A DNA stretch of 64,000 nt from Candidatus Yanofskybacteria bacterium. Its GTDB lineage: Bacteria; Patescibacteriota; Minisyncoccia; 2-02-FULL-40-12; IGHO2-01-FULL-4-A. The stretch spans positions 7,718 through 71,717 of the forward strand of contig JACOZV010000004.1 of NCBI GenBank assembly GCA_016181175.1, read 5' to 3'. The notes beneath the pieces are model-generated. The model saw only the letters and a list, made by a program, of their open reading frames with translations, searched no databases and had not been told where the DNA came from. The stretch's first letter is position 1. Each line of letters opens with the position of its first letter. This document shows, one piece after another, positions 1 through 64,000 of the stretch. Position numbers and translations under genes: made by a program.

Positions 1-28
1 AATTAAAAAACTAGCTCTAGCAATCCCC

Positions 29-60
29 AACCAAAAACCCCGATAACGGGGTTTTTGGTT
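29..60. terminator. Rho-independent terminator hairpin (13-bp stem aaccaaaaacccc/ggggtttttggtt, loop gataac), symmetric A/T flanks
   Basis: Perfect 13-bp inverted repeat with A-tract before and T-tract after; lies downstream of minus-strand tRNA-Trp/rpmG. Confidence 0.6.
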
Positions 61-122
61 GGGTCCTTCCTTCGCGGTCTAGAAGCGGGTTTTACCCGCC
101 GTAGCCCGCTTAGGTGGGCGAA

Positions 123-195
123 GGCGGGGGCGTCCCGACTCGAACGGGAATTGACGGTTTTGGAGACCGTAGTCCTGCCATTGAACGACGCCCCC
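123..195 (-). tRNA. tRNA-Trp (anticodon CCA)
   Basis: Reverse complement folds as cloverleaf: acceptor GGGGGCG/CGCCCCC, D-loop AATGG, anticodon loop CTCCAAA, T-arm TCCCG-TTCGAGT-CGGGA; close to E. coli tRNA-Trp. Confidence 0.85.
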
Positions 196-213
196 AAAAT
201 AGTGCTTAAGGCA

Positions 214-372
214 CTATTTTTTTGTTTCTTTGTGCATCACGTGCTTTCTGCAAAACTTGCAGAATTTCTTCATTTCGATTGTCCGCGTAACCAGTTTCTT
301 ATTTTTCGTAGAAAAATAATTGACTTGCTTGCAGATGCTGCACTTTAATTTTATTAGGTTATCTTGGGACAT
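214..372 (-). CDS. rpmG: 50S ribosomal protein L33
   Basis: 52-aa product MSQDNLIKLKCSICKQVNYFSTKNKKLVTRTIEMKKFCKFCRKHVMHKETKK with L33 Cys pairs and KETK C-terminus; ATG at 370-372; canonical tRNA-Thr/rpmG/tRNA-Trp context. Confidence 0.85.
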   Translation of the reverse strand: MSQDNLIKLKCSICKQVNYFSTKNKKLVTRTIEMKKFCKFCRKHVMHKETKK

Positions 373-390
373 ATTGTTTATTATTAACTT

Positions 391-465
391 TGGAGCCAGC
401 GGTCGGAATCGGACCGACGCTCTTTCCCTTACCATGGGAGTGCTTTACCACTAAGCTACGCTGGC
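391..465 (-). tRNA. tRNA-Thr (anticodon GGT), CCA encoded
   Basis: rc = GCCAGCG TA GCTT AGTGGTA AAGC A CTCCC ATGGTAA GGGAA AGAGC GTCGG TCCGATT CCGAC CGCTGGC T CCA. Confidence 0.85.
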
Positions 466-469
466 ATAA

Positions 470-506
470 TACCATGGAGTTGCTCTTCCACTGAGCTACA
501 ACGGCC
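470..506 (-). pseudogene. Truncated tRNA copy (5' half only: acceptor + D-arm + anticodon stem/GGT), Thr-GGT-like
   Basis: rc = GGCCGTTGTAGCTCAGTGGAAGAGCAACTCCATGGTA, then runs directly into the complete tRNA-Thr(GGT); no matching 3' half. Confidence 0.5.
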
Positions 507-523
507 TCACACCTACTTAGCTT
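503..523. repeat. Left terminal inverted repeat (21 bp, ggcctcacacctacttagctt) of GIY-YIG cassette
   Basis: Perfect reverse-complement match to 778-798. Confidence 0.7.
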
Positions 524-776
524 CAACAACACAATTCTTAATTCGCCTTTTAAGTTGCAGGTATGCGTTTCCTCTCAATTTTATACTATATTCTCTATGC
601 TTGGCATCTCCTTGCGAATAATAACTTTCATAGTATATCAGCCACCAAGGAATATTCAACTTTGTGGCTTTAACCAAACCAAAATTGTGTTGTTGGAATC
701 TTAACGTAAGATCGTGGGTATAGCCAAAGTATAATTGGCCATCTTTTTTACTTTTCAAAACATAAAAATAATACAT
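513..776 (-). CDS. GIY-YIG nuclease superfamily protein (UPF0213/YhbQ-like, ~87 aa)
   Basis: MYYFYVLKSKKDGQLYFGYTHDLTLRFQQHN...REYSIK matches the GIY-YIG domain (YVYIL...DGSLYIGYT.DL.RR..EHN...RE..IK); ATG at 774-776; ORF-finder TTG start lies inside the inverted repeat. Confidence 0.75.
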   Translation of the reverse strand: MYYFYVLKSKKDGQLYFGYTHDLTLRFQQHNFGLVKATKLNIPWWLIYYESYYSQGDAKHREYSIKLRGNAYLQLKRRIKNCVVEAK

Positions 777-777
777 A

Positions 778-798
778 AAGCTAAGTAGGTGTGAGGCC
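778..798. repeat. Right terminal inverted repeat (21 bp) of GIY-YIG cassette
   Basis: Perfect reverse complement of 503-523. Confidence 0.7.
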
Positions 799-838
799 AA
801 CGGCCTTTTTTATCAACATTTTTTAACTTTATTTTTAT

Positions 839-853
839 TCTGTGGGGGCGGTA
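839..853. repeat. 15-bp direct repeat ctgtgggggcggtag (copy 1), identical to the 3' end of tRNA-Tyr
   Basis: Exact copy of 1040-1054 (the tRNA-Tyr acceptor/T-arm 3' end on the minus strand). Confidence 0.7.
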
Positions 854-1039
854 GCGTTGAAAACCAACTGCTTGGTTTTCAACGGGAATTTTAGCTTTGC
901 CTTGTGCGAATAGCACGGCAAAGCGTTATAAAAATTCCCATGCACCGTATTCGCTAAAAGCGAACTTGATGCAAATCTGCTGCTTCGCAGCAAGTCCAGA
1001 AACATAATCGCCGTAGGTAGTTATGTTTCTGGACTCTAT
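854..1039. ncRNA. Hairpin-dense 186-bp element (candidate structured RNA or miniature inserted element); strand undetermined
   Basis: Consecutive perfect stems: 13 bp (CGTTGAAAACCAA/TTGGTTTTCAACG), nested GGAATTTT...AAAATTCC with inner GCTTTGCC/GGCAAAGC and GTGC/GCAC, TTCGC/GCGAA, TGCTGC/GCAGCA, 13 bp TCCAGAAACATAA/TTATGTTTCTGGA; no ORF. Confidence 0.35.
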
Positions 1040-1054
1040 CTGTGGGGGCGGTAG
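1040..1054. repeat. 15-bp direct repeat copy 2 (native 3' end of tRNA-Tyr)
   Basis: Identical to 839-853. Confidence 0.7.
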
Positions 1055-1126
1055 GATTTGCACCTACGTAGGCACAAGGCCAGCAGATTTACAGTCTGCC
1101 CTCGTTGACTGCTTGAGTACACCCCC
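1043..1126 (-). tRNA. tRNA-Tyr (anticodon GTA), long variable arm
   Basis: rc = GGGGGTG TA CTC AAGCAGTCAAC GAG G GCAGA CTGTAAA TCTGC TGGCCTTGTGCC (variable hairpin) GTAGG TGCAAAT CCTAC CGCCCCC A. Confidence 0.8.
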
Positions 1127-1142
1127 TATTTTGGCCAACCGA

Positions 1143-1217
1143 TGGAGCCGACCCCGAGATTCGAACTCGGAACCTACGCTTTACAAAAGCGTTGCTCTGC
1201 CGTTGAGCTAGATCGGC
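1143..1217 (-). tRNA. tRNA-Thr (anticodon TGT), CCA encoded
   Basis: rc = GCCGATC TA GCTC AACGGCA GAGC A ACGCT TTTGTAA AGCGT AGGTT CCGAG TTCGAAT CTCGG GGTCGGC T CCA. Confidence 0.85.
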
Positions 1218-1822
1218 AACTTTTCCAATTTTTTTAAGAGTCGTGTGAGTTTGTTCCGAGTTGTTTCGTCCTCCGGATCAAGTTCTGCGGCTTTTTTAAA
1301 AGACTCAACTGCATCGTGCCACTCCTCCATTTTCATATATATATTGCCTAATTTTTTATAAAGCCCAGCGTCCTTTGGATTTGTTGCTATTTCAAGAATC
1401 AACTTATGTTCTTGCTCTTCTAAATCTACTCCCCTGCCACTGTCGCTACTAATCCTGACTTCTTGTTCGGCCTGGGCGGCCGCTTCGCTACTTATCACGC
1501 TCTCGTGATGCATCACTGATTTGCGAACCCTATTGATTAACCGATTGGTGACCGCGTCAAGTTTTAGCGAAAATAGTCTTAATTTCCTCAAAAATTTTTC
1601 AAATTCAGCAAGAAAATTAAGACGATATTGCCTTAAATCTACTTTCTGAATATAGGCAGTGGGCACCGGAAAAAATTCAGCCCAAAAACCAGACTGTTCC
1701 GGCACAACACTCTCAACCACTTCGGGGGTAAGTTTTTTAAGATAAACGAACTTTCGGCTTATAATCCAGCCGATAGAGACTATAGAGAAAATAAAAATAC
1801 CAAATGGAATGAAAAAAAACAT
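1208..1822 (-). CDS. Membrane-anchored protein with C-terminal TPR-like repeats (hypothetical)
   Basis: N-terminal TM (MFFFIPFGIFIFSIVSIGWII), C-terminal KLGNIYMKMEEWHDAVESFKKAAELDPED TPR motif; stop overlaps tRNA-Thr(TGT) by ~10 nt. Confidence 0.55.
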   Translation of the reverse strand: MFFFIPFGIFIFSIVSIGWIISRKFVYLKKLTPEVVESVVPEQSGFWAEFFPVPTAYIQKVDLRQYRLNFLAEFEKFLRKLRLFSLKLDAVTNRLINRVRKSVMHHESVISSEAAAQAEQEVRISSDSGRGVDLEEQEHKLILEIATNPKDAGLYKKLGNIYMKMEEWHDAVESFKKAAELDPEDETTRNKLTRLLKKLEKLPI

Positions 1823-1824
1823 GT

Positions 1825-2274
1825 TTAGAGTTGCAGTCGGCAAAACTTACCTATCTTTATGTTCTCCCCGAGTTTAGCTATATATTGAGTTATCAATTCT
1901 TCAACGGTAACATCTTGATCGCGAATATATGGCTGGCTTAAAAGCTCGGGGCCGTCTTGCGGATCCATTGCCGCAACCTGCATCGCCACCTCGTGGGCCA
2001 GTTCACTGAACATGGGATTTCGCGCCACAAAATCCGTTTCGCACAAAAGTTCCAACAATACACCCACTTTTTTGTTGGAATGAATATAGGCCTCAACTAA
2101 TCCTTGTCCGGTAGTACGCAATGCCTTTTTTTCAGCCACCTTAACGCCATGTGCCTTTAATACCTCCAAAGCTCGCGCCTTATCCCCGCCGGATTCATCC
2201 AGAGCTTTTTTTATCTCGTTAAAAGACAGGCCTGTTGAATCACGAAGTTCTTTTAATAGTTCTACATGGGACAT
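1825..2274 (-). CDS. tsf: Elongation factor Ts (short form)
   Basis: N-terminal UBA-like LLKELRDSTGLSFNEIKKALDESGGDKARALEVLKAHG; immediately downstream of rpsB. Confidence 0.8.
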   Translation of the reverse strand: MSHVELLKELRDSTGLSFNEIKKALDESGGDKARALEVLKAHGVKVAEKKALRTTGQGLVEAYIHSNKKVGVLLELLCETDFVARNPMFSELAHEVAMQVAAMDPQDGPELLSQPYIRDQDVTVEELITQYIAKLGENIKIGKFCRLQL

Positions 2275-2289
2275 ACATAATTGGGTTAA

Positions 2290-2988
2290 TTAAGGATTAG
2301 TGACGCCCTTGCATATTGCTTCCAATATGAGTTCTACTGATTTCTTGGAATTGTCGTTGGCCCCGATAGGATAATCGATCAGTTTGGGGTCACTATCGGT
2401 ATTAACTATGCCAACGACTTTAACACCTGCTCTTTTGGCTTCATGAACTGGCAATTGGCTCTCCTTAAGCGAGGTAATAAAAATTATGTCGGGAATACGT
2501 GACAGTTTGCGGATACCGCCGAATTTCAACTTCAGGCCTGCGATTTCTTTTTCTTTTAACACCTTTTCTTTTTTAGTAAACTTGTCAAAACCGCCTTCGG
2601 CTTGTTTTTTTTCAAGTTCTTCCAAATATTTAATCCTACCGGTAATTGTTTTGAAATTTGTCAAAGTGCCCCCAAGCCAGCGGTTGATTACATACGGCAT
2701 ACCCAATGTCTCGGCTGTTGTTTTAATCGAGTCGGCAGATTGTTTGGTCAAACCAACAAATAAAATCATCTTGCTTTCTGCCATGGCTTTCTTTAAAAAA
2801 TCCACCGCCTTAACGAGCGAATCTGTTGTTTTGATCAAATCTAATATATAGATATTATCTTTCAGGGTATAGATGTACGGTTTCATGTTTGGGTGGAAAA
2901 TCGTCTTCTTGCGCCCAAAATGCATCCCCGCCCTTACCATATCCTCATAGGCCGGCAAAAAACTGATTGTATTGTTTACTTCAGGCAT
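2290..2988 (-). CDS. rpsB: 30S ribosomal protein S2
   Basis: MVRAGMHFGRKKTIFHPNMKPYIY...ILFVGLTKQS...INRWLGGTLTNFKTI matches S2; start likely MPEVNN. Confidence 0.85.
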   Translation of the reverse strand: MPEVNNTISFLPAYEDMVRAGMHFGRKKTIFHPNMKPYIYTLKDNIYILDLIKTTDSLVKAVDFLKKAMAESKMILFVGLTKQSADSIKTTAETLGMPYVINRWLGGTLTNFKTITGRIKYLEELEKKQAEGGFDKFTKKEKVLKEKEIAGLKLKFGGIRKLSRIPDIIFITSLKESQLPVHEAKRAGVKVVGIVNTDSDPKLIDYPIGANDNSKKSVELILEAICKGVTNP

Positions 2989-3244
2989 GCTGAAAATAAT
3001 AACAAAAAAATTGGGGATATGCAACACAGCACTCGCCACCCACAAAAATTACAAACTTAATTAGCAATAGGATTTATCTACCGGCTCCGCGCGCGCGTTT
3101 TGCTGGCCGCTACGCGAACAGGCACAAAACCCACGCGCCTTCACCGGAAAACCCGTCGGACTAGCACTTTGTCTTAGAAATTTACGACCGATAAAAACTG
3201 CCGATTGGTATCGGCTTGGGGTTTGTAATCTTTGATGAAAAACA

Positions 3245-3275
3245 AAAGCCGAGGTGTCTCGGCAAAAATTGACAG
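3245..3275 (-). terminator. Rho-independent terminator downstream of the giant surface-protein gene
   Basis: minus strand GCCGAGACACCTCGGC followed by TTTTGTTTTTC. Confidence 0.55.
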
Positions 3276-3288
3276 TTGCCCCTATGAC

Positions 3289-6200
3289 TTATTTATAAAA
3301 ATTCCAGAAATTTCCAAAAATATCTAACGCTTTGTCTTTTAACCCCCCCCCCCCCGTAACTTGTATTTCCAAACTGGAATCGCTGAAATTACCGGCCAGA
3401 TCAAAAACTCTGGCAGTTATTTTATGCTTTCCCGACTCAAAAAACGGGACAAGCAACTCCAAAGCAACAGGAAAAAATATTCCATCATCAATCTTAAAAT
3501 AAACAACCGGCTGAACAATTTCCTCGAAACCCACACTGAATTTAAATCTCACAGTCTCGCCGATTTTCACCGACAAAGAACTCGCCTTTATTACTGGCGG
3601 TGCCGGCGGCGTTGAATCAATCATAATTTTGAATTGGGAAACCGGCCCGAGACGGCCATCGGTGTCTTCTGCCTGGAGACGAAAATAGTATATGCTGTCT
3701 TCATCAATGGAGATGTTAAGAAAATTGTCCGAAGTTGAAACGGCTTTGCCCGGTATAAAGTCCGGGGTTTGATTCAACGCATAGTGATAAACGCCGCCTT
3801 CAAGCAACGGCCAAGCCAGCTGAATATCTTTTTTATGATACCAGCGATTGCTGTTGGGATGGCTTGGTGAAAATATGGGTATTATTTCATTAATGCTCGC
3901 GTTGGTTAATCCTTGTCGGGTAATACTGTAAAAAGCGTCACTTGCCGCCCTAAGCACATCGGTCCCCAAGCCGTCATTGGCAAGAACTTGCGTCCCTTCG
4001 GCGAATTTAAGCGAAGCCCCGCCCACAGTTAACGGCTGCACTACAAGCTCGGCTACCGTACCGGACGGTTCGGAAAATCCGGGATTAGGAACGCCGCAAA
4101 CAATTGTTACCGTTCCCGCCGCATTATCAATATCTTTTTCCAAAAAAAGTCCGGGATCGCACAAGGAATTGGCCGTCAAAATATCAACTATTTCAAACAC
4201 GCTCGGGTCATATTTTATTACCGCGCTCACGACATTGATAATTTCTCCACCGGTAAGCACCTTTATGGCAATGTTTTTTTCAACAAATTGGTTAATGATA
4301 TCCGCTTCAGGTTCAAATTTAATCGTAGAATTATAGATAGAATACGGCGCTCTTTCTAATTTTATAGAAATGCGGTCCAGTTTGTTGTAACTGATAAAAT
4401 ACATCACGGAAAATAAAGTCAGGGTTATAATTAAAATAGTTGGAATCCGATGCCTATGATGGAAAACACTCAGGAAAAAAGATAAATATATGAAAATCGC
4501 AAGAAAAGCAAGCGCCATAAAACCGGCCAAAACAATGCTATAGAAATTGTGGCTGGTCGGAAAAAGAATAATCGTTCCGCCGGGGCTTCCCTCAATTCCC
4601 GGAAATACGATATTGCTGACAATGTAATATTCCTCGCTTATTTTAAGTTCTTTGGCAAATTTAGGAACTTGTTTGGCAATTAGGTCGGAACCAACCGAGA
4701 AAAAGCTATTCAGTATAAAAATAGTATCCTTATCCTTTAAGCTTGTGCTGATTAAACCCTCCTCTGGAGTATAAAAAATAACATGCGAACCATTCTTCAA
4801 ATACTTGTCCTGAAACCGTACGGCATAAGAATTGTTAAATAAGTTTCCCAGAACAATAGCGCCGATAACTTTGTCATCTTCTAAAATAAGGGAGTTGCTT
4901 ATTGCGGCCAGGGGATTTTTGACCCCACGGACGATTTCAGTAACCGTTTCACCTTTAGCCACCCGCCTTCCTTGGATAGTGGTTTGAAAAACATTATCTC
5001 CGCGTTGATCCGGCAAATGTGAACGAACAAGCACAAATCCGTCCTTGTCAGTTACGGCAATAAAACTAAGTTCCCTTTCTTTTGCTTCAGCTTGCACGAT
5101 GGAGAGAAGCTCCAGCGTATCGCCTGCCTTCAGGGCATCGTTAAGAACTCCTGAAGAGACAATCTCCTCTCTTTGGTCAGAAATGTATTTGAGTTCCTCG
5201 GAAAAAACAGTCTTTAGTTGAATAATTTGTTTATCAGTTGAATAAGAATACCACAAGCCCAAGAGCCAGTTAGAAAATAGCATAATGATTACAAACACCA
5301 GAATGCTTAGCAATATTTCAATCATCTCTTTTTTGTGTATCCAGTCGGTTTTGCTTTTTTTATTTAATTTCTTTTTTTTACGATATTTTTTAATTAAATA
5401 ACTCTTAACTTCATGCCCAGTAGCTAGAATCTCCTTTTTTGTCGCGACAAAAATGAGCGCAATAATCAAAATAGAGGAAACCAAAAGCCATTCATTTTTA
5501 ATAAAGTTAATGAAGCCGCCGAATATCTTTGTCAAAAAGTCAAAAATTAGTTCGGTAAAAGACCCGGATTTTACCCTAAATGATACTCGGTTAGAATCAA
5601 TAGAAATGGCACTCCTGTCATCAACCGCCTGCGCCGTCACCTCGTGGCGACCTCCTCGTTCCGGCTTAAACTCAACCTGCCAATATCCATTGGCATCGGC
5701 GTGCGTTTCCAGTATGTATTCCGGGTTGACCCTGATGGCAACCCGAACTTTTTGGTTGGGCTTGGCTTTTCCATTTATAGTAATGGTTTCGCCTATTTTA
5801 ACTTGCGGCTTTTCTATTTGATTTAAAATCACCGGCTCTATTGATTGAATCTCCATTTGATAGTCAGATTCTGAATAATTCCCTGCTTTATCAAAAGCTC
5901 TTATGATAATCTTGCGCACCCCTGGCAATTGCAAAGGCATTTTATATAATCCGGCCAACCCCGGTTCTATTTTTAACCAGTCACTCTCACCGATTTTCAT
6001 TTCATATCTATCAATACCAGATGTACCGTCTGAAGTATCAAAAGCGAGTCTGGGTTGCGGGTTGGTTAAGTCCGCCACATCCAATCTGGTTATTTTAAAA
6101 TCTGCGGGTTTTTGGGTATCAACGTTAAACTTAAACGAAGTTACGGGACCTAATCCCGCTGGTGTTTTCGCACGGGCGTTAAAATAAAATTCGCCCTCTC

Positions 6201-6984
6201 CTACATCATCCAGAACTTTTTCTGAAATCGGAGGATCATAGCTTATTATCGGCGGGGAATTGTTTCTTCGGCTCAAAACCAAAATGACCTCGCCGGTATC
6301 TACCGGCAAATCCCATTTGAAAATTGGGTTATTATTTGAATACCACTTTAACTGGTCTGGATGGGTAGACGATGTAATAATCAACTGCTCCGCTGAAACA
6401 GGAGCGGGAGTTGTGACTATTTTGGGCGTTGCTTGAGACGATGCCTGCGGCGATACCGGTGTTACCTTTGGTAATACCGATATTGCCCTTAAAACATAAG
6501 CTCCGCCCGCTAACGATGATAAAACATTCGTACCCTGCCCATCATTGGCTAAAACCGCGCCGGATGAAAAAGAAACTTGAGTAGTTGCCACCGCCTTTGC
6601 CTTGAAGTTTATAGTAAGAATATTGCCTGATGTTCCCGTATATCCAGGATTAAAAACAATGCCGCCGAAATTTATCGTTCCCAGCGCATTGGAAAAATCG
6701 GGTTCTTGCACCCAGAGACTGAAAATAGAACCAGTCCTCGTAAGAGACGTAACCGCGAGTTCAGCAGGATTAAATTTTAGTATGCCTACAGCGGCGTTAA
6801 TTGAAACACCGGCGCTATTAATCCTGATAGAAACACTAAAGTTGCTCCCATTATTATAAGTTCCCGAACCTGGAGATATAAAAAGCGTCGCGGCTCGCGC
6901 TAAAGAAAAGGGAAACAGAAACAAAAGCAAAGAAATTGCTGGAATTGCCCACTGCTTTTTAAATTTTATTTTTAACCCCTCCAA
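3289..6984 (-). CDS. Giant (1231 aa) cell-surface protein: signal peptide, N-terminal and C-proximal cohesin-like beta-sandwich domains, central two-TM segment enclosing a sensor-like extracytoplasmic region
   Basis: Signal peptide WAIPAISLLLFLFPFSLARA; two domains each ending in VLANDG.GT.VL; TM helices around aa 500 and 780; TTG start. Confidence 0.75.
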   Translation of the reverse strand: MEGLKIKFKKQWAIPAISLLLFLFPFSLARAATLFISPGSGTYNNGSNFSVSIRINSAGVSINAAVGILKFNPAELAVTSLTRTGSIFSLWVQEPDFSNALGTINFGGIVFNPGYTGTSGNILTINFKAKAVATTQVSFSSGAVLANDGQGTNVLSSLAGGAYVLRAISVLPKVTPVSPQASSQATPKIVTTPAPVSAEQLIITSSTHPDQLKWYSNNNPIFKWDLPVDTGEVILVLSRRNNSPPIISYDPPISEKVLDDVGEGEFYFNARAKTPAGLGPVTSFKFNVDTQKPADFKITRLDVADLTNPQPRLAFDTSDGTSGIDRYEMKIGESDWLKIEPGLAGLYKMPLQLPGVRKIIIRAFDKAGNYSESDYQMEIQSIEPVILNQIEKPQVKIGETITINGKAKPNQKVRVAIRVNPEYILETHADANGYWQVEFKPERGGRHEVTAQAVDDRSAISIDSNRVSFRVKSGSFTELIFDFLTKIFGGFINFIKNEWLLVSSILIIALIFVATKKEILATGHEVKSYLIKKYRKKKKLNKKSKTDWIHKKEMIEILLSILVFVIIMLFSNWLLGLWYSYSTDKQIIQLKTVFSEELKYISDQREEIVSSGVLNDALKAGDTLELLSIVQAEAKERELSFIAVTDKDGFVLVRSHLPDQRGDNVFQTTIQGRRVAKGETVTEIVRGVKNPLAAISNSLILEDDKVIGAIVLGNLFNNSYAVRFQDKYLKNGSHVIFYTPEEGLISTSLKDKDTIFILNSFFSVGSDLIAKQVPKFAKELKISEEYYIVSNIVFPGIEGSPGGTIILFPTSHNFYSIVLAGFMALAFLAIFIYLSFFLSVFHHRHRIPTILIITLTLFSVMYFISYNKLDRISIKLERAPYSIYNSTIKFEPEADIINQFVEKNIAIKVLTGGEIINVVSAVIKYDPSVFEIVDILTANSLCDPGLFLEKDIDNAAGTVTIVCGVPNPGFSEPSGTVAELVVQPLTVGGASLKFAEGTQVLANDGLGTDVLRAASDAFYSITRQGLTNASINEIIPIFSPSHPNSNRWYHKKDIQLAWPLLEGGVYHYALNQTPDFIPGKAVSTSDNFLNISIDEDSIYYFRLQAEDTDGRLGPVSQFKIMIDSTPPAPPVIKASSLSVKIGETVRFKFSVGFEEIVQPVVYFKIDDGIFFPVALELLVPFFESGKHKITARVFDLAGNFSDSSLEIQVTGGGGLKDKALDIFGNFWNFYK
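3343..3355. repeat. Homopolymer C13 (G13 on coding strand) inside the 3' end of the giant gene
   Basis: 13 consecutive C; encodes the GGGG in ...QVTGGGGLKDKALDIFGNFWNFYK, ~20 codons before the stop. Confidence 0.9.
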
Positions 6985-7003
6985 AGTTAAAATTGATAGC
7001 CTA

Positions 7004-7903
7004 CTATCTGAATCTTTTGTTATTTTTTATTAATTTTTTTGCTCTTCGTATTAACCGTGTTAAAAATGAAAAAAATAAAATAACCAAAAAAGTCGGCGTG
7101 CCAATTGCCAAATATGCAAATCCGTGGGGGACGAATTTCTCAATTCTTGCAAGCCCTACTTTATCCACGGCTTTTATCTCTATTATACTAAACGGATACA
7201 AATGCCGCAAAACATAAGGACTGTCTGCTTCACGCCACTGACCAAACAAACCAAGAGTTTTTTCCTTAACTTCATAGTGGCTAATGCCACTTCCCTTGTC
7301 TTGGGCTGAAAAAACGGCAACTCTGGCGCCATCAAATAAATTCTCGTTTTTGGTTATGAGTATCTCAAACTTTTCGGGCGCATAAAAATCCACAATTCGT
7401 GTTTTGATTATCTCTTGGTCGCCAGCTTCAAGAATATTAACAGCCGCTATCCCCGTGGTAACCGGCGCCTCCTGGCCTCCATCTTGGTGCAAATAAACCT
7501 TAAAATCTTCGAAAAATATCCGAGCTTCTCCTGTTTTCTTGGCCAAAAATGATAAATCAATAATTTTATCTTCCTTATCAGTGGTTGGTCCCTCTCCTCC
7601 GGGTATAATACCTGAAAATTTAATTGTATCTTTTCCGATTAAGGCTGGCCTATCAACCCATAAATTTATCAGCGAATTGGCATCAGAAAAATCTTTATAT
7701 TCAAGCAGGTTTGGGTCAAATTTGATTTTACTTTCTATGGCATTTATAAATTCTTCCGGATTTATCAGAACCTTAACTGAAAAAATCTGACCGGCCTCAA
7801 TTTCGCCCGGGATAGAAAAATATAATTTGGCCGCCGAGGCAAAATTAGAGAATAGTAAGTAGAAAGTAGAAAGTAGTAAAAAAATTAAATATTTTTTAAA
7901 CAT
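7004..7903 (-). CDS. Secreted cohesin-like domain protein with C-terminal TM anchor (299 aa)
   Basis: Signal peptide; domain pattern L.FSIPGEIEAGQIFSVKVLIN...SLINLWVDRP...FSGIIPGG parallels the N-terminal domain of the upstream giant protein; C-terminal TM TPTFLVILFFSFL. Confidence 0.6.
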   Translation of the reverse strand: MFKKYLIFLLLSTFYLLFSNFASAAKLYFSIPGEIEAGQIFSVKVLINPEEFINAIESKIKFDPNLLEYKDFSDANSLINLWVDRPALIGKDTIKFSGIIPGGEGPTTDKEDKIIDLSFLAKKTGEARIFFEDFKVYLHQDGGQEAPVTTGIAAVNILEAGDQEIIKTRIVDFYAPEKFEILITKNENLFDGARVAVFSAQDKGSGISHYEVKEKTLGLFGQWREADSPYVLRHLYPFSIIEIKAVDKVGLARIEKFVPHGFAYLAIGTPTFLVILFFSFLTRLIRRAKKLIKNNKRFR

Positions 7904-7930
7904 TTTTGTTCAGAAGTAATCTATCTGACT

Positions 7931-9730
7931 CTATCCGGACCAATGGAATGCTAATATGCTAAAGTCGGCTAAGTTCAAAAGTCCGTCACAGTTCAAGTCA
8001 ACATTAGAACCTTCGGGAACTGTTCTTTTCCACCAGTAAGCCATAATAGAAAAGTCTATTAGATTAATTTTTCCGTCACTATTAATATCGGCGTCGCGGG
8101 AACATTCTTTTTGCGGAACCGCAACGCCGATTCCAAAAGTCACCAGCTGGGAAAAAATGGATTCATCACCGGTTTTTAAAACTTCGGTTTTGGTTTTAAC
8201 AGTATGAATACCCTTCTCCAGACCGATAGTAGAAAAAACCTGTGAATAATCTCCGTTCAACAACGATTTGGTAATATAATCTTTTGGTTCTGATACGACG
8301 CTCACTCTGACTTGGGAATCGGGCACGGAAGACCCGCTAACGGTCAATTGCTCTCCTAGGTTAACGGAGGTTTTATTTAAACTGATTGTCGGCGGCAAAA
8401 CAATATTGGACACTTTTGCGATAGAACCGCTTGTCAAAATTTCCCGCTTAGTAAAGGTTACCGAACGCCGGCCGGTTTTGTCTTGCGCCCAAAATCCAAA
8501 GTTATAACCACCCGCTGATAACCCCGATAAAATAAAGCTGAATTTGCCGCTACTGTCAGCCGTAGTCGCACCGGCATTAGATCCGTCTTTCAAAAAATTA
8601 ATAACTGCCGACGGGTAAGCAAAACCCCCAAACTCCACAGCCGCTGTTGCAAGTATAGACCCGCCGCCGCCACCTCCGCCTCCGCCACTCGAAGCCGGTG
8701 TGGGCGTCGGTGTAGCCGCCGTGGTTCCAAAAATGGCAAATGAACTAAAATTAGCAGTAGAAAAAGTAATTGTTTTATTGGTTGTATTAATTGTCGCTCC
8801 GCTAACCAGTTGCCATGAGGAGTCGCTGGATCCCCAACGATAAGGCGCAAGGGAGCTTTCTGTAATACCGCTTACATCCGAACTGGAATAACTAAGAGTA
8901 ATGGTAGCCGGAATAGAAATGGCGCTTATCTGGTCTCCGGTACTTGGATGAAAAATGTTAAAGTCGTATGTTTTGCCGACAAAGTTTTTTTGGGAAGGCG
9001 CCGGTTTGCTGGAAGCAAAATAACTATTTGGAAAAGAATTTGCGACGAGTTGAACCGTCTGTGTGTAGAAGTTCTGAGGAAAATCAAGAACAGCGGTCGT
9101 ACCGCCGCTGTTGGTTAAAGTAAGAGCATTTCTGGTGGCCACATTAAAAGTAGAGGCATTGGCCGCTTCTGCTATGCTACTTGAGACGGGAGTAACACTT
9201 TTTTCATTAGAGGTAGCGACAACATTGCCCACCCCGTCTTTTGTTTCAATTTTAAAAGTATAATCGGAGTTATTAGTTAAACTTGATTTTTGATAGAAAA
9301 TAACATTCCCTACGTTTTGGCACGAATAAGTTCCGCCTGAAGTTAATTTTGTGCAAACATTATATCCACCAACAGAAAAACCCTGGGATGCCGAAGCCGG
9401 TGTCCAAGAAAGAAAAGCTTCGGCATTCCCCTTTAAAGCAGTATGCAATATTGGAGCTGTTACTTTCGGAAAATACAAAAACCCACTTCTCAAACCAAAG
9501 TTAGTAATTGAAGAACTGCCGATGGCTAAGTCGCCGACCGTTGCTCTCAAAATAAAACTTGACGAGCTTGACGAAGCTGTACCGCCGAAAATCGAATGTT
9601 GTGAGTCCAAAATCCTAAAATTATCGGAAGATAAACTCGCGCCAATAGAAATTTCGGCCGAGACAAAATCAGGGATTAGAAATACCAAAAACAATATTAT
9701 TAACACCAATAAACCCTTGTAATGGCTCAC
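7931..9730 (-). CDS. Secreted FN3-like / Gly9-linker / C-terminal dockerin-repeat protein (599 aa)
   Basis: Signal peptide; GGGGGGGGGS linker; C-terminus DINSDGKINLIDFSIMAYWW...DLNCDGLLNLADFSILAFHW = duplicated dockerin Ca-binding repeat. Confidence 0.7.
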   Translation of the reverse strand: MSHYKGLLVLIILFLVFLIPDFVSAEISIGASLSSDNFRILDSQHSIFGGTASSSSSSFILRATVGDLAIGSSSITNFGLRSGFLYFPKVTAPILHTALKGNAEAFLSWTPASASQGFSVGGYNVCTKLTSGGTYSCQNVGNVIFYQKSSLTNNSDYTFKIETKDGVGNVVATSNEKSVTPVSSSIAEAANASTFNVATRNALTLTNSGGTTAVLDFPQNFYTQTVQLVANSFPNSYFASSKPAPSQKNFVGKTYDFNIFHPSTGDQISAISIPATITLSYSSSDVSGITESSLAPYRWGSSDSSWQLVSGATINTTNKTITFSTANFSSFAIFGTTAATPTPTPASSGGGGGGGGGSILATAAVEFGGFAYPSAVINFLKDGSNAGATTADSSGKFSFILSGLSAGGYNFGFWAQDKTGRRSVTFTKREILTSGSIAKVSNIVLPPTISLNKTSVNLGEQLTVSGSSVPDSQVRVSVVSEPKDYITKSLLNGDYSQVFSTIGLEKGIHTVKTKTEVLKTGDESIFSQLVTFGIGVAVPQKECSRDADINSDGKINLIDFSIMAYWWKRTVPEGSNVDLNCDGLLNLADFSILAFHWSG

Positions 9731-9746
9731 TTGCTAATTTTAACAC

Positions 9747-9774
9747 AAAACCGCCGCAAAAGCGGCGGTTTTAT
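9747..9774. terminator. Bidirectional rho-independent terminator
   Basis: aaaaCCGCCGCaaaaGCGGCGGtttt. Confidence 0.6.
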
Positions 9775-9790
9775 CAACAAATTTAAAATT

Positions 9791-10237
9791 TTACTTATTT
9801 CCTATGCTTATAGGGGCTACTTCTACAATTTTATTGTTATCCGGGTCATAGAGGATGGCTTTTTTAGCATTGGCATACAGCAAAAGCTTGTCGCCCTTTT
9901 TTGCTTTCACGAAGAATTGCTGGTCTTTTAATTTTTCCGGATCTGAAACAGTGGCAACAGTCGGCGTTTCTCCTTCGGGCAATATGATAAGTTTGGAAAT
10001 TTGAGCAACCAACTTGGCTGTTTCTTCCCTGACGATCTTGTTTGGATCTTCTTTTAGCACGGCTGCTTCATTGTAAAAATAAAACGCTAAACCGCTTGTC
10101 GTAAGCGCAAGAAAAACCAAAATGGGAATCAAATGTTTTTTACGCTTGGGTGGTGTTTGAACGGCTAAATCTGTACCTAAGCCTTCGTTATTCATTTCTT
10201 CCTCTACTACAACTTCATTATTTATATGTTTACTCAT
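9791..10237 (-). CDS. Membrane-anchored hypothetical protein (148 aa)
   Basis: Single TM IPILVFLALTTSGLAFYFY followed by soluble domain. Confidence 0.5.
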   Translation of the reverse strand: MSKHINNEVVVEEEMNNEGLGTDLAVQTPPKRKKHLIPILVFLALTTSGLAFYFYNEAAVLKEDPNKIVREETAKLVAQISKLIILPEGETPTVATVSDPEKLKDQQFFVKAKKGDKLLLYANAKKAILYDPDNNKIVEVAPISIGNK

Positions 10238-10296
10238 ATCAATATACTACTTAACTAATTTTTAACTTTCAAGACGACTGTGGATAACTTCTGCTT

Positions 10297-12372
10297 TTAC
10301 TGATTCGTTTTAGGATTTAGATAGCCCTGAAGCTGGTTTAAATAGTTTGTGGTGTCATAGCGGTCCGGATCAAGATATAAAGATTTTTGAAACGAGTCTT
10401 CCGCTTTTTCAAACTGACCAGTCCTGAAATAAGCTAGACCAAGCCACATATAACTCTCTGGGGTTTTCTCGCCCATATCAATCGCGTTCTCCAGAAAAAT
10501 AATCGCCGAAATTAAACTCTGGGGATCATTCTTCCACACTTTAATAGAACCCATATACAACCAAACCCAGCTGTTTTTAGGATATTCGGCCACTACTTTT
10601 TTCAAGACAGAAGTGGACAAATTTTCACTGCCCATTAAATAAATAAACCGGCCGGCAATAATTCTATCTAACACATCATCGGACGTCAGCATGTGGTTAA
10701 TTCTCTCGTTGAGATTTCCAGGAGTACTAAATTTATTAATAACTTCACTGTTCTGAGGAATGTTTCTCAAAAGAATTACTGCATAAGAATCAATATAAAC
10801 TAATGACCATAATGGATCGCGCAAGCGCCTCAATAAAAAACTTCCCACAACCGGACTTCCGTCCCGCAAACTTATAAATATCGCGTTCAGGTTATATTTA
10901 TCCCGCGCTTCAATCCATTTTTCTTCACTTGATAGCGCCGGTATGAAAACATCATCAAAAAAAGAAACAGGATAAGAATCGGCTCCATTGTTGTCAACAA
11001 AAACACGCTCTTTAGGAAATAAGTGATAAATAATATAACCTCCGATATCATAATCATTAAAAATAGGACCTTTTAAGTTATTATTCTTGAAAAATTCTCC
11101 GGCATCATTTGAGTGGCGACCTAATCCAATGCCCCAGTCATTCTTATATCCCCGCGAAGCCGCATCCGCATTCAAATCATAAGCCTTATAAGGATAAACA
11201 GCAGAGATAATGACAACTAAACTATACCCTAACACGACTGCCAATTTTGGCCTTTTTTGCCTTAACCAATTTTTTATCGCAAGAAAAACACCATTAAAAT
11301 TAGACGAAACCGCGGGTAAAAATATAAACGCAAAAAGAGTAATTAATCTAATTTGGTTAAGTCCCGCGACGGCGCTAGCAAGTCCGGCCAATAAAAAGAA
11401 TATCGGTTTGTTTTTGTAGCGAAAACCAAAAATGGAACTAAAAAGAAAAATAAATACCATGGGCGCAAATGGCGAATTGAAAATATCCCACGAAAAAATA
11501 CTGGCTTTCAAATTAAAAAATGGCTGGTTTTCGCTTACCGAAAATGAGGCATAGTGAAATTTAATTTTAAGCGGAGCAAGCGCTCCTTCTAAGCCGTTGG
11601 GGTTGATAAATATTACAGCGAACAGTATAAACAGGACCGAAAGTAATTTTTTAACCACCGGATCATTTCGCAAATTTTTTAAATTTATTCTCCAATCCGC
11701 CAGCCGCCCGAATTGGCGGAGGCGGATTTTGGGCATATATAAAACAACTTTCTCAAACAAAAATCCGGCAACCAGAACGATGCCGAGAAAAAAGAAAAGA
11801 TGAAAATTAACCCACAAAAGCTGAAGCGGAATAAGCCAAAAAATCCTTTTTCTTTCCGGATGTTTTTCCAGGTCAAACAGCAAATAAAGAAACAGGGCGA
11901 GAAAAAGATAACTGAACATTTCCGGCCGTATTCTGTTGCGGCCCGCCAAGATCAAAATAGTCGGCAAAGAAAAAACCGCCACCAACCAAAAGTTAGCTTT
12001 TTTCATTGCTGCAATAAAAAGAATAGCGAAAGCGGAAAGAAGAATCGCGGTTTTTAAAATAGTCAATGCCCCAAAGCCGAAGATTTCGGACACGAGATAA
12101 AAAACAACGCTACTCATCCAGTGATGGTCGTATACAGGATGGTCCGGCACCGTAAAAGAATAGATGTTATTTCTAAATACATTTTGAGTTTCCCAAATCG
12201 TTTTGCCGTCCATAATATACAGACCGGTGTCGTTATCCATGTGCGGCAAACTTATCTTAATAAGCAAAAAAGAGGCATAAAAAGCCAGAATGATAATAAA
12301 AATCAGAATTTTCTTATAATCGGCGGGAATCAAATTCTTCATAAAACATTTTAGAGATAGCGCCAATGACAT
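10297..12372 (-). CDS. Polytopic membrane protein with C-terminal TPR repeats; probable GT-C fold glycosyltransferase (PMT/ArnT-like)
   Basis: ~12 predicted TM helices, then soluble domain ending in TPR (LGLAYFRTGQFEKAEDSFQKSLYLDPD); start uncertain (MSLALSL or MKNLIP); architecture-based call. Confidence 0.45.
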   Translation of the reverse strand: MSLALSLKCFMKNLIPADYKKILIFIIILAFYASFLLIKISLPHMDNDTGLYIMDGKTIWETQNVFRNNIYSFTVPDHPVYDHHWMSSVVFYLVSEIFGFGALTILKTAILLSAFAILFIAAMKKANFWLVAVFSLPTILILAGRNRIRPEMFSYLFLALFLYLLFDLEKHPERKRIFWLIPLQLLWVNFHLFFFLGIVLVAGFLFEKVVLYMPKIRLRQFGRLADWRINLKNLRNDPVVKKLLSVLFILFAVIFINPNGLEGALAPLKIKFHYASFSVSENQPFFNLKASIFSWDIFNSPFAPMVFIFLFSSIFGFRYKNKPIFFLLAGLASAVAGLNQIRLITLFAFIFLPAVSSNFNGVFLAIKNWLRQKRPKLAVVLGYSLVVIISAVYPYKAYDLNADAASRGYKNDWGIGLGRHSNDAGEFFKNNNLKGPIFNDYDIGGYIIYHLFPKERVFVDNNGADSYPVSFFDDVFIPALSSEEKWIEARDKYNLNAIFISLRDGSPVVGSFLLRRLRDPLWSLVYIDSYAVILLRNIPQNSEVINKFSTPGNLNERINHMLTSDDVLDRIIAGRFIYLMGSENLSTSVLKKVVAEYPKNSWVWLYMGSIKVWKNDPQSLISAIIFLENAIDMGEKTPESYMWLGLAYFRTGQFEKAEDSFQKSLYLDPDRYDTTNYLNQLQGYLNPKTNQ

Positions 12373-13303
12373 TGGAAAGTTTTTCAATGTCATGACCGCG
12401 CGTCATTACGCAAAGAAGGTACGGATTTTTAGGGTAATATACGATACCGCAATCATGGAGTTGTTTTATGCCACCCTCAAACCCGGTTCGCTCCCCGAAT
12501 TTATGCGCTACCGAAATTTCGGGGGGAACCCCAGCTACAATACCAATATTAAAATCTGTATTTGCCAGAAATTCTAATGTCTTTTCTGAAGTTTCTTTAT
12601 TCCTAAAAAATGATGCGTGGTAAAGCTGAATAAATATTGAGGAGTATGATTTTACGCTTATTACTTCGTCACGCTCTCCTCTTGGACTGACAATGCCCAA
12701 ATCTTGAATCGTTTCAGTAAAAACATCTGTATTTGGATAGGCCTGAATTAAATATTTAGTCAAAACAATGTATGCCTTATTGTCAGAATATTTAATCAGA
12801 CGCTTAAGCAAATCGTTTACAGAATAAGATTCATTTTCTTGAATTGATTCTTTTGGAGAAATTAATTGCTCAAAAATCACTTCTTTTGTCGTATGGTATG
12901 TTAATTTTTTTTCGAGCAACTCTGGTTTGTCCTCGGCAAAATTTAAATAGGTTATAAGCAGGGGCACCTTAAGTAAGCTGGCCGGGGCAAAAACGGCATG
13001 GTCATCAATACCCAGTGTCGGACCGCTCACAAGGTCTCTAAAATAAATGGACACATTAGTAATTTCTTTCTCTTTTATTTTAGAATCAATGAATTCTTCA
13101 ATCCTGCTCTTTAAGTCAGCATAAGCATGTTTTTTTATAACAAAAGAGTTATCGCAAGCCAGTTCTTTATTAATAAATTTAAACCTAGATTGATTACAAA
13201 AAAGATTAATATCAATAATATTAAATTTGTTTGCCAAAAATCCTCCTCCAAAAAGAATGAAAATAATAAGAAGGGTATTTGAAAACCTAAACCCAAAAAG
13301 CAT
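12314..13303 (-). CDS. Class A beta-lactamase-like serine hydrolase (membrane-anchored)
   Basis: S-x-x-K (APASLLKV), SDN (YSDNKAY), KTG-like (HKFGERTG) motifs in correct order. Confidence 0.6.
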   Translation of the reverse strand: MLFGFRFSNTLLIIFILFGGGFLANKFNIIDINLFCNQSRFKFINKELACDNSFVIKKHAYADLKSRIEEFIDSKIKEKEITNVSIYFRDLVSGPTLGIDDHAVFAPASLLKVPLLITYLNFAEDKPELLEKKLTYHTTKEVIFEQLISPKESIQENESYSVNDLLKRLIKYSDNKAYIVLTKYLIQAYPNTDVFTETIQDLGIVSPRGERDEVISVKSYSSIFIQLYHASFFRNKETSEKTLEFLANTDFNIGIVAGVPPEISVAHKFGERTGFEGGIKQLHDCGIVYYPKNPYLLCVMTRGHDIEKLSNVIGAISKMFYEEFDSRRL

Positions 13304-13339
13304 CTTTTCAGTTTAAACTAAAATAAGAGTTTTTCAAAT

Positions 13340-16300
13340 TTAAGTGTCCGGTGAAGTTTCCGAAAGCGGAGATTCTTCTGACGGAGGCGGCTCTGGCGTT
13401 GCTTGCGGTAAGCTTGTTGAATCCGGTTCAGGAGTTGGCTCTTCCACTGGAGGTTGAACCTCTACTTGAGGTTCAACCTCGGCGGATGGCGTAGGTTCCG
13501 GAGGTGGCGATTCTTCTATTATTGGCTCCGCCGTGGACTCTTCGGATACGGATGGTTCTGATTCTGAAGTCGGTTCTATGCTCGACTCCGGAGTTGCCAA
13601 AGATTCGTAATCTTTTGAAGGAATTGGCGTCGGTTCTGGCTGTGAATTATTGAGGATACTCGGAATAACCGAACACTCACCCGGTATGTGAACCAGTTGT
13701 CCCCTTGTCATTCTTACGCAATACGGCTCCCCTGTTTCGGTATCATAAAACGTAATGCCGTTTGGCCGGTCTCGACTCCCTATGGTTAGCGAGTCGGCTT
13801 TAAGCGCCCCTGAGAAAAACGCATTACCTAAACTGTCAAAGGTAATTACCGGCGGACCAGTGCCTCGCCCCAAGCTTGAAGGACCAAATGAAGTAGAGAA
13901 TGAATCTGAAGCAACATTGAAAATACTAAATACGCCGCCATTGGCCAATTTAAACCCGACATCATCATCCACCGGCTCAATGATGTTCACGACCAGCGTA
14001 TCAGTTAAGACCCGCGGTGAAATAATTTCCAATCCGGCTATTATTCTATCAGTATATATTTCCGACAAAGATGTGCTGGCTGTTATTTCCTGCTTGTGAC
14101 TTAACATCTGGGCCAGTACCAGGCGCCCGATATCAATATCTTCTGGTATCTCATCCATATTGACCCCATATTTGCCAAGAACCGACTTTGTCCTGGCTCC
14201 GGTAGAATATGTTGTGGAAATGAACATTAAGATTTTACCTTGGTCTTCAGGAAAACCATCAGATTGGCTAGCAACACTGACGTCAAAATCTTCCAATGCC
14301 GAACCAATTATTAATCCCGCTTTATCAGTCCTTACTGCGACACCCGGAACATCGGATGCGGTAAGCAAATCGCCTTTTTTAATTTCACCATTTGCAGTTG
14401 AAACCTTAACAAGCGCCGTTCCCGACAAAGCTACGGGTTGGGTATCCGACGGCCTTTGGTCGTTCAGGTCTTTATTCATTATTTGAAATGGATCAGTAGA
14501 GATAACCCCAACTACACGGTCTTCAGGGGTTGCTTTTTTAAGAACTGCTGTTTTCTGGAGACCTTGTTTTGAGTCATATGAGGTGTCATTGGGGCCTACA
14601 GCCACCACATCACCGGGCTCTACACCATCTTCAACCACGAAATATTCTGCCAAGTCGGAACCATTGGTACCCGAAAGAGCCCAGACGATAACTGCACCGG
14701 CTGCTCCGGCGGCACCTTTTCCAAGGTTTGCAGAACCACCGCCTCCAGCGCCACCTGGAGCTGCTCCGATTGTTCCATTGCCATTATGAGCTGAGCCAGC
14801 CCCCGAACCCCCGCCGCCACCCGCACCACCCATCGGACTTCCTCCACCATCGCCGCCACCGGCGCCGGCAACTGCGGCAAAACCTGAACCGCCATTGCTT
14901 CCGCTTAGATTTAAGGTACCGCCAATTGCACTCCCCCCCACACCACCAACACCATTGGCAAGTCCTAATCCCCCGCCATTACCTTGAATATTAGCCCCAC
15001 CATTAAGTGCGCCTGTAAATCTGCTTAAATTTCCAACAACTCCGACGGTGCCACCGGTACCAACAACGATAGACACATTTCCGTTGACAGCCGTTATTCC
15101 CGCACTATACCCACCACCACCACCACCACCACCACCGTTTATCGCCGCAGCATTATTTCCACCAGCACCGCCGCCCCATACTTCCACATAAACCTGATTA
15201 ACATACGCCTGTTTAACCCAATTGCCATTAGCAGTGAAGGCGTTTATAGCTTCAATACCAAATCCCGCATCACCGCTACCAGCAGAGGTATCATCATCAC
15301 CACACGAAAATTTTCCTGTTGTTATATCCCAACCCAATGTTTGGGTATCACCATCGCAATCAACTAACCCCGAACCTCTGACTCCCCCGTTAAAGGAAGC
15401 TGAACCGACTGAAGTAAGGGCGGCCAGAGCGTGAAGTCCTTTGGATATGTCGAAAATGTAAAGGCTTGAGTCAAAGTTGAATCCAGGGTCAGGTCATCGC
15501 CGGTCAAGGTGAGATCGGTGCCGGCGGTAAGATTGGTGTGATTTGATATGTCTATGCCTTGGGAAGCTATGGTTAGGGTTGGAAAGGCGGTGAAAGTTAA
15601 GGCTCCGCCCAGACCGGCTAATACAGTGGCGCCGGCTGAATCATCCCACATGAAGAATCTGTCGGCGTTGGGGTCGGTAAGAGTGGCTCCAGTGCCGCCG
15701 TCGGCTAAAGAAACATCTGTGCCGCCGACTGTGTAGACGTTGGATCCGCCTATTGTAAGGGCGGAAACGCTGGCGGTTTTTATCTCAAGAGTATTACTGA
15801 ATTGATTGGAAGCGTTACTGAATGTCCAGCTTCCGGTGATAGTTTCATTGGCGGCACGACTTGCAGGACCGGTAGTCCAGTCTAATGTGATGGTGCCGTT
15901 GGAAGCGGTATTGCTGAAATTGAACATGTTAGCATCGAATTGTAAGGAAGCGATGGCGAAATATGTGCCGGCGGTTACGGCGATGTCTAAGCCGTCGGAA
16001 ACGTTGCCGCCTGAACCGCCGCCGGTATTCGGCGGAAGGCCAGGTATATGTAACGCCATTGAATGTGGTGGCGCCGGATATTGAGGCCGTACCGCCAACT
16101 TCAAAAGCGGTATTGGTAAGAGCACCCGCATTAATACCCAGTTTTGAAAGTGTTGATGTTAACTCTAAACTTCCGGAAATTGAAGCGCTACTTCCAAAAC
16201 TCACAAATCCGTCAAATGAAACTGAACCGTCCACCTCAAGACCACCGGAGATTAGAAGATCGTTAGCGGAATAAATTGCATCGGAATGAGTCGTTGTCGC

Positions 16301-16834
16301 TGTCCCGAATCTTGAGTATGAAGCCGTAGTTAGTCCGCCGAACTGACCAACACCAGTCGCGTTCAAAAATCTCCCCCCGTGAACCGTCTCGGCGTTAACC
16401 GCAAATCCGGAAGCAACGATCCTTTGCCTGGGTGACAATGTTTCAAAGTCAACATTGTCATCAGACACCTGAACTTCCAAATAATAGGTCTGAGAATCAA
16501 AATCCAAATTTAACGCGCTATAACTGGCAGACGTATCACCAAGTAAAGTATTAAAAACACCTTGAGTAACTTTTATCGTTATCGCAGTTCCACCGGATGA
16601 CCACAACTCATTATCACCCGTTGCCGTAGAATGGATTTCGAACTTGAAATAAAAGTTAGTTCCGTTTCCGCCAAGAAGATTTCCAGAAGCATCAGCCAGC
16701 CGTCCTTGAAAACTTAAAATTTGAGGAACAGCAGCCGAAGAATGCCACGCAAAAAAAGTAAACGAAAAAACCGCAGTAATCAAAAACAGCGTGAAAAATC
16801 TTTTTAAAATTAAAATTTTCCCTCCTTGTTTCAC
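13340..16834 (-). pseudogene. ~3.5-kb glycine-rich secreted repeat protein gene interrupted by two frameshifts (three ORF fragments 15929-16834, 15364-16131, 13340-15337)
   Basis: N-terminal signal peptide fragment; fragment 1 ends in Arg-rich out-of-frame tail RRRFRRQRFRRLRHRR; fragment 3 frame stays open upstream of its TTG through 15493 with protein-like sequence; shifts near 16040-16075 and 15366-15493 (the latter includes a G5/C5 run); C-terminal Pro/Glu/Ser/Thr-rich tail. Confidence 0.6.
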
Positions 16835-16971
16835 TTATTAGAGAATAAATATATATTCCAATGAATTATATTTTCTCTAGTAATAATTTTAACATTAAAA
16901 CAAGCTTCCTGCTCGACTTTTATCCACAAGTTATTTTATGACATGAACGAAGACATTTTATAAGAATCCGG

Positions 16972-16997
16972 TTGCTTTATAAAATAAATTGTGATAA
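16972..16997 (+). promoter_or_regulatory. Candidate sigma70-like promoter for rpmE (TTGCTT -35, TGn-GATAAT extended -10)
   Basis: TTGCTT at 16972-16977, 14-nt spacer, tgtGATAAT ending 16997; TSS would be at or next to the start codon. Confidence 0.3.
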
Positions 16998-17004
16998 TCT
17001 AATA

Positions 17005-17256
17005 ATGATGAAACCAGACATTCACCCACAATATTTTGACGCCACAGTCCACTGCGCCTGCGGAAATAAATGGAAAACCGGCTCAACAATGCCGGAGATT
17101 AGCGTGGAAATTTGCAGTCAATGCCATCCTTTCTATACGGGCAAAGAAAAAATGCTTGATACGCGAGGACGAGTTGATAGGTTCAAAAAAAGAATGGGAA
17201 AATCGGATGTTGCAATCAAAAGCAAAACCGTTAAAAAACCTCGCATCAAAAAATAG
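17005..17256 (+). CDS. rpmE: 50S ribosomal protein L31
   Basis: [10 protein letters not shown]...CACGN...[11 protein letters not shown]...[11 protein letters not shown] matches L31 zinc-ribbon. Confidence 0.85.
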
Positions 17257-17277
17257 CTTGCCACCTGGCTCTCCTCA

Positions 17278-18168
17278 ATGCCAACAGCTGAAGAACTCAA
17301 AAAAGAACTTGATCAAATTCAAAAACAACTCGCTGATCCCGAGTTTGTTTTAGATTACAAGCGAGTAGCTGAAGCATCTAAGAGATATGCCGAGATTGAA
17401 CGATTGCTTTCCGGCGGCCAGTCAACTAACTCCGGGCAGGGCCGACAAGAAACTATTATTGAAATACGCGCCGGTACCGGTGGCGAGGAAGCGGCCTTGT
17501 TTTCTTCCAGACTTTTTGAAATGTACAAAAAATATGCCGAAACACAGGGTTGGCAAACAAGCGTCCTGGATTACAGTCAAACAACGCTTGGCGGTTATAA
17601 AAACATGGTCTTTGAACTGTCAGGAAAGGAGGTTTATAATAAAATGCGGTATGAGTCAGGCGTTCATAGAGTTCAACGAATTCCCGAAACCGAAAAAAGC
17701 GGACGCGTTCACACTTCAACAGCCACAGTGGCCGTACTCCCCAAAGCAAAGGAAACAGACTTGGAAATTAAACCTGAAGACCTTGAAATATCATTTTACC
17801 GCGCCGGCGGACCGGGAGGGCAAAATGTAAATAAAGTTTCAACCGCAGTAAGATTACTTCACAAACCATCCGGTTTAGTCGTCAGCTCGCAAAAGGAACG
17901 CTCCCAAGCGCGCAACAAGGAAAGCGCGCTGGAAGTCCTGCGATCCAAATTGTTGGATATCAAAAAACGCGAAGAAGTCGGAGCCGTTACCGAGGAACGC
18001 CGCAAACAGATTGGCTCTGCTGAACGCGCCGAAAAAATACGCACTTATAATTTCCCCCAAGACCGCATTACAGATCATCGCATCAAGAAAAGCTGGGGAA
18101 ACATAAGCAAAATACTGGACGGCAATCTTGATGTAATAGTTAATGCGTTGCTGAATATTAAAAATTAA
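17278..18168 (+). CDS. prfA: Peptide chain release factor 1 (short form)
   Basis: GGQ motif ([21 protein letters not shown]), PxT-type tripeptide region ([22 protein letters not shown]); canonical rpmE-prfA adjacency. Confidence 0.8.
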
Positions 18169-18294
18169 AAATAAAAGACTGGTTAATTTTATAATTTTTA
18201 ATTTTATAATTTTGTAAATAATTTCTAATGTTTAAAAATTAAAAACATTAAGATTTATTTAAAAATTAAAAATTGGAAATTAAAAATTACAAAA

Positions 18295-18852
18295 ATGCAA
18301 TTAGACCATCGTGCTTTATTTTTAAAATCTGGCACAAGCGGGTTAAATGCGCCGGGCGGTAAATCATCTGGGCCGGTTTTTGAGTTTGGCCCCGGTTGGG
18401 GAAGCAAAATAAAAAAGTGGTTTAAAAAATATATTCTCGGCGGTCACTGCACGCTCTGTCGGGCAACGCGTTATGTTCTTCTTTTTGGTCTGGTACTTCT
18501 GGTATTTGGCGGACCACAATTGAAGTCGCTGCTGGACAGCAAAAAACAGCAAGCCCTAATAAGTGAAACGAGAATAACCGAAACGGCTCAATCCGGCGAC
18601 AGTAAAATCAAAATGGCCCGCCGCGCCCTTACGGGTTATCTTAACAAATTCACCGACACGACCGTTACAAACGGCCAGAGAGTTTTCATTGAAACAGTAT
18701 TGAGCCAAACAATAACTGACGAATTGAAACCTGGCGCTCAAATAGATTTTGATTTTAAAAGCGTTGAGACCCTTATAGAGCAGTCACGCTTACTCACTCC
18801 TTCCCAGCTCCAAAAATGGGAGGACTACGCCAAAAAGGTGAAGTTTTATTAA
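18295..18852 (+). CDS. Hypothetical membrane-anchored protein (185 aa)
   Basis: TM VLLFGLVLLVFGG; preceded by AT-rich region; start uncertain. Confidence 0.4.
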   Translation: MQLDHRALFLKSGTSGLNAPGGKSSGPVFEFGPGWGSKIKKWFKKYILGGHCTLCRATRYVLLFGLVLLVFGGPQLKSLLDSKKQQALISETRITETAQSGDSKIKMARRALTGYLNKFTDTTVTNGQRVFIETVLSQTITDELKPGAQIDFDFKSVETLIEQSRLLTPSQLQKWEDYAKKVKFY

Positions 18853-18856
18853 ATCA

Positions 18857-18879
18857 AAACCCGCCTTATGGCGGGTTTT
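18857..18879. terminator. Bidirectional terminator between convergent genes
   Basis: aaaaCCCGCCttatGGCGGGtttt. Confidence 0.65.
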
Positions 18880-18881
18880 GA

Positions 18882-19568
18882 TTACTCTTTTTTCTCTGAC
18901 GACACCGGTGCTTCTTCCGCAACTTCCTCTTCGGGTTTTTCTTTCTTAATAACCTCAACCTCCTCCGGCGCGGTCGTAACCGGTGTCTCAAGTTGAGCCT
19001 TGAGTTCTTCTTCGGAAATCGGTTCCTGTACCAAAGCCACTATAACTTCGGGTTCAACCTTCACCTCAAGTTTTTTTGAGATTGATAAATCTTTTACCAA
19101 AATTTGGCTTTTAAATTCCGCGAGTACAGAGATATCTACATCGATCTGGTGGGGCAAATCTTGCGGAAAACCCTCAACTTCTATTTCAGACAGGTTTTTC
19201 ACTAAAATTCCGCCCAAGCCCTTAACCGCTGGGGATTCACCTATAAAATTAAGCTGAATTTTTGCATGTATTTTTTCATCCAAACGCACTTTATAAAAAT
19301 CTGCGTGCAAAAAAATATCATTTAACGGGTCACGAACAACATCGTGAATAATAGTAGGATGATCCTGTCCATCAACATTGAGATAAATTACAGTGGATTC
19401 ACCGGCTTCAGTATAAACCCGCTCAAATTCATTAACTGGCACCTGAATTGATAGTGGCTTAAAACCGTGACCATAAACTACGGCCGGCACAAAACCGCGT
19501 CGTCTAAGCGACTTCACCTGCCTGCCAATAATACTTCTCGGTTCCGCTTGTAGTATAACTCTTTCCAT
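18882..19568 (-). CDS. rplY: 50S ribosomal protein L25 / general stress protein Ctc
   Basis: RGFVPAVVYGHGFKPLSIQV...beta-barrel plus acidic C-terminal tail typical of Ctc. Confidence 0.8.
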   Translation of the reverse strand: MERVILQAEPRSIIGRQVKSLRRRGFVPAVVYGHGFKPLSIQVPVNEFERVYTEAGESTVIYLNVDGQDHPTIIHDVVRDPLNDIFLHADFYKVRLDEKIHAKIQLNFIGESPAVKGLGGILVKNLSEIEVEGFPQDLPHQIDVDISVLAEFKSQILVKDLSISKKLEVKVEPEVIVALVQEPISEEELKAQLETPVTTAPEEVEVIKKEKPEEEVAEEAPVSSEKKE

Positions 19569-19779
19569 TTGTGACGGGACTTACACGCTTAACTTAAGAA
19601 GCCCGAAATCTTATGGGCTTTGCTTGAGTTAAGCCCTACGGGTTTGTCCAATTTCTTCGTTAAAACCTCCGCTTCTCGCTCACCATAGTTCTGCTATGAC
19701 TCGCTTCGATGCTCGGTTTTGCCTTGAACTTCGCCAACCGCGTAAGCCCAGAATTATTAACTTAACACGGAAAAAATAA

Positions 19780-21080
<1,301 letters not shown>

Positions 21081-21088
21081 GATTGAGT

Positions 21089-21274
21089 CTAGTTACCCTT
21101 CTTTCCCCAGACATACAGATATAAAATATCCAATACACCCAAAGTGTTAACTAATAACAGCACAACAAACCATCGCTTGTTGCGGTTTTGTGCCGCTCGC
21201 CAAAGGGCCCAACCTTTCCACGGCAAACTCCATATTGCCGCCACAACCATAATAACTAAAAATAATTTACTCAT
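21089..21274 (-). CDS. Small two-TM membrane protein (61 aa), hypothetical
   Basis: LFLVIMVVAAIWSLPWKGWALW...FVVLLLVNTLGVLDILYLYVW. Confidence 0.4.
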   Translation of the reverse strand: MSKLFLVIMVVAAIWSLPWKGWALWRAAQNRNKRWFVVLLLVNTLGVLDILYLYVWGKKGN

Positions 21275-21313
21275 ATGAAAAGTATACCACGTTTGTTAAA
21301 AATTAAACATTAA

Positions 21314-21946
21314 ATGTGCAACCGGGTCAACTGTTGGCAAGCCAGTAATGGCATGCTTAAATGCACACAACATGAATCCCGAACGAGACAGCCTTCGCCA
21401 ACAACAAGGAAGGGTTACAATGGCTATTTAATCGGGAATAATAAAGTTATTTTTAATAGGCACGGAAATGATTTACACAACAAATCATTTCCTGTCTCGT
21501 ACGGGATGAAACTCCTCGGCCGCGCCTACAAGCAAAAAAATGGCTGGACCTGCGGCCCAGCGGTAACCAAAATAATCCTGAATTATTCAGGCAAAACTTG
21601 CCTGGACACCAACTTGGCTAAAGAACTTAAAACCACACCGTCGGGAACTTCAAATAGTCAATTAGTTAAATTTCTAAAAAAGAAAGGTGTAAAATTTAGA
21701 GTAAGAGAGGGAGCGAGCCTAGACGCCCTGAAAAGGTTCTCAAAAAAAAGTTTGGTTCTAGTTACTTATTGGATTCCCAACCACAAAGAACATCATTACT
21801 CAATCGTAAAAAAAGTTTCCTCAAAAAGAATTTATTTCCACGACACCTGGTTCGGCGCCAACCACAGTTATACTATTGGACACTTCCGCAAAAATTGGTG
21901 GGATGATGAAGCTAAAAGCAGCTGGCTATTGGCTGTTAAAAAATAG
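21314..21946 (+). CDS. Papain-like cysteine peptidase (C39-like) domain protein
   Basis: Catalytic Cys context QKNGWTCGPAV and downstream His (EHHYSIVKK); real start may be internal (MKLLGRAYK). Confidence 0.45.
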   Translation: MCNRVNCWQASNGMLKCTQHESRTRQPSPTTRKGYNGYLIGNNKVIFNRHGNDLHNKSFPVSYGMKLLGRAYKQKNGWTCGPAVTKIILNYSGKTCLDTNLAKELKTTPSGTSNSQLVKFLKKKGVKFRVREGASLDALKRFSKKSLVLVTYWIPNHKEHHYSIVKKVSSKRIYFHDTWFGANHSYTIGHFRKNWWDDEAKSSWLLAVKK

Positions 21947-21975
21947 CCCAGACAAATCGTCTGGGCTATTTTTTA
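21938..21975. terminator. Bidirectional terminator
   Basis: aaaaaaTAGCCCAGAcaaatcgTCTGGGCTAtttttt. Confidence 0.65.
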
Positions 21976-22583
21976 TATTGGACAACTTTGCCGGCCTTAA
22001 TCTCTGTTGGGTCGGCACTGCGGAATGAGGCAATGGTTTTTTTGTCGGCAATTTTTTGGTGAAGACAGTCGCATAACGCCTCGGCAATATGCCAAGGGTC
22101 TTTTTCAGCGGTTATCCAGTCGCTACCGAATTTTCTCAAATCAAGCGGCCTGGAATATTCCCTCAAATTCTTCCGGCCGACATTATCAAAGTATTCGTGG
22201 AAATAGGACATCGCTAACTCACGAATGCTTTTATAAACCGGCTCACGATAACGCAAAACAGCGTGGTTGGTCTTGCTGATCGCGCCCCAGTAACCACCGC
22301 GCTTGAAAAGCGTAACTACATGATCAAAATCCCTGTCAGCCGCACTCAAATCTAAAAGCAACGGCCTCTCGCCATGAAACCAAAGCACCGCTGACGCAAA
22401 CATAGCCCCCTCAATACAGTGCGCCTTATTTTTACGGAGCATAACCCGGGGCGACATGCAGGTATCTTTTTTGTGATCAAAATTTATAGGAATCGCTTCC
22501 AGAAAATCTTGTATTTTTTGGGGCGTATTTAATTTCCTGAAAATTTTTAGTTCTTCTGGATTTAGGAAAGAAAAGTTATCCAT
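21966..22583 (-). CDS. Hypothetical protein, possible transglutaminase-like cysteine-protease fold
   Basis: KAHCIEGAMFASAVLWFHGERP...DFDHVV resembles the Cys-His-Asp arrangement of the transglutaminase-like superfamily; weak. Confidence 0.3.
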   Translation of the reverse strand: MDNFSFLNPEELKIFRKLNTPQKIQDFLEAIPINFDHKKDTCMSPRVMLRKNKAHCIEGAMFASAVLWFHGERPLLLDLSAADRDFDHVVTLFKRGGYWGAISKTNHAVLRYREPVYKSIRELAMSYFHEYFDNVGRKNLREYSRPLDLRKFGSDWITAEKDPWHIAEALCDCLHQKIADKKTIASFRSADPTEIKAGKVVQYKK

Positions 22584-22701
22584 AAAATAACAAATTGTGC
22601 TAATTTCATATTAAATATAGCACAAACAAAATAGGATTGACCAACAATAAAAAATAATTTATTCTTTCGTGATAGATAACGCACATTTAAAAGGAGTTTA
22701 G

Positions 22702-23817
22702 ATGATAAAACAAGAAATCGAACGGCGTTTTTTGGTTAAAAAAATTAACCTGCCGCTAATGCTTTCCTGCGAAGACGGCTGTAAAAAAATACAGCAGGGA
22801 TACCTTGAACTGCCCGAACAGACAAAATCATTTAGGGTAAGATTGGCCAGTGAAGGAAAGTCAATTTTGGCAACAGCGACAATCAAAACCGGCTCGGGGT
22901 TGGTGCGCGAGGAAGGCCAGTTTAAAATAGATCGCCTTTTTGCGGAACACCTGCTAATGGCATGCCATCATCATCTTACAAAAACTAGGCATAAGGTTAA
23001 CGGCTGGGAAGTTGATTTTTATGATGAACCTTTGAAAGGAATTATTATCGCGGAAAAAGAATTGGCATCCGCAGACGAAAAAGTAGAACTGCCGCCATGG
23101 ATTATGGAAGCTACCGAGGTAACCGACAAGTTATCAAATTTACATCTTGCCAGACTAGCAAGTGAGTTGCGTGGCATTAACGGCCAAATTGCCTTGAATC
23201 ACACGAGAGAACTGCAAAAAGATATTTGCCGAATGGCCATAATTGGTCCCCCTTGTTCTGGTAAAAGTAGCATCTTGGAAATATTTAAAAAAAAGAGACC
23301 TGAAATATATTTTATTCCAGAAACGGCTTCAATGGTAATCCATCAACTTGGCATAAAACCAAGTGGCGATAGGGTCGCTAACCGCAGATTTCAGCTGACG
23401 GTATATCAAACTCAAAAAAATTTTGAAACGCTATCAATTCAATTCGCCAAATTAGAAAACAAAAAAGCAATTGCAGTAGATCGTGGCACACTGGATAACG
23501 CGGCGTATCTCAATGGCGGCTTGAAAGAATTTTTGAGTTTTTTCAAAACAAGCGTGGAACAAGAATATGCCCGATACGACGCCGTCATATATCTAGGTCC
23601 GCCACCAAAGCATATATTTGAAAAGGACCGCTTAAAAAATCCTGCCCGCTACGAAAAAAATTACGAAGAAATAGCACAAAGACACCGCGAGCTGTTCCGA
23701 TTGTGGAGCAAACACCCTGCATTTTTTTACATAGGATCCAAACTAAACTGGGAAGAAAAAGTTGATGAAGTTCGCTCGATAATAAAAAATATTTTAAGTA
23801 AAGGGGGGAGACAATGA
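22702..23817 (+). CDS. CYTH domain / P-loop NTPase (AAA_28/NadR-like) fusion protein
   Basis: N-terminal EIERRFLVKK...E.K CYTH signature; Walker A GPPCSGKSS and Walker B-like IAVDRGTLD downstream. Confidence 0.55.
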   Translation: MIKQEIERRFLVKKINLPLMLSCEDGCKKIQQGYLELPEQTKSFRVRLASEGKSILATATIKTGSGLVREEGQFKIDRLFAEHLLMACHHHLTKTRHKVNGWEVDFYDEPLKGIIIAEKELASADEKVELPPWIMEATEVTDKLSNLHLARLASELRGINGQIALNHTRELQKDICRMAIIGPPCSGKSSILEIFKKKRPEIYFIPETASMVIHQLGIKPSGDRVANRRFQLTVYQTQKNFETLSIQFAKLENKKAIAVDRGTLDNAAYLNGGLKEFLSFFKTSVEQEYARYDAVIYLGPPPKHIFEKDRLKNPARYEKNYEEIAQRHRELFRLWSKHPAFFYIGSKLNWEEKVDEVRSIIKNILSKGGRQ

Positions 23818-24551
23818 AGTCCGGCATTCCAAACCATATTGCTATCATACCGGACGGCAACCGGCGCTGGGCAAAATCTAAAGGACGGCCATCAGTAATG
23901 GGTCACCTGGAAGGTAAAAAACGATTTCACGAAATCAGCAAAATTGCGTTTAATCTCGGCATCCCCTATTTCACGTTTTGGGCAATGTCCGAAGACAACT
24001 ATAGAAAAAGGTGTGCCACTGAAATAGATTATTTGGTTTCTTTGCTAAAGAAAGGTCTAAACGGCCGCTTAACAAAAGACCTGTTTGAAAAACAAATCAG
24101 GTTCAAGGTTTTTGGCAAATGGAAAGAACTTACCGCCACCAGAGTTTTGGCTGATTTAATCAAGAACCTTGAGATGCGGACTGCAAATTTTGACAAACAC
24201 CACCTTACTCTCCTGTTGGGATACGACGGGAAACAAGAATTAGTCGAAGCTTTTCAAATCCAAGCGAAAATGAGAAATTGGCAACCACAAAACGCATGGC
24301 AACCTGGAGAATTAGATTTTCAAAAAATTAAGGCAACACTTTGGACGAGAGAACTGCCACCGGTAGATCTTGTTATCAGGACCGGCGAAACAAAAGAACA
24401 TTGGTTTCACAACAGTTCGGGTTTTATGATGTTGCACACCACCGATTCGGAAATTTATATATCACCCACCCTCTGGCCAGATTTTTCTGAAGAAGAGTTT
24501 AAAAAAATAATTGAAGAGTACGGCCAGCGAGAAAGAAAATTAGGAAAATAA
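23814..24551 (+). CDS. uppS: Undecaprenyl diphosphate synthase (cis-prenyltransferase)
   Basis: HIAIIPDGNRRWAK...GH..G motif; 4-nt overlap with upstream gene. Confidence 0.8.
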   Translation: MKSGIPNHIAIIPDGNRRWAKSKGRPSVMGHLEGKKRFHEISKIAFNLGIPYFTFWAMSEDNYRKRCATEIDYLVSLLKKGLNGRLTKDLFEKQIRFKVFGKWKELTATRVLADLIKNLEMRTANFDKHHLTLLLGYDGKQELVEAFQIQAKMRNWQPQNAWQPGELDFQKIKATLWTRELPPVDLVIRTGETKEHWFHNSSGFMMLHTTDSEIYISPTLWPDFSEEEFKKIIEEYGQRERKLGK

Positions 24552-24575
24552 AAGCGCGAGAAACGCGCTTTTTGT
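24550..24575. terminator. Terminator after uppS
   Basis: aaaaGCGCGagaaaCGCGCttttt. Confidence 0.65.
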
Positions 24576-24588
24576 TTAGGCATAATAG

Positions 24589-25065
24589 TTAGCCAAGCCA
24601 GAAACGTAATTTTGGAAATTTGGAACAAATTGGCAACCTTGAACACCAATTTTCCAGACCCCAAACACGACCCGCCCGGATTGTAGCAAGAAATAGCAAC
24701 ACCGAAATATAAATTATATGCTCATCTACTATGAACGAATGGGCATTGGGGTACGGGAATTGCAAAATCGGAAAATAATATAGGAGCATAAGCACTGCCC
24801 CCAGAACCGAACTCAACCTAACAAAGATTCCAAAAATAAGAGCTAGGCCCAACAGCGTAAGACCCCACTCGTTCACAAGATTAGTAAACGGTAAAATATC
24901 GGGTCGTAAAAACCAATTATAAAACCCAGTAAAAGTTTTGGCATTGCCAAGATAGCCAGCCGCCGACCATGTCGGGTCAACAACCTTTATGATCCCGGCG
25001 TAAAACATAAGCCAACCCATTGAAATGCGAAGCAAAAATAAACAAATTTTTTGAAATTTATTCAT
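24589..25065 (-). CDS. DoxX family membrane protein
   Basis: LLRISMGWLMFYAGIIKV and four TM helices typical of DoxX. Confidence 0.6.
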   Translation of the reverse strand: MNKFQKICLFLLRISMGWLMFYAGIIKVVDPTWSAAGYLGNAKTFTGFYNWFLRPDILPFTNLVNEWGLTLLGLALIFGIFVRLSSVLGAVLMLLYYFPILQFPYPNAHSFIVDEHIIYISVLLFLATIRAGRVWGLENWCSRLPICSKFPKLRFWLG

Positions 25066-25834
25066 AAAACAATAAAAGAAAAAATATTAAGGCCGCTATA
25101 ACACGATAAATGCCGAACCCGATAAATGAATGGCGCTGTATCAAATTAAGCAGGAATTTTACACCTAGTAAAGCGGCGAAAAAGGAAATAACAAACCCTG
25201 CCGCCAACAAATGGAATTGGCTGGCTGAAAATCCGCCGGCATTCTTAAAAAGGTCGTAGCCAGTTGCGGCGGCCATGGTCGGAACAGCCAAAACAAAAGA
25301 AAATTCAACTATAGCTACGCGTTTTATCCCGGCAAACATCCCCCCTATTATAGTTGCCGCCGCCCGCGATACGCCGGGTATAACCGCCAACGATTGCGCG
25401 CAACCCACCATGAATGCTTGGGTATAAGTAATGTCTTTCATACTAGCGGCTGAAGTTTCTTTTTCTTTAAACAACAGTTCAAAAATTATTAAAATAATAC
25501 CACCCGCAAACAAGGAAATAATAATTACGAACAAACTTTCAAATAAAACTCCTTTGATTGTTTTATACAGCAAAAAACCTACCACGGCCGTCGGCAAAAA
25601 GGCCACTAATGTTTTTTTGCCTATTCCCGGGTTTATTACCAACCGCCACGCGTAAAGAAATACAACGGCCAATATCGCCCCCAGCTGAATAGCAATTGTG
25701 AAACTTTTCATAAACTCCGATCCGCCCAATTGAAACAACCGGGACGCTAAAATAAGATGGGCCGTTGATGAGATCGGCAAAAACTCCGTAAATCCCTCCA
25801 GAATCCCTAAAATAAAAAGCTGTATTATATCCAT
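25058..25834 (-). CDS. uppP: Undecaprenyl-diphosphatase
   Basis: GILEGFTEFLPISSTAHLIL motif of UppP/BacA. Confidence 0.8.
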   Translation of the reverse strand: MDIIQLFILGILEGFTEFLPISSTAHLILASRLFQLGGSEFMKSFTIAIQLGAILAVVFLYAWRLVINPGIGKKTLVAFLPTAVVGFLLYKTIKGVLFESLFVIIISLFAGGIILIIFELLFKEKETSAASMKDITYTQAFMVGCAQSLAVIPGVSRAAATIIGGMFAGIKRVAIVEFSFVLAVPTMAAATGYDLFKNAGGFSASQFHLLAAGFVISFFAALLGVKFLLNLIQRHSFIGFGIYRVIAALIFFLLLFYE

Positions 25835-25850
25835 ATCATTGAGACTGTTT

Positions 25851-26192
25851 TTAACTCCACAAATAATGCCAAATGAAAAATAAAAACACAACCGAGAATC
25901 CGGCCAACGCGGTAATAATTAAAAATATCAGTCCCCCACGAATGGTATTGGGGTTTGCGCCCTTGGGCAATAAATAAAATATAGCCAATCCCCCGAAATA
26001 AACTATTAACGACAGCGCACTTTTGGTCAGCCAGTGGTGGCCTGTAAAACCGGCAAGCCAAGTCTTAAACGAAGGCGACAACTCACCCCAAATTGTAACT
26101 GCGGTGATAACAACAATAGAAAGAGCGGCGGCTATTGAAGATGAATAAGTTAGTTTAACCTTGTTCATAATATAACGACTTGCGATGTCCAA
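25851..26192 (-). CDS. Hypothetical polytopic membrane protein (113 aa)
   Basis: Three predicted TM helices. Confidence 0.4.
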   Translation of the reverse strand: MDIASRYIMNKVKLTYSSSIAAALSIVVITAVTIWGELSPSFKTWLAGFTGHHWLTKSALSLIVYFGGLAIFYLLPKGANPNTIRGGLIFLIITALAGFSVVFLFFIWHYLWS

Positions 26193-26229
26193 ATATTAAA
26201 ACCCAATATGAGGACATCGCAAGTCGTGT

Positions 26230-26742
26230 CTAGCCCCAGCGAACGGCGGCGGATATAATAAATCCCATCGCGCCGATGGCTAATCCCAGAAAAGCAATAA
26301 ATCCGGCTAATAACATAGCCGTTTTGCGTAGCTTGAATTTTTCAAATTCTTCTTTATCTACAAACGCCAAAATCATTGCCGTTATTGCTAGTGGCAAAAT
26401 AAACAAAAAAATATGCTCTTTGGCTTCCATCGCGATAGCATGTGCCCAAGGCGCCGTTCCCTTTAGAATTACCGGCTTCACCATCTTGCCGTAATTAACA
26501 ACATAGTAATAACCGCCGAGTAGCCAGGTTAAAGCAAAACCGATTACGCCGATTATGGAAGCCCATTTAATTCTGGCATGATTTTGCGACTTGCCGGCTT
26601 GTCCAGCTCCAGTTTGGGACTGTCCAAACTGGAGCTGGACCAACTCCCCTAAGTACCACAAAAAAGCGTCTATGCCGGCAATTGCAAAAGCAAGGTGTAA
26701 TCCCACCAATACAGGTTTATATGTTAAAAATGAAAGTATCAT
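26230..26742 (-). CDS. Hypothetical polytopic membrane protein (170 aa)
   Basis: Multiple TM helices; contains an in-frame 17-bp perfect inverted repeat. Confidence 0.45.
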   Translation of the reverse strand: MILSFLTYKPVLVGLHLAFAIAGIDAFLWYLGELVQLQFGQSQTGAGQAGKSQNHARIKWASIIGVIGFALTWLLGGYYYVVNYGKMVKPVILKGTAPWAHAIAMEAKEHIFLFILPLAITAMILAFVDKEEFEKFKLRKTAMLLAGFIAFLGLAIGAMGFIISAAVRWG

Positions 26743-26779
26743 TTTTTTATTATATCACATTAAACCAAGTTTATAGACG

Positions 26780-28609
26780 TTATGCGGCGCTATTTAAATA
26801 ATCAACTTCCATACGAGCACCGGAAATAATCGGCAGATAAGCCGCCAGTTGGCGTTTAAGGTATTCGATTTTTTTAGCTTTATCGTCCAGTAGATCAGCG
26901 GCATGGCGCATTTGCCCATAAAGCGATTCGACTTCTTCATTAAAATTTTGACCGCTGATTTCTAAAAATGATTCCTCCTTTTCTGTTTTGGCCTGTTCGG
27001 CAAGCACCTCCAGATCGGCCGCTCCTCCATCGGGAGTAGAGATCAGGATTGTATTGCCAAGAATATCCTTCTCCCATGAAGTGCCGCAGGCTTCGGTGCT
27101 AATACGTTCTCCCCTTCTCTCCCCTTCTTCAATTCTTACACGCGGCGTATTGAGCGCGACATCAGCTCCCTGCGCCAGAGCTTTTGCCAATACCTCGTTA
27201 TAATTTTTAACAAAGTGCACGCGTTTTTTAAGAATCGGATTGGCATCAATAACTTTAAAAATTCTTTTCAATTCCTCCTGCATCGGCTTGTCGGCCGAAT
27301 GCGCTTCTCCAGCCATTACCAGATAGGCATCTCGTTCTTCAAGAATACCAGCAAGTTCATCAGGACGTTCAAAAACCATACCTGGCCGTTTGTATTCCGC
27401 AATTCTTCGCTTCCAATCATATATTTTTGCCTCTTGCGGCACCACGACGGGCTCACCATATTGGTTTTTGTGTTTTTTTAAAACATCTCTCGCGATGGTG
27501 CGATCGCGTTCTTTTATTTCTTCCAATTTTTGAGCATCCATGGATTGTATTTTTTCCTTAAAATCGTCCAATACAAGATCAAATTCGTCAATAATGCCAT
27601 GCTCTCGATAATATGCAAGAAGTTCCCGATCTCCCCAGCGATCAAGCGCAATTCCATTAGTAATACCCTCAAATTCCACATTATTGCCGTGGATATCTTT
27701 GTATGTCTTGCCGGCTTCGCGTGCGTGAATCAAACTGACTCCATTCTTTTTGCCGGCAAGTTCTATCGCAAGAGTACTTAACTTGACCCTACCATCTCTA
27801 AATAATCCGCGAAGCCACTTTTTAACAGTGTCGCTTTGTATATTTGGCATTACAAAACGATCAAACTGATCAAGCGTAAATTCAGCTTCAGCGGCCTGTA
27901 CTAAAGTATGGTTAGTATAAATTGTGCCATCTTTTACGGCTCGCAATGCCTGCTCAAAATCGCCAACTACACGAACCTTCTCATCAAGGCACGCAAGAGC
28001 TGAAAAAACCGTAGCCGACTCATTGAGTTGCCGCACCGTTGGCTCCATTCCCATTTTCCTCATCGCCTGCCAACCGCCAAAACCCAATGATATTTCTTGA
28101 TAAAGACGGTGATCGCTATTGTTTTCACCCTGATAAAGCGCACCGAAGTTTTTCTCCGTGATTGTGAGTAATGTAACGCAACCCTCTTGTTTTTGGTATA
28201 CGCCCAATTCCGTAAAATCAGGTCTTCCACCCGCGACCTCTCTTACCGTAACTGACCAACCCGTAGGCTTAAATCCGCGTTTTTCCGGTTTTACGTTCGT
28301 TAGCTTGATTCTCTGTTCAAATTTCTTAAATCCCTGCGCTCTTTCTTTGGTATAAAAGGGGGTAATAAAAACAGCCGGAACTTGCTCTTTCTTTTTTACC
28401 TCAAGTGTGTCCGCCGCTAGAATTCCCAAACCTCCGCCGCCCCTTATACCGCTTCCGTAAAGTTCCATTGTAAAATAAGCCCATGGCGTTTCGGGGGTTA
28501 ACTTTTCTTTCAACTCCGGCCTGCCAATCCGTTCAAAAAACGACAGTCTTTTTTCACTTTCAATTTTCGTTTCCGGCTTTATCTCTGATTTTGGTTGTTC
28601 CAAAGACAT
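26780..28609 (-). CDS. Alpha-glucan phosphorylase-like (GT35 family) protein
   Basis: N-terminal AYFTMELYGSGIRGGGGLGILAADTL resembles the YFSMEF..GGLGILAGDHLK motif of alpha-glucan phosphorylases; protein shorter than typical. Confidence 0.4.
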   Translation of the reverse strand: MSLEQPKSEIKPETKIESEKRLSFFERIGRPELKEKLTPETPWAYFTMELYGSGIRGGGGLGILAADTLEVKKKEQVPAVFITPFYTKERAQGFKKFEQRIKLTNVKPEKRGFKPTGWSVTVREVAGGRPDFTELGVYQKQEGCVTLLTITEKNFGALYQGENNSDHRLYQEISLGFGGWQAMRKMGMEPTVRQLNESATVFSALACLDEKVRVVGDFEQALRAVKDGTIYTNHTLVQAAEAEFTLDQFDRFVMPNIQSDTVKKWLRGLFRDGRVKLSTLAIELAGKKNGVSLIHAREAGKTYKDIHGNNVEFEGITNGIALDRWGDRELLAYYREHGIIDEFDLVLDDFKEKIQSMDAQKLEEIKERDRTIARDVLKKHKNQYGEPVVVPQEAKIYDWKRRIAEYKRPGMVFERPDELAGILEERDAYLVMAGEAHSADKPMQEELKRIFKVIDANPILKKRVHFVKNYNEVLAKALAQGADVALNTPRVRIEEGERRGERISTEACGTSWEKDILGNTILISTPDGGAADLEVLAEQAKTEKEESFLEISGQNFNEEVESLYGQMRHAADLLDDKAKKIEYLKRQLAAYLPIISGARMEVDYLNSAA

Positions 28610-28776
28610 ACTCCAATTCTATCACTCATTCTTCTTTATTTTCAAACCCCGTTAGAAGTAACTACTGCGTAGCTTTACACATAAGTTAAAACTGTTTTCA
28701 GCAAACTTTTTAAGTTATTTGATAGTTATTGAATACAAACCCGCTAGGGCTACTTCTAATGGGGTCAAACCCAAAT

Positions 28777-28806
28777 TAAAAACCCACCAATTGGTGGGTA
28801 AAAAAT
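28777..28806. terminator. Terminator downstream of nrdJ
   Basis: aaaaACCCACCAattgGTGGGTaaaaaa. Confidence 0.6.
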
Positions 28807-28822
28807 AAAAAATTAAATAATC

Positions 28823-31504
28823 CTAATCACATGAACCGGTTGAAGTGGCACAATTCGAACATGTGTAACACGAGCCAGCTCTTTTCATGATAGTACCGCA
28901 TCCACAAACCGGAGCATCGGTATCGACACCACTGATACCGCTTTTTTCTGATACGCTAACAGGTGTTTTATCATGTGGCGGTCCAAAAATTTCTTCCTGG
29001 TCTTCCTTTGAAAGAAACTTCTTGCCAAGCCATTTAAAAATGTAATCAACAATTGAACTTGCGAAACGTATTTCCTGATTTTCGGTTATACCCGCCGGCT
29101 CAAATCTCATGTCTTTAAACTTCTTAACCAGAACTTTTAGCGGCACGCCCGACTGCAGAGCTACCGAAATAAGGGTTGCAATGGTATCAACCAATCCAGA
29201 CACCGTGCTCCCTTCCTTTGCCATGACAATAAATGTTTCACCAGGAGATCCATCGGGATAAAGACCAACGGTCAAATATCCTTCATGGCCGCCGAGAGAA
29301 AACTTATGGGTTATCGCATCTCTTGTGTCAGGCAACTTTCTTCTCGTGTAATTGCCGATTGTCTGGACGAGATTACCGTCAGCAGTTTGTGGATTTACTG
29401 TCTTTTTTGTTTTTTCTTCGTCTGAAACATTCAACGGCTGAACGCTCTTACAACCATCGCGGTAAACGGCCACTGCTTTCAGGCCAAGTTTCCACGACTG
29501 TATAAATACATCGCGAATATTCTCCACCGTGGCACCACTGGGCAGATTGACGGTTTTAGAAATCGCACCGGAAATAAAGGGCTGAACGGCACCCATCATT
29601 TTGATATGACCCGCATAACCGATACTTCTAACACCGTTTTGTGCTTTGAACGAACAGTCAAAAACGGGCAGGTGTTCATCCTTTAGATACGGCGCGCCTT
29701 CTATGGTTTCCTTTTCCAAAATGTAATTTTTGATGTCAGAAACTTGCTGTTCATTGTAACCGAGTTTTTTAAGAGCCGCCGGCACTTGGTTATTTATCAA
29801 CTTAAGTGTTCCACCACCCACGAGTTTCTTATACTTAACCAAAGCCAATTCCGGTTCAACTCCGGTCGTATCACAATCCATCAGGAATGCAATAGTACCG
29901 GTCGGAGCCAATACTGTAGCTTGAGAATTCCGATAGCCAAATTTTTGCCCTAGCCCAAAAGCTTCTTTCCAAACACATTCAGATTCGCGCATAAGATGCG
30001 TCCGCTCACCAAATTGGTTTTGAAGTTTTATGGCAAATATGCCGTGCTTTTCTATAACTTTCAACATGTCTTCACGATTTAACTCATATCCGGCAAACGG
30101 GCCAGTTACTTCCGCAATTCTTGCAGACATGCAGTATGCCTCTCCGGTCATAATAGAGGTAATAGCGGCTGCCACGTCACGGCCAAAATCAGAATCGTAG
30201 GGCAAGCCCATATTCATTAAAAGACTACCGAGGTTAGCATAGCCCAATCCAAGTTCACGGAAAGCAAGAGCATTGGCGGTTATTTTTGGTGTTGGATAAG
30301 AAGAGTTGCCGACAATGATTTCTTGGGCAAGAATCATGGTATCCACGGCTTTTTTAAATGAAACAATGTCAAAACTGCCGTCATTATTCAGAAATTTAAC
30401 CAAGTTAAGCGAAGCTAAGTTACAAGCGCTATCATCCAAATGCATATACTCACTGCATGGGTTTGAAGCGTTAATTCTGCCGGTTTTCGGACAAGTATGC
30501 CAATCGTTAATTATGGTATCAAATTGCATACCCGGATCAGCAGAACGCCAGGCGGCATCCGCAATCCACCTCATGACCTCTCTTGCTTTTACCACCCTGA
30601 GTGTTTCTCCGGTGGTAACCGCTTTGAGTTCCCAATCTTCATCGGCATCAACCCGTCGCATAAATTCATTGCTTACACGCACGGAGTTATTAGCATTTTG
30701 ATAAGGTATCATGGTATATGGACTAAAAAGATCACCGTCAATTGAATTTTGAAAACCGCTGGCCTCTAAAGCCCTCACTTCATCTTCTGCTATTGTTTTA
30801 CAACAAATAAACTGCTTGATATCGGGATGGTCAACATTTAAAACTACCATTTTGGCGGCGCGTCTAGTTGTGCCGCCAGAACGTATCATGTTGGCAAATC
30901 CGTCAGCACCTTTCATAAATGAAACCGGACCAGAAGATCTGCCACCTCTAGATAATGGCTCCAGAGAAGACCTTAGTGGTGAAAGATTTACTCCACTTCC
31001 AGAACCACCCTTAAAAATCCAGCCCTCCTGCCTGCACCATTCAAAAATTGATTCCATACTGTCGTCTATGGATAGAATAAAACAGGCACTACACTGCGGT
31101 TTGTCATAAACTCCAACATTGAACCAGACTGGGCTGTTAAACGCCGCCCACTGATTTATCATCAAGAATTTTAGGTCCTGCCTGAAATTTTCAGCATCTT
31201 GTTCGGTTGCGAAATAGCTGTCCAATATGCCCCAAGCAGTGATTCTATCTACAACGCGATTAACCATCTGCCTGGCACTATTTTCTCTTTCTGATGATTC
31301 TAGTTTACCGCGAAAATATTTTGAAGCCACGATATTGGTCGCGGTCTGGCTCCAAAAATCTGGAACTTCAACACCGTCCTGTCTAAAAAAGATCTTGCCT
31401 TTTTCATTAGTAATTTCTGCCGTTCTTTTTTCCCATTTTATAGAATCATATGGATCGCCTTCACCAAATAAACGAGGCCACGAAAGGCCCTTATTTTTTT
31501 CCAT
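28823..31504 (-). CDS. nrdJ: Adenosylcobalamin-dependent ribonucleotide reductase (class II)
   Basis: NPCSEYMHLDDSACNLASLNL active-site motif and C-terminal Cys-rich zinc ribbon (CGCGTIMKRAGSCYTCSNC). Confidence 0.85.
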   Translation of the reverse strand: MEKNKGLSWPRLFGEGDPYDSIKWEKRTAEITNEKGKIFFRQDGVEVPDFWSQTATNIVASKYFRGKLESSERENSARQMVNRVVDRITAWGILDSYFATEQDAENFRQDLKFLMINQWAAFNSPVWFNVGVYDKPQCSACFILSIDDSMESIFEWCRQEGWIFKGGSGSGVNLSPLRSSLEPLSRGGRSSGPVSFMKGADGFANMIRSGGTTRRAAKMVVLNVDHPDIKQFICCKTIAEDEVRALEASGFQNSIDGDLFSPYTMIPYQNANNSVRVSNEFMRRVDADEDWELKAVTTGETLRVVKAREVMRWIADAAWRSADPGMQFDTIINDWHTCPKTGRINASNPCSEYMHLDDSACNLASLNLVKFLNNDGSFDIVSFKKAVDTMILAQEIIVGNSSYPTPKITANALAFRELGLGYANLGSLLMNMGLPYDSDFGRDVAAAITSIMTGEAYCMSARIAEVTGPFAGYELNREDMLKVIEKHGIFAIKLQNQFGERTHLMRESECVWKEAFGLGQKFGYRNSQATVLAPTGTIAFLMDCDTTGVEPELALVKYKKLVGGGTLKLINNQVPAALKKLGYNEQQVSDIKNYILEKETIEGAPYLKDEHLPVFDCSFKAQNGVRSIGYAGHIKMMGAVQPFISGAISKTVNLPSGATVENIRDVFIQSWKLGLKAVAVYRDGCKSVQPLNVSDEEKTKKTVNPQTADGNLVQTIGNYTRRKLPDTRDAITHKFSLGGHEGYLTVGLYPDGSPGETFIVMAKEGSTVSGLVDTIATLISVALQSGVPLKVLVKKFKDMRFEPAGITENQEIRFASSIVDYIFKWLGKKFLSKEDQEEIFGPPHDKTPVSVSEKSGISGVDTDAPVCGCGTIMKRAGSCYTCSNCATSTGSCD

Positions 31505-31652
31505 TTCTACTCCTTTTGTTAACGAACAAAAATGTAGTTGGAATTATAGCAGTCTAAAAAATATGCGTCAAATTAATCCGACTAACACGATACGATTGAT
31601 TTTTTTTCTATGAAGCCTATGCTTTAAATAACTTGGTCTTTTAAAATATTTA

Positions 31653-32789
31653 GTGGAGATAGTCATGGCAAATAAAATGCGCGTGGGAACTCTTTTAAAC
31701 ACCTTCAAGCTAATACCCAAAATTTTGCAAGATACGCTTTTTTCCGACCCGCACCTTCATCATCCGCTACTGCGGCGGCGAATGGGCAATATCTTGCTCA
31801 AATTGGGCGGGCGATGTTTAAGCGGCATTTACCACGGTCCGCAAATGCCCCCGGAAAAATTGCTTTCAATGTTTAACCTTGAAAACCAAATTGAAGAATT
31901 GAGGAATGCCGGCGCGGAACATTTTGAACTTGATGACGACATAGTTTTCCTAAGACCCGAGATTACACAGTGGTGGCAAAATAAAATACCCTATTTGAGC
32001 CAGCTCAAAGATGAAGGCATAACCTTCAGCGAACACTTATCGCAATTCGGCGGATTGCAAGTTGATTCATTTATACCGGAAATCAGACAAGCTTCAGTCC
32101 AGGCGATAGGTAGAATGGTAAAACTTTTTGAACCGTTACAACCGCTTAATTATGTCCTGCATCTTGGCGGAGACAGATTTTTCCGCTACTTGAATACCCA
32201 TGCCATTGATCCTGTTTTAAGGCAAGAACTTGATAAAATATTCCCCCATTCACCTCTTAAAAAATATGCTCTGCGCAAATTTATACAGGGCTTAGTTTGG
32301 TGGACACAGCATCACGTCAATGACACTATCGTAGTTCCCTCTGTTTTGGAAACAATGAAAGAATTAAAAAAAATAATCCCCGCTCAAAACATTTGTTTGG
32401 AAAACCTGGAACACAGCGACTTTGATATGATGGCCGATATTGTTACCAAACAAATAGATGCCAGGATTTGTTTTGACGTAGGACATGACGTAATCAGGAA
32501 CGGCTTTGAACATCCCAAGCGATTTATTTTGAAATACGGACACAAGATCGCCCAATTGCACCTGCACGATATCCGCGTCATTGCCAGCACCATTTACCCG
32601 TCGGGGTATAAAGAGCCGGTTTATCAAGACCACAAGCCGCTTGGTGATGGGTCTCTTAACCTTAAAAATAATATCTTGATACCGCTAAAAGAAGTCGGGT
32701 TTTCTGGCCCGATTGTCATAGAAGATTATTACCACGACCCACTACCATCAGTAAAAATTCTAAGAAAAGCAATTGATGAAATAAGCTAG
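31653..32789 (+). CDS. Sugar phosphate isomerase/epimerase (xylose isomerase-like TIM barrel) family protein
   Basis: ENLEH, HLHD and DHKPLGDG metal-ligand motifs. Confidence 0.55.
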   Translation: MEIVMANKMRVGTLLNTFKLIPKILQDTLFSDPHLHHPLLRRRMGNILLKLGGRCLSGIYHGPQMPPEKLLSMFNLENQIEELRNAGAEHFELDDDIVFLRPEITQWWQNKIPYLSQLKDEGITFSEHLSQFGGLQVDSFIPEIRQASVQAIGRMVKLFEPLQPLNYVLHLGGDRFFRYLNTHAIDPVLRQELDKIFPHSPLKKYALRKFIQGLVWWTQHHVNDTIVVPSVLETMKELKKIIPAQNICLENLEHSDFDMMADIVTKQIDARICFDVGHDVIRNGFEHPKRFILKYGHKIAQLHLHDIRVIASTIYPSGYKEPVYQDHKPLGDGSLNLKNNILIPLKEVGFSGPIVIEDYYHDPLPSVKILRKAIDEIS

Positions 32790-32796
32790 TTGAATG

Positions 32797-32848
32797 CCGC
32801 CATAACAGGCGGTTTTTTTATTAAAAAAAACCGCCTGTTATGGGGCGG
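32797..32848. terminator. Long bidirectional terminator between convergent genes
   Basis: CCATAACAGGCGGttttttt...aaaaaaaaCCGCCTGTTATGG. Confidence 0.65.
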
Positions 32849-32851
32849 AGG

Positions 32852-34345
32852 TTAAAACCCATGAAGGAATGCTCTCAATGCTAAGTTGGTCAAACCGTTA
32901 TACGGAAGCCACCACGGTTCCTTTGTCTTAAAAAACGGCAAATGGAAAAACGGGTGGTCGTGCCAAACAATAGTCTTGGGTTTTCCGAATCGCTGAATAC
33001 CGGTTCGGCCGTGCCGCGGCAAACCGCCGTATTGGGACGTACTCCCCTTCCGACCGCATTGCGGCGCGTCAGTTATAAACCAGTTTATCATCGCGTCATT
33101 GCCGACAACATTGCCAGCCTGAATATATCCGGCTATTTCATAAAATAATTTCTTGTTTTTGGTAAAAACGGAAGCATTCAAACCCAAATGAGAATCATTG
33201 GCCAAAGAGATGGCTTCTCCGATGTCATCAAATTCCATGAATGGCATTACGGGACCAAAGGTCTCTTCTTTCATCACAGACATCGAATGATCCGTGGGAT
33301 ATAAAATTGCCGGAGTCAGCCAGTTGCCACCATCGCGCAACCGATCTGGCAATTCTTTCCTCCAACAAACATGGGCTCCGGCTTTTTTGACGTCCTCAAT
33401 TTGTTTTTCCACAACATCAAATTGAGCTCTTGTAATCATGGGACCATAATCTCTGCCGGGTTTAAGATCATAGTGCACAATCTGAATGACATAAGACAAA
33501 ATGGCGTGTAAAACTTCTTTGTGAACGTAAATCCTTTCAAACGATTTGCAATATTGACCTGAATTTGCAATTGCACCGTACACCAGTGCTTGGGCAGTAC
33601 GCCGTAAATCCGCATCGGGCAGGACGATTGCCGGCGCCTTGCCGCCCATTTCTAAATTGGGTATGAAGCCGCGAGACTGGCAAATTTCAGCAACTTTTTT
33701 GCCGGTTTTACATGAACCGGTAAAACTAATGTGATCCGCAACTTGGCAAAGTTTCGCTCCAATATCGCCGTAACCCAATAGCACTTGCATCAAGCCCGCA
33801 GGAAAACCGACATTTTTCATAATTTCTTCCAGCTTTAAGGCCGTCAAGGGCGTATATTCAGACGGCTTCCAGATAACCGCGCTGCCAAGAAATAATGCCG
33901 GAAAAATATCTGCCGCCGGAATAGCCAAAGGCAAATTCCATGGAGTAATTACCCCCACAAGCTGATGCGGTTCAAAGAAGACCTTCGCATTTTTATTTGA
34001 TAAAAATACGTGATTAGAAACATGCTCGCAGGCATAAGCTTCACCCCTCCGCTCAAGCTCATGAATTTCGGCAACAGCGGATATCACGTCAACCATCGCA
34101 TCCGGCCAAGTTTTTCCCGTTTCTGATTGATTCGGCTCGACTAATTCATGATATTTTTTTTGAATATGGCGTTTCAGTTTCTTGAAAAGTTTCAATCGAT
34201 CGGAAAAGGAAACTTTTTGCCATTTTATTTGAGCCTTTCTGCCTTCACGCACAAAAAAATCCAATATAGTTTCATCATGACAAACAATTTCTCTAAATAC
34301 CTTGCCAGTGGCAGGATTAGTTACAACAATAGATTCATGGGTCAT
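32852..34345 (-). CDS. NAD(P)-dependent aldehyde dehydrogenase
   Basis: LEMGGKAPAIV (ELGGK motif) and catalytic Cys NSGQYCKSFERIYV. Confidence 0.8.
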   Translation of the reverse strand: MTHESIVVTNPATGKVFREIVCHDETILDFFVREGRKAQIKWQKVSFSDRLKLFKKLKRHIQKKYHELVEPNQSETGKTWPDAMVDVISAVAEIHELERRGEAYACEHVSNHVFLSNKNAKVFFEPHQLVGVITPWNLPLAIPAADIFPALFLGSAVIWKPSEYTPLTALKLEEIMKNVGFPAGLMQVLLGYGDIGAKLCQVADHISFTGSCKTGKKVAEICQSRGFIPNLEMGGKAPAIVLPDADLRRTAQALVYGAIANSGQYCKSFERIYVHKEVLHAILSYVIQIVHYDLKPGRDYGPMITRAQFDVVEKQIEDVKKAGAHVCWRKELPDRLRDGGNWLTPAILYPTDHSMSVMKEETFGPVMPFMEFDDIGEAISLANDSHLGLNASVFTKNKKLFYEIAGYIQAGNVVGNDAMINWFITDAPQCGRKGSTSQYGGLPRHGRTGIQRFGKPKTIVWHDHPFFHLPFFKTKEPWWLPYNGLTNLALRAFLHGF

Positions 34346-34525
34346 TTTGTCTCTTTTTTATTAAAGATCAAATTCTAACCGCAGTCTATTTTAAACATAT
34401 ATAAAAAACAAGGGGGAAGTTACAATTTGACCCCGCCCTTGAAAAGGACGGGCGGGGTTTACAAAATATCAATAATAGTAAAGAATGATGACAACTTGAT
34501 AGCACATTAAAAAGGTAGGTAAAGT

Positions 34526-35593
34526 ATGTCAGAAACAAAAAAACCAACTGCTTTGGTAACCGGCGCCTACGGATTTGTGGGGCCGCATATGATAAAACTG
34601 CTGATAGATAATGGCTTTGGGGTCATAGCCACAGACCATCCAAATGCTAAACCCAAACCATTGCCTTATAATGTGGAATATCAACCGTGCGATCTGGCAA
34701 ATTTTTCAGATGTGGCCTCGTTGATTGCTAAACATAGACCAAACGTTGAATTCCTCGTTGCTTCTATTTTTAGATACGATGTTCCGCGAGAAAAAATTCT
34801 AAAGACCAATCACGCTATCATGAGAAATTGCTTAGAAGCAACGCGAAAATACAATCCTGATGTTCAACATATTGTGGCTTGGATTTCAGCATCCGTTTAT
34901 GGAGAAAGTTTCCGCAAGTCAAAGAACGTAAACGAAGGACATATAATCATTGATCAGCCTCTTTCAGAAAACTCACCAATGCGTCCTCGAAACGCCTACG
35001 AAGAATCAAAGGCATTACAACACATGATTTGCCAAGAATATGAAGATCTTCCTATAACCGAAATTTTTCCGATGGCAATTTACGGACCGGGTGGTAACTA
35101 TGGAGCAATGGTGATCATTGACATGATGGCCAAAAACCAGCTCCCGGGTTTTCCGTGCGGTGGCAAAAATAGAATTAGTTTGGTACATGTCTCGGATGTA
35201 TGCAGGGCGGCGCTTTTCCTTGCTAAACGCCAAGATACAATTGGAAAATGCTTTAATCTTGGCGACCGCTCCAGCTATACCATTAAAGATTTGATGCTGT
35301 GGCTAAAAAAGGAGTTTGAACGGGTAGGAATCAGGGTCGATCTTTTCCCGGTTAGCTATCCGATGTGGCTGATGAAGTTTTTCGCATGGCAATCAGAAAG
35401 AATCGCACGAAAATATAATCACCCGCCATTAGTTCAACGCGATTTCTTGGGCTACTTTGAACGTGGTTATAACTTTTTGGTTAGTTCTGAGTCTATTCGT
35501 AACCTTGGATTTAGATTTCAATATAATGACCCGCTACTTGATGGTGGCCTGCGTGAAACAATTGAATGGATGAGGGAGGAGGGACTGATATGA
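34526..35593 (+). CDS. NAD-dependent epimerase/dehydratase (extended SDR)
   Basis: ALVTGAYGFVGPHMIKLL Rossmann motif. Confidence 0.7.
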   Translation: MSETKKPTALVTGAYGFVGPHMIKLLIDNGFGVIATDHPNAKPKPLPYNVEYQPCDLANFSDVASLIAKHRPNVEFLVASIFRYDVPREKILKTNHAIMRNCLEATRKYNPDVQHIVAWISASVYGESFRKSKNVNEGHIIIDQPLSENSPMRPRNAYEESKALQHMICQEYEDLPITEIFPMAIYGPGGNYGAMVIIDMMAKNQLPGFPCGGKNRISLVHVSDVCRAALFLAKRQDTIGKCFNLGDRSSYTIKDLMLWLKKEFERVGIRVDLFPVSYPMWLMKFFAWQSERIARKYNHPPLVQRDFLGYFERGYNFLVSSESIRNLGFRFQYNDPLLDGGLRETIEWMREEGLI

Positions 35594-36312
35594 TTATTAT
35601 GTTATTGATGGTTCTTGCCAGTATCGGCATTGTTCTTACGGCTGAACGGCACGCAACAACACGCGGTGTAATACGAGGGCTCGCTCAAGCGTATACTCCC
35701 GGCACTTGCCATAGCTTCCTACTTGATATACCAATTCTTCTGCCGCTTGTCGGCTTACTGGTCGAAGTCCTGGCAAGACGCATAAATAGTCTAAGGGCTC
35801 TGGCAATTTTCCCAACCATAACTTCACTCATATTCTTGTTTGCTGGATTTTTTTTGCAAAATAACTTTTTAATGATTTTAGCCTTCATTCTCTATTGCCC
35901 ATTTGTTCCTGGATTATTGTTTGGAGGAAAAACTTGGCTATGGTGGACAATGCGCCAAACACCGCTATATTATACGGCGCTTGTGATTTTCTTGACGATT
36001 TCCGGTTCTCTTTATGTTGATTACATTAATTTTTCATTTCTGACGCCACTACTCGGCCATGCCGAAGCATGGAGTGGAAATCACTTTATGTGGAATTCCG
36101 GGATTGAGGTTGTGGGGTTCAACCCACTTATTGACACGACTGTGCCGACTTACAAAAACTTCCTGGGTTCCTGGAACCTTCTTGCTCTTGTTTTATTTCT
36201 CACCTATCCCTTTGTCATGATAGGTGCCGGCACCAGAATTCATGGATTAATTTTCGGCTATAGTGAAAAACAGACCGGCATTTCCGCTTTATTTTTAGAA
36301 CGCAAAACCTAA
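35590..36312 (+). CDS. Hypothetical polytopic membrane protein
   Basis: GGAGG RBS 8 nt before ATG at 35590; six or more predicted TM helices. Confidence 0.5.
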   Translation: MIIMLLMVLASIGIVLTAERHATTRGVIRGLAQAYTPGTCHSFLLDIPILLPLVGLLVEVLARRINSLRALAIFPTITSLIFLFAGFFLQNNFLMILAFILYCPFVPGLLFGGKTWLWWTMRQTPLYYTALVIFLTISGSLYVDYINFSFLTPLLGHAEAWSGNHFMWNSGIEVVGFNPLIDTTVPTYKNFLGSWNLLALVLFLTYPFVMIGAGTRIHGLIFGYSEKQTGISALFLERKT

Positions 36313-36337
36313 TCGGGATAAAAACCCGATTTTTTTA
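36312..36337. terminator. Terminator
   Basis: ATCGGGataaaaaCCCGATttttttt. Confidence 0.6.
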
Positions 36338-36417
36338 TTAGCCTTTACAAGTTTCGCAATTCGGCGTATTTTTTAGATGAATTATTTGGGTTCTTTTAAA
36401 ATAAGCGGGAGAAAACC

Positions 36418-38400
36418 ATGAAAGATATTCAAAGAATAGCTGTTTTTGGCGCTGGAACTATGGGTTTGGGTATTGCCCAAAACGCCCTGCAAAGCGGCTT
36501 TGATGTTTACCTTTATGATGTTTTTTCGTCAATGGCAAAAAATAAAAATAATAGCGGACCGTTTGAAATTGCGTATCAGGAAACGATTCAAGATTTTAAA
36601 AGAAGACTCTGGCTTGCGCTTTTTTTGGCTAAAGGATCAGATAGCCGGCTCTTATACTATTCCAAGGAAGCCGTAAACTCGGCTTTGAGCCGTATCCAAT
36701 TTTTTGATTCAAGCAATTTAGACTCACTAACTTTGGCCGATTTTATCATAGAAGCAATTTTCGAAGATTCAGAAACCAAAATGAAACTCTACGAAGCGGT
36801 GACCGAAAAAATCGACGACAGTATTCCAATAGCTTCAAACACTTCAACCATAAAAATTGAGACTCTGGCTCAAGCCGTAAAAAATCCACAGAGATTTCTG
36901 GGGATGCACTTTTTTAACCCAGTACCAAAAATGCATTTGGTTGAATTGGTTTTTTCCAAATACACCAACAAGGTAACAGCGGATTCGGCAATTTTCTTGG
37001 CTTCCGCCTTGGGTAAAACCCACGTTATCGCCCCAGATATTCCGGGTTTTATCGTAAATCGGGTTGCACTGCCCATGCTAATGACCACCTTTGAAGTTTT
37101 GTCTGAAAGCACAACTCCCCAAGACATAGACGGAGCTTTTACAAGCGGGGAATGGTTCAAAGATCAAAAGTCATTAAGGATTATGAAGGCTATGGCTAAT
37201 TCTGTTTCAGAGCTCGCAAAAGAAACCGGCTGTAGCATGGATGCCATTGACAAGGCTTTACGATTGGGCTTAAACTGGCCCGTCAAAGCTTCGGAATTGG
37301 ATCGGCTCCTGTCGCTATCGACCGATAAACTTGAAGAACAAAAAGAAGAACTCAAATTCAGGATGGGGCCGGTAATGTTCAGCGATTTAGTTGGCAATGA
37401 TGTCAGCTTAGACGCATTAAAGTCATTCCAAAAACAAGAACCGGAAAAACACTGGTCTATTCCGCCGCTACTTGCAAAAATGGTAGCGGAAAAAAAACTG
37501 GGAATGAAAACCGGAAACGGTTTTTACGAATACAGATCAGGGGTCAGGCTTGATAACCTGGGTGATGGCTACTGGCAAATTACCTTCGGCGATGGCCGAA
37601 GCAACCTTTTGTCGTCATCAATCGTAAAACAACTCCGTGAAGCATTTGAATCGTTAAGAAGCCAAAAAGACATTCGAGCCGTTTTTATTGGAGCCAACGG
37701 ACCGGTAAACGGTGCGAACATCAAAGAGTTTCCCTTGTGTCTGCAAAGTGTTGAGCAAGCACAAAAAGCAGTAAACGAATTCAACGATTTGCTTAAAACC
37801 ATTGAGGATTTTCCGGCTCTAGTTGTCGCGATCATTCGCCAGCGTGCTTTGGGCGGCGGCTACGAATTGGCTCTGGCTTGCGACCGGATTGTCGCCACAA
37901 AAGACAGCCAAATCGGTTTGCCAGAAGTAACCTTGGGTATTATGCCTGGTGCAGGAGGCACGCAAAGGTTGCCTCGCCGCGCCGGAAGGGTTCGTGCTAT
38001 TAACCTAATACTTTCCGGCAGACTCGAAAAAGCCGAACCTCCATTTGTCGATTTCGTTTTATCAACAATAGAACCGCGATTTTTAAAATTACTGTTTGCG
38101 CAACCTTACAAGCCAATCAAACAATCAAAGAACGGACCGCTTAACGAAATGTTTAGCGACAAACTGGCGGCTCTCAAAGAAATACTAAAAATATGGCTGG
38201 GTTGGAAAGTAAAAGGCATGACACCACCTAAATCTTTTGCGTCGGCGTGTCAAACAATAATTCGTGGCAGTAGAAAAACTCTTGAAGAAGGACTGCTATG
38301 TGAAAAAAACGCAATTTTAGAATCTTTCCAAAGCCGTGATGCCGAAGAAGGGATCAGAGCTTTTCTTGAAAAACGTAAACCTAAATTTACCGGACAATAA
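36418..38400 (+). CDS. Fusion protein: 3-hydroxyacyl-CoA dehydrogenase (N-terminal) / enoyl-CoA hydratase (C-terminal)
   Basis: N-terminal IAVFGAGTMGLGIAQ Rossmann; C-terminal crotonase ALGGGYELALACDRIVA; domain order reversed relative to FadB/FadJ. Confidence 0.7.
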   Translation: MKDIQRIAVFGAGTMGLGIAQNALQSGFDVYLYDVFSSMAKNKNNSGPFEIAYQETIQDFKRRLWLALFLAKGSDSRLLYYSKEAVNSALSRIQFFDSSNLDSLTLADFIIEAIFEDSETKMKLYEAVTEKIDDSIPIASNTSTIKIETLAQAVKNPQRFLGMHFFNPVPKMHLVELVFSKYTNKVTADSAIFLASALGKTHVIAPDIPGFIVNRVALPMLMTTFEVLSESTTPQDIDGAFTSGEWFKDQKSLRIMKAMANSVSELAKETGCSMDAIDKALRLGLNWPVKASELDRLLSLSTDKLEEQKEELKFRMGPVMFSDLVGNDVSLDALKSFQKQEPEKHWSIPPLLAKMVAEKKLGMKTGNGFYEYRSGVRLDNLGDGYWQITFGDGRSNLLSSSIVKQLREAFESLRSQKDIRAVFIGANGPVNGANIKEFPLCLQSVEQAQKAVNEFNDLLKTIEDFPALVVAIIRQRALGGGYELALACDRIVATKDSQIGLPEVTLGIMPGAGGTQRLPRRAGRVRAINLILSGRLEKAEPPFVDFVLSTIEPRFLKLLFAQPYKPIKQSKNGPLNEMFSDKLAALKEILKIWLGWKVKGMTPPKSFASACQTIIRGSRKTLEEGLLCEKNAILESFQSRDAEEGIRAFLEKRKPKFTGQ

Positions 38401-38421
38401 AACCTGCAAAAGCAGGTTTTT
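38401..38421. terminator. Terminator between convergent genes
   Basis: AACCTGCaaaaGCAGGTTttt. Confidence 0.6.
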
Positions 38422-38441
38422 AATTTAGCTATTTTTCCAGA

Positions 38442-38960
38442 TTATTCTGACAATCCTGGTCTGTTTTGTTCTATAAAATCCGTTACTTTTGTAGAATTCT
38501 CGTTGCTTAAAATTTGCATGAGCAATTCATCTTCTATAAAAATCGGTGAATTAAAATGTAATGCCATGGCAACCGCATCGCTGGGCCTACTATCTATAAT
38601 TTTCTCTTCCTCGCCTTGTTGACAGTAAATCTCGGCAAAATATGTTGCATCCTCGTCAATTCTGGTAATAACGACTTTGTTTATCTTTATACCCCAATCA
38701 ACAAGAGTATTTTTAAAAAGATCGTGCGTTAGCGGTCTTAAAGTAGCAGCACCCTCAAGTAACAAAGAAATGGCTACATACACAGACTCGTCTATCCAGA
38801 TCGGAAATGTGGAATTTGTTAGTTTGTCCCGAGGCAAAAGAATATAGTGAATTTCTAGGGGCTGATCTTCCTCCTCTTGGCCATCCTTAACCTGGCTGTT
38901 TTTTATGTAACCCTTTATGATTACGGGAGAACTTAAATCAACTATTAACTCTCTCAGCAT
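38442..38960 (-). CDS. Bifunctional nuclease (BFN/DUF151) family protein
   Basis: RPSDAVAMALHF motif characteristic of DUF151. Confidence 0.6.
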   Translation of the reverse strand: MLRELIVDLSSPVIIKGYIKNSQVKDGQEEEDQPLEIHYILLPRDKLTNSTFPIWIDESVYVAISLLLEGAATLRPLTHDLFKNTLVDWGIKINKVVITRIDEDATYFAEIYCQQGEEEKIIDSRPSDAVAMALHFNSPIFIEDELLMQILSNENSTKVTDFIEQNRPGLSE

Positions 38961-39044
38961 TTTGCTTCCTTATTTTAATGAACGAGTAATTAGTTGATGT
39001 AAGAGTATCACTGGTGTTTCTTGCTGTCCAACATTGGTTAGTGT

Positions 39045-39266
39045 TTAAAAACTTATTTCAAAAATTTTGTTTCTTTTTTTTGCGCCACTGATTAGCCTGA
39101 TTTTAGCCGATGACATTTTAAAATACGAAATTAGAGCGGGCACAACCGCTTTGTTGGCTAAACCTCGTTCGGCTTTTTCCTTTACCCTAACTTCCAAGCT
39201 ATCCTCTGACTTTTTTATGATTCCTGTTTTCTTTGAGCCGACGAAAACCTTTACTTTAATCAACAA
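39045..39266 (-). CDS. DUF167 (YggU) family protein
   Basis: KVKVFVGSKKTGI...LEVRVKEKAERGLANKAVVPALISYF...IRLISGAKKRNK pattern. Confidence 0.6.
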   Translation of the reverse strand: MLIKVKVFVGSKKTGIIKKSEDSLEVRVKEKAERGLANKAVVPALISYFKMSSAKIRLISGAKKRNKIFEISF

Positions 39267-39270
39267 TTTA

Positions 39271-39405
39271 TTATTTGCCTTTTATCTTTTTCCAAAGCCA
39301 AAAACCAAGAAGCACTAAGTCAATAAGAATAACAGCTGAAAAAAGTGATGCAAACAAACCAAAACCGCCTCCCCAGCCCATCATGTTTCCCCAATAACCC
39401 ATCAT
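39271..39405 (-). CDS. Unlisted small membrane peptide (44 aa, MMGYWGNMMGWGGGFGLFASLFSAVILIDLVLLGFWLWKKIKGK)
   Basis: ATG preceded by strong RBS aaaGGGGGtg at 7-8 nt; Gly/Trp-rich N-terminus plus one TM helix; not in the >=60-aa ORF track. Confidence 0.45.
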   Translation of the reverse strand: MMGYWGNMMGWGGGFGLFASLFSAVILIDLVLLGFWLWKKIKGK

Positions 39406-39435
39406 GTAGATGCACCCCCTTTCGTTTTAGCCATT

Positions 39436-40398
39436 TTAATTCTCAAACAATATCGGTATTTCTATGGCATCATCATATTCAGGAAGACCCGAAGGATTGT
39501 CTTTTCTTAAAATAAGTGCTCCCCTTCTGCTGAAGTCACCGATATATTCCGGCTTTTTAAATTCAATCACTCCTTCAAACGGAACAAAGTCCTCGGTCAT
39601 CCAATCTTTTTTCGCCATTGCATACCCTTCGGAGATAATTCTTCCGTCCCAATCCGTCAGCACAATTGGAAAACTTGCTTCAAAAAACCAAATACCCCTA
39701 GCCTGGCCCTTCACGGTCAAGGGACTTGAAACAGTATCATTAGCTTTGACATTTTCAACCTTGATTAAGTCTTCCTTGGGACAAAGCGCAAACTCGCAAT
39801 TTGGTCCAGTCCTACCAACATACGATCCATCTGAACAAAGTTTAGCATCCTGCGTACAGAAAACAGTGTCGGGTGTTTTATTGGCTTGCCAAATGGAAAA
39901 ATTAAGATAGGCCGCAAAACTCACCCAGAGAATATATGGCACTAGCAAATATGCCGCGGAATGGAAAATTTTGTAAAACACAACGATTGTCCAGACAATC
40001 GCAAACCAGAGCGCTACGATATCAACAAATGCCCAACCGAGATTATTTATGGTGAGCCATGTCGAACCATGCAATCCGAAAAAAATAATTGACCAGATAG
40101 CATTCAAGAATAACTGGATAAAAAACACCGCGATGGCCATTTTCCACATCCACAACATTCTAACATTCTGCAGAATGTTAGAATGTTGTTTCCAAACAAG
40201 GAAAAGCGCGATACCCATTAGTGCGTAAAGTGTTGTCCACGCCGGCCCAAATACCCATGCCGGTGGGTTAAGTGCCGGCTTTGTGAGTGTCTCATACCAG
40301 GTTGGAATTGCCGAGATCGTAAACACGGAACCAAGAATACCAGCAAGTTCGGATACGCCGACTGCAATGAATAACTTAGTAAGATTATTTAAACGCAT
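39436..40398 (-). CDS. TspO/MBR (tryptophan-rich sensory protein) fused to C-terminal Gmad2 Ig-like domain
   Basis: N-terminal KPALNPPAWVFGPAWTTLYALMGIALFL TspO signature; C-terminal soluble Cys-containing beta domain. Confidence 0.6.
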   Translation of the reverse strand: MRLNNLTKLFIAVGVSELAGILGSVFTISAIPTWYETLTKPALNPPAWVFGPAWTTLYALMGIALFLVWKQHSNILQNVRMLWMWKMAIAVFFIQLFLNAIWSIIFFGLHGSTWLTINNLGWAFVDIVALWFAIVWTIVVFYKIFHSAAYLLVPYILWVSFAAYLNFSIWQANKTPDTVFCTQDAKLCSDGSYVGRTGPNCEFALCPKEDLIKVENVKANDTVSSPLTVKGQARGIWFFEASFPIVLTDWDGRIISEGYAMAKKDWMTEDFVPFEGVIEFKKPEYIGDFSRRGALILRKDNPSGLPEYDDAIEIPILFEN

Positions 40399-40431
40399 AA
40401 TTAAATTATATCTTAAATCATTTATACGAAC

Positions 40432-40464
40432 AAAAAAACAAAACGACACGAAAGTGTCGTTTTG
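40432..40464 (-). terminator. Terminator for the small gene 40599-40799
   Basis: minus strand CGACACtttcGTGTCG followed by TTTTGTTTTTTTG. Confidence 0.55.
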
Positions 40465-40598
40465 TCCTGTCTGGCTCCGAACTGTTGACTGCGTTCGAAC
40501 ATGGATTAGGGCAAACTATCGGACGTATTATGTGCCTAAATTAGAGAAGCCGAAATAAAAAATGACCGTTCTCGGCCAGCGAGCCCATCGTGGACAAC

Positions 40599-40799
40599 CT
40601 ACTTGTTGATGTCTCTGTGTATCTCTTCTTGAACCTCAGATAGACGGGCTTTGTAAAGCGGAGCAATTTCTCCGAGTTCTTGGCAATATCCTGGCTCCTG
40701 GAGTTCCATGAGCATATTGCTCACAGCTACTCGAATTGCCATCGATTGAGCCTCATTTAACTTGGTACTACCAATCATGATTGTCGCTTCTTTTGACAT
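40599..40799 (-). CDS. Small hypothetical protein (66 aa)
   Basis: ORF with a perfect palindrome in its promoter region; no recognisable domain. Confidence 0.35.
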   Translation of the reverse strand: MSKEATIMIGSTKLNEAQSMAIRVAVSNMLMELQEPGYCQELGEIAPLYKARLSEVQEEIHRDINK

Positions 40800-40835
40800 G
40801 CGTTACCTCCCATTAAAAAAATATACCACTTTTGT

Positions 40836-40851
40836 GGTATATTGTCAAACA
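40836..40851. promoter_or_regulatory. Operator-like palindrome TACCACttttGTGGTA
   Basis: Perfect 6-bp inverted repeat with 4-nt spacer ~40 nt upstream of the 40799 start. Confidence 0.3.
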
Positions 40852-41039
40852 ATGCTCGCTTGGGTGGATAGTTTCAGGAACTATAATTGGCGCAAGGCTC
40901 TACCGTGTCCGGATGTAACAATTAAGCATTCAAAATACTTGTTGTCTTTGATTTGACTTGTACTGAGCTTGTCGAAGTAATCCTCTCCCGACATTTCGGG
41001 TAAGGTTCAGAAAAGTGAAAAGTAAACCGTCAACCATAA

Positions 41040-41423
41040 TTAGTTTTGCATTTTTGGTTTTCTGAAAAGCGATTTGTTATAGATGACAGCAGTAATAATT
41101 AATCCAACGCCCGTTCCCCAAATCTGCCATATTCCCCAAGTACTGGCAAATACATAGCGACCGACATAAAGAAGAATTGCCCCAATCACAAGCAGTATAA
41201 ATGGTTTTTGATTTTTATGCGCTCGGTAGTCCAAAATAAAGCCAACTGCACCAAGAGTAATGAAACCAAAAGCAATCCATCGCCAAACTGGTATTAAGGC
41301 ACCTAATCCTAAATAAGTTAAAAGCGAAGCCGAACCAATCCAGCAGAGCGGACAGACACCTATTGCTCCAGCACCTAGAATAGGGGCTAGTCTCGTCACT
41401 ATCTTTTTAAAAAATTCCCTCAC
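41040..41423 (-). CDS. Four-TM membrane protein with N-terminal CPLC motif (MerC-like?)
   Basis: GAIGVCPLCWIGSASLL in first TM; hypothetical. Confidence 0.4.
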   Translation of the reverse strand: MREFFKKIVTRLAPILGAGAIGVCPLCWIGSASLLTYLGLGALIPVWRWIAFGFITLGAVGFILDYRAHKNQKPFILLVIGAILLYVGRYVFASTWGIWQIWGTGVGLIITAVIYNKSLFRKPKMQN

Positions 41424-41427
41424 GAAC

Positions 41428-41604
41428 TTATTTTATATCATTATTCTTATTTTCCTCTGCTTGAGCGGTAATCTCTAAATTACAACTATGATGCTCCTTA
41501 CACCATGCTTCGCATTTTTCAGCTTGTTCTTTTTCAACGTAGTGAAAACCGCATTCTTCACATTGATATAATTGCTTGACTTCTTGTATCGAAACTTTAA
41601 CCAT
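41428..41604 (-). CDS. Unlisted small zinc-ribbon protein (58 aa, MVKVSIQEVKQLYQCEECGFHYVEKEQAEKCEAWCKEHHSC...)
   Basis: CxxC...CxxxC motif pairs; ATG at 41602-41604, stop rc-TAA at 41428-41430; sits just downstream of trxB. Confidence 0.5.
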   Translation of the reverse strand: MVKVSIQEVKQLYQCEECGFHYVEKEQAEKCEAWCKEHHSCNLEITAQAEENKNNDIK

Positions 41605-41606
41605 AT

Positions 41607-42584
41607 TTATAATGCCTCCGCTGCGGGGCTTTGTTTCTGGCGCTGAAGCAGATAGTTGTAGGCTGCCAAAGCTGCCTTAACCGCATCGCCAGCAGAGATG
41701 TTATTTTGCTTATAGGGGTCATTCGTTATATCACCGGCTGCAAATATACCGGGATGGGAAGTAGAAGCATGGCGCGGGTTAATGACTACTTGCCCCCATT
41801 GATCAAGTTCTACCAAACCCTTTACTATTTCCGAGTTTGGTACCGAACCTATTTCTACAAAGACACCATCCAGAGACATTGTCCCCTCTTCTTTTGTTTG
41901 TTTGTCCCTGTATTTTAGACCAGAGACAAATTTATCACCTGTTATTTCAAGAGTCTCGGCGTTTAATATCAAACCCTTGAATTTATTGCTTTTTTTAATC
42001 TCTTCTAGCGTGGTGGCATCGCCCTTGATTTTGTCAGAGTTATTGAAGAGGTAAACCTCGGAGGCATAGGGTATCAAGTCCTGAACCGCTTCCAGTCCGG
42101 CATTGCCACCGCCAACTACCGCTACTTTTTTACCTGGGAAAAGTGGAGCATCGCAGGTTGAGCAATAAGCGACGCCCTTGCTGCTAAACTGTTCTTCTCC
42201 TGGTATTCCTAGCTTTCGACGCCTTGCACCGGCAGCGAGAATCAACGCCTTGCCTTGATATTTATTTGATTGATCGGTCTCAACTTCAAAATCGCAAGTC
42301 CTTCCCGGATCGGTGCATGCTATCGCGCTTACTTTAACTACTTTCTCTGGAGATTTTATTTCAACCATTTCTGGGTATGAGCGTATATGGGTTTCCAGTT
42401 TTTGAGCCAAGTCGAATCCTGAAATATGGGGGTCGCCAATCCAGTTTTGAATATCATCGGAAACGATTGATTGCCCGCCGAATGAATCGGCAATAAAAAG
42501 GGTTTTTAGTTTTTTCCTGGCCGCATAAACCCCGGCCGCTACTCCAGCCGGCCCGCCGCCGATAATAATTAGGTCGTAAGCCAT
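41607..42584 (-). CDS. trxB: Thioredoxin-disulfide reductase
   Basis: FAD GGGPAG, redox CSTCDAPLF, NADPH GGGNAG motifs. Confidence 0.85.
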   Translation of the reverse strand: MAYDLIIIGGGPAGVAAGVYAARKKLKTLFIADSFGGQSIVSDDIQNWIGDPHISGFDLAQKLETHIRSYPEMVEIKSPEKVVKVSAIACTDPGRTCDFEVETDQSNKYQGKALILAAGARRRKLGIPGEEQFSSKGVAYCSTCDAPLFPGKKVAVVGGGNAGLEAVQDLIPYASEVYLFNNSDKIKGDATTLEEIKKSNKFKGLILNAETLEITGDKFVSGLKYRDKQTKEEGTMSLDGVFVEIGSVPNSEIVKGLVELDQWGQVVINPRHASTSHPGIFAAGDITNDPYKQNNISAGDAVKAALAAYNYLLQRQKQSPAAEAL

Positions 42585-42638
42585 AGTATGTGTGACAATG
42601 AATCTCCACGCAACAAATTACGCGAAGATTCATCATTT

Positions 42639-42881
42639 TTAGGCAGTCTTAACCTTCTCCCATAGTTCAAGATCTTGGAAAAATCTATCGTCTTCGTATT
42701 TTTTGTTTGCCATGCAAGAAAAACAGCTAGTAAACATCGCGCCTTTTTCAAAATATTGTTTCCTTCCGCAAGGCACGCATATATATTCTCCCGCTTCTTT
42801 TACCAAACTACCGACCGCGAATACCGTCTCGGCAGACTCCTGTTTTTCTCCGGTTTTATTAAAGGTTTTATTAGTAAACAT
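42639..42881 (-). CDS. Small zinc-ribbon protein (80 aa)
   Basis: CVPCG...CFSC Cys pairs. Confidence 0.45.
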   Translation of the reverse strand: MFTNKTFNKTGEKQESAETVFAVGSLVKEAGEYICVPCGRKQYFEKGAMFTSCFSCMANKKYEDDRFFQDLELWEKVKTA

Positions 42882-42909
42882 GGTTTTTTATTATTTTAAG
42901 ACGCTCAAC

Positions 42910-43617
42910 CTACAGACCGCCGTTTGTTAATATTTGATCTATTAAACCGGCGAAAACTTGATATGGCTGGGCGCCAACAAGTTGACGGCCATTGAGAAAA
43001 AAGTTGGGCGTGCCGCGAGCGCCGAATCGAGCCGCATCTTGACTGTCTTTGGCTATTTCTTGCTGATATTTGCCTGATTCATAACAAGAACTGAATTGTT
43101 CCGTGTCAAGCCCCAGATCAGAAGCAAATTTTATAAGATTATTTTTTTTAAAAACTCCAACATTGTAACCGCGGCGTTCGGAATAAAGCCGATCGTGATA
43201 ATCCCAATACTTCTCTTGTTCTCCGGCGCATTCTGCCGCCTCAGCGGCATTTTGGGACTCGCGACCGTTGATAACAAGGTCACGAAACACAATCTTTAGT
43301 TTTCCCGTTTTAACATATTTATCAATTAGAATTGATTCGGTCTCGTTAAAAAACTTGGTGCAAAAAGTACATTGATAATCGGCGAACTCTACCAATGTTA
43401 TAGGGGCATCGGGATTGCCAAGCACGGCGTCATTATCTTCAAGAGATGTTGGGCCCGGAACGATTTGCGCGGCCTGCTGCGGGCGTGGCGCGCTGTTGCC
43501 CAGATGATTTCCCGTGGGTTGATTGGTGGCCTTTCCGCCAACTAAAATCAGTATCACTGACAGACCGATAGCGCCTGCTATCATGCTTATCGAAGTTATT
43601 AAAGATTTATTTTTCAT
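42910..43617 (-). CDS. DsbA-like thiol:disulfide oxidoreductase (N-terminal TM anchor)
   Basis: Thioredoxin fold with CTFC active site (FADYQCTFCTKF). Confidence 0.7.
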   Translation of the reverse strand: MKNKSLITSISMIAGAIGLSVILILVGGKATNQPTGNHLGNSAPRPQQAAQIVPGPTSLEDNDAVLGNPDAPITLVEFADYQCTFCTKFFNETESILIDKYVKTGKLKIVFRDLVINGRESQNAAEAAECAGEQEKYWDYHDRLYSERRGYNVGVFKKNNLIKFASDLGLDTEQFSSCYESGKYQQEIAKDSQDAARFGARGTPNFFLNGRQLVGAQPYQVFAGLIDQILTNGGL

Positions 43618-43620
43618 AAT

Positions 43621-44388
43621 TTATAAAAATCTATTTATATATTCTTCATAAAACTGGTATTGCAGCAACCAACCGCGGAATTGGTTAAAAACCGGCGTGA
43701 ACTGGTTACTGATAAGGAGAGCGCCGAGCGCGATAAGAAAAATACCAGCGACAACATTGATGACCTTGAGCATTCGGCCCCACTTGGCAAAAACCGTAAA
43801 CGCTTTGCCGATAAGAAGCGCAGTAATCAAAAAAGGTATGGCTAGCCCTAAAGAAAACATCATCAAAAGAAATGTGCCCTGCGCCACCGTACCGGATCCG
43901 GATGCCAGGAAAAGAATAGAACCCAAGAGCGGCCCGACACAGGGCGACCAACCGAGAGCGAAAAGCACGCCGATACCGAATGAGTTTGTCTTATTAGATG
44001 AAGTAAAAAGCTTGGGCAATCGAATCTGTTTCTCTGCGCTCAACCATGGCAGTTTTAATAATCCCGACAAAAATAGTCCGAACAGTATTATCAAGATACC
44101 GCCGATTCTTTGAAGCCATAACCGGATAACAAAAATTTTACCCAGGAATGAGAAAGCCACGCCGAATAATATAAATACCAGTGAAAATCCAAGCACATAG
44201 AAAACAGCGTTGCTGAATATTTTCCAACGTAACCGTTTTAGCTTCTCGGGATCGTTCAGCTCTTCCGGCCCGACGCCGGCAATCACACCCAAAAACGCCG
44301 GCACAAGCGGTAGAGTGCAGGGCGCGAAAAAAGTAAATACGCCGGCAACAAATGAAGAAAGTATTAATGCGATACCAAATTCTATCAT
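43621..44388 (-). CDS. ccdA: Cytochrome c-type biogenesis protein CcdA / DsbD transmembrane domain
   Basis: FFAPCTLPLVPAFLGV and second Cys in SPCVGPLLGSI; six TM helices. Confidence 0.75.
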   Translation of the reverse strand: MIEFGIALILSSFVAGVFTFFAPCTLPLVPAFLGVIAGVGPEELNDPEKLKRLRWKIFSNAVFYVLGFSLVFILFGVAFSFLGKIFVIRLWLQRIGGILIILFGLFLSGLLKLPWLSAEKQIRLPKLFTSSNKTNSFGIGVLFALGWSPCVGPLLGSILFLASGSGTVAQGTFLLMMFSLGLAIPFLITALLIGKAFTVFAKWGRMLKVINVVAGIFLIALGALLISNQFTPVFNQFRGWLLQYQFYEEYINRFL

Positions 44389-44420
44389 CGTTTATTTGAT
44401 TATTTTATTTATTTTTTGGA

Positions 44421-44894
44421 TTAACTCTGCCTGTGGGGCATCGCAAAGCCTCCGTAACGTCCATAGATAGAGTCGGATTTATCGTTAAGAAAAACAAGGG
44501 CATCGGCTAGACTAAGCTGGTCCGTGAATTTTTGGCCGGTTTTCTGATCTTCGCCTCGGTTAATCGCCAAAGTAACATACTGGCCACCGGATTGTTTTTG
44601 AACACGGGCCATAAGCGGAAGCTCTTCAACGCAAAACGGACACCATGACGCCCAGAAATTTACGAACACCGGTTTCTGTCCGCGAAAATCAGACAACCTT
44701 ACGGTCTTGCCGTTATAATCTGTTAATTCAAAATCGGGCGCGAGATTGCCGATCTTTGTCCCCGTTGTTAGCTCGCCTTGCGGTTCTTCCGTGGTTGAGG
44801 GCGTTGAAACTGATGTTTCTTTTTTGCCATCGCGCAAAACTAATGCCAAAACCGCCGCAATAATTATGACTATAATTGGAATAATTTTTTTCAT
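44421..44894 (-). CDS. TlpA/ResA-like membrane-anchored thioredoxin
   Basis: WASWCPFCVEELP active site. Confidence 0.75.
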   Translation of the reverse strand: MKKIIPIIVIIIAAVLALVLRDGKKETSVSTPSTTEEPQGELTTGTKIGNLAPDFELTDYNGKTVRLSDFRGQKPVFVNFWASWCPFCVEELPLMARVQKQSGGQYVTLAINRGEDQKTGQKFTDQLSLADALVFLNDKSDSIYGRYGGFAMPHRQS

Positions 44895-44941
44895 ATTTCG
44901 TGCATTATTTGCAACCGCAAGCGGGGGCACCGTCTTCCTTA

Positions 44942-45178
44942 TTATTTTATCCCAAGTAATTGCGAAAGCCGCGGCTTATCAAAGCCGACAACAATCGTGC
45001 CGTCAATATCAATAACCGGCACTGACATTGCTCCTGATTTTTCCATTGCTTCCTCCGCTGCGGCGTGATCTGACGCCACATCTTTTTCCTCGTAGACGAC
45101 ATTATGCTCTTTGAAAAAAGCTTTGGTCATCTTGCAATATGCGCAGGTGGGTGTTGTATATATTGTTACTTTAACCAT
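44942..45178 (-). CDS. Glutaredoxin / NrdH-like redoxin
   Basis: YTTPTCAYCKMTKAF CxxC, 78 aa. Confidence 0.7.
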   Translation of the reverse strand: MVKVTIYTTPTCAYCKMTKAFFKEHNVVYEEKDVASDHAAAEEAMEKSGAMSVPVIDIDGTIVVGFDKPRLSQLLGIK

Positions 45179-45194
45179 AGTTTTGTTATTTTAA

Positions 45195-45581
45195 TTACTG
45201 AATTAACCTATAGTATCCGCCGCCAGTAAAGAATATCGCCAGGTTAGATGCCAACAATATAAAATCAAACTCCCAACCGGTTTTATCCATCGCGGAAAAC
45301 CTCGTTTTCCATTTTGTCATCTTGAAATATATTGCCCCGACCATGACAATAGACAGCAAGATGGATGCTAACTGTATATAAATTCCTAAGAGCAGACCTA
45401 TACCAGAAAGGGCTTCAATCATACCAAGCATGAATACCTCACCTCCGGACATGCCCATCATCTGACCCATCATGCCGGCTTTCATCAGTTTTGGCAGGCC
45501 ATGGTAAAGAAAGATGATTGCTACCGCCAATCTCAATATCAGTAAACCGAGATTGGCATTCAAAAAAACTGATGGATCCAT
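45195..45581 (-). CDS. DoxX family membrane protein
   Basis: LLILRLAVAIIFLYHGLPKL. Confidence 0.6.
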   Translation of the reverse strand: MDPSVFLNANLGLLILRLAVAIIFLYHGLPKLMKAGMMGQMMGMSGGEVFMLGMIEALSGIGLLLGIYIQLASILLSIVMVGAIYFKMTKWKTRFSAMDKTGWEFDFILLASNLAIFFTGGGYYRLIQ

Positions 45582-45685
45582 TCTGTTTAGATAAACTAAG
45601 CTGATGTTTCTCTGTTTTGATTTTCAACTCAGAAAAAGCATCATTCTTAATTATTAATGGGTTGAACTCAGCTCGATGGGCCAAA

Positions 45686-46656
45686 TTATTTATATAATTC
45701 CGTCTCCGGATGAACTGCTAACCAACTGAACCAGAATCCTCCAATATATGGAAGCGGTTTTTTGTTTGCGCCGATAAACATTCTCACTTCTCCTTCCGTT
45801 TTTTTCTGGATTAGAATCTGCTTTCCGCTGAACGTATCTTTTGTCTCTCCGGCTTTCAGAGCTTCCGAATGATATGCTTTGTACTTTCCATCAATCTGAA
45901 TTCCCAAAACAAATTCTTTGGGGTGCAGACGGGTATCGCTAAAGGATGCACCGAAGGAAACATCGTTGGAGGTGTAATAATCGCCATAAGGATCGTAGCC
46001 GTAACTTCTGATGGTTCCCGTGTCTTTAGAAAGAACGGTTGTGCCGGGATGCAGTTTTTTCCAGTCGCTGTATCTGACTACATCGGATGGGATAACTTTC
46101 AATTTCGTTCCTGTAAACTCACCGACAATCGCTTCGCCGAGCACCTGTGACCATAGAGATTCCTTTTGGGGGTCACCGGTTCGGTTATACATAACAAGGT
46201 TGGACTTCCAGAGCTTCCCGGAAGTGCCAAATTCCACTGTCGTACCGTCTAATTTTCTTTCAAAAACAATACCAGTCAGACAAAGGGGGCAATACGTGAC
46301 CAATACTGGTTGATTGCCAACGGTGTCATTCACAATCTCATGCCAAACTAGTATTTGATAAGGATAAAATCGGAATCCGCTTCTTTAGTGGATAGAAATT
46401 TCGGGTCATCAATTGAGGGTATGCCGTCTTTAGGCGGACCGCCGGATAGAATTTCATTTAATGGTACGGAATGTTTTACCCCGTCGGTTATTAAAATTTT
46501 TCTGTCTGATATTGGCATGTTGAAATCAGAATTGGCCGGCGCTGTTTCTAAAACTTTGGTCTCTCCTTTGGGCAGTTTAAACTGGCGCGATTGGTTATAA
46601 AAATAAAACCCGCCAACTCCAAGCAATAACACAATAATTATAACCCATTTTATCAT
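45686..46656 (-). pseudogene. DUF3179 family gene split by frameshift/indel into N-terminal (46348-46656) and C-terminal (45686-46333) ORFs
   Basis: N-terminal fragment carries TM + GGPPKDGIPSIDDPKF; second frame read upstream of its GTG gives FYPYQILVWHEIVNDTVGNQPVLVTYCPLC (core DUF3179 motif); frames differ; ~15 aa of the family's segment between DDPKF and the YP motif is missing. Confidence 0.6.
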
Positions 46657-47003
46657 TTAACTGTTTTTATAAGTTTAATTAGCTGGTTAGTTAGTTTGTT
46701 ATCTCTATTAAGGCAATAGCATATCTCCTGACCATAACGGCACCTAGAAACAACACCCAAAAGCTCTAACTTTTTCAACTGGTGAGAGATGGCGGATAAA
46801 GATGAGTTCGTCATTTCAGATATCCTGCCTACGCAAGGCTCTTTCTCTGCTATTAAAACCTTAAAAATACTGATCCTGGTAGGGTCGGACAAGAGGCTAA
46901 AAACTTCCGCTGGTTCTAATTGTTTGTATTGGTCATTCATGGATTCGATTAACTCACCATGGGTTGATTCTATAAGCTTATCACAACTTGAAGAATTGAG
47001 CAA
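46653..47003 (-). CDS. ArsR/SmtB family HTH transcriptional regulator
   Basis: LSDPTRISIFKVL...CVGRISEMTNSSLSAISHQLKKLELLGVV. Confidence 0.7.
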   Translation of the reverse strand: MLNSSSCDKLIESTHGELIESMNDQYKQLEPAEVFSLLSDPTRISIFKVLIAEKEPCVGRISEMTNSSLSAISHQLKKLELLGVVSRCRYGQEICYCLNRDNKLTNQLIKLIKTVK

Positions 47004-47276
47004 CTATTCAAGTATACTACCTGAAAAATATGCCGTCAACTGTGGACAACTTGAACATCAAAAAACTGCCCCTGGGCAGCTTAAATTAAAATCATCGTTT
47101 ATCTATCGCCGAGCGTTTCTTTCATTTTGGTGTTACTTCCGTTCCGCCTCTGGTACCGACCCCGGCAAAATGCTTTTTTTCAAAATCATTGAGTTCGTCT
47201 TTATGATTTTTAGCCAACATAGCGTAATTCATCAAATTACGGGCCATCACATCAACCATTGCTTTGGTGGCTTTGC

Positions 47277-47780
47277 TCATTCTCCTTTTTTCAGCATCTT
47301 GGTCCATGCTTCCGCCACACTCTCGGGCGGTATGACAAATCCGAGCCACTGCAAAAAATTGCATAAATTGCCAACAATATGTTGGACCCCGTCTTCGTGA
47401 CCGGTAATAATCAAACCGGCAATTTTATGATAGAAATCAGATTTTCCGGTCATAATATATGACTCGTCAAAATGAGTCATCCTTTCCATAACCCGTTGAA
47501 TCAAACTTGATTGCCCGCCCCACCAAATAGGGGTAGCGAAAATAACAATATCAGCTTTCCGCAAGGCATCGGCAATCTTGGGCCAGTCGTCGTCATCAGA
47601 CATCTTTTCCCCCAGGCCAACCGGGATATTCATATTGGCTAAACGAAATTTCTCCATTTCTGTTCCATATTCATTAAAATGCTTCAAAAGATTATCAACA
47701 AGCTCGTCTGTATTAGATGGCCCATCGCCAACCTTAAGAGTTCCCAATAAAACCACTATTTTTATTTTTTCTTCAAACAT
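47277..47780 (-). CDS. Flavodoxin-like fold NAD(P)H-dependent FMN reductase family protein
   Basis: IVIFATPIWWGGQSSLIQ motif. Confidence 0.6.
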   Translation of the reverse strand: MFEEKIKIVVLLGTLKVGDGPSNTDELVDNLLKHFNEYGTEMEKFRLANMNIPVGLGEKMSDDDDWPKIADALRKADIVIFATPIWWGGQSSLIQRVMERMTHFDESYIMTGKSDFYHKIAGLIITGHEDGVQHIVGNLCNFLQWLGFVIPPESVAEAWTKMLKKGE

Positions 47781-47783
47781 AAT

Positions 47784-48023
47784 TTATTCAATATTTGTCT
47801 TTATTCCACAAATCTTGCAGAACTTATGCCAAAAATTAGGATGATCGACAATCAGCTCTTCCAATATAGCAAACGGAATGACAATAACAATAGCGCCCAA
47901 CATAATACGGGGGGTTATTATTTGATCAGTTAAGAAGTATAAAGACAACAAGTTGTCGGCTAGGTTGGATATTAAACCGAAAATTACAAACTCCAAAATT
48001 CTGAATATGGTTTTAGGTTTCAT
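47784..48023 (-). CDS. Small membrane protein (hypothetical)
   Basis: MKPKTIFRILEFVIFGLISNL... two TM helices. Confidence 0.35.
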   Translation of the reverse strand: MKPKTIFRILEFVIFGLISNLADNLLSLYFLTDQIITPRIMLGAIVIVIPFAILEELIVDHPNFWHKFCKICGIKTNIE

Positions 48024-48030
48024 GTATTCA

Positions 48031-48456
48031 TTATATCCGCCATTTAAAAATAAGGTAAGAGAGTAGGCCAAGTTGTAAAGTTGGAGTTAGCCCCGTATCT
48101 AATAAGGGTATGATCGGCATTAATGAAGTATATGCCCATCGACCGCTACTGATAGCAAAACGTTCTAGTACAACCGCAACAACAACACCGAATATTAACG
48201 CATACCATTTTCTTTCTCTAAAATATGAAATTCTTATAAATAATACAGCTAAAAGTGTTATAAAAAAAGCATCAAAAAGCGTAGCTCGCAATAAAATGAG
48301 TTGAGTTATCTCTCCTGCCTTATAATGGATATACAGATACGAATACAGATTTTCCCAAACTAAATTCAACAAGAAACTAATTATAAAAATTAGAGATAAT
48401 TTCTTAAACATTAGGGCTTTTGATCGAGTTGAGGACGGAGGCAGGTCGCAACACAC
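48031..48456 (-). CDS. Polytopic membrane protein (hypothetical)
   Basis: Four predicted TM helices. Confidence 0.4.
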   Translation of the reverse strand: MCCDLPPSSTRSKALMFKKLSLIFIISFLLNLVWENLYSYLYIHYKAGEITQLILLRATLFDAFFITLLAVLFIRISYFRERKWYALIFGVVVAVVLERFAISSGRWAYTSLMPIIPLLDTGLTPTLQLGLLSYLIFKWRI

Positions 48457-48904
48457 CAGAAACTACTTGATAGGTGGGTAAACGCCTTTATGGCCTATGA
48501 CTGAAAGAAGGCTTTTGCTGATCCAGAAGTGGCTATTAAACAGATATGTCAGCTACTGGCCACAATATAGTGAATTAAAAAACTACTTCCCTGGCCTATC
48601 AAAATCTGGCCCTCGGGGTTCTTTGTCTACAAAAGGTTAGAACTGGATAAAAACCGCTTAAACAAAGCACAAAAGGAAGCTCTCGCTTCCCTTCATTCAC
48701 ACTGGCTCGCTTGGCTAACCGCTTTCCGAACAACGGACTGGTCTAAAATCTTCCCATATCCATTGGTTTCTTTGAGGCAGATGCGCTACTTACTCACTTT
48801 AGTGGACTAACTTTTGCCCTCTTTTTTGCCTTTTTGAATAATTTTCGAACCGGACGACTCCAGCCCAAAAAATCGGGTACTTTACTGCTTACAATACTTT
48901 GCAT

Positions 48905-49075
48905 TTAGGATCCTTGTTTGCGCGCCGGTTCTTCCTTGATTCGACGAAGTGTTTCGTCGAAGAGAATGGCGAAGGCGTCATCAAGATTACGCTGACCTTC
49001 TTCAGTTAAAGGAAGCTGGTGATAGCGCAGCTCAACAAGTAACGGTTTCTGTTTTCTTTTTTTCTTGGTGGTCAT
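48905..49075 (-). CDS. Unlisted small basic protein (56 aa, MTTKKKRKQKPLLVELRYHQLPLTEEGQRNLDDAFAILFDETLRRIKEEPARKQGS)
   Basis: ATG 6 nt after the stop of the upstream nuclease-fold gene; last gene of the co-directional defence array; antitoxin/RHH-like size and charge. Confidence 0.35.
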   Translation of the reverse strand: MTTKKKRKQKPLLVELRYHQLPLTEEGQRNLDDAFAILFDETLRRIKEEPARKQGS

Positions 49076-49080
49076 GACAA

Positions 49081-50559
49081 TTACATTACCAACTTCCTAT
49101 ATGCCCCATCTAAAAAAGTGTCTATTGCTCTGATCTGATTATCTCTCCTTAAATCGAGGAGTGTTTTTATATCATCGTCGTCAAGCGCGATGATAAAACC
49201 TCGATCGTCGGACGCTGTATCTTTGCATCGTTGAATGAAGCGCGTCTTGTTGGTAAAACTCCTGCATATTAACAATCCGAATCTGCCACGATTAGTAGAA
49301 AACCTACCGGACAACTGGTCGAGTTCGGGGTTAGCCGGATCAGATGAGTAATTCTTACACTCAACAAAAATATAGCTTGATGGTACTCGCTTGTTCTGCG
49401 GTAATTCCCAAAAGAACCCTTTTTTTGCAGCGTTTTCGAAAACGATATCAACTTTCTTTCTCCTTTCATGTAGCGGCTGCTCCTTTTTCGGATTTATAAG
49501 AAACGGATAAAAAATGGCAGTGAGCGCCCCTTGAATATGGTTATGGAAATTGTCTGCGTCAGCATCACCAGTATCTATACGATCCAGTTCTGCTTTTAGA
49601 GCATCGAAGTCAAAAGCTGGGCGTGCACCTATAGCATCAATGTCTTCGTTACTAATTTCTTCGAGATTGTACTGTTTACTGTCGCGATATCGTCGCAAAA
49701 CTTCCGGATGATCTTTCGAAAAAGTGTAAAGAAATTGCTTCGAATGAGGGTGAAGTTCTTTGAGTGCCTTTTTTGTAGGCGGTCTACGCGTTCCATCTTT
49801 AAGCACCCTCACAAGGGCAGAGTTCGCGCTTAAATGCTCTTCCTGTAAAAAGTTTAGTACGAAATGCTGATAGTATTCCTGATGGCTAAACTCCAAACTA
49901 AAACGCGCAACTGCTTTAGGGACAAGTAAAACATTTCTATCATTACACACCGGAAGATTAACATACTCATTAGTCCATTCATTACGAACCGTATTCCAAA
50001 CAGTGCCGCTTGGTACGTTGTGCATTGTAATACCCCAAAATATACATTCGTTTTGGGTGTACTCGATTAACTTTCCGCGAATAATGTTAGTGGTCATGTC
50101 AGATATCTTGTCATGGCTGATGCCTTCGATAAGAAGTTCGCACTCTTCAAGATCTTTAAGAAACCCAGTTCTTACAGCCGAGCTTTCAGCCAACGCATCA
50201 TATAAATCGTTCGCCTGATCTCCTCCTACACCCCTACCTCTCGGGGATCCTCCAACAGACAAACCAAAACGAGTTTGATTCGGCTCTCGCAATCCTGAAA
50301 GCATGTATTTTGCGTCATCCTTTCTATCGGCTCTGATCAAGTCGATAACTCTTTGAAAAAAATTAACGATCTGATTGTGGCAATCGATTGACCACCTATC
50401 ATTCCGCTTTGAAAGAGCATAAGGATCAATAAACAAAGGAATATCCCCATTATTTATGGGAACATCGACAAAATCGAGTTCGTACTGGCTTTTACCAAGT
50501 CGGAAGTTCTCCGAAAAGGTTTCGTATCTTCTTGGTTGTTGTGTTCTTTGTCTTGGCAT
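49081..50559 (-). CDS. Hypothetical 492-aa protein with C-terminal PD-(D/E)xK restriction-endonuclease-like fold; candidate RM-associated effector/toxin
   Basis: C-terminal KKVDIVFENAAKKG...SYIFVECKNYSSD (D, E-x-K arrangement); N-terminal 330 aa unrecognised; starts 8 nt after hsdS stop. Confidence 0.5.
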   Translation of the reverse strand: MPRQRTQQPRRYETFSENFRLGKSQYELDFVDVPINNGDIPLFIDPYALSKRNDRWSIDCHNQIVNFFQRVIDLIRADRKDDAKYMLSGLREPNQTRFGLSVGGSPRGRGVGGDQANDLYDALAESSAVRTGFLKDLEECELLIEGISHDKISDMTTNIIRGKLIEYTQNECIFWGITMHNVPSGTVWNTVRNEWTNEYVNLPVCNDRNVLLVPKAVARFSLEFSHQEYYQHFVLNFLQEEHLSANSALVRVLKDGTRRPPTKKALKELHPHSKQFLYTFSKDHPEVLRRYRDSKQYNLEEISNEDIDAIGARPAFDFDALKAELDRIDTGDADADNFHNHIQGALTAIFYPFLINPKKEQPLHERRKKVDIVFENAAKKGFFWELPQNKRVPSSYIFVECKNYSSDPANPELDQLSGRFSTNRGRFGLLICRSFTNKTRFIQRCKDTASDDRGFIIALDDDDIKTLLDLRRDNQIRAIDTFLDGAYRKLVM

Positions 50560-50567
50560 GGTTCATG

Positions 50568-52250
50568 CTATTTGATCAATTTCTTATTCCAGCCCTTTGA
50601 TTTGATGAACTTGAGCGTGCCTTCGATTTCGGCTTTCCTAAACTTGTTTGGTTTCCATGCTTGAATCTTGTCATTGATCGTTGTGAGATCGTCGCTTTTT
50701 GCATCCTGCACAACCTTGCAGACGGTTGCCAAGCACTCAATTTGAGCGCTGGTGGAGTTTTTAATTGCCGGCATAAGATCATTAAGGACGGACTCCATGT
50801 TGCTCAAGATTTTTGAGTTGTATTTGAAGAGTTTACCGGAGTTAGCGCCTAAACCATAGACGCCGTTTTTTTGCTGAAAGAAGCCATTGCGAGGACTTGC
50901 GCCGGCGGTGATGGCTTTCTTAATCTGTAGATCGTAGGGGCCGAAGTTCTGCGAGGTAAAGCTGAAGCCGAGCGGTACCCTGTAAACTTCCTGCGCGAGA
51001 TATAAGAGCTTCGCCACAACCATTTCACCACGTTCAAAACGTTGCAACACCGCTCCGATGGCTTGCCACACCGGAAAGACACTTGCTTTGACAGGAACAG
51101 CAGCCACGCCCTCTTTTACCAACTCACCAGCAAGCGCTTTTGACAAGGCGGAATCAAAAAGTTCCTTCAGCTTCTCTTTTTGAACGAGAAGTCCTTTTTT
51201 ATACTCTTTAATAGCACTAAACCTCTCGGCAATGGCATGCTGGTCTGTCGTTGGTGGTACCATGATTTTTATTTTTTTAAGTGCGGTAGAGTTTACTGCG
51301 GCTTGATTTACCCACGGCGTGCATAGATAACGAAATCTATCGGTTGAATATAAGTATTGAAGATATATAGAGAAGTAGCGCGGATCTAATACTTTTTCGT
51401 TTGTGCGAATCCGAGTGATGTGATTTGAAAAGACATACTTGTAATCCTTGTCTATGTAAACGCTTTTTCCAACTAAACTAATACTGTTTGTATTATTAAA
51501 TAGGACATCACCACTCTTCAGGAAATAAGTTTCCGCATGTGGGTAATCCTGTGGAATATACTTGATGCTATCAAAGTTCAAACTACCGTCATCGCCGATA
51601 TTATTAGGTCTGATTTGTCCAATACCCTTCCCAACCGGACGGAAGGCAAAACCATTCGTAACATCGACTACTAACGCACCGATCTTTTCTTCCTTCCAGC
51701 TTTTTGACGATGATCCAAAAATCTTATTCAAAAGCGACTGAAAAAGCTGATCTGTTTTTTCAATAAGCGCATCATTGAGTTTTTGGGCTTCGCGGATAGA
51801 ATCAACACGTTCTGCAATTGCTTGTTGGGTATTTAAAGACGGCATTGGTACTCGTAAATTTTCAAGGAAGGTTCTATTCAAATGTGGTACTGCCGCTCCT
51901 TGCGCTGCTGATCTAATTTTTTGCTGATTAAATTGCAAAAGGTAAGCAAGGTATCGACTTTCCAGTGTTTCGTTATGAACCACTTTAGCAATCGTGGAAC
52001 CAACAAATCCTCTTAAACCGATACCAACGGTGCCGGCATAAGCACCATCCCAAACCAATAAAACATCGTCATTGTCGCATCGAACTCCGTTATTTTCTGA
52101 AGTGTAAAGCGTATATTGACCACTTCTTAAATTTTCAATGCCAATATAAGGCAAGGTGTCCTTTGCGGCTTCTGCTGCGGAAATCATCATTTTACCTTTC
52201 GCAAAAGAAATAAGTTCGCCTAATTTTTTTGTTTGATAATTACTTTGCAT
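50568..52250 (-). CDS. hsdS: Type I restriction-modification specificity subunit HsdS with ~180-aa C-terminal Panacea (DUF4065)-like extension
   Basis: Two TRD/conserved-repeat halves typical of HsdS (aa 1-380), then VVAKLLYLAQEVYRVPLGFSFTSQNFGPYDLQIKKAI resembling the Panacea KLQKLLYYAQ...GP motif; 560 aa versus ~400-450 for typical HsdS. Confidence 0.6.
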   Translation of the reverse strand: MQSNYQTKKLGELISFAKGKMMISAAEAAKDTLPYIGIENLRSGQYTLYTSENNGVRCDNDDVLLVWDGAYAGTVGIGLRGFVGSTIAKVVHNETLESRYLAYLLQFNQQKIRSAAQGAAVPHLNRTFLENLRVPMPSLNTQQAIAERVDSIREAQKLNDALIEKTDQLFQSLLNKIFGSSSKSWKEEKIGALVVDVTNGFAFRPVGKGIGQIRPNNIGDDGSLNFDSIKYIPQDYPHAETYFLKSGDVLFNNTNSISLVGKSVYIDKDYKYVFSNHITRIRTNEKVLDPRYFSIYLQYLYSTDRFRYLCTPWVNQAAVNSTALKKIKIMVPPTTDQHAIAERFSAIKEYKKGLLVQKEKLKELFDSALSKALAGELVKEGVAAVPVKASVFPVWQAIGAVLQRFERGEMVVAKLLYLAQEVYRVPLGFSFTSQNFGPYDLQIKKAITAGASPRNGFFQQKNGVYGLGANSGKLFKYNSKILSNMESVLNDLMPAIKNSTSAQIECLATVCKVVQDAKSDDLTTINDKIQAWKPNKFRKAEIEGTLKFIKSKGWNKKLIK

Positions 52251-52869
52251 AAGAATGCGCAGAGTATTGAATTCTACCTACGCGGTTTAATAAGCGCGTA
52301 TCCCGAACTTTTAAGTTTTCACCATCTTTATCGAATGGCCTTATTTCTGCTTTCCAAATAGATCTACAAAAAACAGTGTTCTGATCATTCATATATGTAA
52401 TTTCTAAACATACTGGTATCGCAAATTCAGCCATTTCATACCATTCTCTAAAATTTTTTATGAGTTGAAGTTTGATTCTAAATGACTCATCCTCTGTGGT
52501 CTGATAGAGGGGCACCTTATGATATCTTTCTTCTGCGATGGGCATACCGGTCGCTTTGGGTTGGGAGATATTAAAAGCCGATCCGCGACCAGAATTGAAA
52601 CAGTCAAACTCTATGGAAAAAACTATTTCAAAATGATTCGCATCAGCACGGATTATGCTTCCGGCATCCATCACACCATATCCATGCTCTACTTCACTAT
52701 GTCTAACCCCAACCCATATTCTTAATGGACGCAAAATTAAGCTGGGTACTGTACTTAATGCAGAATTCCAATCTGCTTTTCTGATAGCTTTTATCGAAAT
52801 CCACAGTGAAACAACTGCGGTTATCCCGACTAAAATATCTGCCGTTTTAGAAATTATTTCAAAATTCAT
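52240..52869 (-). CDS. Hypothetical N-terminally TM-anchored protein (209 aa) inserted between hsdM and hsdS
   Basis: TM ILVGITAVVSLWISI; no recognisable domain; 6-nt gap to hsdM, 11-nt overlap with hsdS. Confidence 0.45.
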   Translation of the reverse strand: MNFEIISKTADILVGITAVVSLWISIKAIRKADWNSALSTVPSLILRPLRIWVGVRHSEVEHGYGVMDAGSIIRADANHFEIVFSIEFDCFNSGRGSAFNISQPKATGMPIAEERYHKVPLYQTTEDESFRIKLQLIKNFREWYEMAEFAIPVCLEITYMNDQNTVFCRSIWKAEIRPFDKDGENLKVRDTRLLNRVGRIQYSAHSYAK

Positions 52870-52875
52870 AATCTT

Positions 52876-54405
52876 TTATCCCAGTTTATCTGTCATCTCT
52901 TCTTGTAATTTTGTTAGATCTTTATTGATTTTCTCAATTTCTTTCAAAATAATTTTTGGCTCGCGGTGTTTTATCTCTTCTCCGATAGCATATGGGTTAT
53001 AAGTGTTTGCAGAAAGTATGTAATCATTTTCGATGATTTCTTTAACTGGCGTAAACCATGCAAGCTGTTTTTCAACTGCGCGGTTTTTATGCCAGAGTTC
53101 CAACAGCTTCGGAATATCATTTCTATATTGGCTGCCGAATTTTTTGGATGCTGAAAGCGATGAACCATCACCTTGCATATCAAAGAACCATACCTTTGCA
53201 GATTCATCGAGTTTCGGCACCGCCTTTTTTTTGAACACCAAGAAGGACGTTTTTACGCCGGCATACGGCTGAAACACGCCTGCCGGCATGGAAACAACCG
53301 CCTGTAAGTCCGTATTTTCAAGTAGAAAACGGCGGATCTCTTTATCATCGCGGTTGGTACCAAAAAATGAACCTTCGGGAAGGATTATGCCGGCTCTGCC
53401 ATTGGGCTTGAGCGAGTTTATAACATGACCCAAAAATAGAACCTGTGTTTTGGTTGATTTGACCGGCAAGGTTGGTTTTATACGTTCCCGATCAACCTTT
53501 CCAGAGAATGGTGGATTTGTAAGGACAATATCGAATGTGCGCAGATCATCCTCATCTTCAGATCCAGCAACCGTGTCTTTGCGCTTAATGTTCGCACTCT
53601 CTATGCCATGTAATATCAAATTCATAAGTGCTAACCGCACCATCTCCGGATCAACATCAGAACCCAAAAAGGTTTTTTTGGTTAGAAATTCCCACTGTTT
53701 TTTATCGAGCTTATCTCCAAACCCCCTCTTGTGTCCATTTTCCTCTTCAATGCTTTTGGGATCGCTATTTCTTAATCGGATCCAATCATAGCCGGAGATG
53801 AGGAAGCCACCAGAACCACACGCAGGATCATAAACAGTTTCGCCAATTTTTGGATTCACCATTTCAACTATGACGCGAACGATATGACGCGGAGTGAGAA
53901 ATTGTCCAAGTTCGCCGGCTGATTCAATACTTGCAAGCAGCTCTTCATAAAGATCGCCCTTAACATCTGTGTCTAATCCTGTTAAATTGATCGTGTCAAT
54001 AATTTCAATCGTGTTTTTTAATGTAACAGAATGGGGAATTTCGAGCTTCGCATCATAAAAAATTTGCCGTATGTTAGAGTGTCCATTTTGCAATCGCTCC
54101 ACAAAGGGAAATACCTCATCACGAACAATTTTATACAATTCATCGCCAGCTTTTTCTTTCCAGCGCGACCATCGGAATTTTTCGTTTTTGCCCTCGAAAA
54201 TTGATTTATGTTTACGCCCAGTAAGTTCTTCGCCTCTCTCCATAGAAATATCCTGTTCCTCAAGCATTTTCAAAAAAAACAAAAAGCTAATCTGCTGGAT
54301 CCTTCTCACAGGGTCTCGTAAACCTGCACCCCAAAGATAATCGTTCAGGCGATCTAATTTTTGGCGAAACTCTATTCTTAATTGTTGTATTTTTTGTTCG
54401 GGCAT
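52876..54405 (-). CDS. hsdM: Type I RM N6-adenine DNA methyltransferase subunit
   Basis: NPPF motif (VLTNPPFSGK), AdoMet motif DPACGSGGFL. Confidence 0.85.
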   Translation of the reverse strand: MPEQKIQQLRIEFRQKLDRLNDYLWGAGLRDPVRRIQQISFLFFLKMLEEQDISMERGEELTGRKHKSIFEGKNEKFRWSRWKEKAGDELYKIVRDEVFPFVERLQNGHSNIRQIFYDAKLEIPHSVTLKNTIEIIDTINLTGLDTDVKGDLYEELLASIESAGELGQFLTPRHIVRVIVEMVNPKIGETVYDPACGSGGFLISGYDWIRLRNSDPKSIEEENGHKRGFGDKLDKKQWEFLTKKTFLGSDVDPEMVRLALMNLILHGIESANIKRKDTVAGSEDEDDLRTFDIVLTNPPFSGKVDRERIKPTLPVKSTKTQVLFLGHVINSLKPNGRAGIILPEGSFFGTNRDDKEIRRFLLENTDLQAVVSMPAGVFQPYAGVKTSFLVFKKKAVPKLDESAKVWFFDMQGDGSSLSASKKFGSQYRNDIPKLLELWHKNRAVEKQLAWFTPVKEIIENDYILSANTYNPYAIGEEIKHREPKIILKEIEKINKDLTKLQEEMTDKLG

Positions 54406-54407
54406 AG

Positions 54408-56663
54408 TTATCGTGTACAGATCCTTTGGTTAAGCTCCGAGAGAGCGGATTGTAAAACACCTTCCTCAAACACTCGCAACGCATAATTAAGACCACCGAT
54501 TTGCCGGAAGATCGGCTCGTTGAATATGGAAATATCAACCGGCTCTTTGCGAACGATACATTGCGACTTTACCAAACGCAGGATTTTTATTTGATCGGAT
54601 GCAAAGTTTTTCTCGATTAGCCATGATTCAAAAAGCTGATTTACACGCTGCTCATGTAGTTGCTCTTCTGTAGGGAACTCCTTTGTTTTGAGTGCTGCTT
54701 GTATGAAGTCATTGAGCGTGCCTACCGGATAGCGATATGCTTCTCGCAAGTTTGCTTCGTTAAAATAGAACTCCGGAGAATTAAGTTTTTCGGAAAGGAA
54801 GGCGGTTTCGTCATTTGAAAGATCTTCGCCTTGTTTAACTTTTGAAATAAGCGGCTCGGTTTTAGCCATCTCTTGAACTTGCTGCTCCCATGCCACCTGA
54901 TAATCATCGGCATCAATTCTTTCGCCTTCTGCTCCAACTTCGATATGCGCACGCTGCATAACCACGTCCATGTTTTCGGGTGCTGTTTCCGGCACTTGAA
55001 CAAAAAGTCGCTTCACCACTTCTTCCTCTTCCTGCGTTAAATCTTCAGCTTCGGTTCCCCACGGAATACCAGCTTTAATTTTTGCATAGGCAGAATACGG
55101 ATCAAATCCTTCGTCATTGAAGTAACGAGTAACGCCAGCAAAGTCATAAATACGAAAAGATGTTTTGCTGATTTTTTGATATAATCGGCTGCCACGTCCT
55201 CGCATCTGTTGGTAAAGGATCGGGGAACGTGTAGGACGCGCCATGATCAAGTTTTCTACCATTGGGACATCGATGCCGGTATCCATCATACCCACCGAAA
55301 CCGCTACCATCGGCATTTCTTGGTGCTTAAAACGTCTTATGGCTCCACGAGGATCTTCGGTATCGGAAGTAATAACTTCAGCGTATCTTCCCTTATATTC
55401 CGGATATGTCTGATTGAGATAATACGCCAATTGCGCAGCGTGTTTTTTCGTAACAGCATAAAGAATGGTTTTGCGATGGTGTTTTGGTTCATGCTTTTCT
55501 TCTTCCTCTCTGAATGTTTTTGCCAATTGCTCGTTTCTTGCCGGCACATTGATTTTTCTCTCCAAATCTTCGGCGTTGTAATCTTCACCCTCAAATTGCA
55601 CACCTTCTAAAGACACTTTGGTGTCGATCTGTAAGATCTCATAACCAGCAAGAAATCCCTCTTTGATGCCTCGTCGAATACTGTATAGAAATGTCGGTTT
55701 ACCCTTTTTTTCACGCTCATCCCAACAACCAAAGAGCTTATAGGTGTTACGATCAATAAACACACTCGGCGTTGCTGTAAGACCTATCCGGATTGCGTCA
55801 AAATGCGATAGGACAGCGTTGTAGATGCCGAAGATGGATCTATGTGCTTCGTCCGAGATAACCACATCAAAATAACCACTTGTAAAATTCGATAGTTGCG
55901 AATAAAGAGTGGGAAGTGTCGAGATGATTATTGAGGATTCGTCTTTTTGCTTGCCTCCGTAAAGAAGCTTTGTAGGATAATCTTTCAAAATTTCATCAAA
56001 AACTTCCTTTGTTTGTATGCCTAAATCAATGCGATCAACAAGAAATAAAACACGCCGGATGAGATTCGCTTCAAACAGCCGTTTGAGATAAAGAGCTATG
56101 GTATCTGTCTTGCCAGTGCCGGTTGCCATAGCGATGAGCATTTTGCGCAAACCGCCCTCAATGGTTTTGTCCATGATCTGCATGGCCTCCTTTTGATATG
56201 GGCGTGGTGTGCGTAATTCGCCACCTTTAAAATAATTGTCGGGTACAGGAATGGCGGTTATCGGCTTTTGATCTATTCGTAGGGTTTGGATTTTTTCTAA
56301 ATCGCGTTGAGAAAAGAAGGTAATTACCTTTTGCTCTGGACGATATTTGTAATCCCAAAAATAAATATCCTCTCCATTGGAAAGGAAAATGAAATCGATA
56401 CCCAGCTCTTCTGCGTAGGTCAATGCCTGCTGTTTTGCCAATACTGGTTCAGTTGAAAACCGCTTTGCTTCGATAAGCCCGATGGCTCTGCCGCGTCTAT
56501 CCCTCAAGAAATAATCGGCACGTCCATCCTTCACCGGATCTTCGGTTGAAACTTGATTTTTATCCTCAATATCCCAGCCAGCTTCGCGGAGTTTGCGATC
56601 GATGACAATGCGAGCGTCCGTTTCTCTTGAGTTGTTATTGTTATTTGTCATATTCATTTTCAT
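54408..56663 (-). CDS. hsdR: Type I restriction enzyme R subunit (compact, 751 aa)
   Basis: N-terminal PD-(D/E)xK (DYFLRD...IEAKR), SF2 helicase Walker A MATGTGKTDT and DEAH-like VVISDEAHRS. Confidence 0.75.
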   Translation of the reverse strand: MKMNMTNNNNNSRETDARIVIDRKLREAGWDIEDKNQVSTEDPVKDGRADYFLRDRRGRAIGLIEAKRFSTEPVLAKQQALTYAEELGIDFIFLSNGEDIYFWDYKYRPEQKVITFFSQRDLEKIQTLRIDQKPITAIPVPDNYFKGGELRTPRPYQKEAMQIMDKTIEGGLRKMLIAMATGTGKTDTIALYLKRLFEANLIRRVLFLVDRIDLGIQTKEVFDEILKDYPTKLLYGGKQKDESSIIISTLPTLYSQLSNFTSGYFDVVISDEAHRSIFGIYNAVLSHFDAIRIGLTATPSVFIDRNTYKLFGCWDEREKKGKPTFLYSIRRGIKEGFLAGYEILQIDTKVSLEGVQFEGEDYNAEDLERKINVPARNEQLAKTFREEEEKHEPKHHRKTILYAVTKKHAAQLAYYLNQTYPEYKGRYAEVITSDTEDPRGAIRRFKHQEMPMVAVSVGMMDTGIDVPMVENLIMARPTRSPILYQQMRGRGSRLYQKISKTSFRIYDFAGVTRYFNDEGFDPYSAYAKIKAGIPWGTEAEDLTQEEEEVVKRLFVQVPETAPENMDVVMQRAHIEVGAEGERIDADDYQVAWEQQVQEMAKTEPLISKVKQGEDLSNDETAFLSEKLNSPEFYFNEANLREAYRYPVGTLNDFIQAALKTKEFPTEEQLHEQRVNQLFESWLIEKNFASDQIKILRLVKSQCIVRKEPVDISIFNEPIFRQIGGLNYALRVFEEGVLQSALSELNQRICTR

Positions 56664-56676
56664 TCTTGAGCTTGAT

Positions 56677-58476
56677 CTATAAATTCTCGTAATACCCCCT
56701 GATCTTTTTCGCCATGAGTTTGCGGCGTTCCTTCAAAAACCTTTCGTAATCCCCAAGCTCCATATTCTGAAAGCCATCCGGTATGCAATTCTGTTTTAGG
56801 TTCTCGGCGAGATCTTTTTTATCGGTTATGCCGCCATACTTGAGCTTGCCTCCTTCGGTTTGTTTCATTACTTCAGCCATGTACTCTTTGGGAGATTTTT
56901 TGCCGACTTTGATATTTATTTCAGATTGAGCATAAGTAAAGTTGCCAATCTGGTTGTAATCGCCCCTACTTAAGCCGCCTGCTTTCTTCAGGTATTCCTT
57001 TGGAAAGAGATGATGGATGTCGCCGCGATGACTGATCATATTACCAACGGTAATGTCGGTTGAAAGAAAGCCCCTGTCGTTATTTTTAACCTGTGCCGCA
57101 AAAAAAAGATTGAGAAATGGATTGCTGATGCTCGCCTTATCGAGTTCCTGAATAAGCTGCGCGTTCCAAAAAGCATCGGAGAGTTGCGCTTCTTCGATTG
57201 ATTTCAAAATCTCGCCAGCATCGCCATTGGAAATCTGCTTAATATCCGAATCAAATTGGCTTTCCGGTGATCCGGAATAACGTCCGGTGAGGATAGACAT
57301 CACAAACCAGCGTTGGACATACTTTTCGATCAAGCTTGGATCGACACTCTTATCGCGCAGCTTGAGATATAAAATATAGGCAAAGTTAAGAGCGTTTTGC
57401 GAATTGATAAGGTCGTTGCTTATAAAGCCGCAGGATTTGATGATCATTACAAACCGCTTGAAGTTTGTTTCATTTACAAAATCCAGTACCGCATCACGGA
57501 GTTTTTGGAAAGACGCATCCATTATGTCTTGCTCAAAACTGCGTGTTTCAAAGTTACGCCCCGAAAGCAGTCCGACAAGATCCGCCATCTTGCCTCGTTC
57601 AAATTGTTTGGTGAAACTCACACGCAACACATCGGAATAATCCGGATCGTAGAGGTCGTCATTTTCATCTTTAAGCCATGCAAGTTTTGAAAGGTAAACA
57701 GTTTTGTTAAACTCTGCATCATTTTCAGTTATGTGTTTGTAAAACTGCGGCTCGCGCGCAAGATGGCAAAAATAGTCGACACACTTTCTTAAATTAACGC
57801 CGAAATTATCCTCCTTGTCATAAGAAGCTATCTTCGACATGGCAAAGTCAGCTTGGCTTAATACAACACCTTTGGAATTGATACGGATAAAAATCTCGGT
57901 AACCGTTTCAATATCTAAACCGGCATCAAGTTCAATAAAACCAACCTGCTTGCTTTTGATCTGTAATAACTTCTCAATGTTCTTTTCAATGAGTTCACGA
58001 TTTACGTCAAGATTTTTGTCGCAATAGTCAGTTACATCTTTGAATAAGCCGCCGTCCTTACTCATAAGTTTTGAGATGTCAGCTATCCACGCCTTGTCCT
58101 TTTTTATTGCCGGTGTGAGTGTGGCAAATTCTTCTATGATGGGGTGAAATGCAATATAGATCCGTTCCTCCTTATAATCTTTATTGATAATGTTTTGACC
58201 GAGAATTGCCGCACGGAGAGCGGTAATGCGTTGCTGTCCGTCAATCAAGACCTTTTTGCCGTTGGAAATGGAGCCATCTTTAAGACGAACATCGGGGTTT
58301 TTCCATGCAATGATATAGCCGATCGGATAGCCACGATAAAGCGAATCCATCAGATCGCGCACCTTTGTCGAATCCCAAACAAACGGACGCTGGATTTCCG
58401 GTATAGCGATTTCCTTTTCCTGAACCCAATTCAGGATATTGCTCACAAAGTATTGATTGACTGTGTATTTTTGCAT
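56677..58476 (-). CDS. GmrSD-family Type IV (modification-dependent) restriction endonuclease: DUF262 + DUF1524
   Basis: DUF262 motifs IPEIQRPFVW and DGQQRITAL; C-terminal HNH-like DIHHLFPKEY; start taken at MQKYTVNQY. Confidence 0.75.
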   Translation of the reverse strand: MQKYTVNQYFVSNILNWVQEKEIAIPEIQRPFVWDSTKVRDLMDSLYRGYPIGYIIAWKNPDVRLKDGSISNGKKVLIDGQQRITALRAAILGQNIINKDYKEERIYIAFHPIIEEFATLTPAIKKDKAWIADISKLMSKDGGLFKDVTDYCDKNLDVNRELIEKNIEKLLQIKSKQVGFIELDAGLDIETVTEIFIRINSKGVVLSQADFAMSKIASYDKEDNFGVNLRKCVDYFCHLAREPQFYKHITENDAEFNKTVYLSKLAWLKDENDDLYDPDYSDVLRVSFTKQFERGKMADLVGLLSGRNFETRSFEQDIMDASFQKLRDAVLDFVNETNFKRFVMIIKSCGFISNDLINSQNALNFAYILYLKLRDKSVDPSLIEKYVQRWFVMSILTGRYSGSPESQFDSDIKQISNGDAGEILKSIEEAQLSDAFWNAQLIQELDKASISNPFLNLFFAAQVKNNDRGFLSTDITVGNMISHRGDIHHLFPKEYLKKAGGLSRGDYNQIGNFTYAQSEINIKVGKKSPKEYMAEVMKQTEGGKLKYGGITDKKDLAENLKQNCIPDGFQNMELGDYERFLKERRKLMAKKIRGYYENL

Positions 58477-58477
58477 A

Positions 58478-58666
58478 TTACTTTTTTGGTTTCTTGATAT
58501 TCGATCGAGAACGAATAAACGCCTCGAGATCGCTCTCGCTGATCCGCCAATAGCCGACTTTGGTCGCCTTGAGCCGCCCACTCGAAATATAGCGATACAA
58601 GGATCGCTCGCTAACTCGCAAATACTTTGCCGCTTCACGTAATGTAAGAAATTTCTTTTTGGTCAT
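58478..58666 (-). CDS. Excisionase/Xis-family helix-turn-helix DNA-binding protein (62 aa)
   Basis: LTLREAAKYLRVSERSLYRYISSGRLKATKVGYWRISESDLEAF matches the excisionase-type HTH. Confidence 0.65.
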   Translation of the reverse strand: MTKKKFLTLREAAKYLRVSERSLYRYISSGRLKATKVGYWRISESDLEAFIRSRSNIKKPKK

Positions 58667-58693
58667 AGGTCAATTGATTTCATTCTATCGCAA

Positions 58694-58715
58694 AAAAGCC
58701 ACATGGTCAAATGTG
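58694..58715. promoter_or_regulatory. Operator-like motif TGGTCAAATGTGGCAA.GTC.G (copy 1) upstream of the xis-like gene
   Basis: 18/20 identical to the copy at 59331-59352. Confidence 0.45.
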
Positions 58716-58747
58716 GCAAAGTCGGTTATCTTCCTAAAAGGCAGGTG

Positions 58748-59188
58748 TTAGCAGGGGTAACCATTTGGACAAATATCTTCCTGTCGTTCGGTCGTCGGAT
58801 CAATAGGGGTGTTTAAGTCCGGCACGGTATGGTTGCGTGCCATCAACCACCAAACGAGAAGTATCCAAAATCCCCAAAATAAAACTACTGGAACAACTTT
58901 TGAGATGTTTTTCTTTACTCTGATTTTCAACGGAGGGTGAAGTACATGTTTAAGCTCATGGCTTGCTAAATCGCCGTACTCGATTTTCTCCACACACTTT
59001 GGACACGCAACAAATTCTTTCTGCTGCTCGGAAAAGCGCTTGTTTACTCTTGCCCAGAACCCCTCGTCAATAAATGGATTTCTATTTTTTCCGCTCATAG
59101 TTTTGTGAGCGGCGAGTTTTGAAACACAAAACCCACCACTGGGAGGGCTTGCGCCCCTATGGAAGTTTCCCTCCATAACGTTAGGCAC
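58748..59188 (-). CDS. Hypothetical protein with Cys/His zinc-finger-like motif and C-terminal TM helix
   Basis: CPKCVEKIEYGDLASHELKH; TM VVPVVLFWGFWILLVWWLM. Confidence 0.4.
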   Translation of the reverse strand: MPNVMEGNFHRGASPPSGGFCVSKLAAHKTMSGKNRNPFIDEGFWARVNKRFSEQQKEFVACPKCVEKIEYGDLASHELKHVLHPPLKIRVKKNISKVVPVVLFWGFWILLVWWLMARNHTVPDLNTPIDPTTERQEDICPNGYPC

Positions 59189-59330
59189 GCCCCAAATGAT
59201 GGGTTTTCTATGCCTAACGATTTGCGACCATGCCGCCAGCCGAAGCCGATGGTTTAGATCATTTGATATCCAATTGTGTTTTTAAGTATATCAGAAAAAC
59301 ATGAGATCCTGCAACGGATGAAAAATACTG

Positions 59331-59352
59331 CTGGTCAAATGTGGCAAGGTCT
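59331..59352. promoter_or_regulatory. Operator-like motif copy 2 in the divergent promoter region
   Basis: ctGGTCAAATGTGGCAAgGTCtG. Confidence 0.45.
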
Positions 59353-59371
59353 GCTAAAATGAGTTTTAAGA

Positions 59372-59869
59372 ATGACGATGAATATGAAAATGAATAGTAA
59401 AAAAACCGAACCATTTCGCGTTGTTATAAATACAAGTACCGACCCCAATGTGCCATTGATTGAGCTTGTACGTGGTAACCGGAAAGCCAAACTTCCACCT
59501 ATTGCGATCAAAAACGTACGTCTTGATACCGATCGCTATTTGCTTGTCGTAAATGACGGCGAGCGCGTTGTTGCCTTTAAGTCAAAAAGGCACAAGAAGG
59601 GACTGGATAAAGAAACGAAGCTATTTAAAGTGCTGGTATTGCTTTTTGATTTTCGCCTCGAAAAAAAGGGTGAAAAAATACTCCACAGCAAAAACCTTAA
59701 CCCCGACTACACTTCTCTAAAAAATATCGCCGGAAATAGCGGAAGCCCAACACAAGAAGCAGCATATAGAAACATAAAGCGGTTAAATGGCTACTTTGAG
59801 GAAAATGGCTTGTCTATATGGATTGAAAAACACGGCAATGATTGCCGCCTCGTAGTTAAGAAGAGTTAA
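59372..59869 (+). CDS. Hypothetical protein (165 aa), mobile-element module
   Basis: ORF with plausible coding bias; no recognisable domain. Confidence 0.4.
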   Translation: MTMNMKMNSKKTEPFRVVINTSTDPNVPLIELVRGNRKAKLPPIAIKNVRLDTDRYLLVVNDGERVVAFKSKRHKKGLDKETKLFKVLVLLFDFRLEKKGEKILHSKNLNPDYTSLKNIAGNSGSPTQEAAYRNIKRLNGYFEENGLSIWIEKHGNDCRLVVKKS

Positions 59870-60052
59870 TACGCGGACATTATTTTTACAGAAGCGCTCG
59901 ATACTTTAAGGATAAAAGCGCTCAAAAAGTAGAAAAAATCCCTCAAGGGACATTTTGAAAATGTCCCCGATTTTTCTCAATAGTGAATGATATGGTCAAA
60001 GCAAGATACGCTTTGGCTTTTTTGTTTTCCCAAGCCAGCGCGGTCGGATGAT

Positions 60053-60298
60053 ATGAAGATACTAAATGAAAAAAACTTTTATCAAACTTCTGACTTTTGC
60101 CTCGCAACGGTTATTTCACTTTCTTTTCCGATAGAAGCAGTAGATCGGCAGAACACGCGAAAAGTTCAATTTATATTTCGTCGCAATAACGTCCTCGATA
60201 AGCTGATCGAGGATTTTTGGCGTGGTGAGATCCGAATTGATCCACAGCTTTTCTATAACCAATTACGAGTGATGAAAGCTCGGATTTACAACGACTAA
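60053..60298 (+). CDS. Hypothetical small protein
   Basis: ORF 59987-60298; likely start MKILNEK. Confidence 0.35.
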   Translation: MKILNEKNFYQTSDFCLATVISLSFPIEAVDRQNTRKVQFIFRRNNVLDKLIEDFWRGEIRIDPQLFYNQLRVMKARIYND

Positions 60299-60299
60299 C

Positions 60300-60554
60300 A
60301 TGCTTAAACCATCGGCAATTGAAGAATTAAGGTCGATATTGCTCGAAGAGTTTGGGCGTGATGTTGATATTAAAACAGCCAGAACGATCGGCGAGGATTT
60401 AGTCGGCTTCTACGACACTCTCGCAAAGATCGCGCATAAGGATAAAACGATAAGCAAAAATCTTTCCCCTTGCTCGGGTTCCATAGTGGACTATCCACTT
60501 GCAATGAGTAGTTCATTGAAAAAGAGGGTGGAACCCGAACAAAGAGAAAGATAA
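60300..60554 (+). CDS. Hypothetical small protein (84 aa)
   Basis: Starts 2 nt after the previous ORF and is immediately followed by the helicase gene. Confidence 0.4.
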   Translation: MLKPSAIEELRSILLEEFGRDVDIKTARTIGEDLVGFYDTLAKIAHKDKTISKNLSPCSGSIVDYPLAMSSSLKKRVEPEQRER

Positions 60555-60565
60555 AAAAAGAAATT

Positions 60566-62125
60566 ATGAAAAACATTTTTAGTGGTAACCACAAAAAAGG
60601 AAAGGTGTCCGACAAACTGAAGGGCGCGGAATTGGTTTTAGATGTGATCGAAAAAAGCGACTTATGGCTCTTTCACGATCAATTAAACGAGGCATACGCC
60701 GTTATAGCTGGTGATGGAGCATCAATAATGAAAATCGACTCGCAAAAGTTCCACAACTGGCTTTTTAATCATATCTATGACGAAACCGGAAAGATCAGCA
60801 ACACAGCCGCGTGCGAGGCAGCCATAAAGGTTCTGAAACATCAAGCAGAAACTGGGAATCTATTTGAGCTTGGAGTTAGGGTAAAACTGCGTGAGGGCGG
60901 TATTTGGTACGATCTCGGCGGTCAAAACTTTGTGAGTATCGCAGAAGATGGATGGTTGGTAACTGATCCTCCGCAACCAATCCTCTTTAAGAGGTTCGGG
61001 CATCAAAAAGAGCAGGTGCGACCGGAACGCGAGGGTAGCATGAATGAGTTTATGGAGCTTATTAACCTACAAGACAAAAAAGAATCTTTGCTCCTCATGG
61101 TTTACTTGGTTGCATCGTTTATTCCTAACTTTCCTCATCCTGTATTGATTGTGCATGGTTCGCAGGGGGCTGCTAAAAGTACCGCATGTAAATTGATTAA
61201 AGAATTAGTGGATCCATCTGCATTAGAAACTTCGACTATAAACGACGATAAAGACATAAAAGAATTGGTACAAGCCGCATCGCATCATTGGCTGTTAGTT
61301 CTCGATAATATCTCCTATATCTCCGAGAAAATCTCGGACACGATCTCACGAATATGTACCGGAGGCGGATTATCTAAAAGAATACATTATAGCAATGACG
61401 ACGACTTCATTTACAACTTTATGCACATAGTCGCCATTAACGGAATCCATCAGATCGTAAGCAAGCCCGATCTCCTCGATCGATCAATCTTGTTGGCGCT
61501 TGAACGCATCCCTGAAGATAAAAGGATAACGGAGGAGCAACTTTGGGGTCGTTTCAATGCAATGAAAGGAAGAGTTCTCGGCGCGGTTTTCGATGCCGTA
61601 TCCGGAGCATTGCGTGAATATCCGAATGTGCAGTTAGCAACATTGCCACGAATGGCGGACTTTGCACGCTGGGGATGCGCTATTGCGAGGACGCTCGGCT
61701 ACACCGACGAGGACTTTATGAATGTATACAAAACGAATATCGGAAGGCAGAACCAAGAGGCGCTTTCAGCAAGCGCCACAGCAGCAGTCATCATCAAGCT
61801 CATGGAAGATAATGATGTTTTCGAAGATACACCATCTGCTCTTTTGCGACTAATGGATCCGATAGCCGACGATCTCAAGGTAAAAGAAGCGAAGGATTAT
61901 CCACGACAGGCAAACTGGCTTTGGAGGCGCATTGAAGCGGTTATACCGAACCTTGCTGACGCCGGCATAAAGGTCGAGCAAACGAAAGATACTGAACGGA
62001 AGATAAAAATATCAAAGATATTGCGCGGTGATGACAGCACTGAAATTATGCCGTCTTCCGAAAAACCAGCAGAAGAACCTGCAAAAGACAGCATCGACAG
62101 CATAGACGGCACTTTCCCCCTGTAG
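60566..62125 (+). CDS. Phage/plasmid primase-associated SF3 helicase (D5/P4-alpha-like) replication protein
   Basis: Walker A VHGSQGAAKST, Walker B LLVLDNISY, motif C VAINGIH in SF3 spacing. Confidence 0.6.
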   Translation: MKNIFSGNHKKGKVSDKLKGAELVLDVIEKSDLWLFHDQLNEAYAVIAGDGASIMKIDSQKFHNWLFNHIYDETGKISNTAACEAAIKVLKHQAETGNLFELGVRVKLREGGIWYDLGGQNFVSIAEDGWLVTDPPQPILFKRFGHQKEQVRPEREGSMNEFMELINLQDKKESLLLMVYLVASFIPNFPHPVLIVHGSQGAAKSTACKLIKELVDPSALETSTINDDKDIKELVQAASHHWLLVLDNISYISEKISDTISRICTGGGLSKRIHYSNDDDFIYNFMHIVAINGIHQIVSKPDLLDRSILLALERIPEDKRITEEQLWGRFNAMKGRVLGAVFDAVSGALREYPNVQLATLPRMADFARWGCAIARTLGYTDEDFMNVYKTNIGRQNQEALSASATAAVIIKLMEDNDVFEDTPSALLRLMDPIADDLKVKEAKDYPRQANWLWRRIEAVIPNLADAGIKVEQTKDTERKIKISKILRGDDSTEIMPSSEKPAEEPAKDSIDSIDGTFPL

Positions 62126-62190
62126 GTTTTGGGGTTGTAGGGGTAAATAAAGAAATAGGAATTGCTGTCTGTGTTGTCGGTAAAAAAACT

Positions 62191-62418
62191 ATGAAGAATC
62201 GAACCGAACAATTTAGAGCATGGCGAAGGCGCAATCCGGCGGCATGGAACGCTATTGTAAAGCGCTGCAAGCGCAAGGGGCGCGCGCTCAAGCTACAGTG
62301 GGTTATAAACGAGTATTCGCGCTGGCAGAAGTGGTGTGCAGCGCATCCAGCACAACACCGTAAAATAGCACGCGATTCTTACCACAGAAGAAAAACAAAT
62401 AAGATCAGGGATGCTTGA
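62191..62418 (+). CDS. Small highly basic protein (75 aa)
   Basis: Arg/Lys/Trp-rich; immediately upstream of iteron-like array. Confidence 0.35.
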   Translation: MKNRTEQFRAWRRRNPAAWNAIVKRCKRKGRALKLQWVINEYSRWQKWCAAHPAQHRKIARDSYHRRKTNKIRDA

Positions 62419-62700
62419 GTTGTATTCATTGTCAGATTTTTATCTGGCAGCAAGCTGGGTTGTATTCGTTGTCAAAGTGTACATGGATATAACTACAGTA
62501 GTAATGTGCGCATAAAAGATGGGGTTGAACAGGAGTGCGTGTCGTATTGTCAAGCTTCGAAGCAAGTATTGCACGCAAAGAAAAGATGGCTTGATTGAAA
62601 ACGTGTATTTGTTTGTCAAGCCCCGAAGAGAAAAACAAGGAAAAAAGTAAACATTGTATCGACAATGTATTGATAGTATAATGGCAATGTACCCCCAGTT
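62419..62700. repeat. Iteron-like array of TTGTATTC/TTGTCAA-type repeats (candidate origin or recombinase-binding site)
   Basis: gttgtattcattgtcag (62419), gttgtattcgttgtcaaag (62460), cgtattgtcaagc (62541), gtatttgtttgtcaagc (62595), attgtatcgacaatgtattgatagtataatgg (62653). Confidence 0.5.
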
Positions 62701-62808
62701 GCACTACAATCCGTGATTTTTTATTGGCTTCTGCCCTTAAGGGGGGCGGTGCCGGAAGCCAATCCTCACGGAAAAAGCGACTGGGGTACCACCGCTCCCT
62801 TTAAGTTT

Positions 62809-64000
62809 ATGAAAAACGAACAAAATACAACTAAAAATAAGGCGATTTCCTTTTGCCGCGTAAGCTCGAAGGAGCAAGCCGATGAGGGTTATTCGCTTGA
62901 ATCGCAGGAAAAGCTACTTGAGGCATACGCTACAGACGATAAACGAGATTTTAAGATCATCAAGATCTATAAGATCACGGAATCAGCGAGCGGAAAGCAG
63001 GTACGAAAGACATTTCAGGAAGCACTGAAATACGCCACTGATCAAAAAATAAAGATCATTCTGTGTGAAAAGATTGATCGATTAACACGCAACCTTAAAG
63101 ACGCCAGCACAATTGACGATTGGGTAAAGGATAAAGACACTACCGGTCGGCAGGTTCACTTTGTAAAGGAAAACTTTATTCTTAACGCTGATACAAAGGC
63201 ACACGATAACCTTGTGTGGGATATGAAGGTGGCTATTGCGCGTTTCTATTCAAACAATCTATCCGAAGAAGTGAAGAAGGGGCAAAAGGAAAAGATCGCG
63301 CAAGGATGGCTTCCTACGAAGCCGCCGCTTGGGTATCGCACGATCGGCGACAAAGGGCATAAAACGCACGAAATTGACGAGAAGATCGCCCCATATATCC
63401 GTAAGATGTTTGAGCTTTACGCTACCGGTAATTACTCAACGCTTTCTTTGGTAAGGGTTATGTACAAGGAAGGTTTGCGCAACCGCGAGGGTAAAAGGGT
63501 TGGAAAGAGTAGATTGCATCAATTGCTTTCGGATCCATTTTATTACGGCAAGATGCGATGGAAAGGCGAGGTTGTTAAAGCAGAACACGAACCCCTTATT
63601 CCGAAAGAATTGTTTGACGACGTTCAAAAAATACTTGTCCGGAAGATCAAATATCCCATGTATAGGAAACACCTCCCTATATTTAAGGCGATGCTGCGCT
63701 GCGGAGAGTGCAAAGGCACTGTTACGTGGGAAATACAAAAAAATCATTGGTACGCTCACTGTAGCCATTACCGAAACTGCAAGCAAAAAAAGTATGTCCG
63801 GCAGGAAGCTGTCGAAGAACAGCTTTTCCCATACTTTGATCGAGTTGCCCCGATAAACACGCGCTTGCTGCAGTGGCTTGAGAAGCAGCTTAAAGAAAGC
63901 CACACCGAAGAGATCAAATACAACACCTCAAAGCGAGAGGAGTTAAACCGGATCATCGCAACCGCCGATAGACGGATCGAGGCGGCGTATAAAGAGAAGC
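62809..64000 (+). CDS. Large serine recombinase (integrase), partial - continues past window end
   Basis: N-terminal resolvase catalytic domain ISFCRVSSKEQADEGYSLESQ with catalytic Ser; recombinase domain; Cys zinc-ribbon CGECKG...CSHYRNC; no stop before 64000. Confidence 0.8.
   Translation, partial: MKNEQNTTKNKAISFCRVSSKEQADEGYSLESQEKLLEAYATDDKRDFKIIKIYKITESASGKQVRKTFQEALKYATDQKIKIILCEKIDRLTRNLKDASTIDDWVKDKDTTGRQVHFVKENFILNADTKAHDNLVWDMKVAIARFYSNNLSEEVKKGQKEKIAQGWLPTKPPLGYRTIGDKGHKTHEIDEKIAPYIRKMFELYATGNYSTLSLVRVMYKEGLRNREGKRVGKSRLHQLLSDPFYYGKMRWKGEVVKAEHEPLIPKELFDDVQKILVRKIKYPMYRKHLPIFKAMLRCGECKGTVTWEIQKNHWYAHCSHYRNCKQKKYVRQEAVEEQLFPYFDRVAPINTRLLQWLEKQLKESHTEEIKYNTSKREELNRIIATADRRIEAAYKEK

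What the first reader, a model, noticed from the sequence alone, without database searches (positions are those of the whole stretch)
52240..52869. Unknown TM-anchored 209-aa gene wedged between hsdM and hsdS
The hsdM-hsdS junction is a classic insertion site for add-on abortive-infection genes (e.g. PrrC, AbiEii, and toxins in Type I loci). This ORF overlaps hsdS by 11 nt and sits 6 nt from hsdM. It has a single N-terminal TM helix and no recognisable domain. It could be a membrane-acting effector or an RM accessory.
Basis: inference. Interest (0 to 1): 0.55.

Follow-up and report, generated by a model that had tools for sequence, protein, structure and literature searches.

The report
Membrane-anchored cargo gene inside RM operon
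A real, conserved but uncharacterised gene for a small membrane-anchored protein sits between the methylase and specificity genes of a Type I restriction system in a CPR bacterium, and its relatives behave as a mobile ~0.7-kb cassette that repeatedly lands at this junction, so it is most likely an add-on phage-defence gene of a new protein family.

Summary
ORF 52240-52869 (-) encodes 209 aa, lies 6 nt after hsdM and overlaps hsdS by 11 nt. It has one N-terminal TM helix and matches nothing in Pfam, NCBIfam, PHROGs, PADLOC or PDB sequences.

It is a genuine gene of a very rare family: 25 clusters among 1.84 billion representatives, with named sources all CPR/Patescibacteria. AlphaFold gives a TM helix followed by a confident Ig-like beta-sandwich (domain pLDDT 94.5) with no significant structural relative. 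Charge distribution places the sandwich in the cytoplasm. It is not an HsdS fragment (hhalign probability 0.06%).

In 13 of 20 distinct loci the gene lies between hsdM and hsdS, abutting an hsdS-type start. These loci span four Type I lineages whose HsdM proteins are only 25-34% identical. An 86%-identical 713-bp segment, essentially the gene alone, is shared by two unrelated RM loci. In several relatives it is flanked by direct copies of the hsdS 5' leader, as are neighbouring cargo genes (Shedu, PIN and others).

Best reading: an autonomous defence-cargo cassette acting at the membrane (confidence 0.4 overall; about 0.25 for the specific sensor-plus-oligomerising-helix mechanism). The function is untested. 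It is a new family of a known kind, the RM-embedded gene.

The parts
52240..52869 (-). Gene X: 209-aa bitopic membrane protein of a new family
   Evidence: ORF. 32 homologues. AF2 full-length model pLDDT 85, pTM 0.73.
52783..52842 (-). TM helix (about residues 10-29) with a conserved small-residue face: G/A15, A18, S21, S25, A28
   Evidence: Hydropathy. Conservation shows helical periodicity, peak at 100-105 degrees, permutation p=0.025. The TM region is as conserved as the core motifs.
52753..52782 (-). Basic juxtamembrane helix (residues 30-39, consensus K/R-K-S-D/E-W-x-S-A-M), predicted on the cytoplasmic side
   Evidence: 2-4 K/R within 10 residues after the TM against 0-1 before it. Two-TM and signal-peptide-like variants give the same C-in orientation.
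52243..52752 (-). Ig-like beta-sandwich domain (residues 40-209) with conserved hairpins NxGRGxAFN and YTNDQxN
   Evidence: Domain-only AF2 model pLDDT 94.5, pTM 0.87. The best Foldseek PDB hits are gamma-adaptin ear domains, E 0.03, TM 0.3-0.45, not significant. Median net charge about 0.
52876..54405 (-). hsdM (Type I methyltransferase); its stop is 6 nt before the start of X
   Evidence: Pfam N6_Mtase 1e-61, HsdM_N; PADLOC MTase_I 3e-141.
51111..52250 (-). hsdS core (two TRDs plus conserved helices, aa 1-380); its ATG lies inside the last codons of X
   Evidence: Pfam Methylase_S 6e-34; PADLOC Specificity_I 5e-65 over aa 4-377.
52220..52250 (-). hsdS 5' leader (ATG..TATCAAACAAAAAAATTAG = MQSNYQTKKLG). 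This is the motif that bounds cargo cassettes in related loci; the window has a single copy.
   Evidence: for the window copy. Five copies in L018 against 0.04 expected.
50568..51110 (-). C-terminal 180-aa extension of HsdS, DarG-C-terminal/Panacea-like. High GC3 (0.58) suggests a foreign fusion.
   Evidence: PADLOC DarG 6.5e-11. NCBIfam DarG 6e-6. Pfam SocA_Panacea 0.02 over the full profile. GC3. The same fusion occurs in L020 without X.
54408..56663 (-). hsdR (EcoEI/Type IB-like C-terminus)
   Evidence: Pfam ResIII, EcoEI_R_C, HSDR_N; PADLOC REase_I 7e-70.
56677..58638 (-). GmrSD-like (DUF262) Type IV restriction candidate at the head of the cluster
   Evidence: Pfam GmrSD_N 7e-33; PADLOC HEC-05 7e-32.
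58478..58666 (-). HTH_17 (excisionase/MerR-type) small regulator, first gene of the co-directional cluster
   Evidence: Pfam HTH_17 3e-18. The best promoter-like site on the minus strand is at 58710-58682.
49081..50559 (-). 492-aa defence candidate (PADLOC PDC-M36A; phrog_27295), last gene of the cluster
   Evidence: PADLOC 2e-48. PHROG 4e-105. A terminator-like hairpin on the minus strand at 48696-48669 follows it.

Best explanation
Gene X is an autonomous, horizontally mobile cargo gene carried inside the Type I RM operon. It encodes a bitopic inner-membrane protein with a short N-terminal tail outside, one TM helix and a cytoplasmic Ig-like beta-sandwich of about 170 aa.

The proposed mechanism is inferred. 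X would be a single-protein anti-phage module that acts at the membrane. The cytoplasmic sandwich would be a protein- or peptide-binding sensor, for a phage product or for a state of the resident RM complex. The unusually conserved TM helix would self-associate through its small-residue face. Ligand binding would then either perturb the membrane (abortive-infection type) or block entry or early steps at the inner face of the membrane.

X is co-transcribed with the RM genes and translationally coupled to them: 6 nt after hsdM, with its stop inside the hsdS start.

Shown by computation: the gene is real, and its architecture, topology prediction, conservation pattern, repeated embedding and cassette mobility are established. 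Inferred: the defence role (guilt by embedding) and the sensor-plus-oligomerising-helix mechanism.

In several relatives the likely route to the M/S junction is recombination at the conserved hsdS 5' leader. This duplicates the leader on both sides of the cassette. The window itself shows no left-hand copy.
For: X is a real and conserved gene.

Architecture is a TM helix plus a confident beta-sandwich.

The C-in topology has three consistent lines of support: K/R after the TM helix, two-TM variants with a basic N-terminus, and a signal-peptide-like variant, P0035.

The TM and juxtamembrane segments are as conserved as the core motifs. Conservation is helically periodic, with a G/A-A-S-S-A stripe. 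This is more than a passive anchor would need.

X is embedded between hsdM and hsdS in 13 of 20 loci.

These loci span four RM lineages. HsdM is 25-34% and HsdR 28-34% identical between lineages, while X stays 47-60% identical.

L027 and L018 share only a 713-bp, 86%-identical segment, which is X plus short flanks. Their HsdM and HsdS proteins are 27% and 26% identical.

Cassettes are bounded by copies of the hsdS leader. L018 has 5 copies against 0.04 expected.

Neighbouring cassettes or neighbours are bona fide defence genes: Shedu SduA (1e-63 in L011; SduA_C in L025), PIN_12, ImmA-like plus DUF4411, GmrSD, SMODS plus SLATT, DUF4145, HNH.

Copies without RM (L004, L016, L017, L021, L025) show that X does not need a Type I system.

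The guilt-by-embedding framework, with PrrC as the precedent for a Type I-embedded Abi gene, comes from bioRxiv 10.1101/2024.01.29.577857.

The window's cluster reads as one operon of defence genes.
Against: There are no experimental data.

The beta-sandwich is a generic Ig-like fold with no significant structural or sequence relative, so its ligand is unknown.

A single TM helix may be only an anchor.

No catalytic motif or signalling partner is conserved.

Two solo copies sit among housekeeping genes (L010, L014).

The family is tiny and, where sources are named, CPR-restricted. 'Defence' therefore rests on context only.

The near-constant abutment to hsdS could instead reflect a functional link to HsdS.

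The window itself shows no left-hand leader copy, so the insertion mechanism is inferred from relatives.
Confidence: 0.4

Rival explanations
1. X is an accessory subunit or tether of the Type I enzyme. The cytoplasmic sandwich binds HsdS (or M2S1) and holds the RM complex at the inner face of the membrane where foreign DNA enters, or it modulates assembly. Translational coupling to hsdS sets the stoichiometry.
For: The only recurrent genomic partner of X is hsdS, immediately downstream and usually overlapping by 8-11 nt. X and the hsdS core share a low GC3 (0.31 and 0.34) against 0.39 and 0.41 for hsdM and hsdR. The topology puts the domain in the cytoplasm. The best, though weak, fold resemblance is to a peptide-binding adaptor ear domain. 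From my own knowledge, some Type I enzymes such as EcoKI fractionate with the membrane.
Against: Seven of 20 held loci, plus one DNA-less locus, have X with no Type I genes nearby. X is 47-87% identical across RM systems whose HsdM and HsdS are about 25-30% identical, which is not the co-evolution expected of a bound subunit. In L001, L008 and L018 other cargo genes lie between X and hsdS. The abutment to hsdS is explained by the leader-repeat insertion site.
Confidence: 0.2
2. X is a non-defence passenger. It would be a CPR-specific membrane protein of some other role, such as envelope or episymbiosis-related, or a selfish stabilising element, that merely hitch-hikes in a recombination hot spot.
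For: Two solo copies lie among housekeeping genes (L010, L014). No defence-type domain is present. The M/S junction accepts many unrelated ORFs. According to Payne et al., more than half of embedded genes have no assigned role.
Against: 13 of 20 loci are inside RM operons, and most of the rest are beside defence or MGE genes. The same analysis found that embedded genes are rarely housekeeping. Strong purifying conservation of both the TM helix and the domain is retained across transfers.
Confidence: 0.2
3. X blocks phage entry in the manner of a superinfection-exclusion protein. It would do so from the membrane, without killing the cell.
For: It is a small bitopic membrane protein with an Ig-like domain. 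It occurs on mobile-element-like islands in L016 (resolvase, Imm_superinfect, Dam, HNH) and L017 (Prim-Pol, S24).
Against: It was not found in 2.9 million IMG/VR viral contigs. The domain is predicted to be cytoplasmic, not surface-exposed. Most copies are chromosomal RM cargo.
Confidence: 0.1
4. X is the toxin of a toxin-antitoxin pair whose antitoxin is the DarG-C/Panacea-like domain fused to the C-terminus of the window's HsdS.
For: The Panacea/DarG-C-like domain is encoded by the gene immediately downstream of X. L005 and L006 also carry HTH-Panacea genes in the same operons. From my own knowledge, Panacea antitoxins pair with very diverse toxins, including membrane proteins.
Against: Most X loci have no such domain (tblastn of the extension finds only L020). 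L020 has the same HsdS-extension fusion but no X. In L005 and L006 the Panacea gene has its own small downstream partner and is separated from X by hsdS. Solo X copies have no antitoxin candidate.
Confidence: 0.05
5. X is a split-off or degenerate fragment of hsdS.
For: It is adjacent to hsdS. Most homologues start MNW, which resembles the hsdS leader.
Against: hhalign of the X family against 10 HsdS proteins gives probability 0.06% with 1 aligned column. No Methylase_S hit is found for any of 30 members. The fold, a TM helix plus an Ig-like sandwich, is unlike a TRD.
Confidence: 0.01

Closest known systems
PrrC (anticodon nuclease embedded in the EcoprrI Type I RM locus)
   Same: Both are single add-on genes that live almost exclusively inside Type I RM operons and are co-expressed with them. 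PrrC provides the logic of a second-line, abortive defence guarding the RM system (plus own knowledge).
   Different: There is no homology. PADLOC gave no hit at all for X, and I assume it holds PrrC models because its authors tabulate PrrC as a known system. PrrC is a soluble ABC-ATPase-like tRNA nuclease. X is a membrane protein with an Ig-like domain and no nuclease motif. X also occurs without RM.
Phage-defence candidates found by 'guilt-by-embedding' (HEC/PDC families, Payne et al. 2024, bioRxiv 10.1101/2024.01.29.577857)
   Same: X meets the operational criterion: an uncharacterised gene nested repeatedly within a multi-gene defence system, and neither an MGE gene nor a housekeeping gene.
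   Different: X matches none of the 5027 PADLOC models. That catalogue was built from RefSeq, whereas X is a rare family whose named sources are all CPR metagenome-assembled genomes.
TM-plus-small-beta-domain effectors of signalling defence systems (e.g. CBASS Cap15, SLATT, Pycsar TM effectors)
   Same: Similar size and layout: one or two N-terminal TM helices followed by a compact all-beta cytoplasmic domain. These are the precedent for ligand-triggered membrane disruption (own knowledge). One homologue (L017) lies next to SMODS plus SLATT.
   Different: There is no sequence or fold match. No nucleotide-synthase partner is present in 19 of 20 loci. No ligand-binding motif is recognised.
Gamma-adaptin ear / GAE Ig-like sandwich
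   Same: This is the best structural resemblance. It is a protein- and peptide-binding platform.
   Different: E 0.03-0.3 and TM 0.3-0.45 are not significant. The resemblance is an analogy of fold class only.
Integron cassette arrays, and excision-reintegration at the pneumococcal tvr Type I locus (PMC6265443, known to me here only from its title and abstract)
   Same: Both involve promoterless ORFs arrayed in one orientation, separated by copies of a short repeat, expressed from the host operon and exchanged between loci. A circular intermediate integrating at one repeat would give the observed duplication.
   Different: The repeat here is the coding 5' end of hsdS (about 25-40 bp), not an attC site or a recombinase site. 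No integrase or recombinase gene is seen in the arrays. The cargo consists of defence genes rather than hsdS halves.

Membership tests
HsdS / Methylase_S (split specificity subunit) | Sequence or profile homology to a TRD or to the conserved HsdS helices | tested here: not met
   Pfam gives no hit for X or for any of 30 members. hhalign of X family A2 against HsdS alignment A4 gives probability 0.06%. The AF2 fold differs.
PrrC / RloC anticodon nucleases | ABC-ATPase-like N-domain plus a C-terminal nuclease domain | tested here: not met
   PADLOC gave no hit of any kind for X at E<=0.1. X is 209 aa, has no P-loop, and consists of a TM helix plus a beta-sandwich. Whether this PADLOC version holds a PrrC model was not checked directly.
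Defence-system-embedded candidate (guilt-by-embedding class) | Repeatedly nested inside a known multi-gene defence system, and not an MGE or housekeeping gene | tested here: met
   13 of 20 loci lie between hsdM and hsdS, in four RM lineages.
Defence-system-embedded candidate (guilt-by-embedding class) | Measured anti-phage activity | not testable with these tools
   This needs plaque or liquid infection assays.
CBASS/Pycsar-type TM effectors (Cap15-like) | Homology to a known effector family and an adjacent signal-producing enzyme | tested here: not met
   PADLOC gave no hit of any kind for X. No known defence effector appears among the listed Foldseek matches. SMODS is adjacent in only 1 of 20 loci.
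PanT toxin of a Panacea (PanA) toxin-antitoxin pair | Conserved adjacency to a Panacea-domain antitoxin | tested here: not met
   The Panacea/DarG-C-like domain is adjacent only in the window. It occurs without X in L020, and X occurs without it elsewhere.
Bitopic N-out/C-in membrane protein | One hydrophobic helix with positive charge on the C-terminal side | tested here: met
   29 of 30 members have a TM segment. K/R counts are 2-4 after the helix and 0-1 before it. Two-TM and signal-peptide-like variants agree. This is prediction only.
Ig-like / E-set beta-sandwich (GAE-like) | Significant structural superposition | tested here: inconclusive
Leader-flanked mobile cassette (integron-like) | A discrete shared DNA segment bounded by direct repeats in unrelated host loci | tested here: met
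   This holds in relatives. L027 and L018 share 713 bp at 86%. Leader copies flank X in L018, L027, L024 and L021. L018 has 5 copies against 0.04 expected. It does not hold in the window, which has one copy only.
Leader-flanked mobile cassette (integron-like) | A dedicated recombinase or an observed circular intermediate | not tested
   No recombinase ORF was noticed in the arrays. Detecting circles needs raw reads.

The most novel reading that the evidence does not exclude
In CPR bacteria the first ~12 codons of hsdS would serve as an integron-like capture site. Promoterless defence cassettes (X, Shedu, PIN, unknowns) would enter and leave Type I RM operons by recombination at this leader. 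Each insertion would regenerate an hsdS start and reuse its translation signals. X would be the most successful cassette of this platform. It would be a new kind of single-protein, membrane-level abortive-infection or guard module whose cytoplasmic Ig-like domain senses a phage product or inhibition of the RM enzyme.
Probability: 0.2. Interest if true: 0.75.

Novelty: new member of a known kind. Interest (0 to 1): 0.5.

Why it matters
CPR/Patescibacteria have tiny genomes and few recognised defence systems beyond RM. A conserved, mobile add-on gene in their Type I operons is therefore a concrete candidate for a missing layer of immunity, and its protein family and fold are not in any library.

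The leader-repeat structure of the arrays also offers a mechanistic explanation for why the hsdM-hsdS junction is a hot spot for defence cargo. This has so far been described only as a pattern ('embedding').

Both ideas can be tested directly: by expressing a 0.63-kb gene, and by looking for leader-leader circle junctions in reads.

Tried and rejected
Split hsdS: rejected.

Homology to any curated family: none. This covers Pfam, PADLOC, NCBIfam and PHROGs for X, Pfam for all 30 members and the PDB sequence profile (best E 2.4).

Phage origin: there are no relatives in IMG/VR.

X as the partner of the HsdS C-terminal DarG-C/Panacea-like domain: rejected because each occurs without the other.

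A conserved second partner gene: all-against-all BLAST of neighbours in 21 loci found only HsdS, HsdM and HsdR as recurrent partners. Shedu is upstream in L011, L025 and, as a 56-aa remnant, L008 only.

Structural disulphide (C90-C168) as evidence for an extracytoplasmic domain: C90 is lost in about 10 of 30 members while C168 is kept, so the pair is not obligate.

DNA-binding or DNA-mimic character: the domain has a median net charge of about 0.

A left-hand leader copy in the window: not found.

The broad alignment A2 was too divergent for the search for related loci, so A1 was used instead.
Full report
OBSERVATION. The ORF at 52240-52869 (minus strand, 209 aa, ATG) is present exactly as described. 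It begins 6 nt after the stop of hsdM (52876-54405). Its last 11 nt contain the ATG of hsdS (50568-52250). The neighbours are a bona fide Type I system: HsdM has N6_Mtase 1e-61, HsdS has Methylase_S 6e-34, and HsdR has ResIII plus EcoEI_R_C. The cluster is one co-directional block of seven genes: HTH_17 regulator, GmrSD-like gene, hsdR, hsdM, X, hsdS and a PADLOC PDC-M36A-like gene. The best promoter-like site on that strand lies just upstream (58710-58682) and a terminator-like hairpin just downstream (48696-48669). X has no match in Pfam, PADLOC, NCBIfam or PHROGs.

IS IT A GENE? Yes. A first search found 15 homologues at 42-100% identity. The identical protein is annotated as hypothetical in a Candidatus Yanofskybacteria MAG, which identifies the window as CPR. 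A profile search of 1.84 billion cluster representatives found only 25 clusters. A profile search of the 5.8-billion set found 32 proteins. The family is therefore real but very rare. Its named sources are Yanofsky-, Morani- and Kaiserbacteria and 'Patescibacteria'. Conserved motifs are SxWxSAMxTxPS after the helix, NxGRGxAFN, and YTNDQxNxxCxSxW.

- 29 of 30 members have a hydrophobic segment above threshold.
- Lys/Arg cluster after it (2-4 in 10 residues) and not before it (0-1).
- Members with two hydrophobic segments have a basic N-terminus.
- One member (P0035) looks like a cleavable signal peptide followed by the conserved helix.
- All of this predicts that the sandwich is cytoplasmic.

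The TM and juxtamembrane segments are as conserved as the core motifs: mean top-residue frequency is 0.56-0.62, against 0.34-0.45 for the variable parts. Conservation in the helix is periodic, with a peak at 100-105 degrees (permutation p=0.025) and a stripe of small residues G/A15-A18-S21-S25-A28. This suggests a specific helix-helix contact rather than a passive anchor. The domain is on average uncharged.

NOT A SPLIT hsdS. Profile-profile comparison of the X family with ten HsdS proteins gives probability 0.06%.

GENOMIC CONTEXT ELSEWHERE. I collected 20 distinct loci with DNA, plus one without (L026 is 99% identical to part of L030). In 13 of the 20, X lies upstream of hsdS on the same strand. 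Where the contig reaches far enough, it lies downstream of hsdM. These are the window, L001, L005, L006, L008, L011, L013, L018, L019, L023, L024, L027 and L030.

The RM systems fall into four lineages: {window, L008, L024, L027}, {L001, L005, L006}, {L011, L030} and {L018}.
- Between lineages HsdM is 25-34% identical and HsdR 28-34%. L018 even has a different HsdR architecture.
- X remains 47-60% identical.
- Within a lineage X diverges faster than HsdM, for example 59% against 73%.
- X has therefore moved between RM systems.

The remaining loci have no Type I genes, but most are defence or MGE neighbourhoods:
- L004: DUF4145.
- L016: resolvase, Dam, HNH.
- L017: SMODS plus SLATT, Prim-Pol.
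- L021: Fic, DrmA-like fragment.
- L025: GmrSD plus a Shedu-like gene that overlaps X by 4 nt.

L010 and L014 are among housekeeping genes. No relative was found in IMG/VR. Other cargo sharing the M/S gap with X includes Shedu SduA (1e-63, L011), PIN_12 (L030), ImmA-like plus DUF4411 (L019), a methyltransferase-like ORF (DPPY motif by eye) followed by a weak DpdB/DndB-like ORF (PADLOC DpdB 4.5e-8; L024), and several unknowns. All-against-all BLAST of neighbours shows that the only recurrent partners of X are HsdS, HsdM and HsdR.

X IS A CASSETTE. L027 (lineage A) and L018 (lineage D) share a single DNA segment of 713 bp at 86% identity. It covers X plus about 54 bp upstream and 35 bp downstream. 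Their HsdM and HsdS proteins are 27% and 26% identical. The segment is bounded on both sides by copies of the hsdS 5' leader (ATG-N3-9-TGGCCAACAAAAAAATTAGGAGAG, encoding M..WPTKKLGE).

Upstream of X the leader forms a 13-codon mini-ORF that ends in TAA one base before X's ATG. This left junction is conserved in L018, L027, L024 and the non-RM locus L021.

L018 has five leader copies on one strand, one between each pair of cargo ORFs (207 | 145 | X | 183 | 250 | hsdS). The number expected by chance is 0.04. Cargo ORFs downstream of X in L001, L008 and L018 begin in frame with the leader: MKTNWQTK.., MQNNWPTKKLGE.., MNSINNWPTK... The simplest explanation is insertion by recombination at the hsdS leader, which duplicates it. 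That explains why X always abuts an hsdS-type start.

In the window only the right-hand copy exists (52220-52238). No left copy is recognisable in the 6-nt gap or at the end of hsdM. GC3 is compatible with a mosaic locus: X 0.31, hsdS core 0.34, hsdM 0.39, hsdR 0.41 and the hsdS C-terminal extension 0.58.

THE HsdS EXTENSION. The window's HsdS carries an extra 180 aa. These resemble the DarT-binding C-terminal part of DarG (PADLOC 6.5e-11) and, weakly, the Panacea antitoxin domain. I tested whether it could be an antitoxin for X. It occurs fused to an HsdS C-terminus in L020 without X, and X occurs in 19 other loci without it. It is therefore not an X-specific partner.

MECHANISM. The following are shown by computation: the architecture, the predicted topology, the conserved TM face, co-transcription, repeated embedding, mobility, and independence from RM in a third of loci. 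Function is inferred.

I commit to X being an autonomous defence-cargo gene that acts at the inner membrane. In this model the Ig-like domain is a protein-binding sensor and the TM helix an oligomerising effector, giving an abortive or exclusion outcome. Overall confidence is 0.4. Confidence in the specific sensor-plus-helix step is about 0.25.

The rivals are:
- an RM tether or accessory (0.2), weakened by the solo copies, the lack of co-evolution with RM subunits and the intervening cargo;
- a non-defence passenger (0.2);
- an entry blocker (0.1);
- a toxin neutralised by the HsdS extension (0.05);
- an hsdS fragment (0.01, refuted).

COMPARISON WITH WHAT IS KNOWN. Embedding of defence genes in Type I, BREX, DISARM and Hma systems is established. 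PrrC is the classic gene found almost only in Type I loci. TgvAB in Vibrio is a recent example. X fits that kind but belongs to none of the catalogued families. The leader-flanked array resembles integron cassettes and the excision-reintegration described at the pneumococcal tvr locus (title and abstract only). It differs in using the coding start of hsdS as the repeat and in having no visible recombinase. My three literature searches, none of which targeted this protein family directly, did not turn up a description of it or of the leader-flanked array.

VERDICT. X is a new protein family of a known kind, RM-embedded cargo. Interest is moderate (0.5). Interest would be higher if the hsdS-leader capture mechanism or a membrane-level guard function were confirmed.

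Noticed in passing
L018:3600-6115 (also L008:3578-4984, L027:3113-3801, L024:5916-5934, L021:5756-6438): The cargo ORFs between hsdM and hsdS are each separated by a direct copy of the hsdS 5' leader (TGGCCAACAAAAAAATTAG..). L018 has five copies against 0.04 expected. Some cargo ORFs start in frame with the leader. This looks like an integron-like cassette array with no visible recombinase.
   Followed up: partly
window 50568-51110 (-): HsdS has a 180-aa C-terminal extension resembling the DarG C-terminal (toxin-binding) region and the Panacea antitoxin domain, with much higher GC3 (0.58) than the rest of the locus. The same fusion to an HsdS C-terminal helix is seen in L020 (P0054). Its partner toxin, if any, is unknown; the downstream 492-aa gene is a candidate.
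   Followed up: partly
window 49081-50559 (-): A 492-aa protein matches PADLOC candidate PDC-M36A (2e-48) and phrog_27295 (4e-105) but no Pfam family. It is the last gene of the RM cluster and lies 8 nt after hsdS.
   Followed up: no
window 56677-58666 (-): A GmrSD_N/DUF262 protein (HEC-05-like) lies directly upstream of hsdR, preceded by and overlapping a 62-aa HTH_17 gene with the best promoter-like site of the region. The arrangement, Type IV plus Type I in one operon, resembles the Vibrio TgvAB/T1RM nesting.
   Followed up: partly
window 58748-62125: Beyond the island lie small unknown ORFs, a DUF5659 protein and a 519-aa ORF without a Pfam hit, on the opposite strand. This is possibly the remnant of a mobile element bordering the defence cluster. 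No tRNA or integrase was seen there.
   Followed up: partly
L011:6870-7949, L025:3038-4201, L008:2777-2947: Shedu-type (SduA/DUF4263) genes lie immediately upstream of X in two independent loci. In L025 the gene overlaps X by 4 nt outside any RM system. A 56-aa remnant of the L025-type gene precedes X in L008. This may be a possible X-Shedu link or simply neighbouring cassettes.
   Followed up: partly
L008:3566-4120 and L018:4724-5275: A 183/184-aa ORF that starts with the hsdS leader follows X in two loci whose RM genes are unrelated, so X and this ORF can travel together.
   Followed up: no
L010:2482-3483: One homologue (P0009, 333 aa) has an extra C-terminal region of about 120 aa with further hydrophobic segments. 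It sits in a non-defence neighbourhood.
   Followed up: no
L005:2768-3833, L006:6518-7589, L001:10294-11679: The hsdS-hsdR gap of lineage-B loci is a second cargo site. It holds HTH-Panacea plus a small ORF, or Fic plus a 62-aa ORF, which are toxin-antitoxin-like pairs.
   Followed up: no
L012, L013: Two short contigs carrying X are binned as 'Gammaproteobacteria' and 'Methanosarcinales' MAGs. Given the rest of the family, these are probably mis-binned CPR fragments.
   Followed up: no

Follow-up and report, generated by a model that had tools for sequence, protein, structure and literature searches.

The region from 48.43 to 64.0 kb of the analysed stretch of 64,000 nucleotides (the window), which stems from a Ca. 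Yanofskybacteria (CPR/Patescibacteria) MAG, is probably part of one integrated copy of a ~16-kb integrative, self-replicating element, whose far end lies outside the window at ~64.54 kb. It represents a widespread and apparently undescribed family of elements that reside next to tRNA genes and carry swappable anti-phage cargo. The element would consist of two divergent arms with a control region between them (58.7-59.4 kb). The rightward arm (165-aa protein, DUF5659 protein, 84-aa protein, D5-like SF3 helicase, 75-aa ORF, and large serine recombinase) would replicate the excised circle and govern its integration into and excision from the 3' end of tRNA-Asn(GTT). The leftward arm would comprise, in this order, the LOOT RNA, a small membrane protein, the HTH_17 gene, and a slot for exchangeable cargo, occupied in this copy by GmrSD, type I R-M, and PDC-M36A, which may be expressed in the integrated state, protecting both host and element. 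The features are listed below (coordinates, strand, description).

48425-48470, +, candidate attL, degenerate tRNA-Asn 3' half CGGAGGCAGG--TCGCAAC...AACTACTTGATAG
48669-48696, -, terminator-like hairpin closing the leftward operon
48905-49075, -, 56-aa ORF starting 5 nt past the 492-aa gene, uncertain gene
49081-50559, -, 492-aa DUF8370 protein, PADLOC candidate defence protein PDC-M36A
50568-56663, -, type I R-M with HsdR, HsdM, and HsdS all present (Pfam and PADLOC)
50568-52250, -, HsdS (Pfam and PADLOC)
52240-52869, -, 209-aa protein of the type I R-M block, between HsdM and HsdS
52876-54405, -, HsdM (Pfam and PADLOC)
54408-56663, -, HsdR (Pfam and PADLOC)
56677-58476, -, GmrSD-type (DUF262) type IV restriction enzyme (Pfam GmrSD_N 6.8e-33; PADLOC HEC-05)
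58478-58666, -, HTH_17/excisionase-family DNA-binding protein heading the cargo operon
58704-58719, -, 16-mer TTGCCACATTTGACCA, copy 2, within the hairpin GCCACAT-N6-ATGTGGC
58748-59098, -, 116-aa protein with CxxC and a transmembrane segment (read from the sequence), downstream of LOOT
59121-59260, -, LOOT RNA (RF03000; Rfam covariance match) with a conserved terminator-like 3' extension exceeding the Rfam model
59332-59347, -, 16-mer TTGCCACATTTGACCA, copy 1, operator/promoter-like exact repeat upstream of LOOT
59372-59869, +, 165-aa protein, starts the rightward replication/integration operon (ORF list)
59987-60298, +, DUF5659 protein, backbone (Pfam 3.9e-08; tblastn)
60300-60554, +, 84-aa backbone protein, kept in 8 related loci
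60566-62125, +, 519-aa D5/SaPI5-like SF3 helicase without primase domain (fold, homologue fusions, invariant motifs)
62191-62418, +, 75-aa small ORF, basic and rich in Trp, preceding the recombinase, uncertain gene (ORF list)
62809-64000, +, large serine recombinase, N-terminal 397 of ~624 aa (Pfam and PHROG), remainder beyond the window

Replication genes and backbone proteins

An initial annotation had proposed a mobile-element backbone of recombinase, helicase, HTH protein, and small ORFs, and each of these lies at the coordinates given. All backbone ORFs are intact, and searches with Pfam and PHROG detected no capsid, conjugation, transfer, or packaging genes in the element. The reading of the 519-aa protein as a D5/P4-type SF3 helicase is borne out by its fold and by the primase fusions of its homologues, not by a profile: except for the P-loop, no Pfam, PHROG, NCBIfam (E <= 0.01), or PDB-sequence match was obtained. 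Foldseek comparison of the AlphaFold model (pLDDT 84) with the PDB revealed the SaPI5 primase-helicase, the NrS-1 helicase, ASFV PrimPol, and MPXV E5/vaccinia D5 (E 3.7e-10 to 1e-6), the best structural match being the SaPI5 enzyme (7OLA; E 3.7e-10, TM 0.52/0.60). Walker A (GSQGAAKST), Walker B (LLVLDN), and the motif C Asn of the AAA+-like core are all present, and G198, G201, K204, T206, D247, N248, N292, and R306 are invariant across 35 homologues. More than 1000 homologues exist; many are N-terminally fused to Prim-Pol, PriCT_1, Toprim, or RepB primase domains. The window protein lacks such a domain, and the element as a whole showed no primase either. Homologues are also carried by small plasmids and, together with the fold and the primase fusions, point to a replicative role of the element. 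The protein would thus act like a D5 helicase, yet belong to an unmodelled family.

The small hypothetical proteins predicted for the backbone turned out to be the DUF5659 protein, the conserved 84-aa protein, and orphans of 165, 116, and 75 aa. The DUF5659 protein also occurs in the related loci L003, L014, L017, and L018, and the 84-aa protein is always encoded directly upstream of the replication ATPase. The 165-aa protein lacks family matches in Pfam, PHROG, NCBIfam, and PADLOC; its position is taken in relatives by unrelated proteins of 196-348 aa. The 75-aa ORF has no family match in Pfam, and a similar basic ORF precedes the recombinase of L010. Queries with the small ORFs of the window retrieved only contigs ending at 62668 or 62771, or none.

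Recombinase, tRNA targets and attachment sites

The large serine recombinase, annotated from 62809 to the window end, is confirmed by a frame that reads through to 64000 without stops, by matches to Resolvase (PF00239, 5e-24), Recombinase (PF07508, 4.7e-17), and phrog_95 'integrase' (4.6e-70), and by the nucleophile motif FCRVSSKEQ, of which RVSSKEQ represents residues 17-23. Zn_ribbon_recom (PF13408) scored 23.5 bits, slightly below its cut-off of 25.3, and the domain is recorded for homologues of the recombinase. By its sequence, the window recombinase has the architecture of an integrase-type large serine recombinase, with a resolvase catalytic domain, a Recombinase domain, and a zinc ribbon. 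The fragment in the window is 100% identical to the full recombinase MBI2063306.1 (P0123; Ca. Yanofskybacteria). The C-terminal tail of the latter (...DLLREQDSNLQPSPYTLSNTFVSGWTISL) corresponds to an antisense reading of a tRNA-Asn 3' exon and the group I intron behind it; both are visible in the DNA of L025, L006, and L007. MBI2063306.1 would therefore read antisense into tRNA-Asn(GTT) ~540 nt beyond the window end. The full-length protein and the relatives thereby place the tRNA-Asn and attR of the window copy, and they agree with the earlier proposal of a far boundary outside the window.

In ~20 relatives, the recombinase gene ends inside a tRNA gene (Asn, Gln, Asp, or His), and wherever the contig extends far enough, the stop codon lies inside the antisense tRNA. 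The targeted tRNA is Asn in nine loci, Gln in L014, Asp in L015 and L016, and His in L017. ORFs of recombinases with 93-95% identity (L009, L010, L013) end within tRNA-Asn(GTT). L009 and L010 share ~100% identical recombinase DNA, while their adjoining tRNA-Asn genes differ by compensatory acceptor-stem changes. Their identity breaks ~200 nt before the tRNA, and this point, rather than the tRNA 3' end, could be the crossover. The palindrome AAAAACCTCGC-GCAAG-GCGAAGTTTTT at this break was considered as the crossover site but rejected, as no similar half-site occurs near 48-49 kb. IMG/VR, queried with recombinase peptide patterns, yielded no relative of the recombinase.

One relative assembles as a circle of 8,984 bp: L019 and L020 represent the same sequence in circular permutation, and L020 has a 55-nt terminal overlap. 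The attP of this circle served as reference for reading the junctions of L007, which are separated by 6,972 bp and have an OLD-family nuclease between them. attR (P|tRNA) shows 55/80 identities left of the core, compared with 23/80 for the other junction; attL (flank|P') shows 52/70 identities right of the core, and both share the core TGGGCTC. L007 thereby establishes the attP/attL/attR logic for one relative. Positions 4505-4669 of this locus, considered as a recombinase fragment, are actually the attL/P' region and contain no gene remnant. For the window recombinase, integration by attP x attB recombination is putative, with the circular relative L019 and the att pattern of L007 pointing to it.

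At the near side, the candidate attL may represent the P' arm brought in by the element, the crossover then lying at ~48430-48435. It is the best non-tRNA match of the window to the tRNA-Asn 3' half of the relatives and has the same layout as the attL of L007, and a 100%-identical Logan contig ends at 48409. Its score is 13.5 against a background of 13.0, in a scan of little power, as the known attL of L007 was missed; for the same reason, the scan for pseudo-tRNA halves at the distal ends of other loci was discarded. T-arm pattern search, blastn-short, and local alignment yielded neither a clean tRNA-Asn remnant nor a direct repeat that could mark attL, and a 22-nt repeat (48961/62215) was dismissed as being at chance level (~0.3 expected). 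The candidate is located at the left edge of the interval 48457-49080, which had been proposed for the near boundary as a 620-bp non-coding stretch. That description does not hold: the interval contains the tightly packed 56-aa ORF, which is absent from gene calls on Logan contigs, so that the real gap spans ~48412-48904, bordered on its left by a membrane-protein gene (48031-48411). The exact att sites of the window copy are thus presumptive. In the left flank, exact copies of the FMN reductase and TrxB have no database record, and homologues of the left-flank proteins were found in none of the relative loci retrieved.

A Logan contig of 16,354 bp from another sample covers 48211 to ~64564 with 100% identity, and the identical element was recovered in three sequencing runs. 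The window copy is presumably still mobile.

Control region, LOOT RNA and probable defence cargo

The excisionase-type HTH proposed at 58478-58666 (-) is supported by PF12728 (HTH_17, 2.9e-18), TIGR01764 'excisionase family' (48 bits, cut-off 28.8), phrog_66, and phrog_2907, which identify it as a small MerR-like winged HTH protein of the 'excisionase family'. It could equally be a regulator of the cargo operon, resembling PADLOC mad1 (43.5 bits, 6.7e-12), rather than an Xis. The gene is translationally coupled to the cargo operon, and the recombinase gene lies 4 kb away on the opposite strand. HTH_17 and the recombinase also vary together (87% and 93% identity, respectively, in L011). The protein probably regulates the cargo arm and/or acts as a recombination directionality factor. 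The second copy of the 16-mer overlaps the -35 element of the HTH_17 promoter (TTGACC-17-TAGAAT), and L009 keeps the same repeat pair. The 116-aa protein, without family match including PADLOC, corresponds to a 146-aa ORF (58748-59188) whose true start is the ATG at 59098, as the preceding part of the frame belongs to the LOOT RNA.

LOOT was matched by Rfam at 59144-59260 (-) with 71.1 bits (gathering score 46.4) over the full length of the model (positions 1-121); it scored 109.6 bits against our own model R1, and its fold has a z of -5.4. Its promoter (extended -10) and 3' tail, with the terminator-like GTGGTGGG-UUUGUGUUU, are conserved. The motif was described by Weinberg et al. (2017; PMC5737381; Rfam RF03000) and is listed elsewhere only as a 'metagenomic-based' sRNA (PMC7779021); the searchable literature yielded neither a function nor a genomic context. 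Compared with the described motif, the full-length match above the gathering score is found here in a defined genomic context, and LOOT is a backbone part in half of these elements. Two copies found independently in phage-like IMG/VR contigs (L042, L212), which also carry terminase-like genes, likewise adjoin serine recombinases. These two were the only real hits in IMG/VR, where two of three loose LOOT DNA patterns returned near-pure noise. LOOT presumably gates or regulates leftward transcription, and it may decide whether defence and accessory genes are transcribed, either as an attenuator or as an immunity/copy-control RNA analogous to the CI RNA of P4. P4 uses this small RNA as an immunity factor. 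A more far-reaching reading, put forward tentatively, sees LOOT as the dedicated control RNA of a CPR-wide, hitherto unrecognised lineage of serine-recombinase elements and temperate phages, heading their 'lysogenic' cargo arm instead of acting as an sRNA on its own, and the recombinases as a new clade targeting tRNA 3' ends with a P' arm mimicking a tRNA half.

A comparison of the window with L009/L011 shows conservation of only the recombinase (85% nt), HTH_17 with its promoter (85% nt; 87% aa for the protein), and LOOT (71%). Behind the conserved HTH gene, the operon is replaced: N6_N4 MTase, ResIII, HARE-HTH, and AAA_15 in L009/L011, versus GmrSD and type I R-M here. L018 harbors a third cargo type behind an HTH_17 homologue. 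The operon of GmrSD, type I R-M, and PDC-M36A is most likely cargo of the element, as had been suggested from its adjacency; this is supported by the swapped operon in L009/L011, the att-enclosed defence gene of L007, and the single identical 16,354-bp contig.

Alternatively, the element might comprise only a ~6-kb backbone (~58.4-64.5 kb) with its left end at or just past HTH_17, abutting a chromosomal defence island. Such an abutment could be explained, e.g. by element ends serving as hot spots of island growth. Nucleotide similarity to L009/L011 indeed ends ~37 nt short of the HTH_17 stop codon, nothing resembling a backbone gene or RNA was found left of the cargo within the window, and the attL of the ~16-kb element remains a candidate. 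Against this stands the spacing of the genes, since GmrSD starts 1 nt past the HTH_17 stop codon and, in L011 and L018, the HTH gene and the first cargo gene share ~20 nt, leaving no room for a ~50-bp att site. Moreover, the att-bounded L007 element includes its defence gene, type I R-M sits between backbone parts in L016 (a Cro-like HTH and LOOT), and the 16.35-kb Logan contig unites backbone and cargo in one identical block, with the exact left-flank proteins not on record. A backbone-only element is thus considered rather unlikely.

Similarly improbable is a decayed, immobile remnant of a temperate CPR phage or satellite that is kept for its defence genes, with a vestigial or otherwise employed recombinase. 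The absence of structural, packaging, and transfer genes and of a primase, the degenerate pseudo-tRNA at the candidate attL, and the co-occurrence of LOOT and serine recombinases in the phage-like contigs L212 and L042 would fit decay. Intact backbone ORFs and a full-length recombinase with its catalytic motif argue against it, as do the existence of a compact member with equally few genes as a circle, near-identical recombinase DNA in two host backgrounds, and the recovery in three sequencing runs. That the recombinase is no integrase but a local invertase/resolvase switching the neighbouring restriction system, e.g. by hsdS shuffling, is very improbable. A branch of the de Bruijn graph within hsdS (30-nt overlap of Logan contigs, 50927-50956) hints at hsdS variants in the population; however, a shufflon is largely refuted, as neither inverted hsdS repeats nor a second hsdS copy occur in 47.5-64 kb. 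The full large-serine-recombinase architecture and a family tied to tRNA 3' ends, with nearby R-M varied or absent, also argue against it.

Relation to known elements and significance

In their layout, compared at the level of modules, these elements resemble the tycheposons of Prochlorococcus (Hackl et al., bioRxiv 10.1101/2020.12.28.424599). Those are small, inserted at tRNA genes, and combine modules for integration (with an optional xis), for replication by primase/helicase, and for exchangeable cargo; in a minority of them, the integrase is a large serine recombinase. The present family differs in its host phylum (CPR), in an integrase that is always a large serine recombinase with an ORF overlapping the tRNA, in a degenerate pseudo-tRNA half at the distal end (candidate at 48436-48470) in place of the clean partial tRNA repeat of tycheposons, in a mostly anti-phage cargo, and in the presence of LOOT. 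P4-like satellites, PICIs, and SaPIs share the integrase, a divergent control region, a D5/alpha-type helicase, an AlpA/Xis-like HTH, and a variable defence slot. These encode tyrosine recombinases, whereas a serine recombinase and a helicase without primase domain are found here. Helper-capsid hijack genes (terS, cos/pac, capsid-size, Psu/Sid-like) had no PHROG or Pfam match in 58.4-64 kb, so there is no evidence of helper-phage parasitism.

The Resolvase, Recombinase, and zinc-ribbon architecture is common to phiC31, Bxb1, SPbeta SprA, SCCmec Ccr, and Anabaena XisF; scores against the NCBIfam models of XisF and CcrB (~89-90 bits) are far below their cut-offs. As for phage-type large serine recombinases, no long direct repeats occur at the junctions. 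Known large serine recombinases mostly integrate within protein-coding genes or intergenic sites. In contrast to phiC31-type enzymes, the present family would target tRNA 3' ends, with a clade-specific tRNA and a P' arm that mimics the tRNA 3' half. The cargo arm is reminiscent of MADS in that a defence operon with a methyltransferase gene begins with a small protein of the HTH_17 type. However, HTH_17 reaches 29 bits against NCBIfam MAD1 (cut-off 80), mad2 and mad5 matches are weaker than those of type I R-M models (PADLOC), and the methyltransferase, S, and R subunits fit ordinary type I R-M far better; an 87%-identical HTH heads an unrelated operon in L011. MADS was rejected, as the mad1-mad8 set was not found at curated scores.

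The genomes of CPR/Patescibacteria are tiny, and few mobile elements have been described in them. The placement of LOOT as a backbone component in half of the elements is new, and this genomic context, the first found in the searchable literature for the orphan RNA, makes its function experimentally approachable. The elements further add an unmodelled D5-like helicase family, and the candidate tRNA-directed serine integrases with their predictable att sites may serve as CPR genetic tools or provide new integrase specificities. From the 8,984-bp circle to the ~16-kb copy described here, they would form a compact modular family that moves anti-phage systems between CPR bacteria.

Backbone proteins of the proposed integrative element

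ORF mapping and family scans confirmed every item of the initial annotation. The reading frame that stays open from 62809 up to the window end encodes a large serine recombinase, as annotated, and carries the catalytic motif RVSSKEQ. The excisionase-type HTH named in the same annotation also recovers its expected family, HTH_17.

Features of the proposed element (coordinates in the window, strand, description)
62809->64000, + strand: large serine recombinase (Resolvase 5e-24, Recombinase 4.7e-17, Zn_ribbon_recom 23.5 bits, PHROG 'integrase' 4.6e-70)
60566-62125: D5-like SF3 helicase, 519 aa (fold and homologue fusions)
59144-59260, - strand: LOOT RNA, full-length (Rfam 71 bits vs 46.4 gathering score)
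58478-58666, - strand: HTH_17 / 'excisionase family' protein, 62 aa (family scans)
48436-48470, expected strand: candidate attL (CGGAGGCAGG--TCGCAAC...AACTACTTGATAG)

The 519-aa ORF showed no match in Pfam, PHROGs, NCBIfam, or PDB sequences beyond the P-loop, and judged by sequence it represents an unmodelled family. Its homologues exceed 1000; many bear N-terminal Prim-Pol, PriCT_1, Toprim, or RepB-primase domains, and some are encoded on small plasmids of Methanothrix, Methylobacterium, and Streptomyces; the window protein itself contains no primase domain. Foldseek matches an AlphaFold model (pLDDT 84, alignment of 35 homologues) to helicase modules from the SaPI5 primase-helicase, NrS-1, ASFV PrimPol, and poxvirus D5/E5 (E 3.7e-10 to 1e-6). 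Since predicted fold and primase-fused homologues agree, the earlier designation as a D5/P4-type SF3 helicase is correct by fold and context, independent of a family-profile match.

Related elements and attachment sites

Relatives were detected in 28 numbered loci (6 from genome and 22 from metagenome scans), mostly in CPR MAGs and 26 of them at 47-95% identity. These show a recurrent layout: a small HTH gene opens a leftward operon whose other genes are large and variable, and in the divergent direction follow a 165-350-aa protein, DUF5659, an 84-aa family, a replication ATPase (either an AAA_25 protein or a D5-like helicase as in the window), a small ORF, the recombinase, and a tRNA. In every locus whose contig continues far enough, the recombinase stop codon falls within a tRNA gene that is read antisense: nine loci have tRNA-Asn, L014 has Gln, L015/L016 have Asp, and L017 has His.

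Two contigs, L019 and L020 (ERZ869929, ERZ869925), represent one 8,984-bp sequence, circularly permuted, with a terminal overlap of 55 nt in L020. This circle harbors LOOT and a serine recombinase 58% identical to that of the window, lacks a tRNA, and is the free circular (episomal) form of a family member; its recombinase-distal junction served as the attP reference. Compared with it, L007 has 55/80 identities to the left of the core at attR (P|tRNA-Asn, P and P' being the element-borne arms) and 52/70 to the right of the core at attL (flank|P'), with the reciprocal comparisons at background level. The L007 crossover occurs at the common TGGGCTC, the extreme 3' end of the tRNA gene, and a degenerate tRNA 3' half makes up the P' arm.

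Recombinase DNA is ~100% identical between L009 and L010, and their tRNA-Asn acceptor stems differ with compensating changes, a pattern that fits recent movement between hosts. As identity falls already ~200 nt before the tRNA, the crossover in this clade could lie at that point instead of the tRNA 3' end. A 27-nt palindrome (AAAAACCTCGC-GCAAG-GCGAAGTTTTT) is found in the recombinase tail (L009 11520-11550, L010 1918-1946), where the otherwise identical elements fall to ~88% identity. It could act as a terminator, reflect a recombination breakpoint, or serve as an alternative site of crossover.

The far end of the window element was approached via MBI2063306.1, a protein from a Candidatus Yanofskybacteria MAG (126.7-kb contig) that is 100% identical to the window recombinase fragment. 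At full length it terminates in '...SRDLLREQDSNLQPSPYTLSNTFVSGWTISLSF...'. The equivalent tail of L009, L010, and L013 (93-95% identical), '...DLLRRQDSNLQPTP*', is the antisense tRNA-Asn(GTT) 3' end, and the additional tail of the window protein matches an antisense-read group I intron of the tRNA-Asn anticodon loop (L025, L006, L007; Rfam Intron_gpI 81 bits in L006 and 40.6 bits in L025). Because this tail matches antisense tRNA and intron of the relatives, the element is predicted to end at an intron-containing tRNA-Asn with its 3' end at ~64,536. Such introns occupy the anticodon loop of tRNA-Asn(GTT) genes in several CPR hosts (L006 11607-11914, L025 3815-4029, L007 right end); judged from the recombinase tail, the tRNA-Asn(GTT) of the window genome, from ~64,536 onward, probably bears one as well.

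The near boundary had been tentatively placed in a 620-bp non-coding stretch. No clean tRNA repeat is present in the window; in a scan guided by the L007 layout, the best non-tRNA match to the tRNA-Asn 3' half of the relatives in the whole window is the candidate attL, at the left edge of that stretch, ~200 nt past the terminator-like hairpin at the close of the leftward operon. One identical Logan contig stops at 48409. Since its score barely exceeds background and the same scan misses the known attL of L007, we rate this candidate at even chances or slightly better.

Immediately to the left of the element, 41000-47800 encodes a thiol/redox cluster (TrxB-like, DsbA, DsbD, AhpC/TSA, DoxX, MerC-like, ArsR-like, FMN reductase), unusual ballast for a CPR genome, of which no exact copies are on record in the runs holding the element. 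A DUF3179 gene at 45686-46656 (-) is broken into two ORFs (102 aa and 215 aa), through a frameshift, pseudogenization, or misassembly. Stand-alone genes for small GIY-YIG nucleases adjoin tRNAs, in the window at 513-800 (-), between tRNA-Thr(GGT) and tRNA-Tyr, and in L004 (2214-2480), L017 (11623-12012), and L024 (6551-6793). The latter three are flanked by duplicated tRNA 5' fragments broken by a GC-rich hairpin and look like a separate tiny tRNA-associated mobile unit.

The defence operon as probable cargo

The operon encodes GmrSD/HEC-05, HsdR, HsdM, HsdS, and a candidate PDC-M36A (PADLOC and Pfam), GmrSD starting 1 nt past the HTH_17 stop. Between the window and L009/L011 (recombinase 93% aa), the only stretches of similar DNA are the recombinase, HTH_17 with its promoter (85% nt; 87% aa for the protein), and the LOOT region; behind the conserved HTH, L009/L011 carry an N6_N4 methyltransferase, a ResIII helicase, HARE-HTH, and AAA_15. 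Other relatives hold a 1524-aa SF1 helicase behind the HTH_17 homologue (L018), a PLD-SNF2 protein (L015), a type I R-M system between HTH and LOOT (L016), or an OLD-family nuclease inside the 6,972-bp att-bounded element (L007). From 48211 onward, the window is matched at 100% identity by a 16,354-bp Logan contig of another run, which, by its length, extends to ~64,564, ~28 nt into the predicted tRNA. Combined, the HTH_17 coupling, the swapped operons, and this contig make cargo, as initially suggested, the best reading of the operon, which for the window copy itself we infer.

Between hsdM and hsdS, overlapping both, a 209-aa protein (52240-52869, -) without a family match may be an unrecognised accessory subunit of the type I system. 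Within hsdS, 50927-50956 is the exactly 30-nt overlap of two 100%-identical Logan contigs of one run, a de Bruijn branch that suggests hsdS sequence variants in that community; inverted hsdS repeats are absent from the window.

LOOT RNA and the proposed life cycle

LOOT (RF03000) is an orphan Rfam family that the searchable literature names as a metagenome-derived sRNA and no more; in these serine-recombinase elements it belongs to the backbone. It is the sole non-tRNA Rfam family in the window. Of 18 distinct related loci, 9 contain it, and in each it lies 2-7 kb upstream of the recombinase and on the other strand, with a variable ORF 0-160 nt downstream. Common to its instances are an extended -10 promoter, a conserved ACAACTnAATAT, and, outside the Rfam model, a terminator-like 3' tail (CCnGTGGTGGGYTTTGTGTTT; window extent 59121-59260, -). 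In a reciprocal test, IMG/VR was scanned by LOOT-like patterns and filtered with our own model, leaving two true LOOTs, in L042 and in L212, a phage-like contig with terminase-like genes; both adjoin serine recombinases only 24-30% identical to that of the window and have nuclease or methyltransferase genes around them. Carriers are the window, L003, L011, L014, L016, L017, L019, L024, L029, L042, and L212.

An exact 16-mer, TTGCCACATTTGACCA, occurs twice in the window and brackets LOOT and the 116-aa gene, one copy (59332-59347, -) lying upstream of LOOT and the other (58704-58719, -) forming part of a hairpin that covers the -35 of the HTH_17 promoter; L009 retains the pair. Because of this hairpin, the 16-mer is a plausible operator.

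In its logic, the element is closest to tycheposons and P4-like/PICI satellites with defence hot spots. Unlike these, it has a serine recombinase whose gene overlaps the tRNA, a pseudo-tRNA as P' arm, and LOOT, and it is devoid of packaging genes. In the proposed mechanism, the recombinase would insert the circle into the tRNA 3' end, the P' arm mimicking the tRNA half, and the excised form would be replicated by the SF3 helicase and the small proteins. The leftward arm with LOOT, HTH_17, and cargo would be the part expressed in the integrated state, with HTH_17 as its autoregulator via the 16-mer sites and/or as directionality factor. Since its terminator-like tail directly precedes variable ORFs, LOOT would most simply be an attenuator/leader or an immunity RNA.
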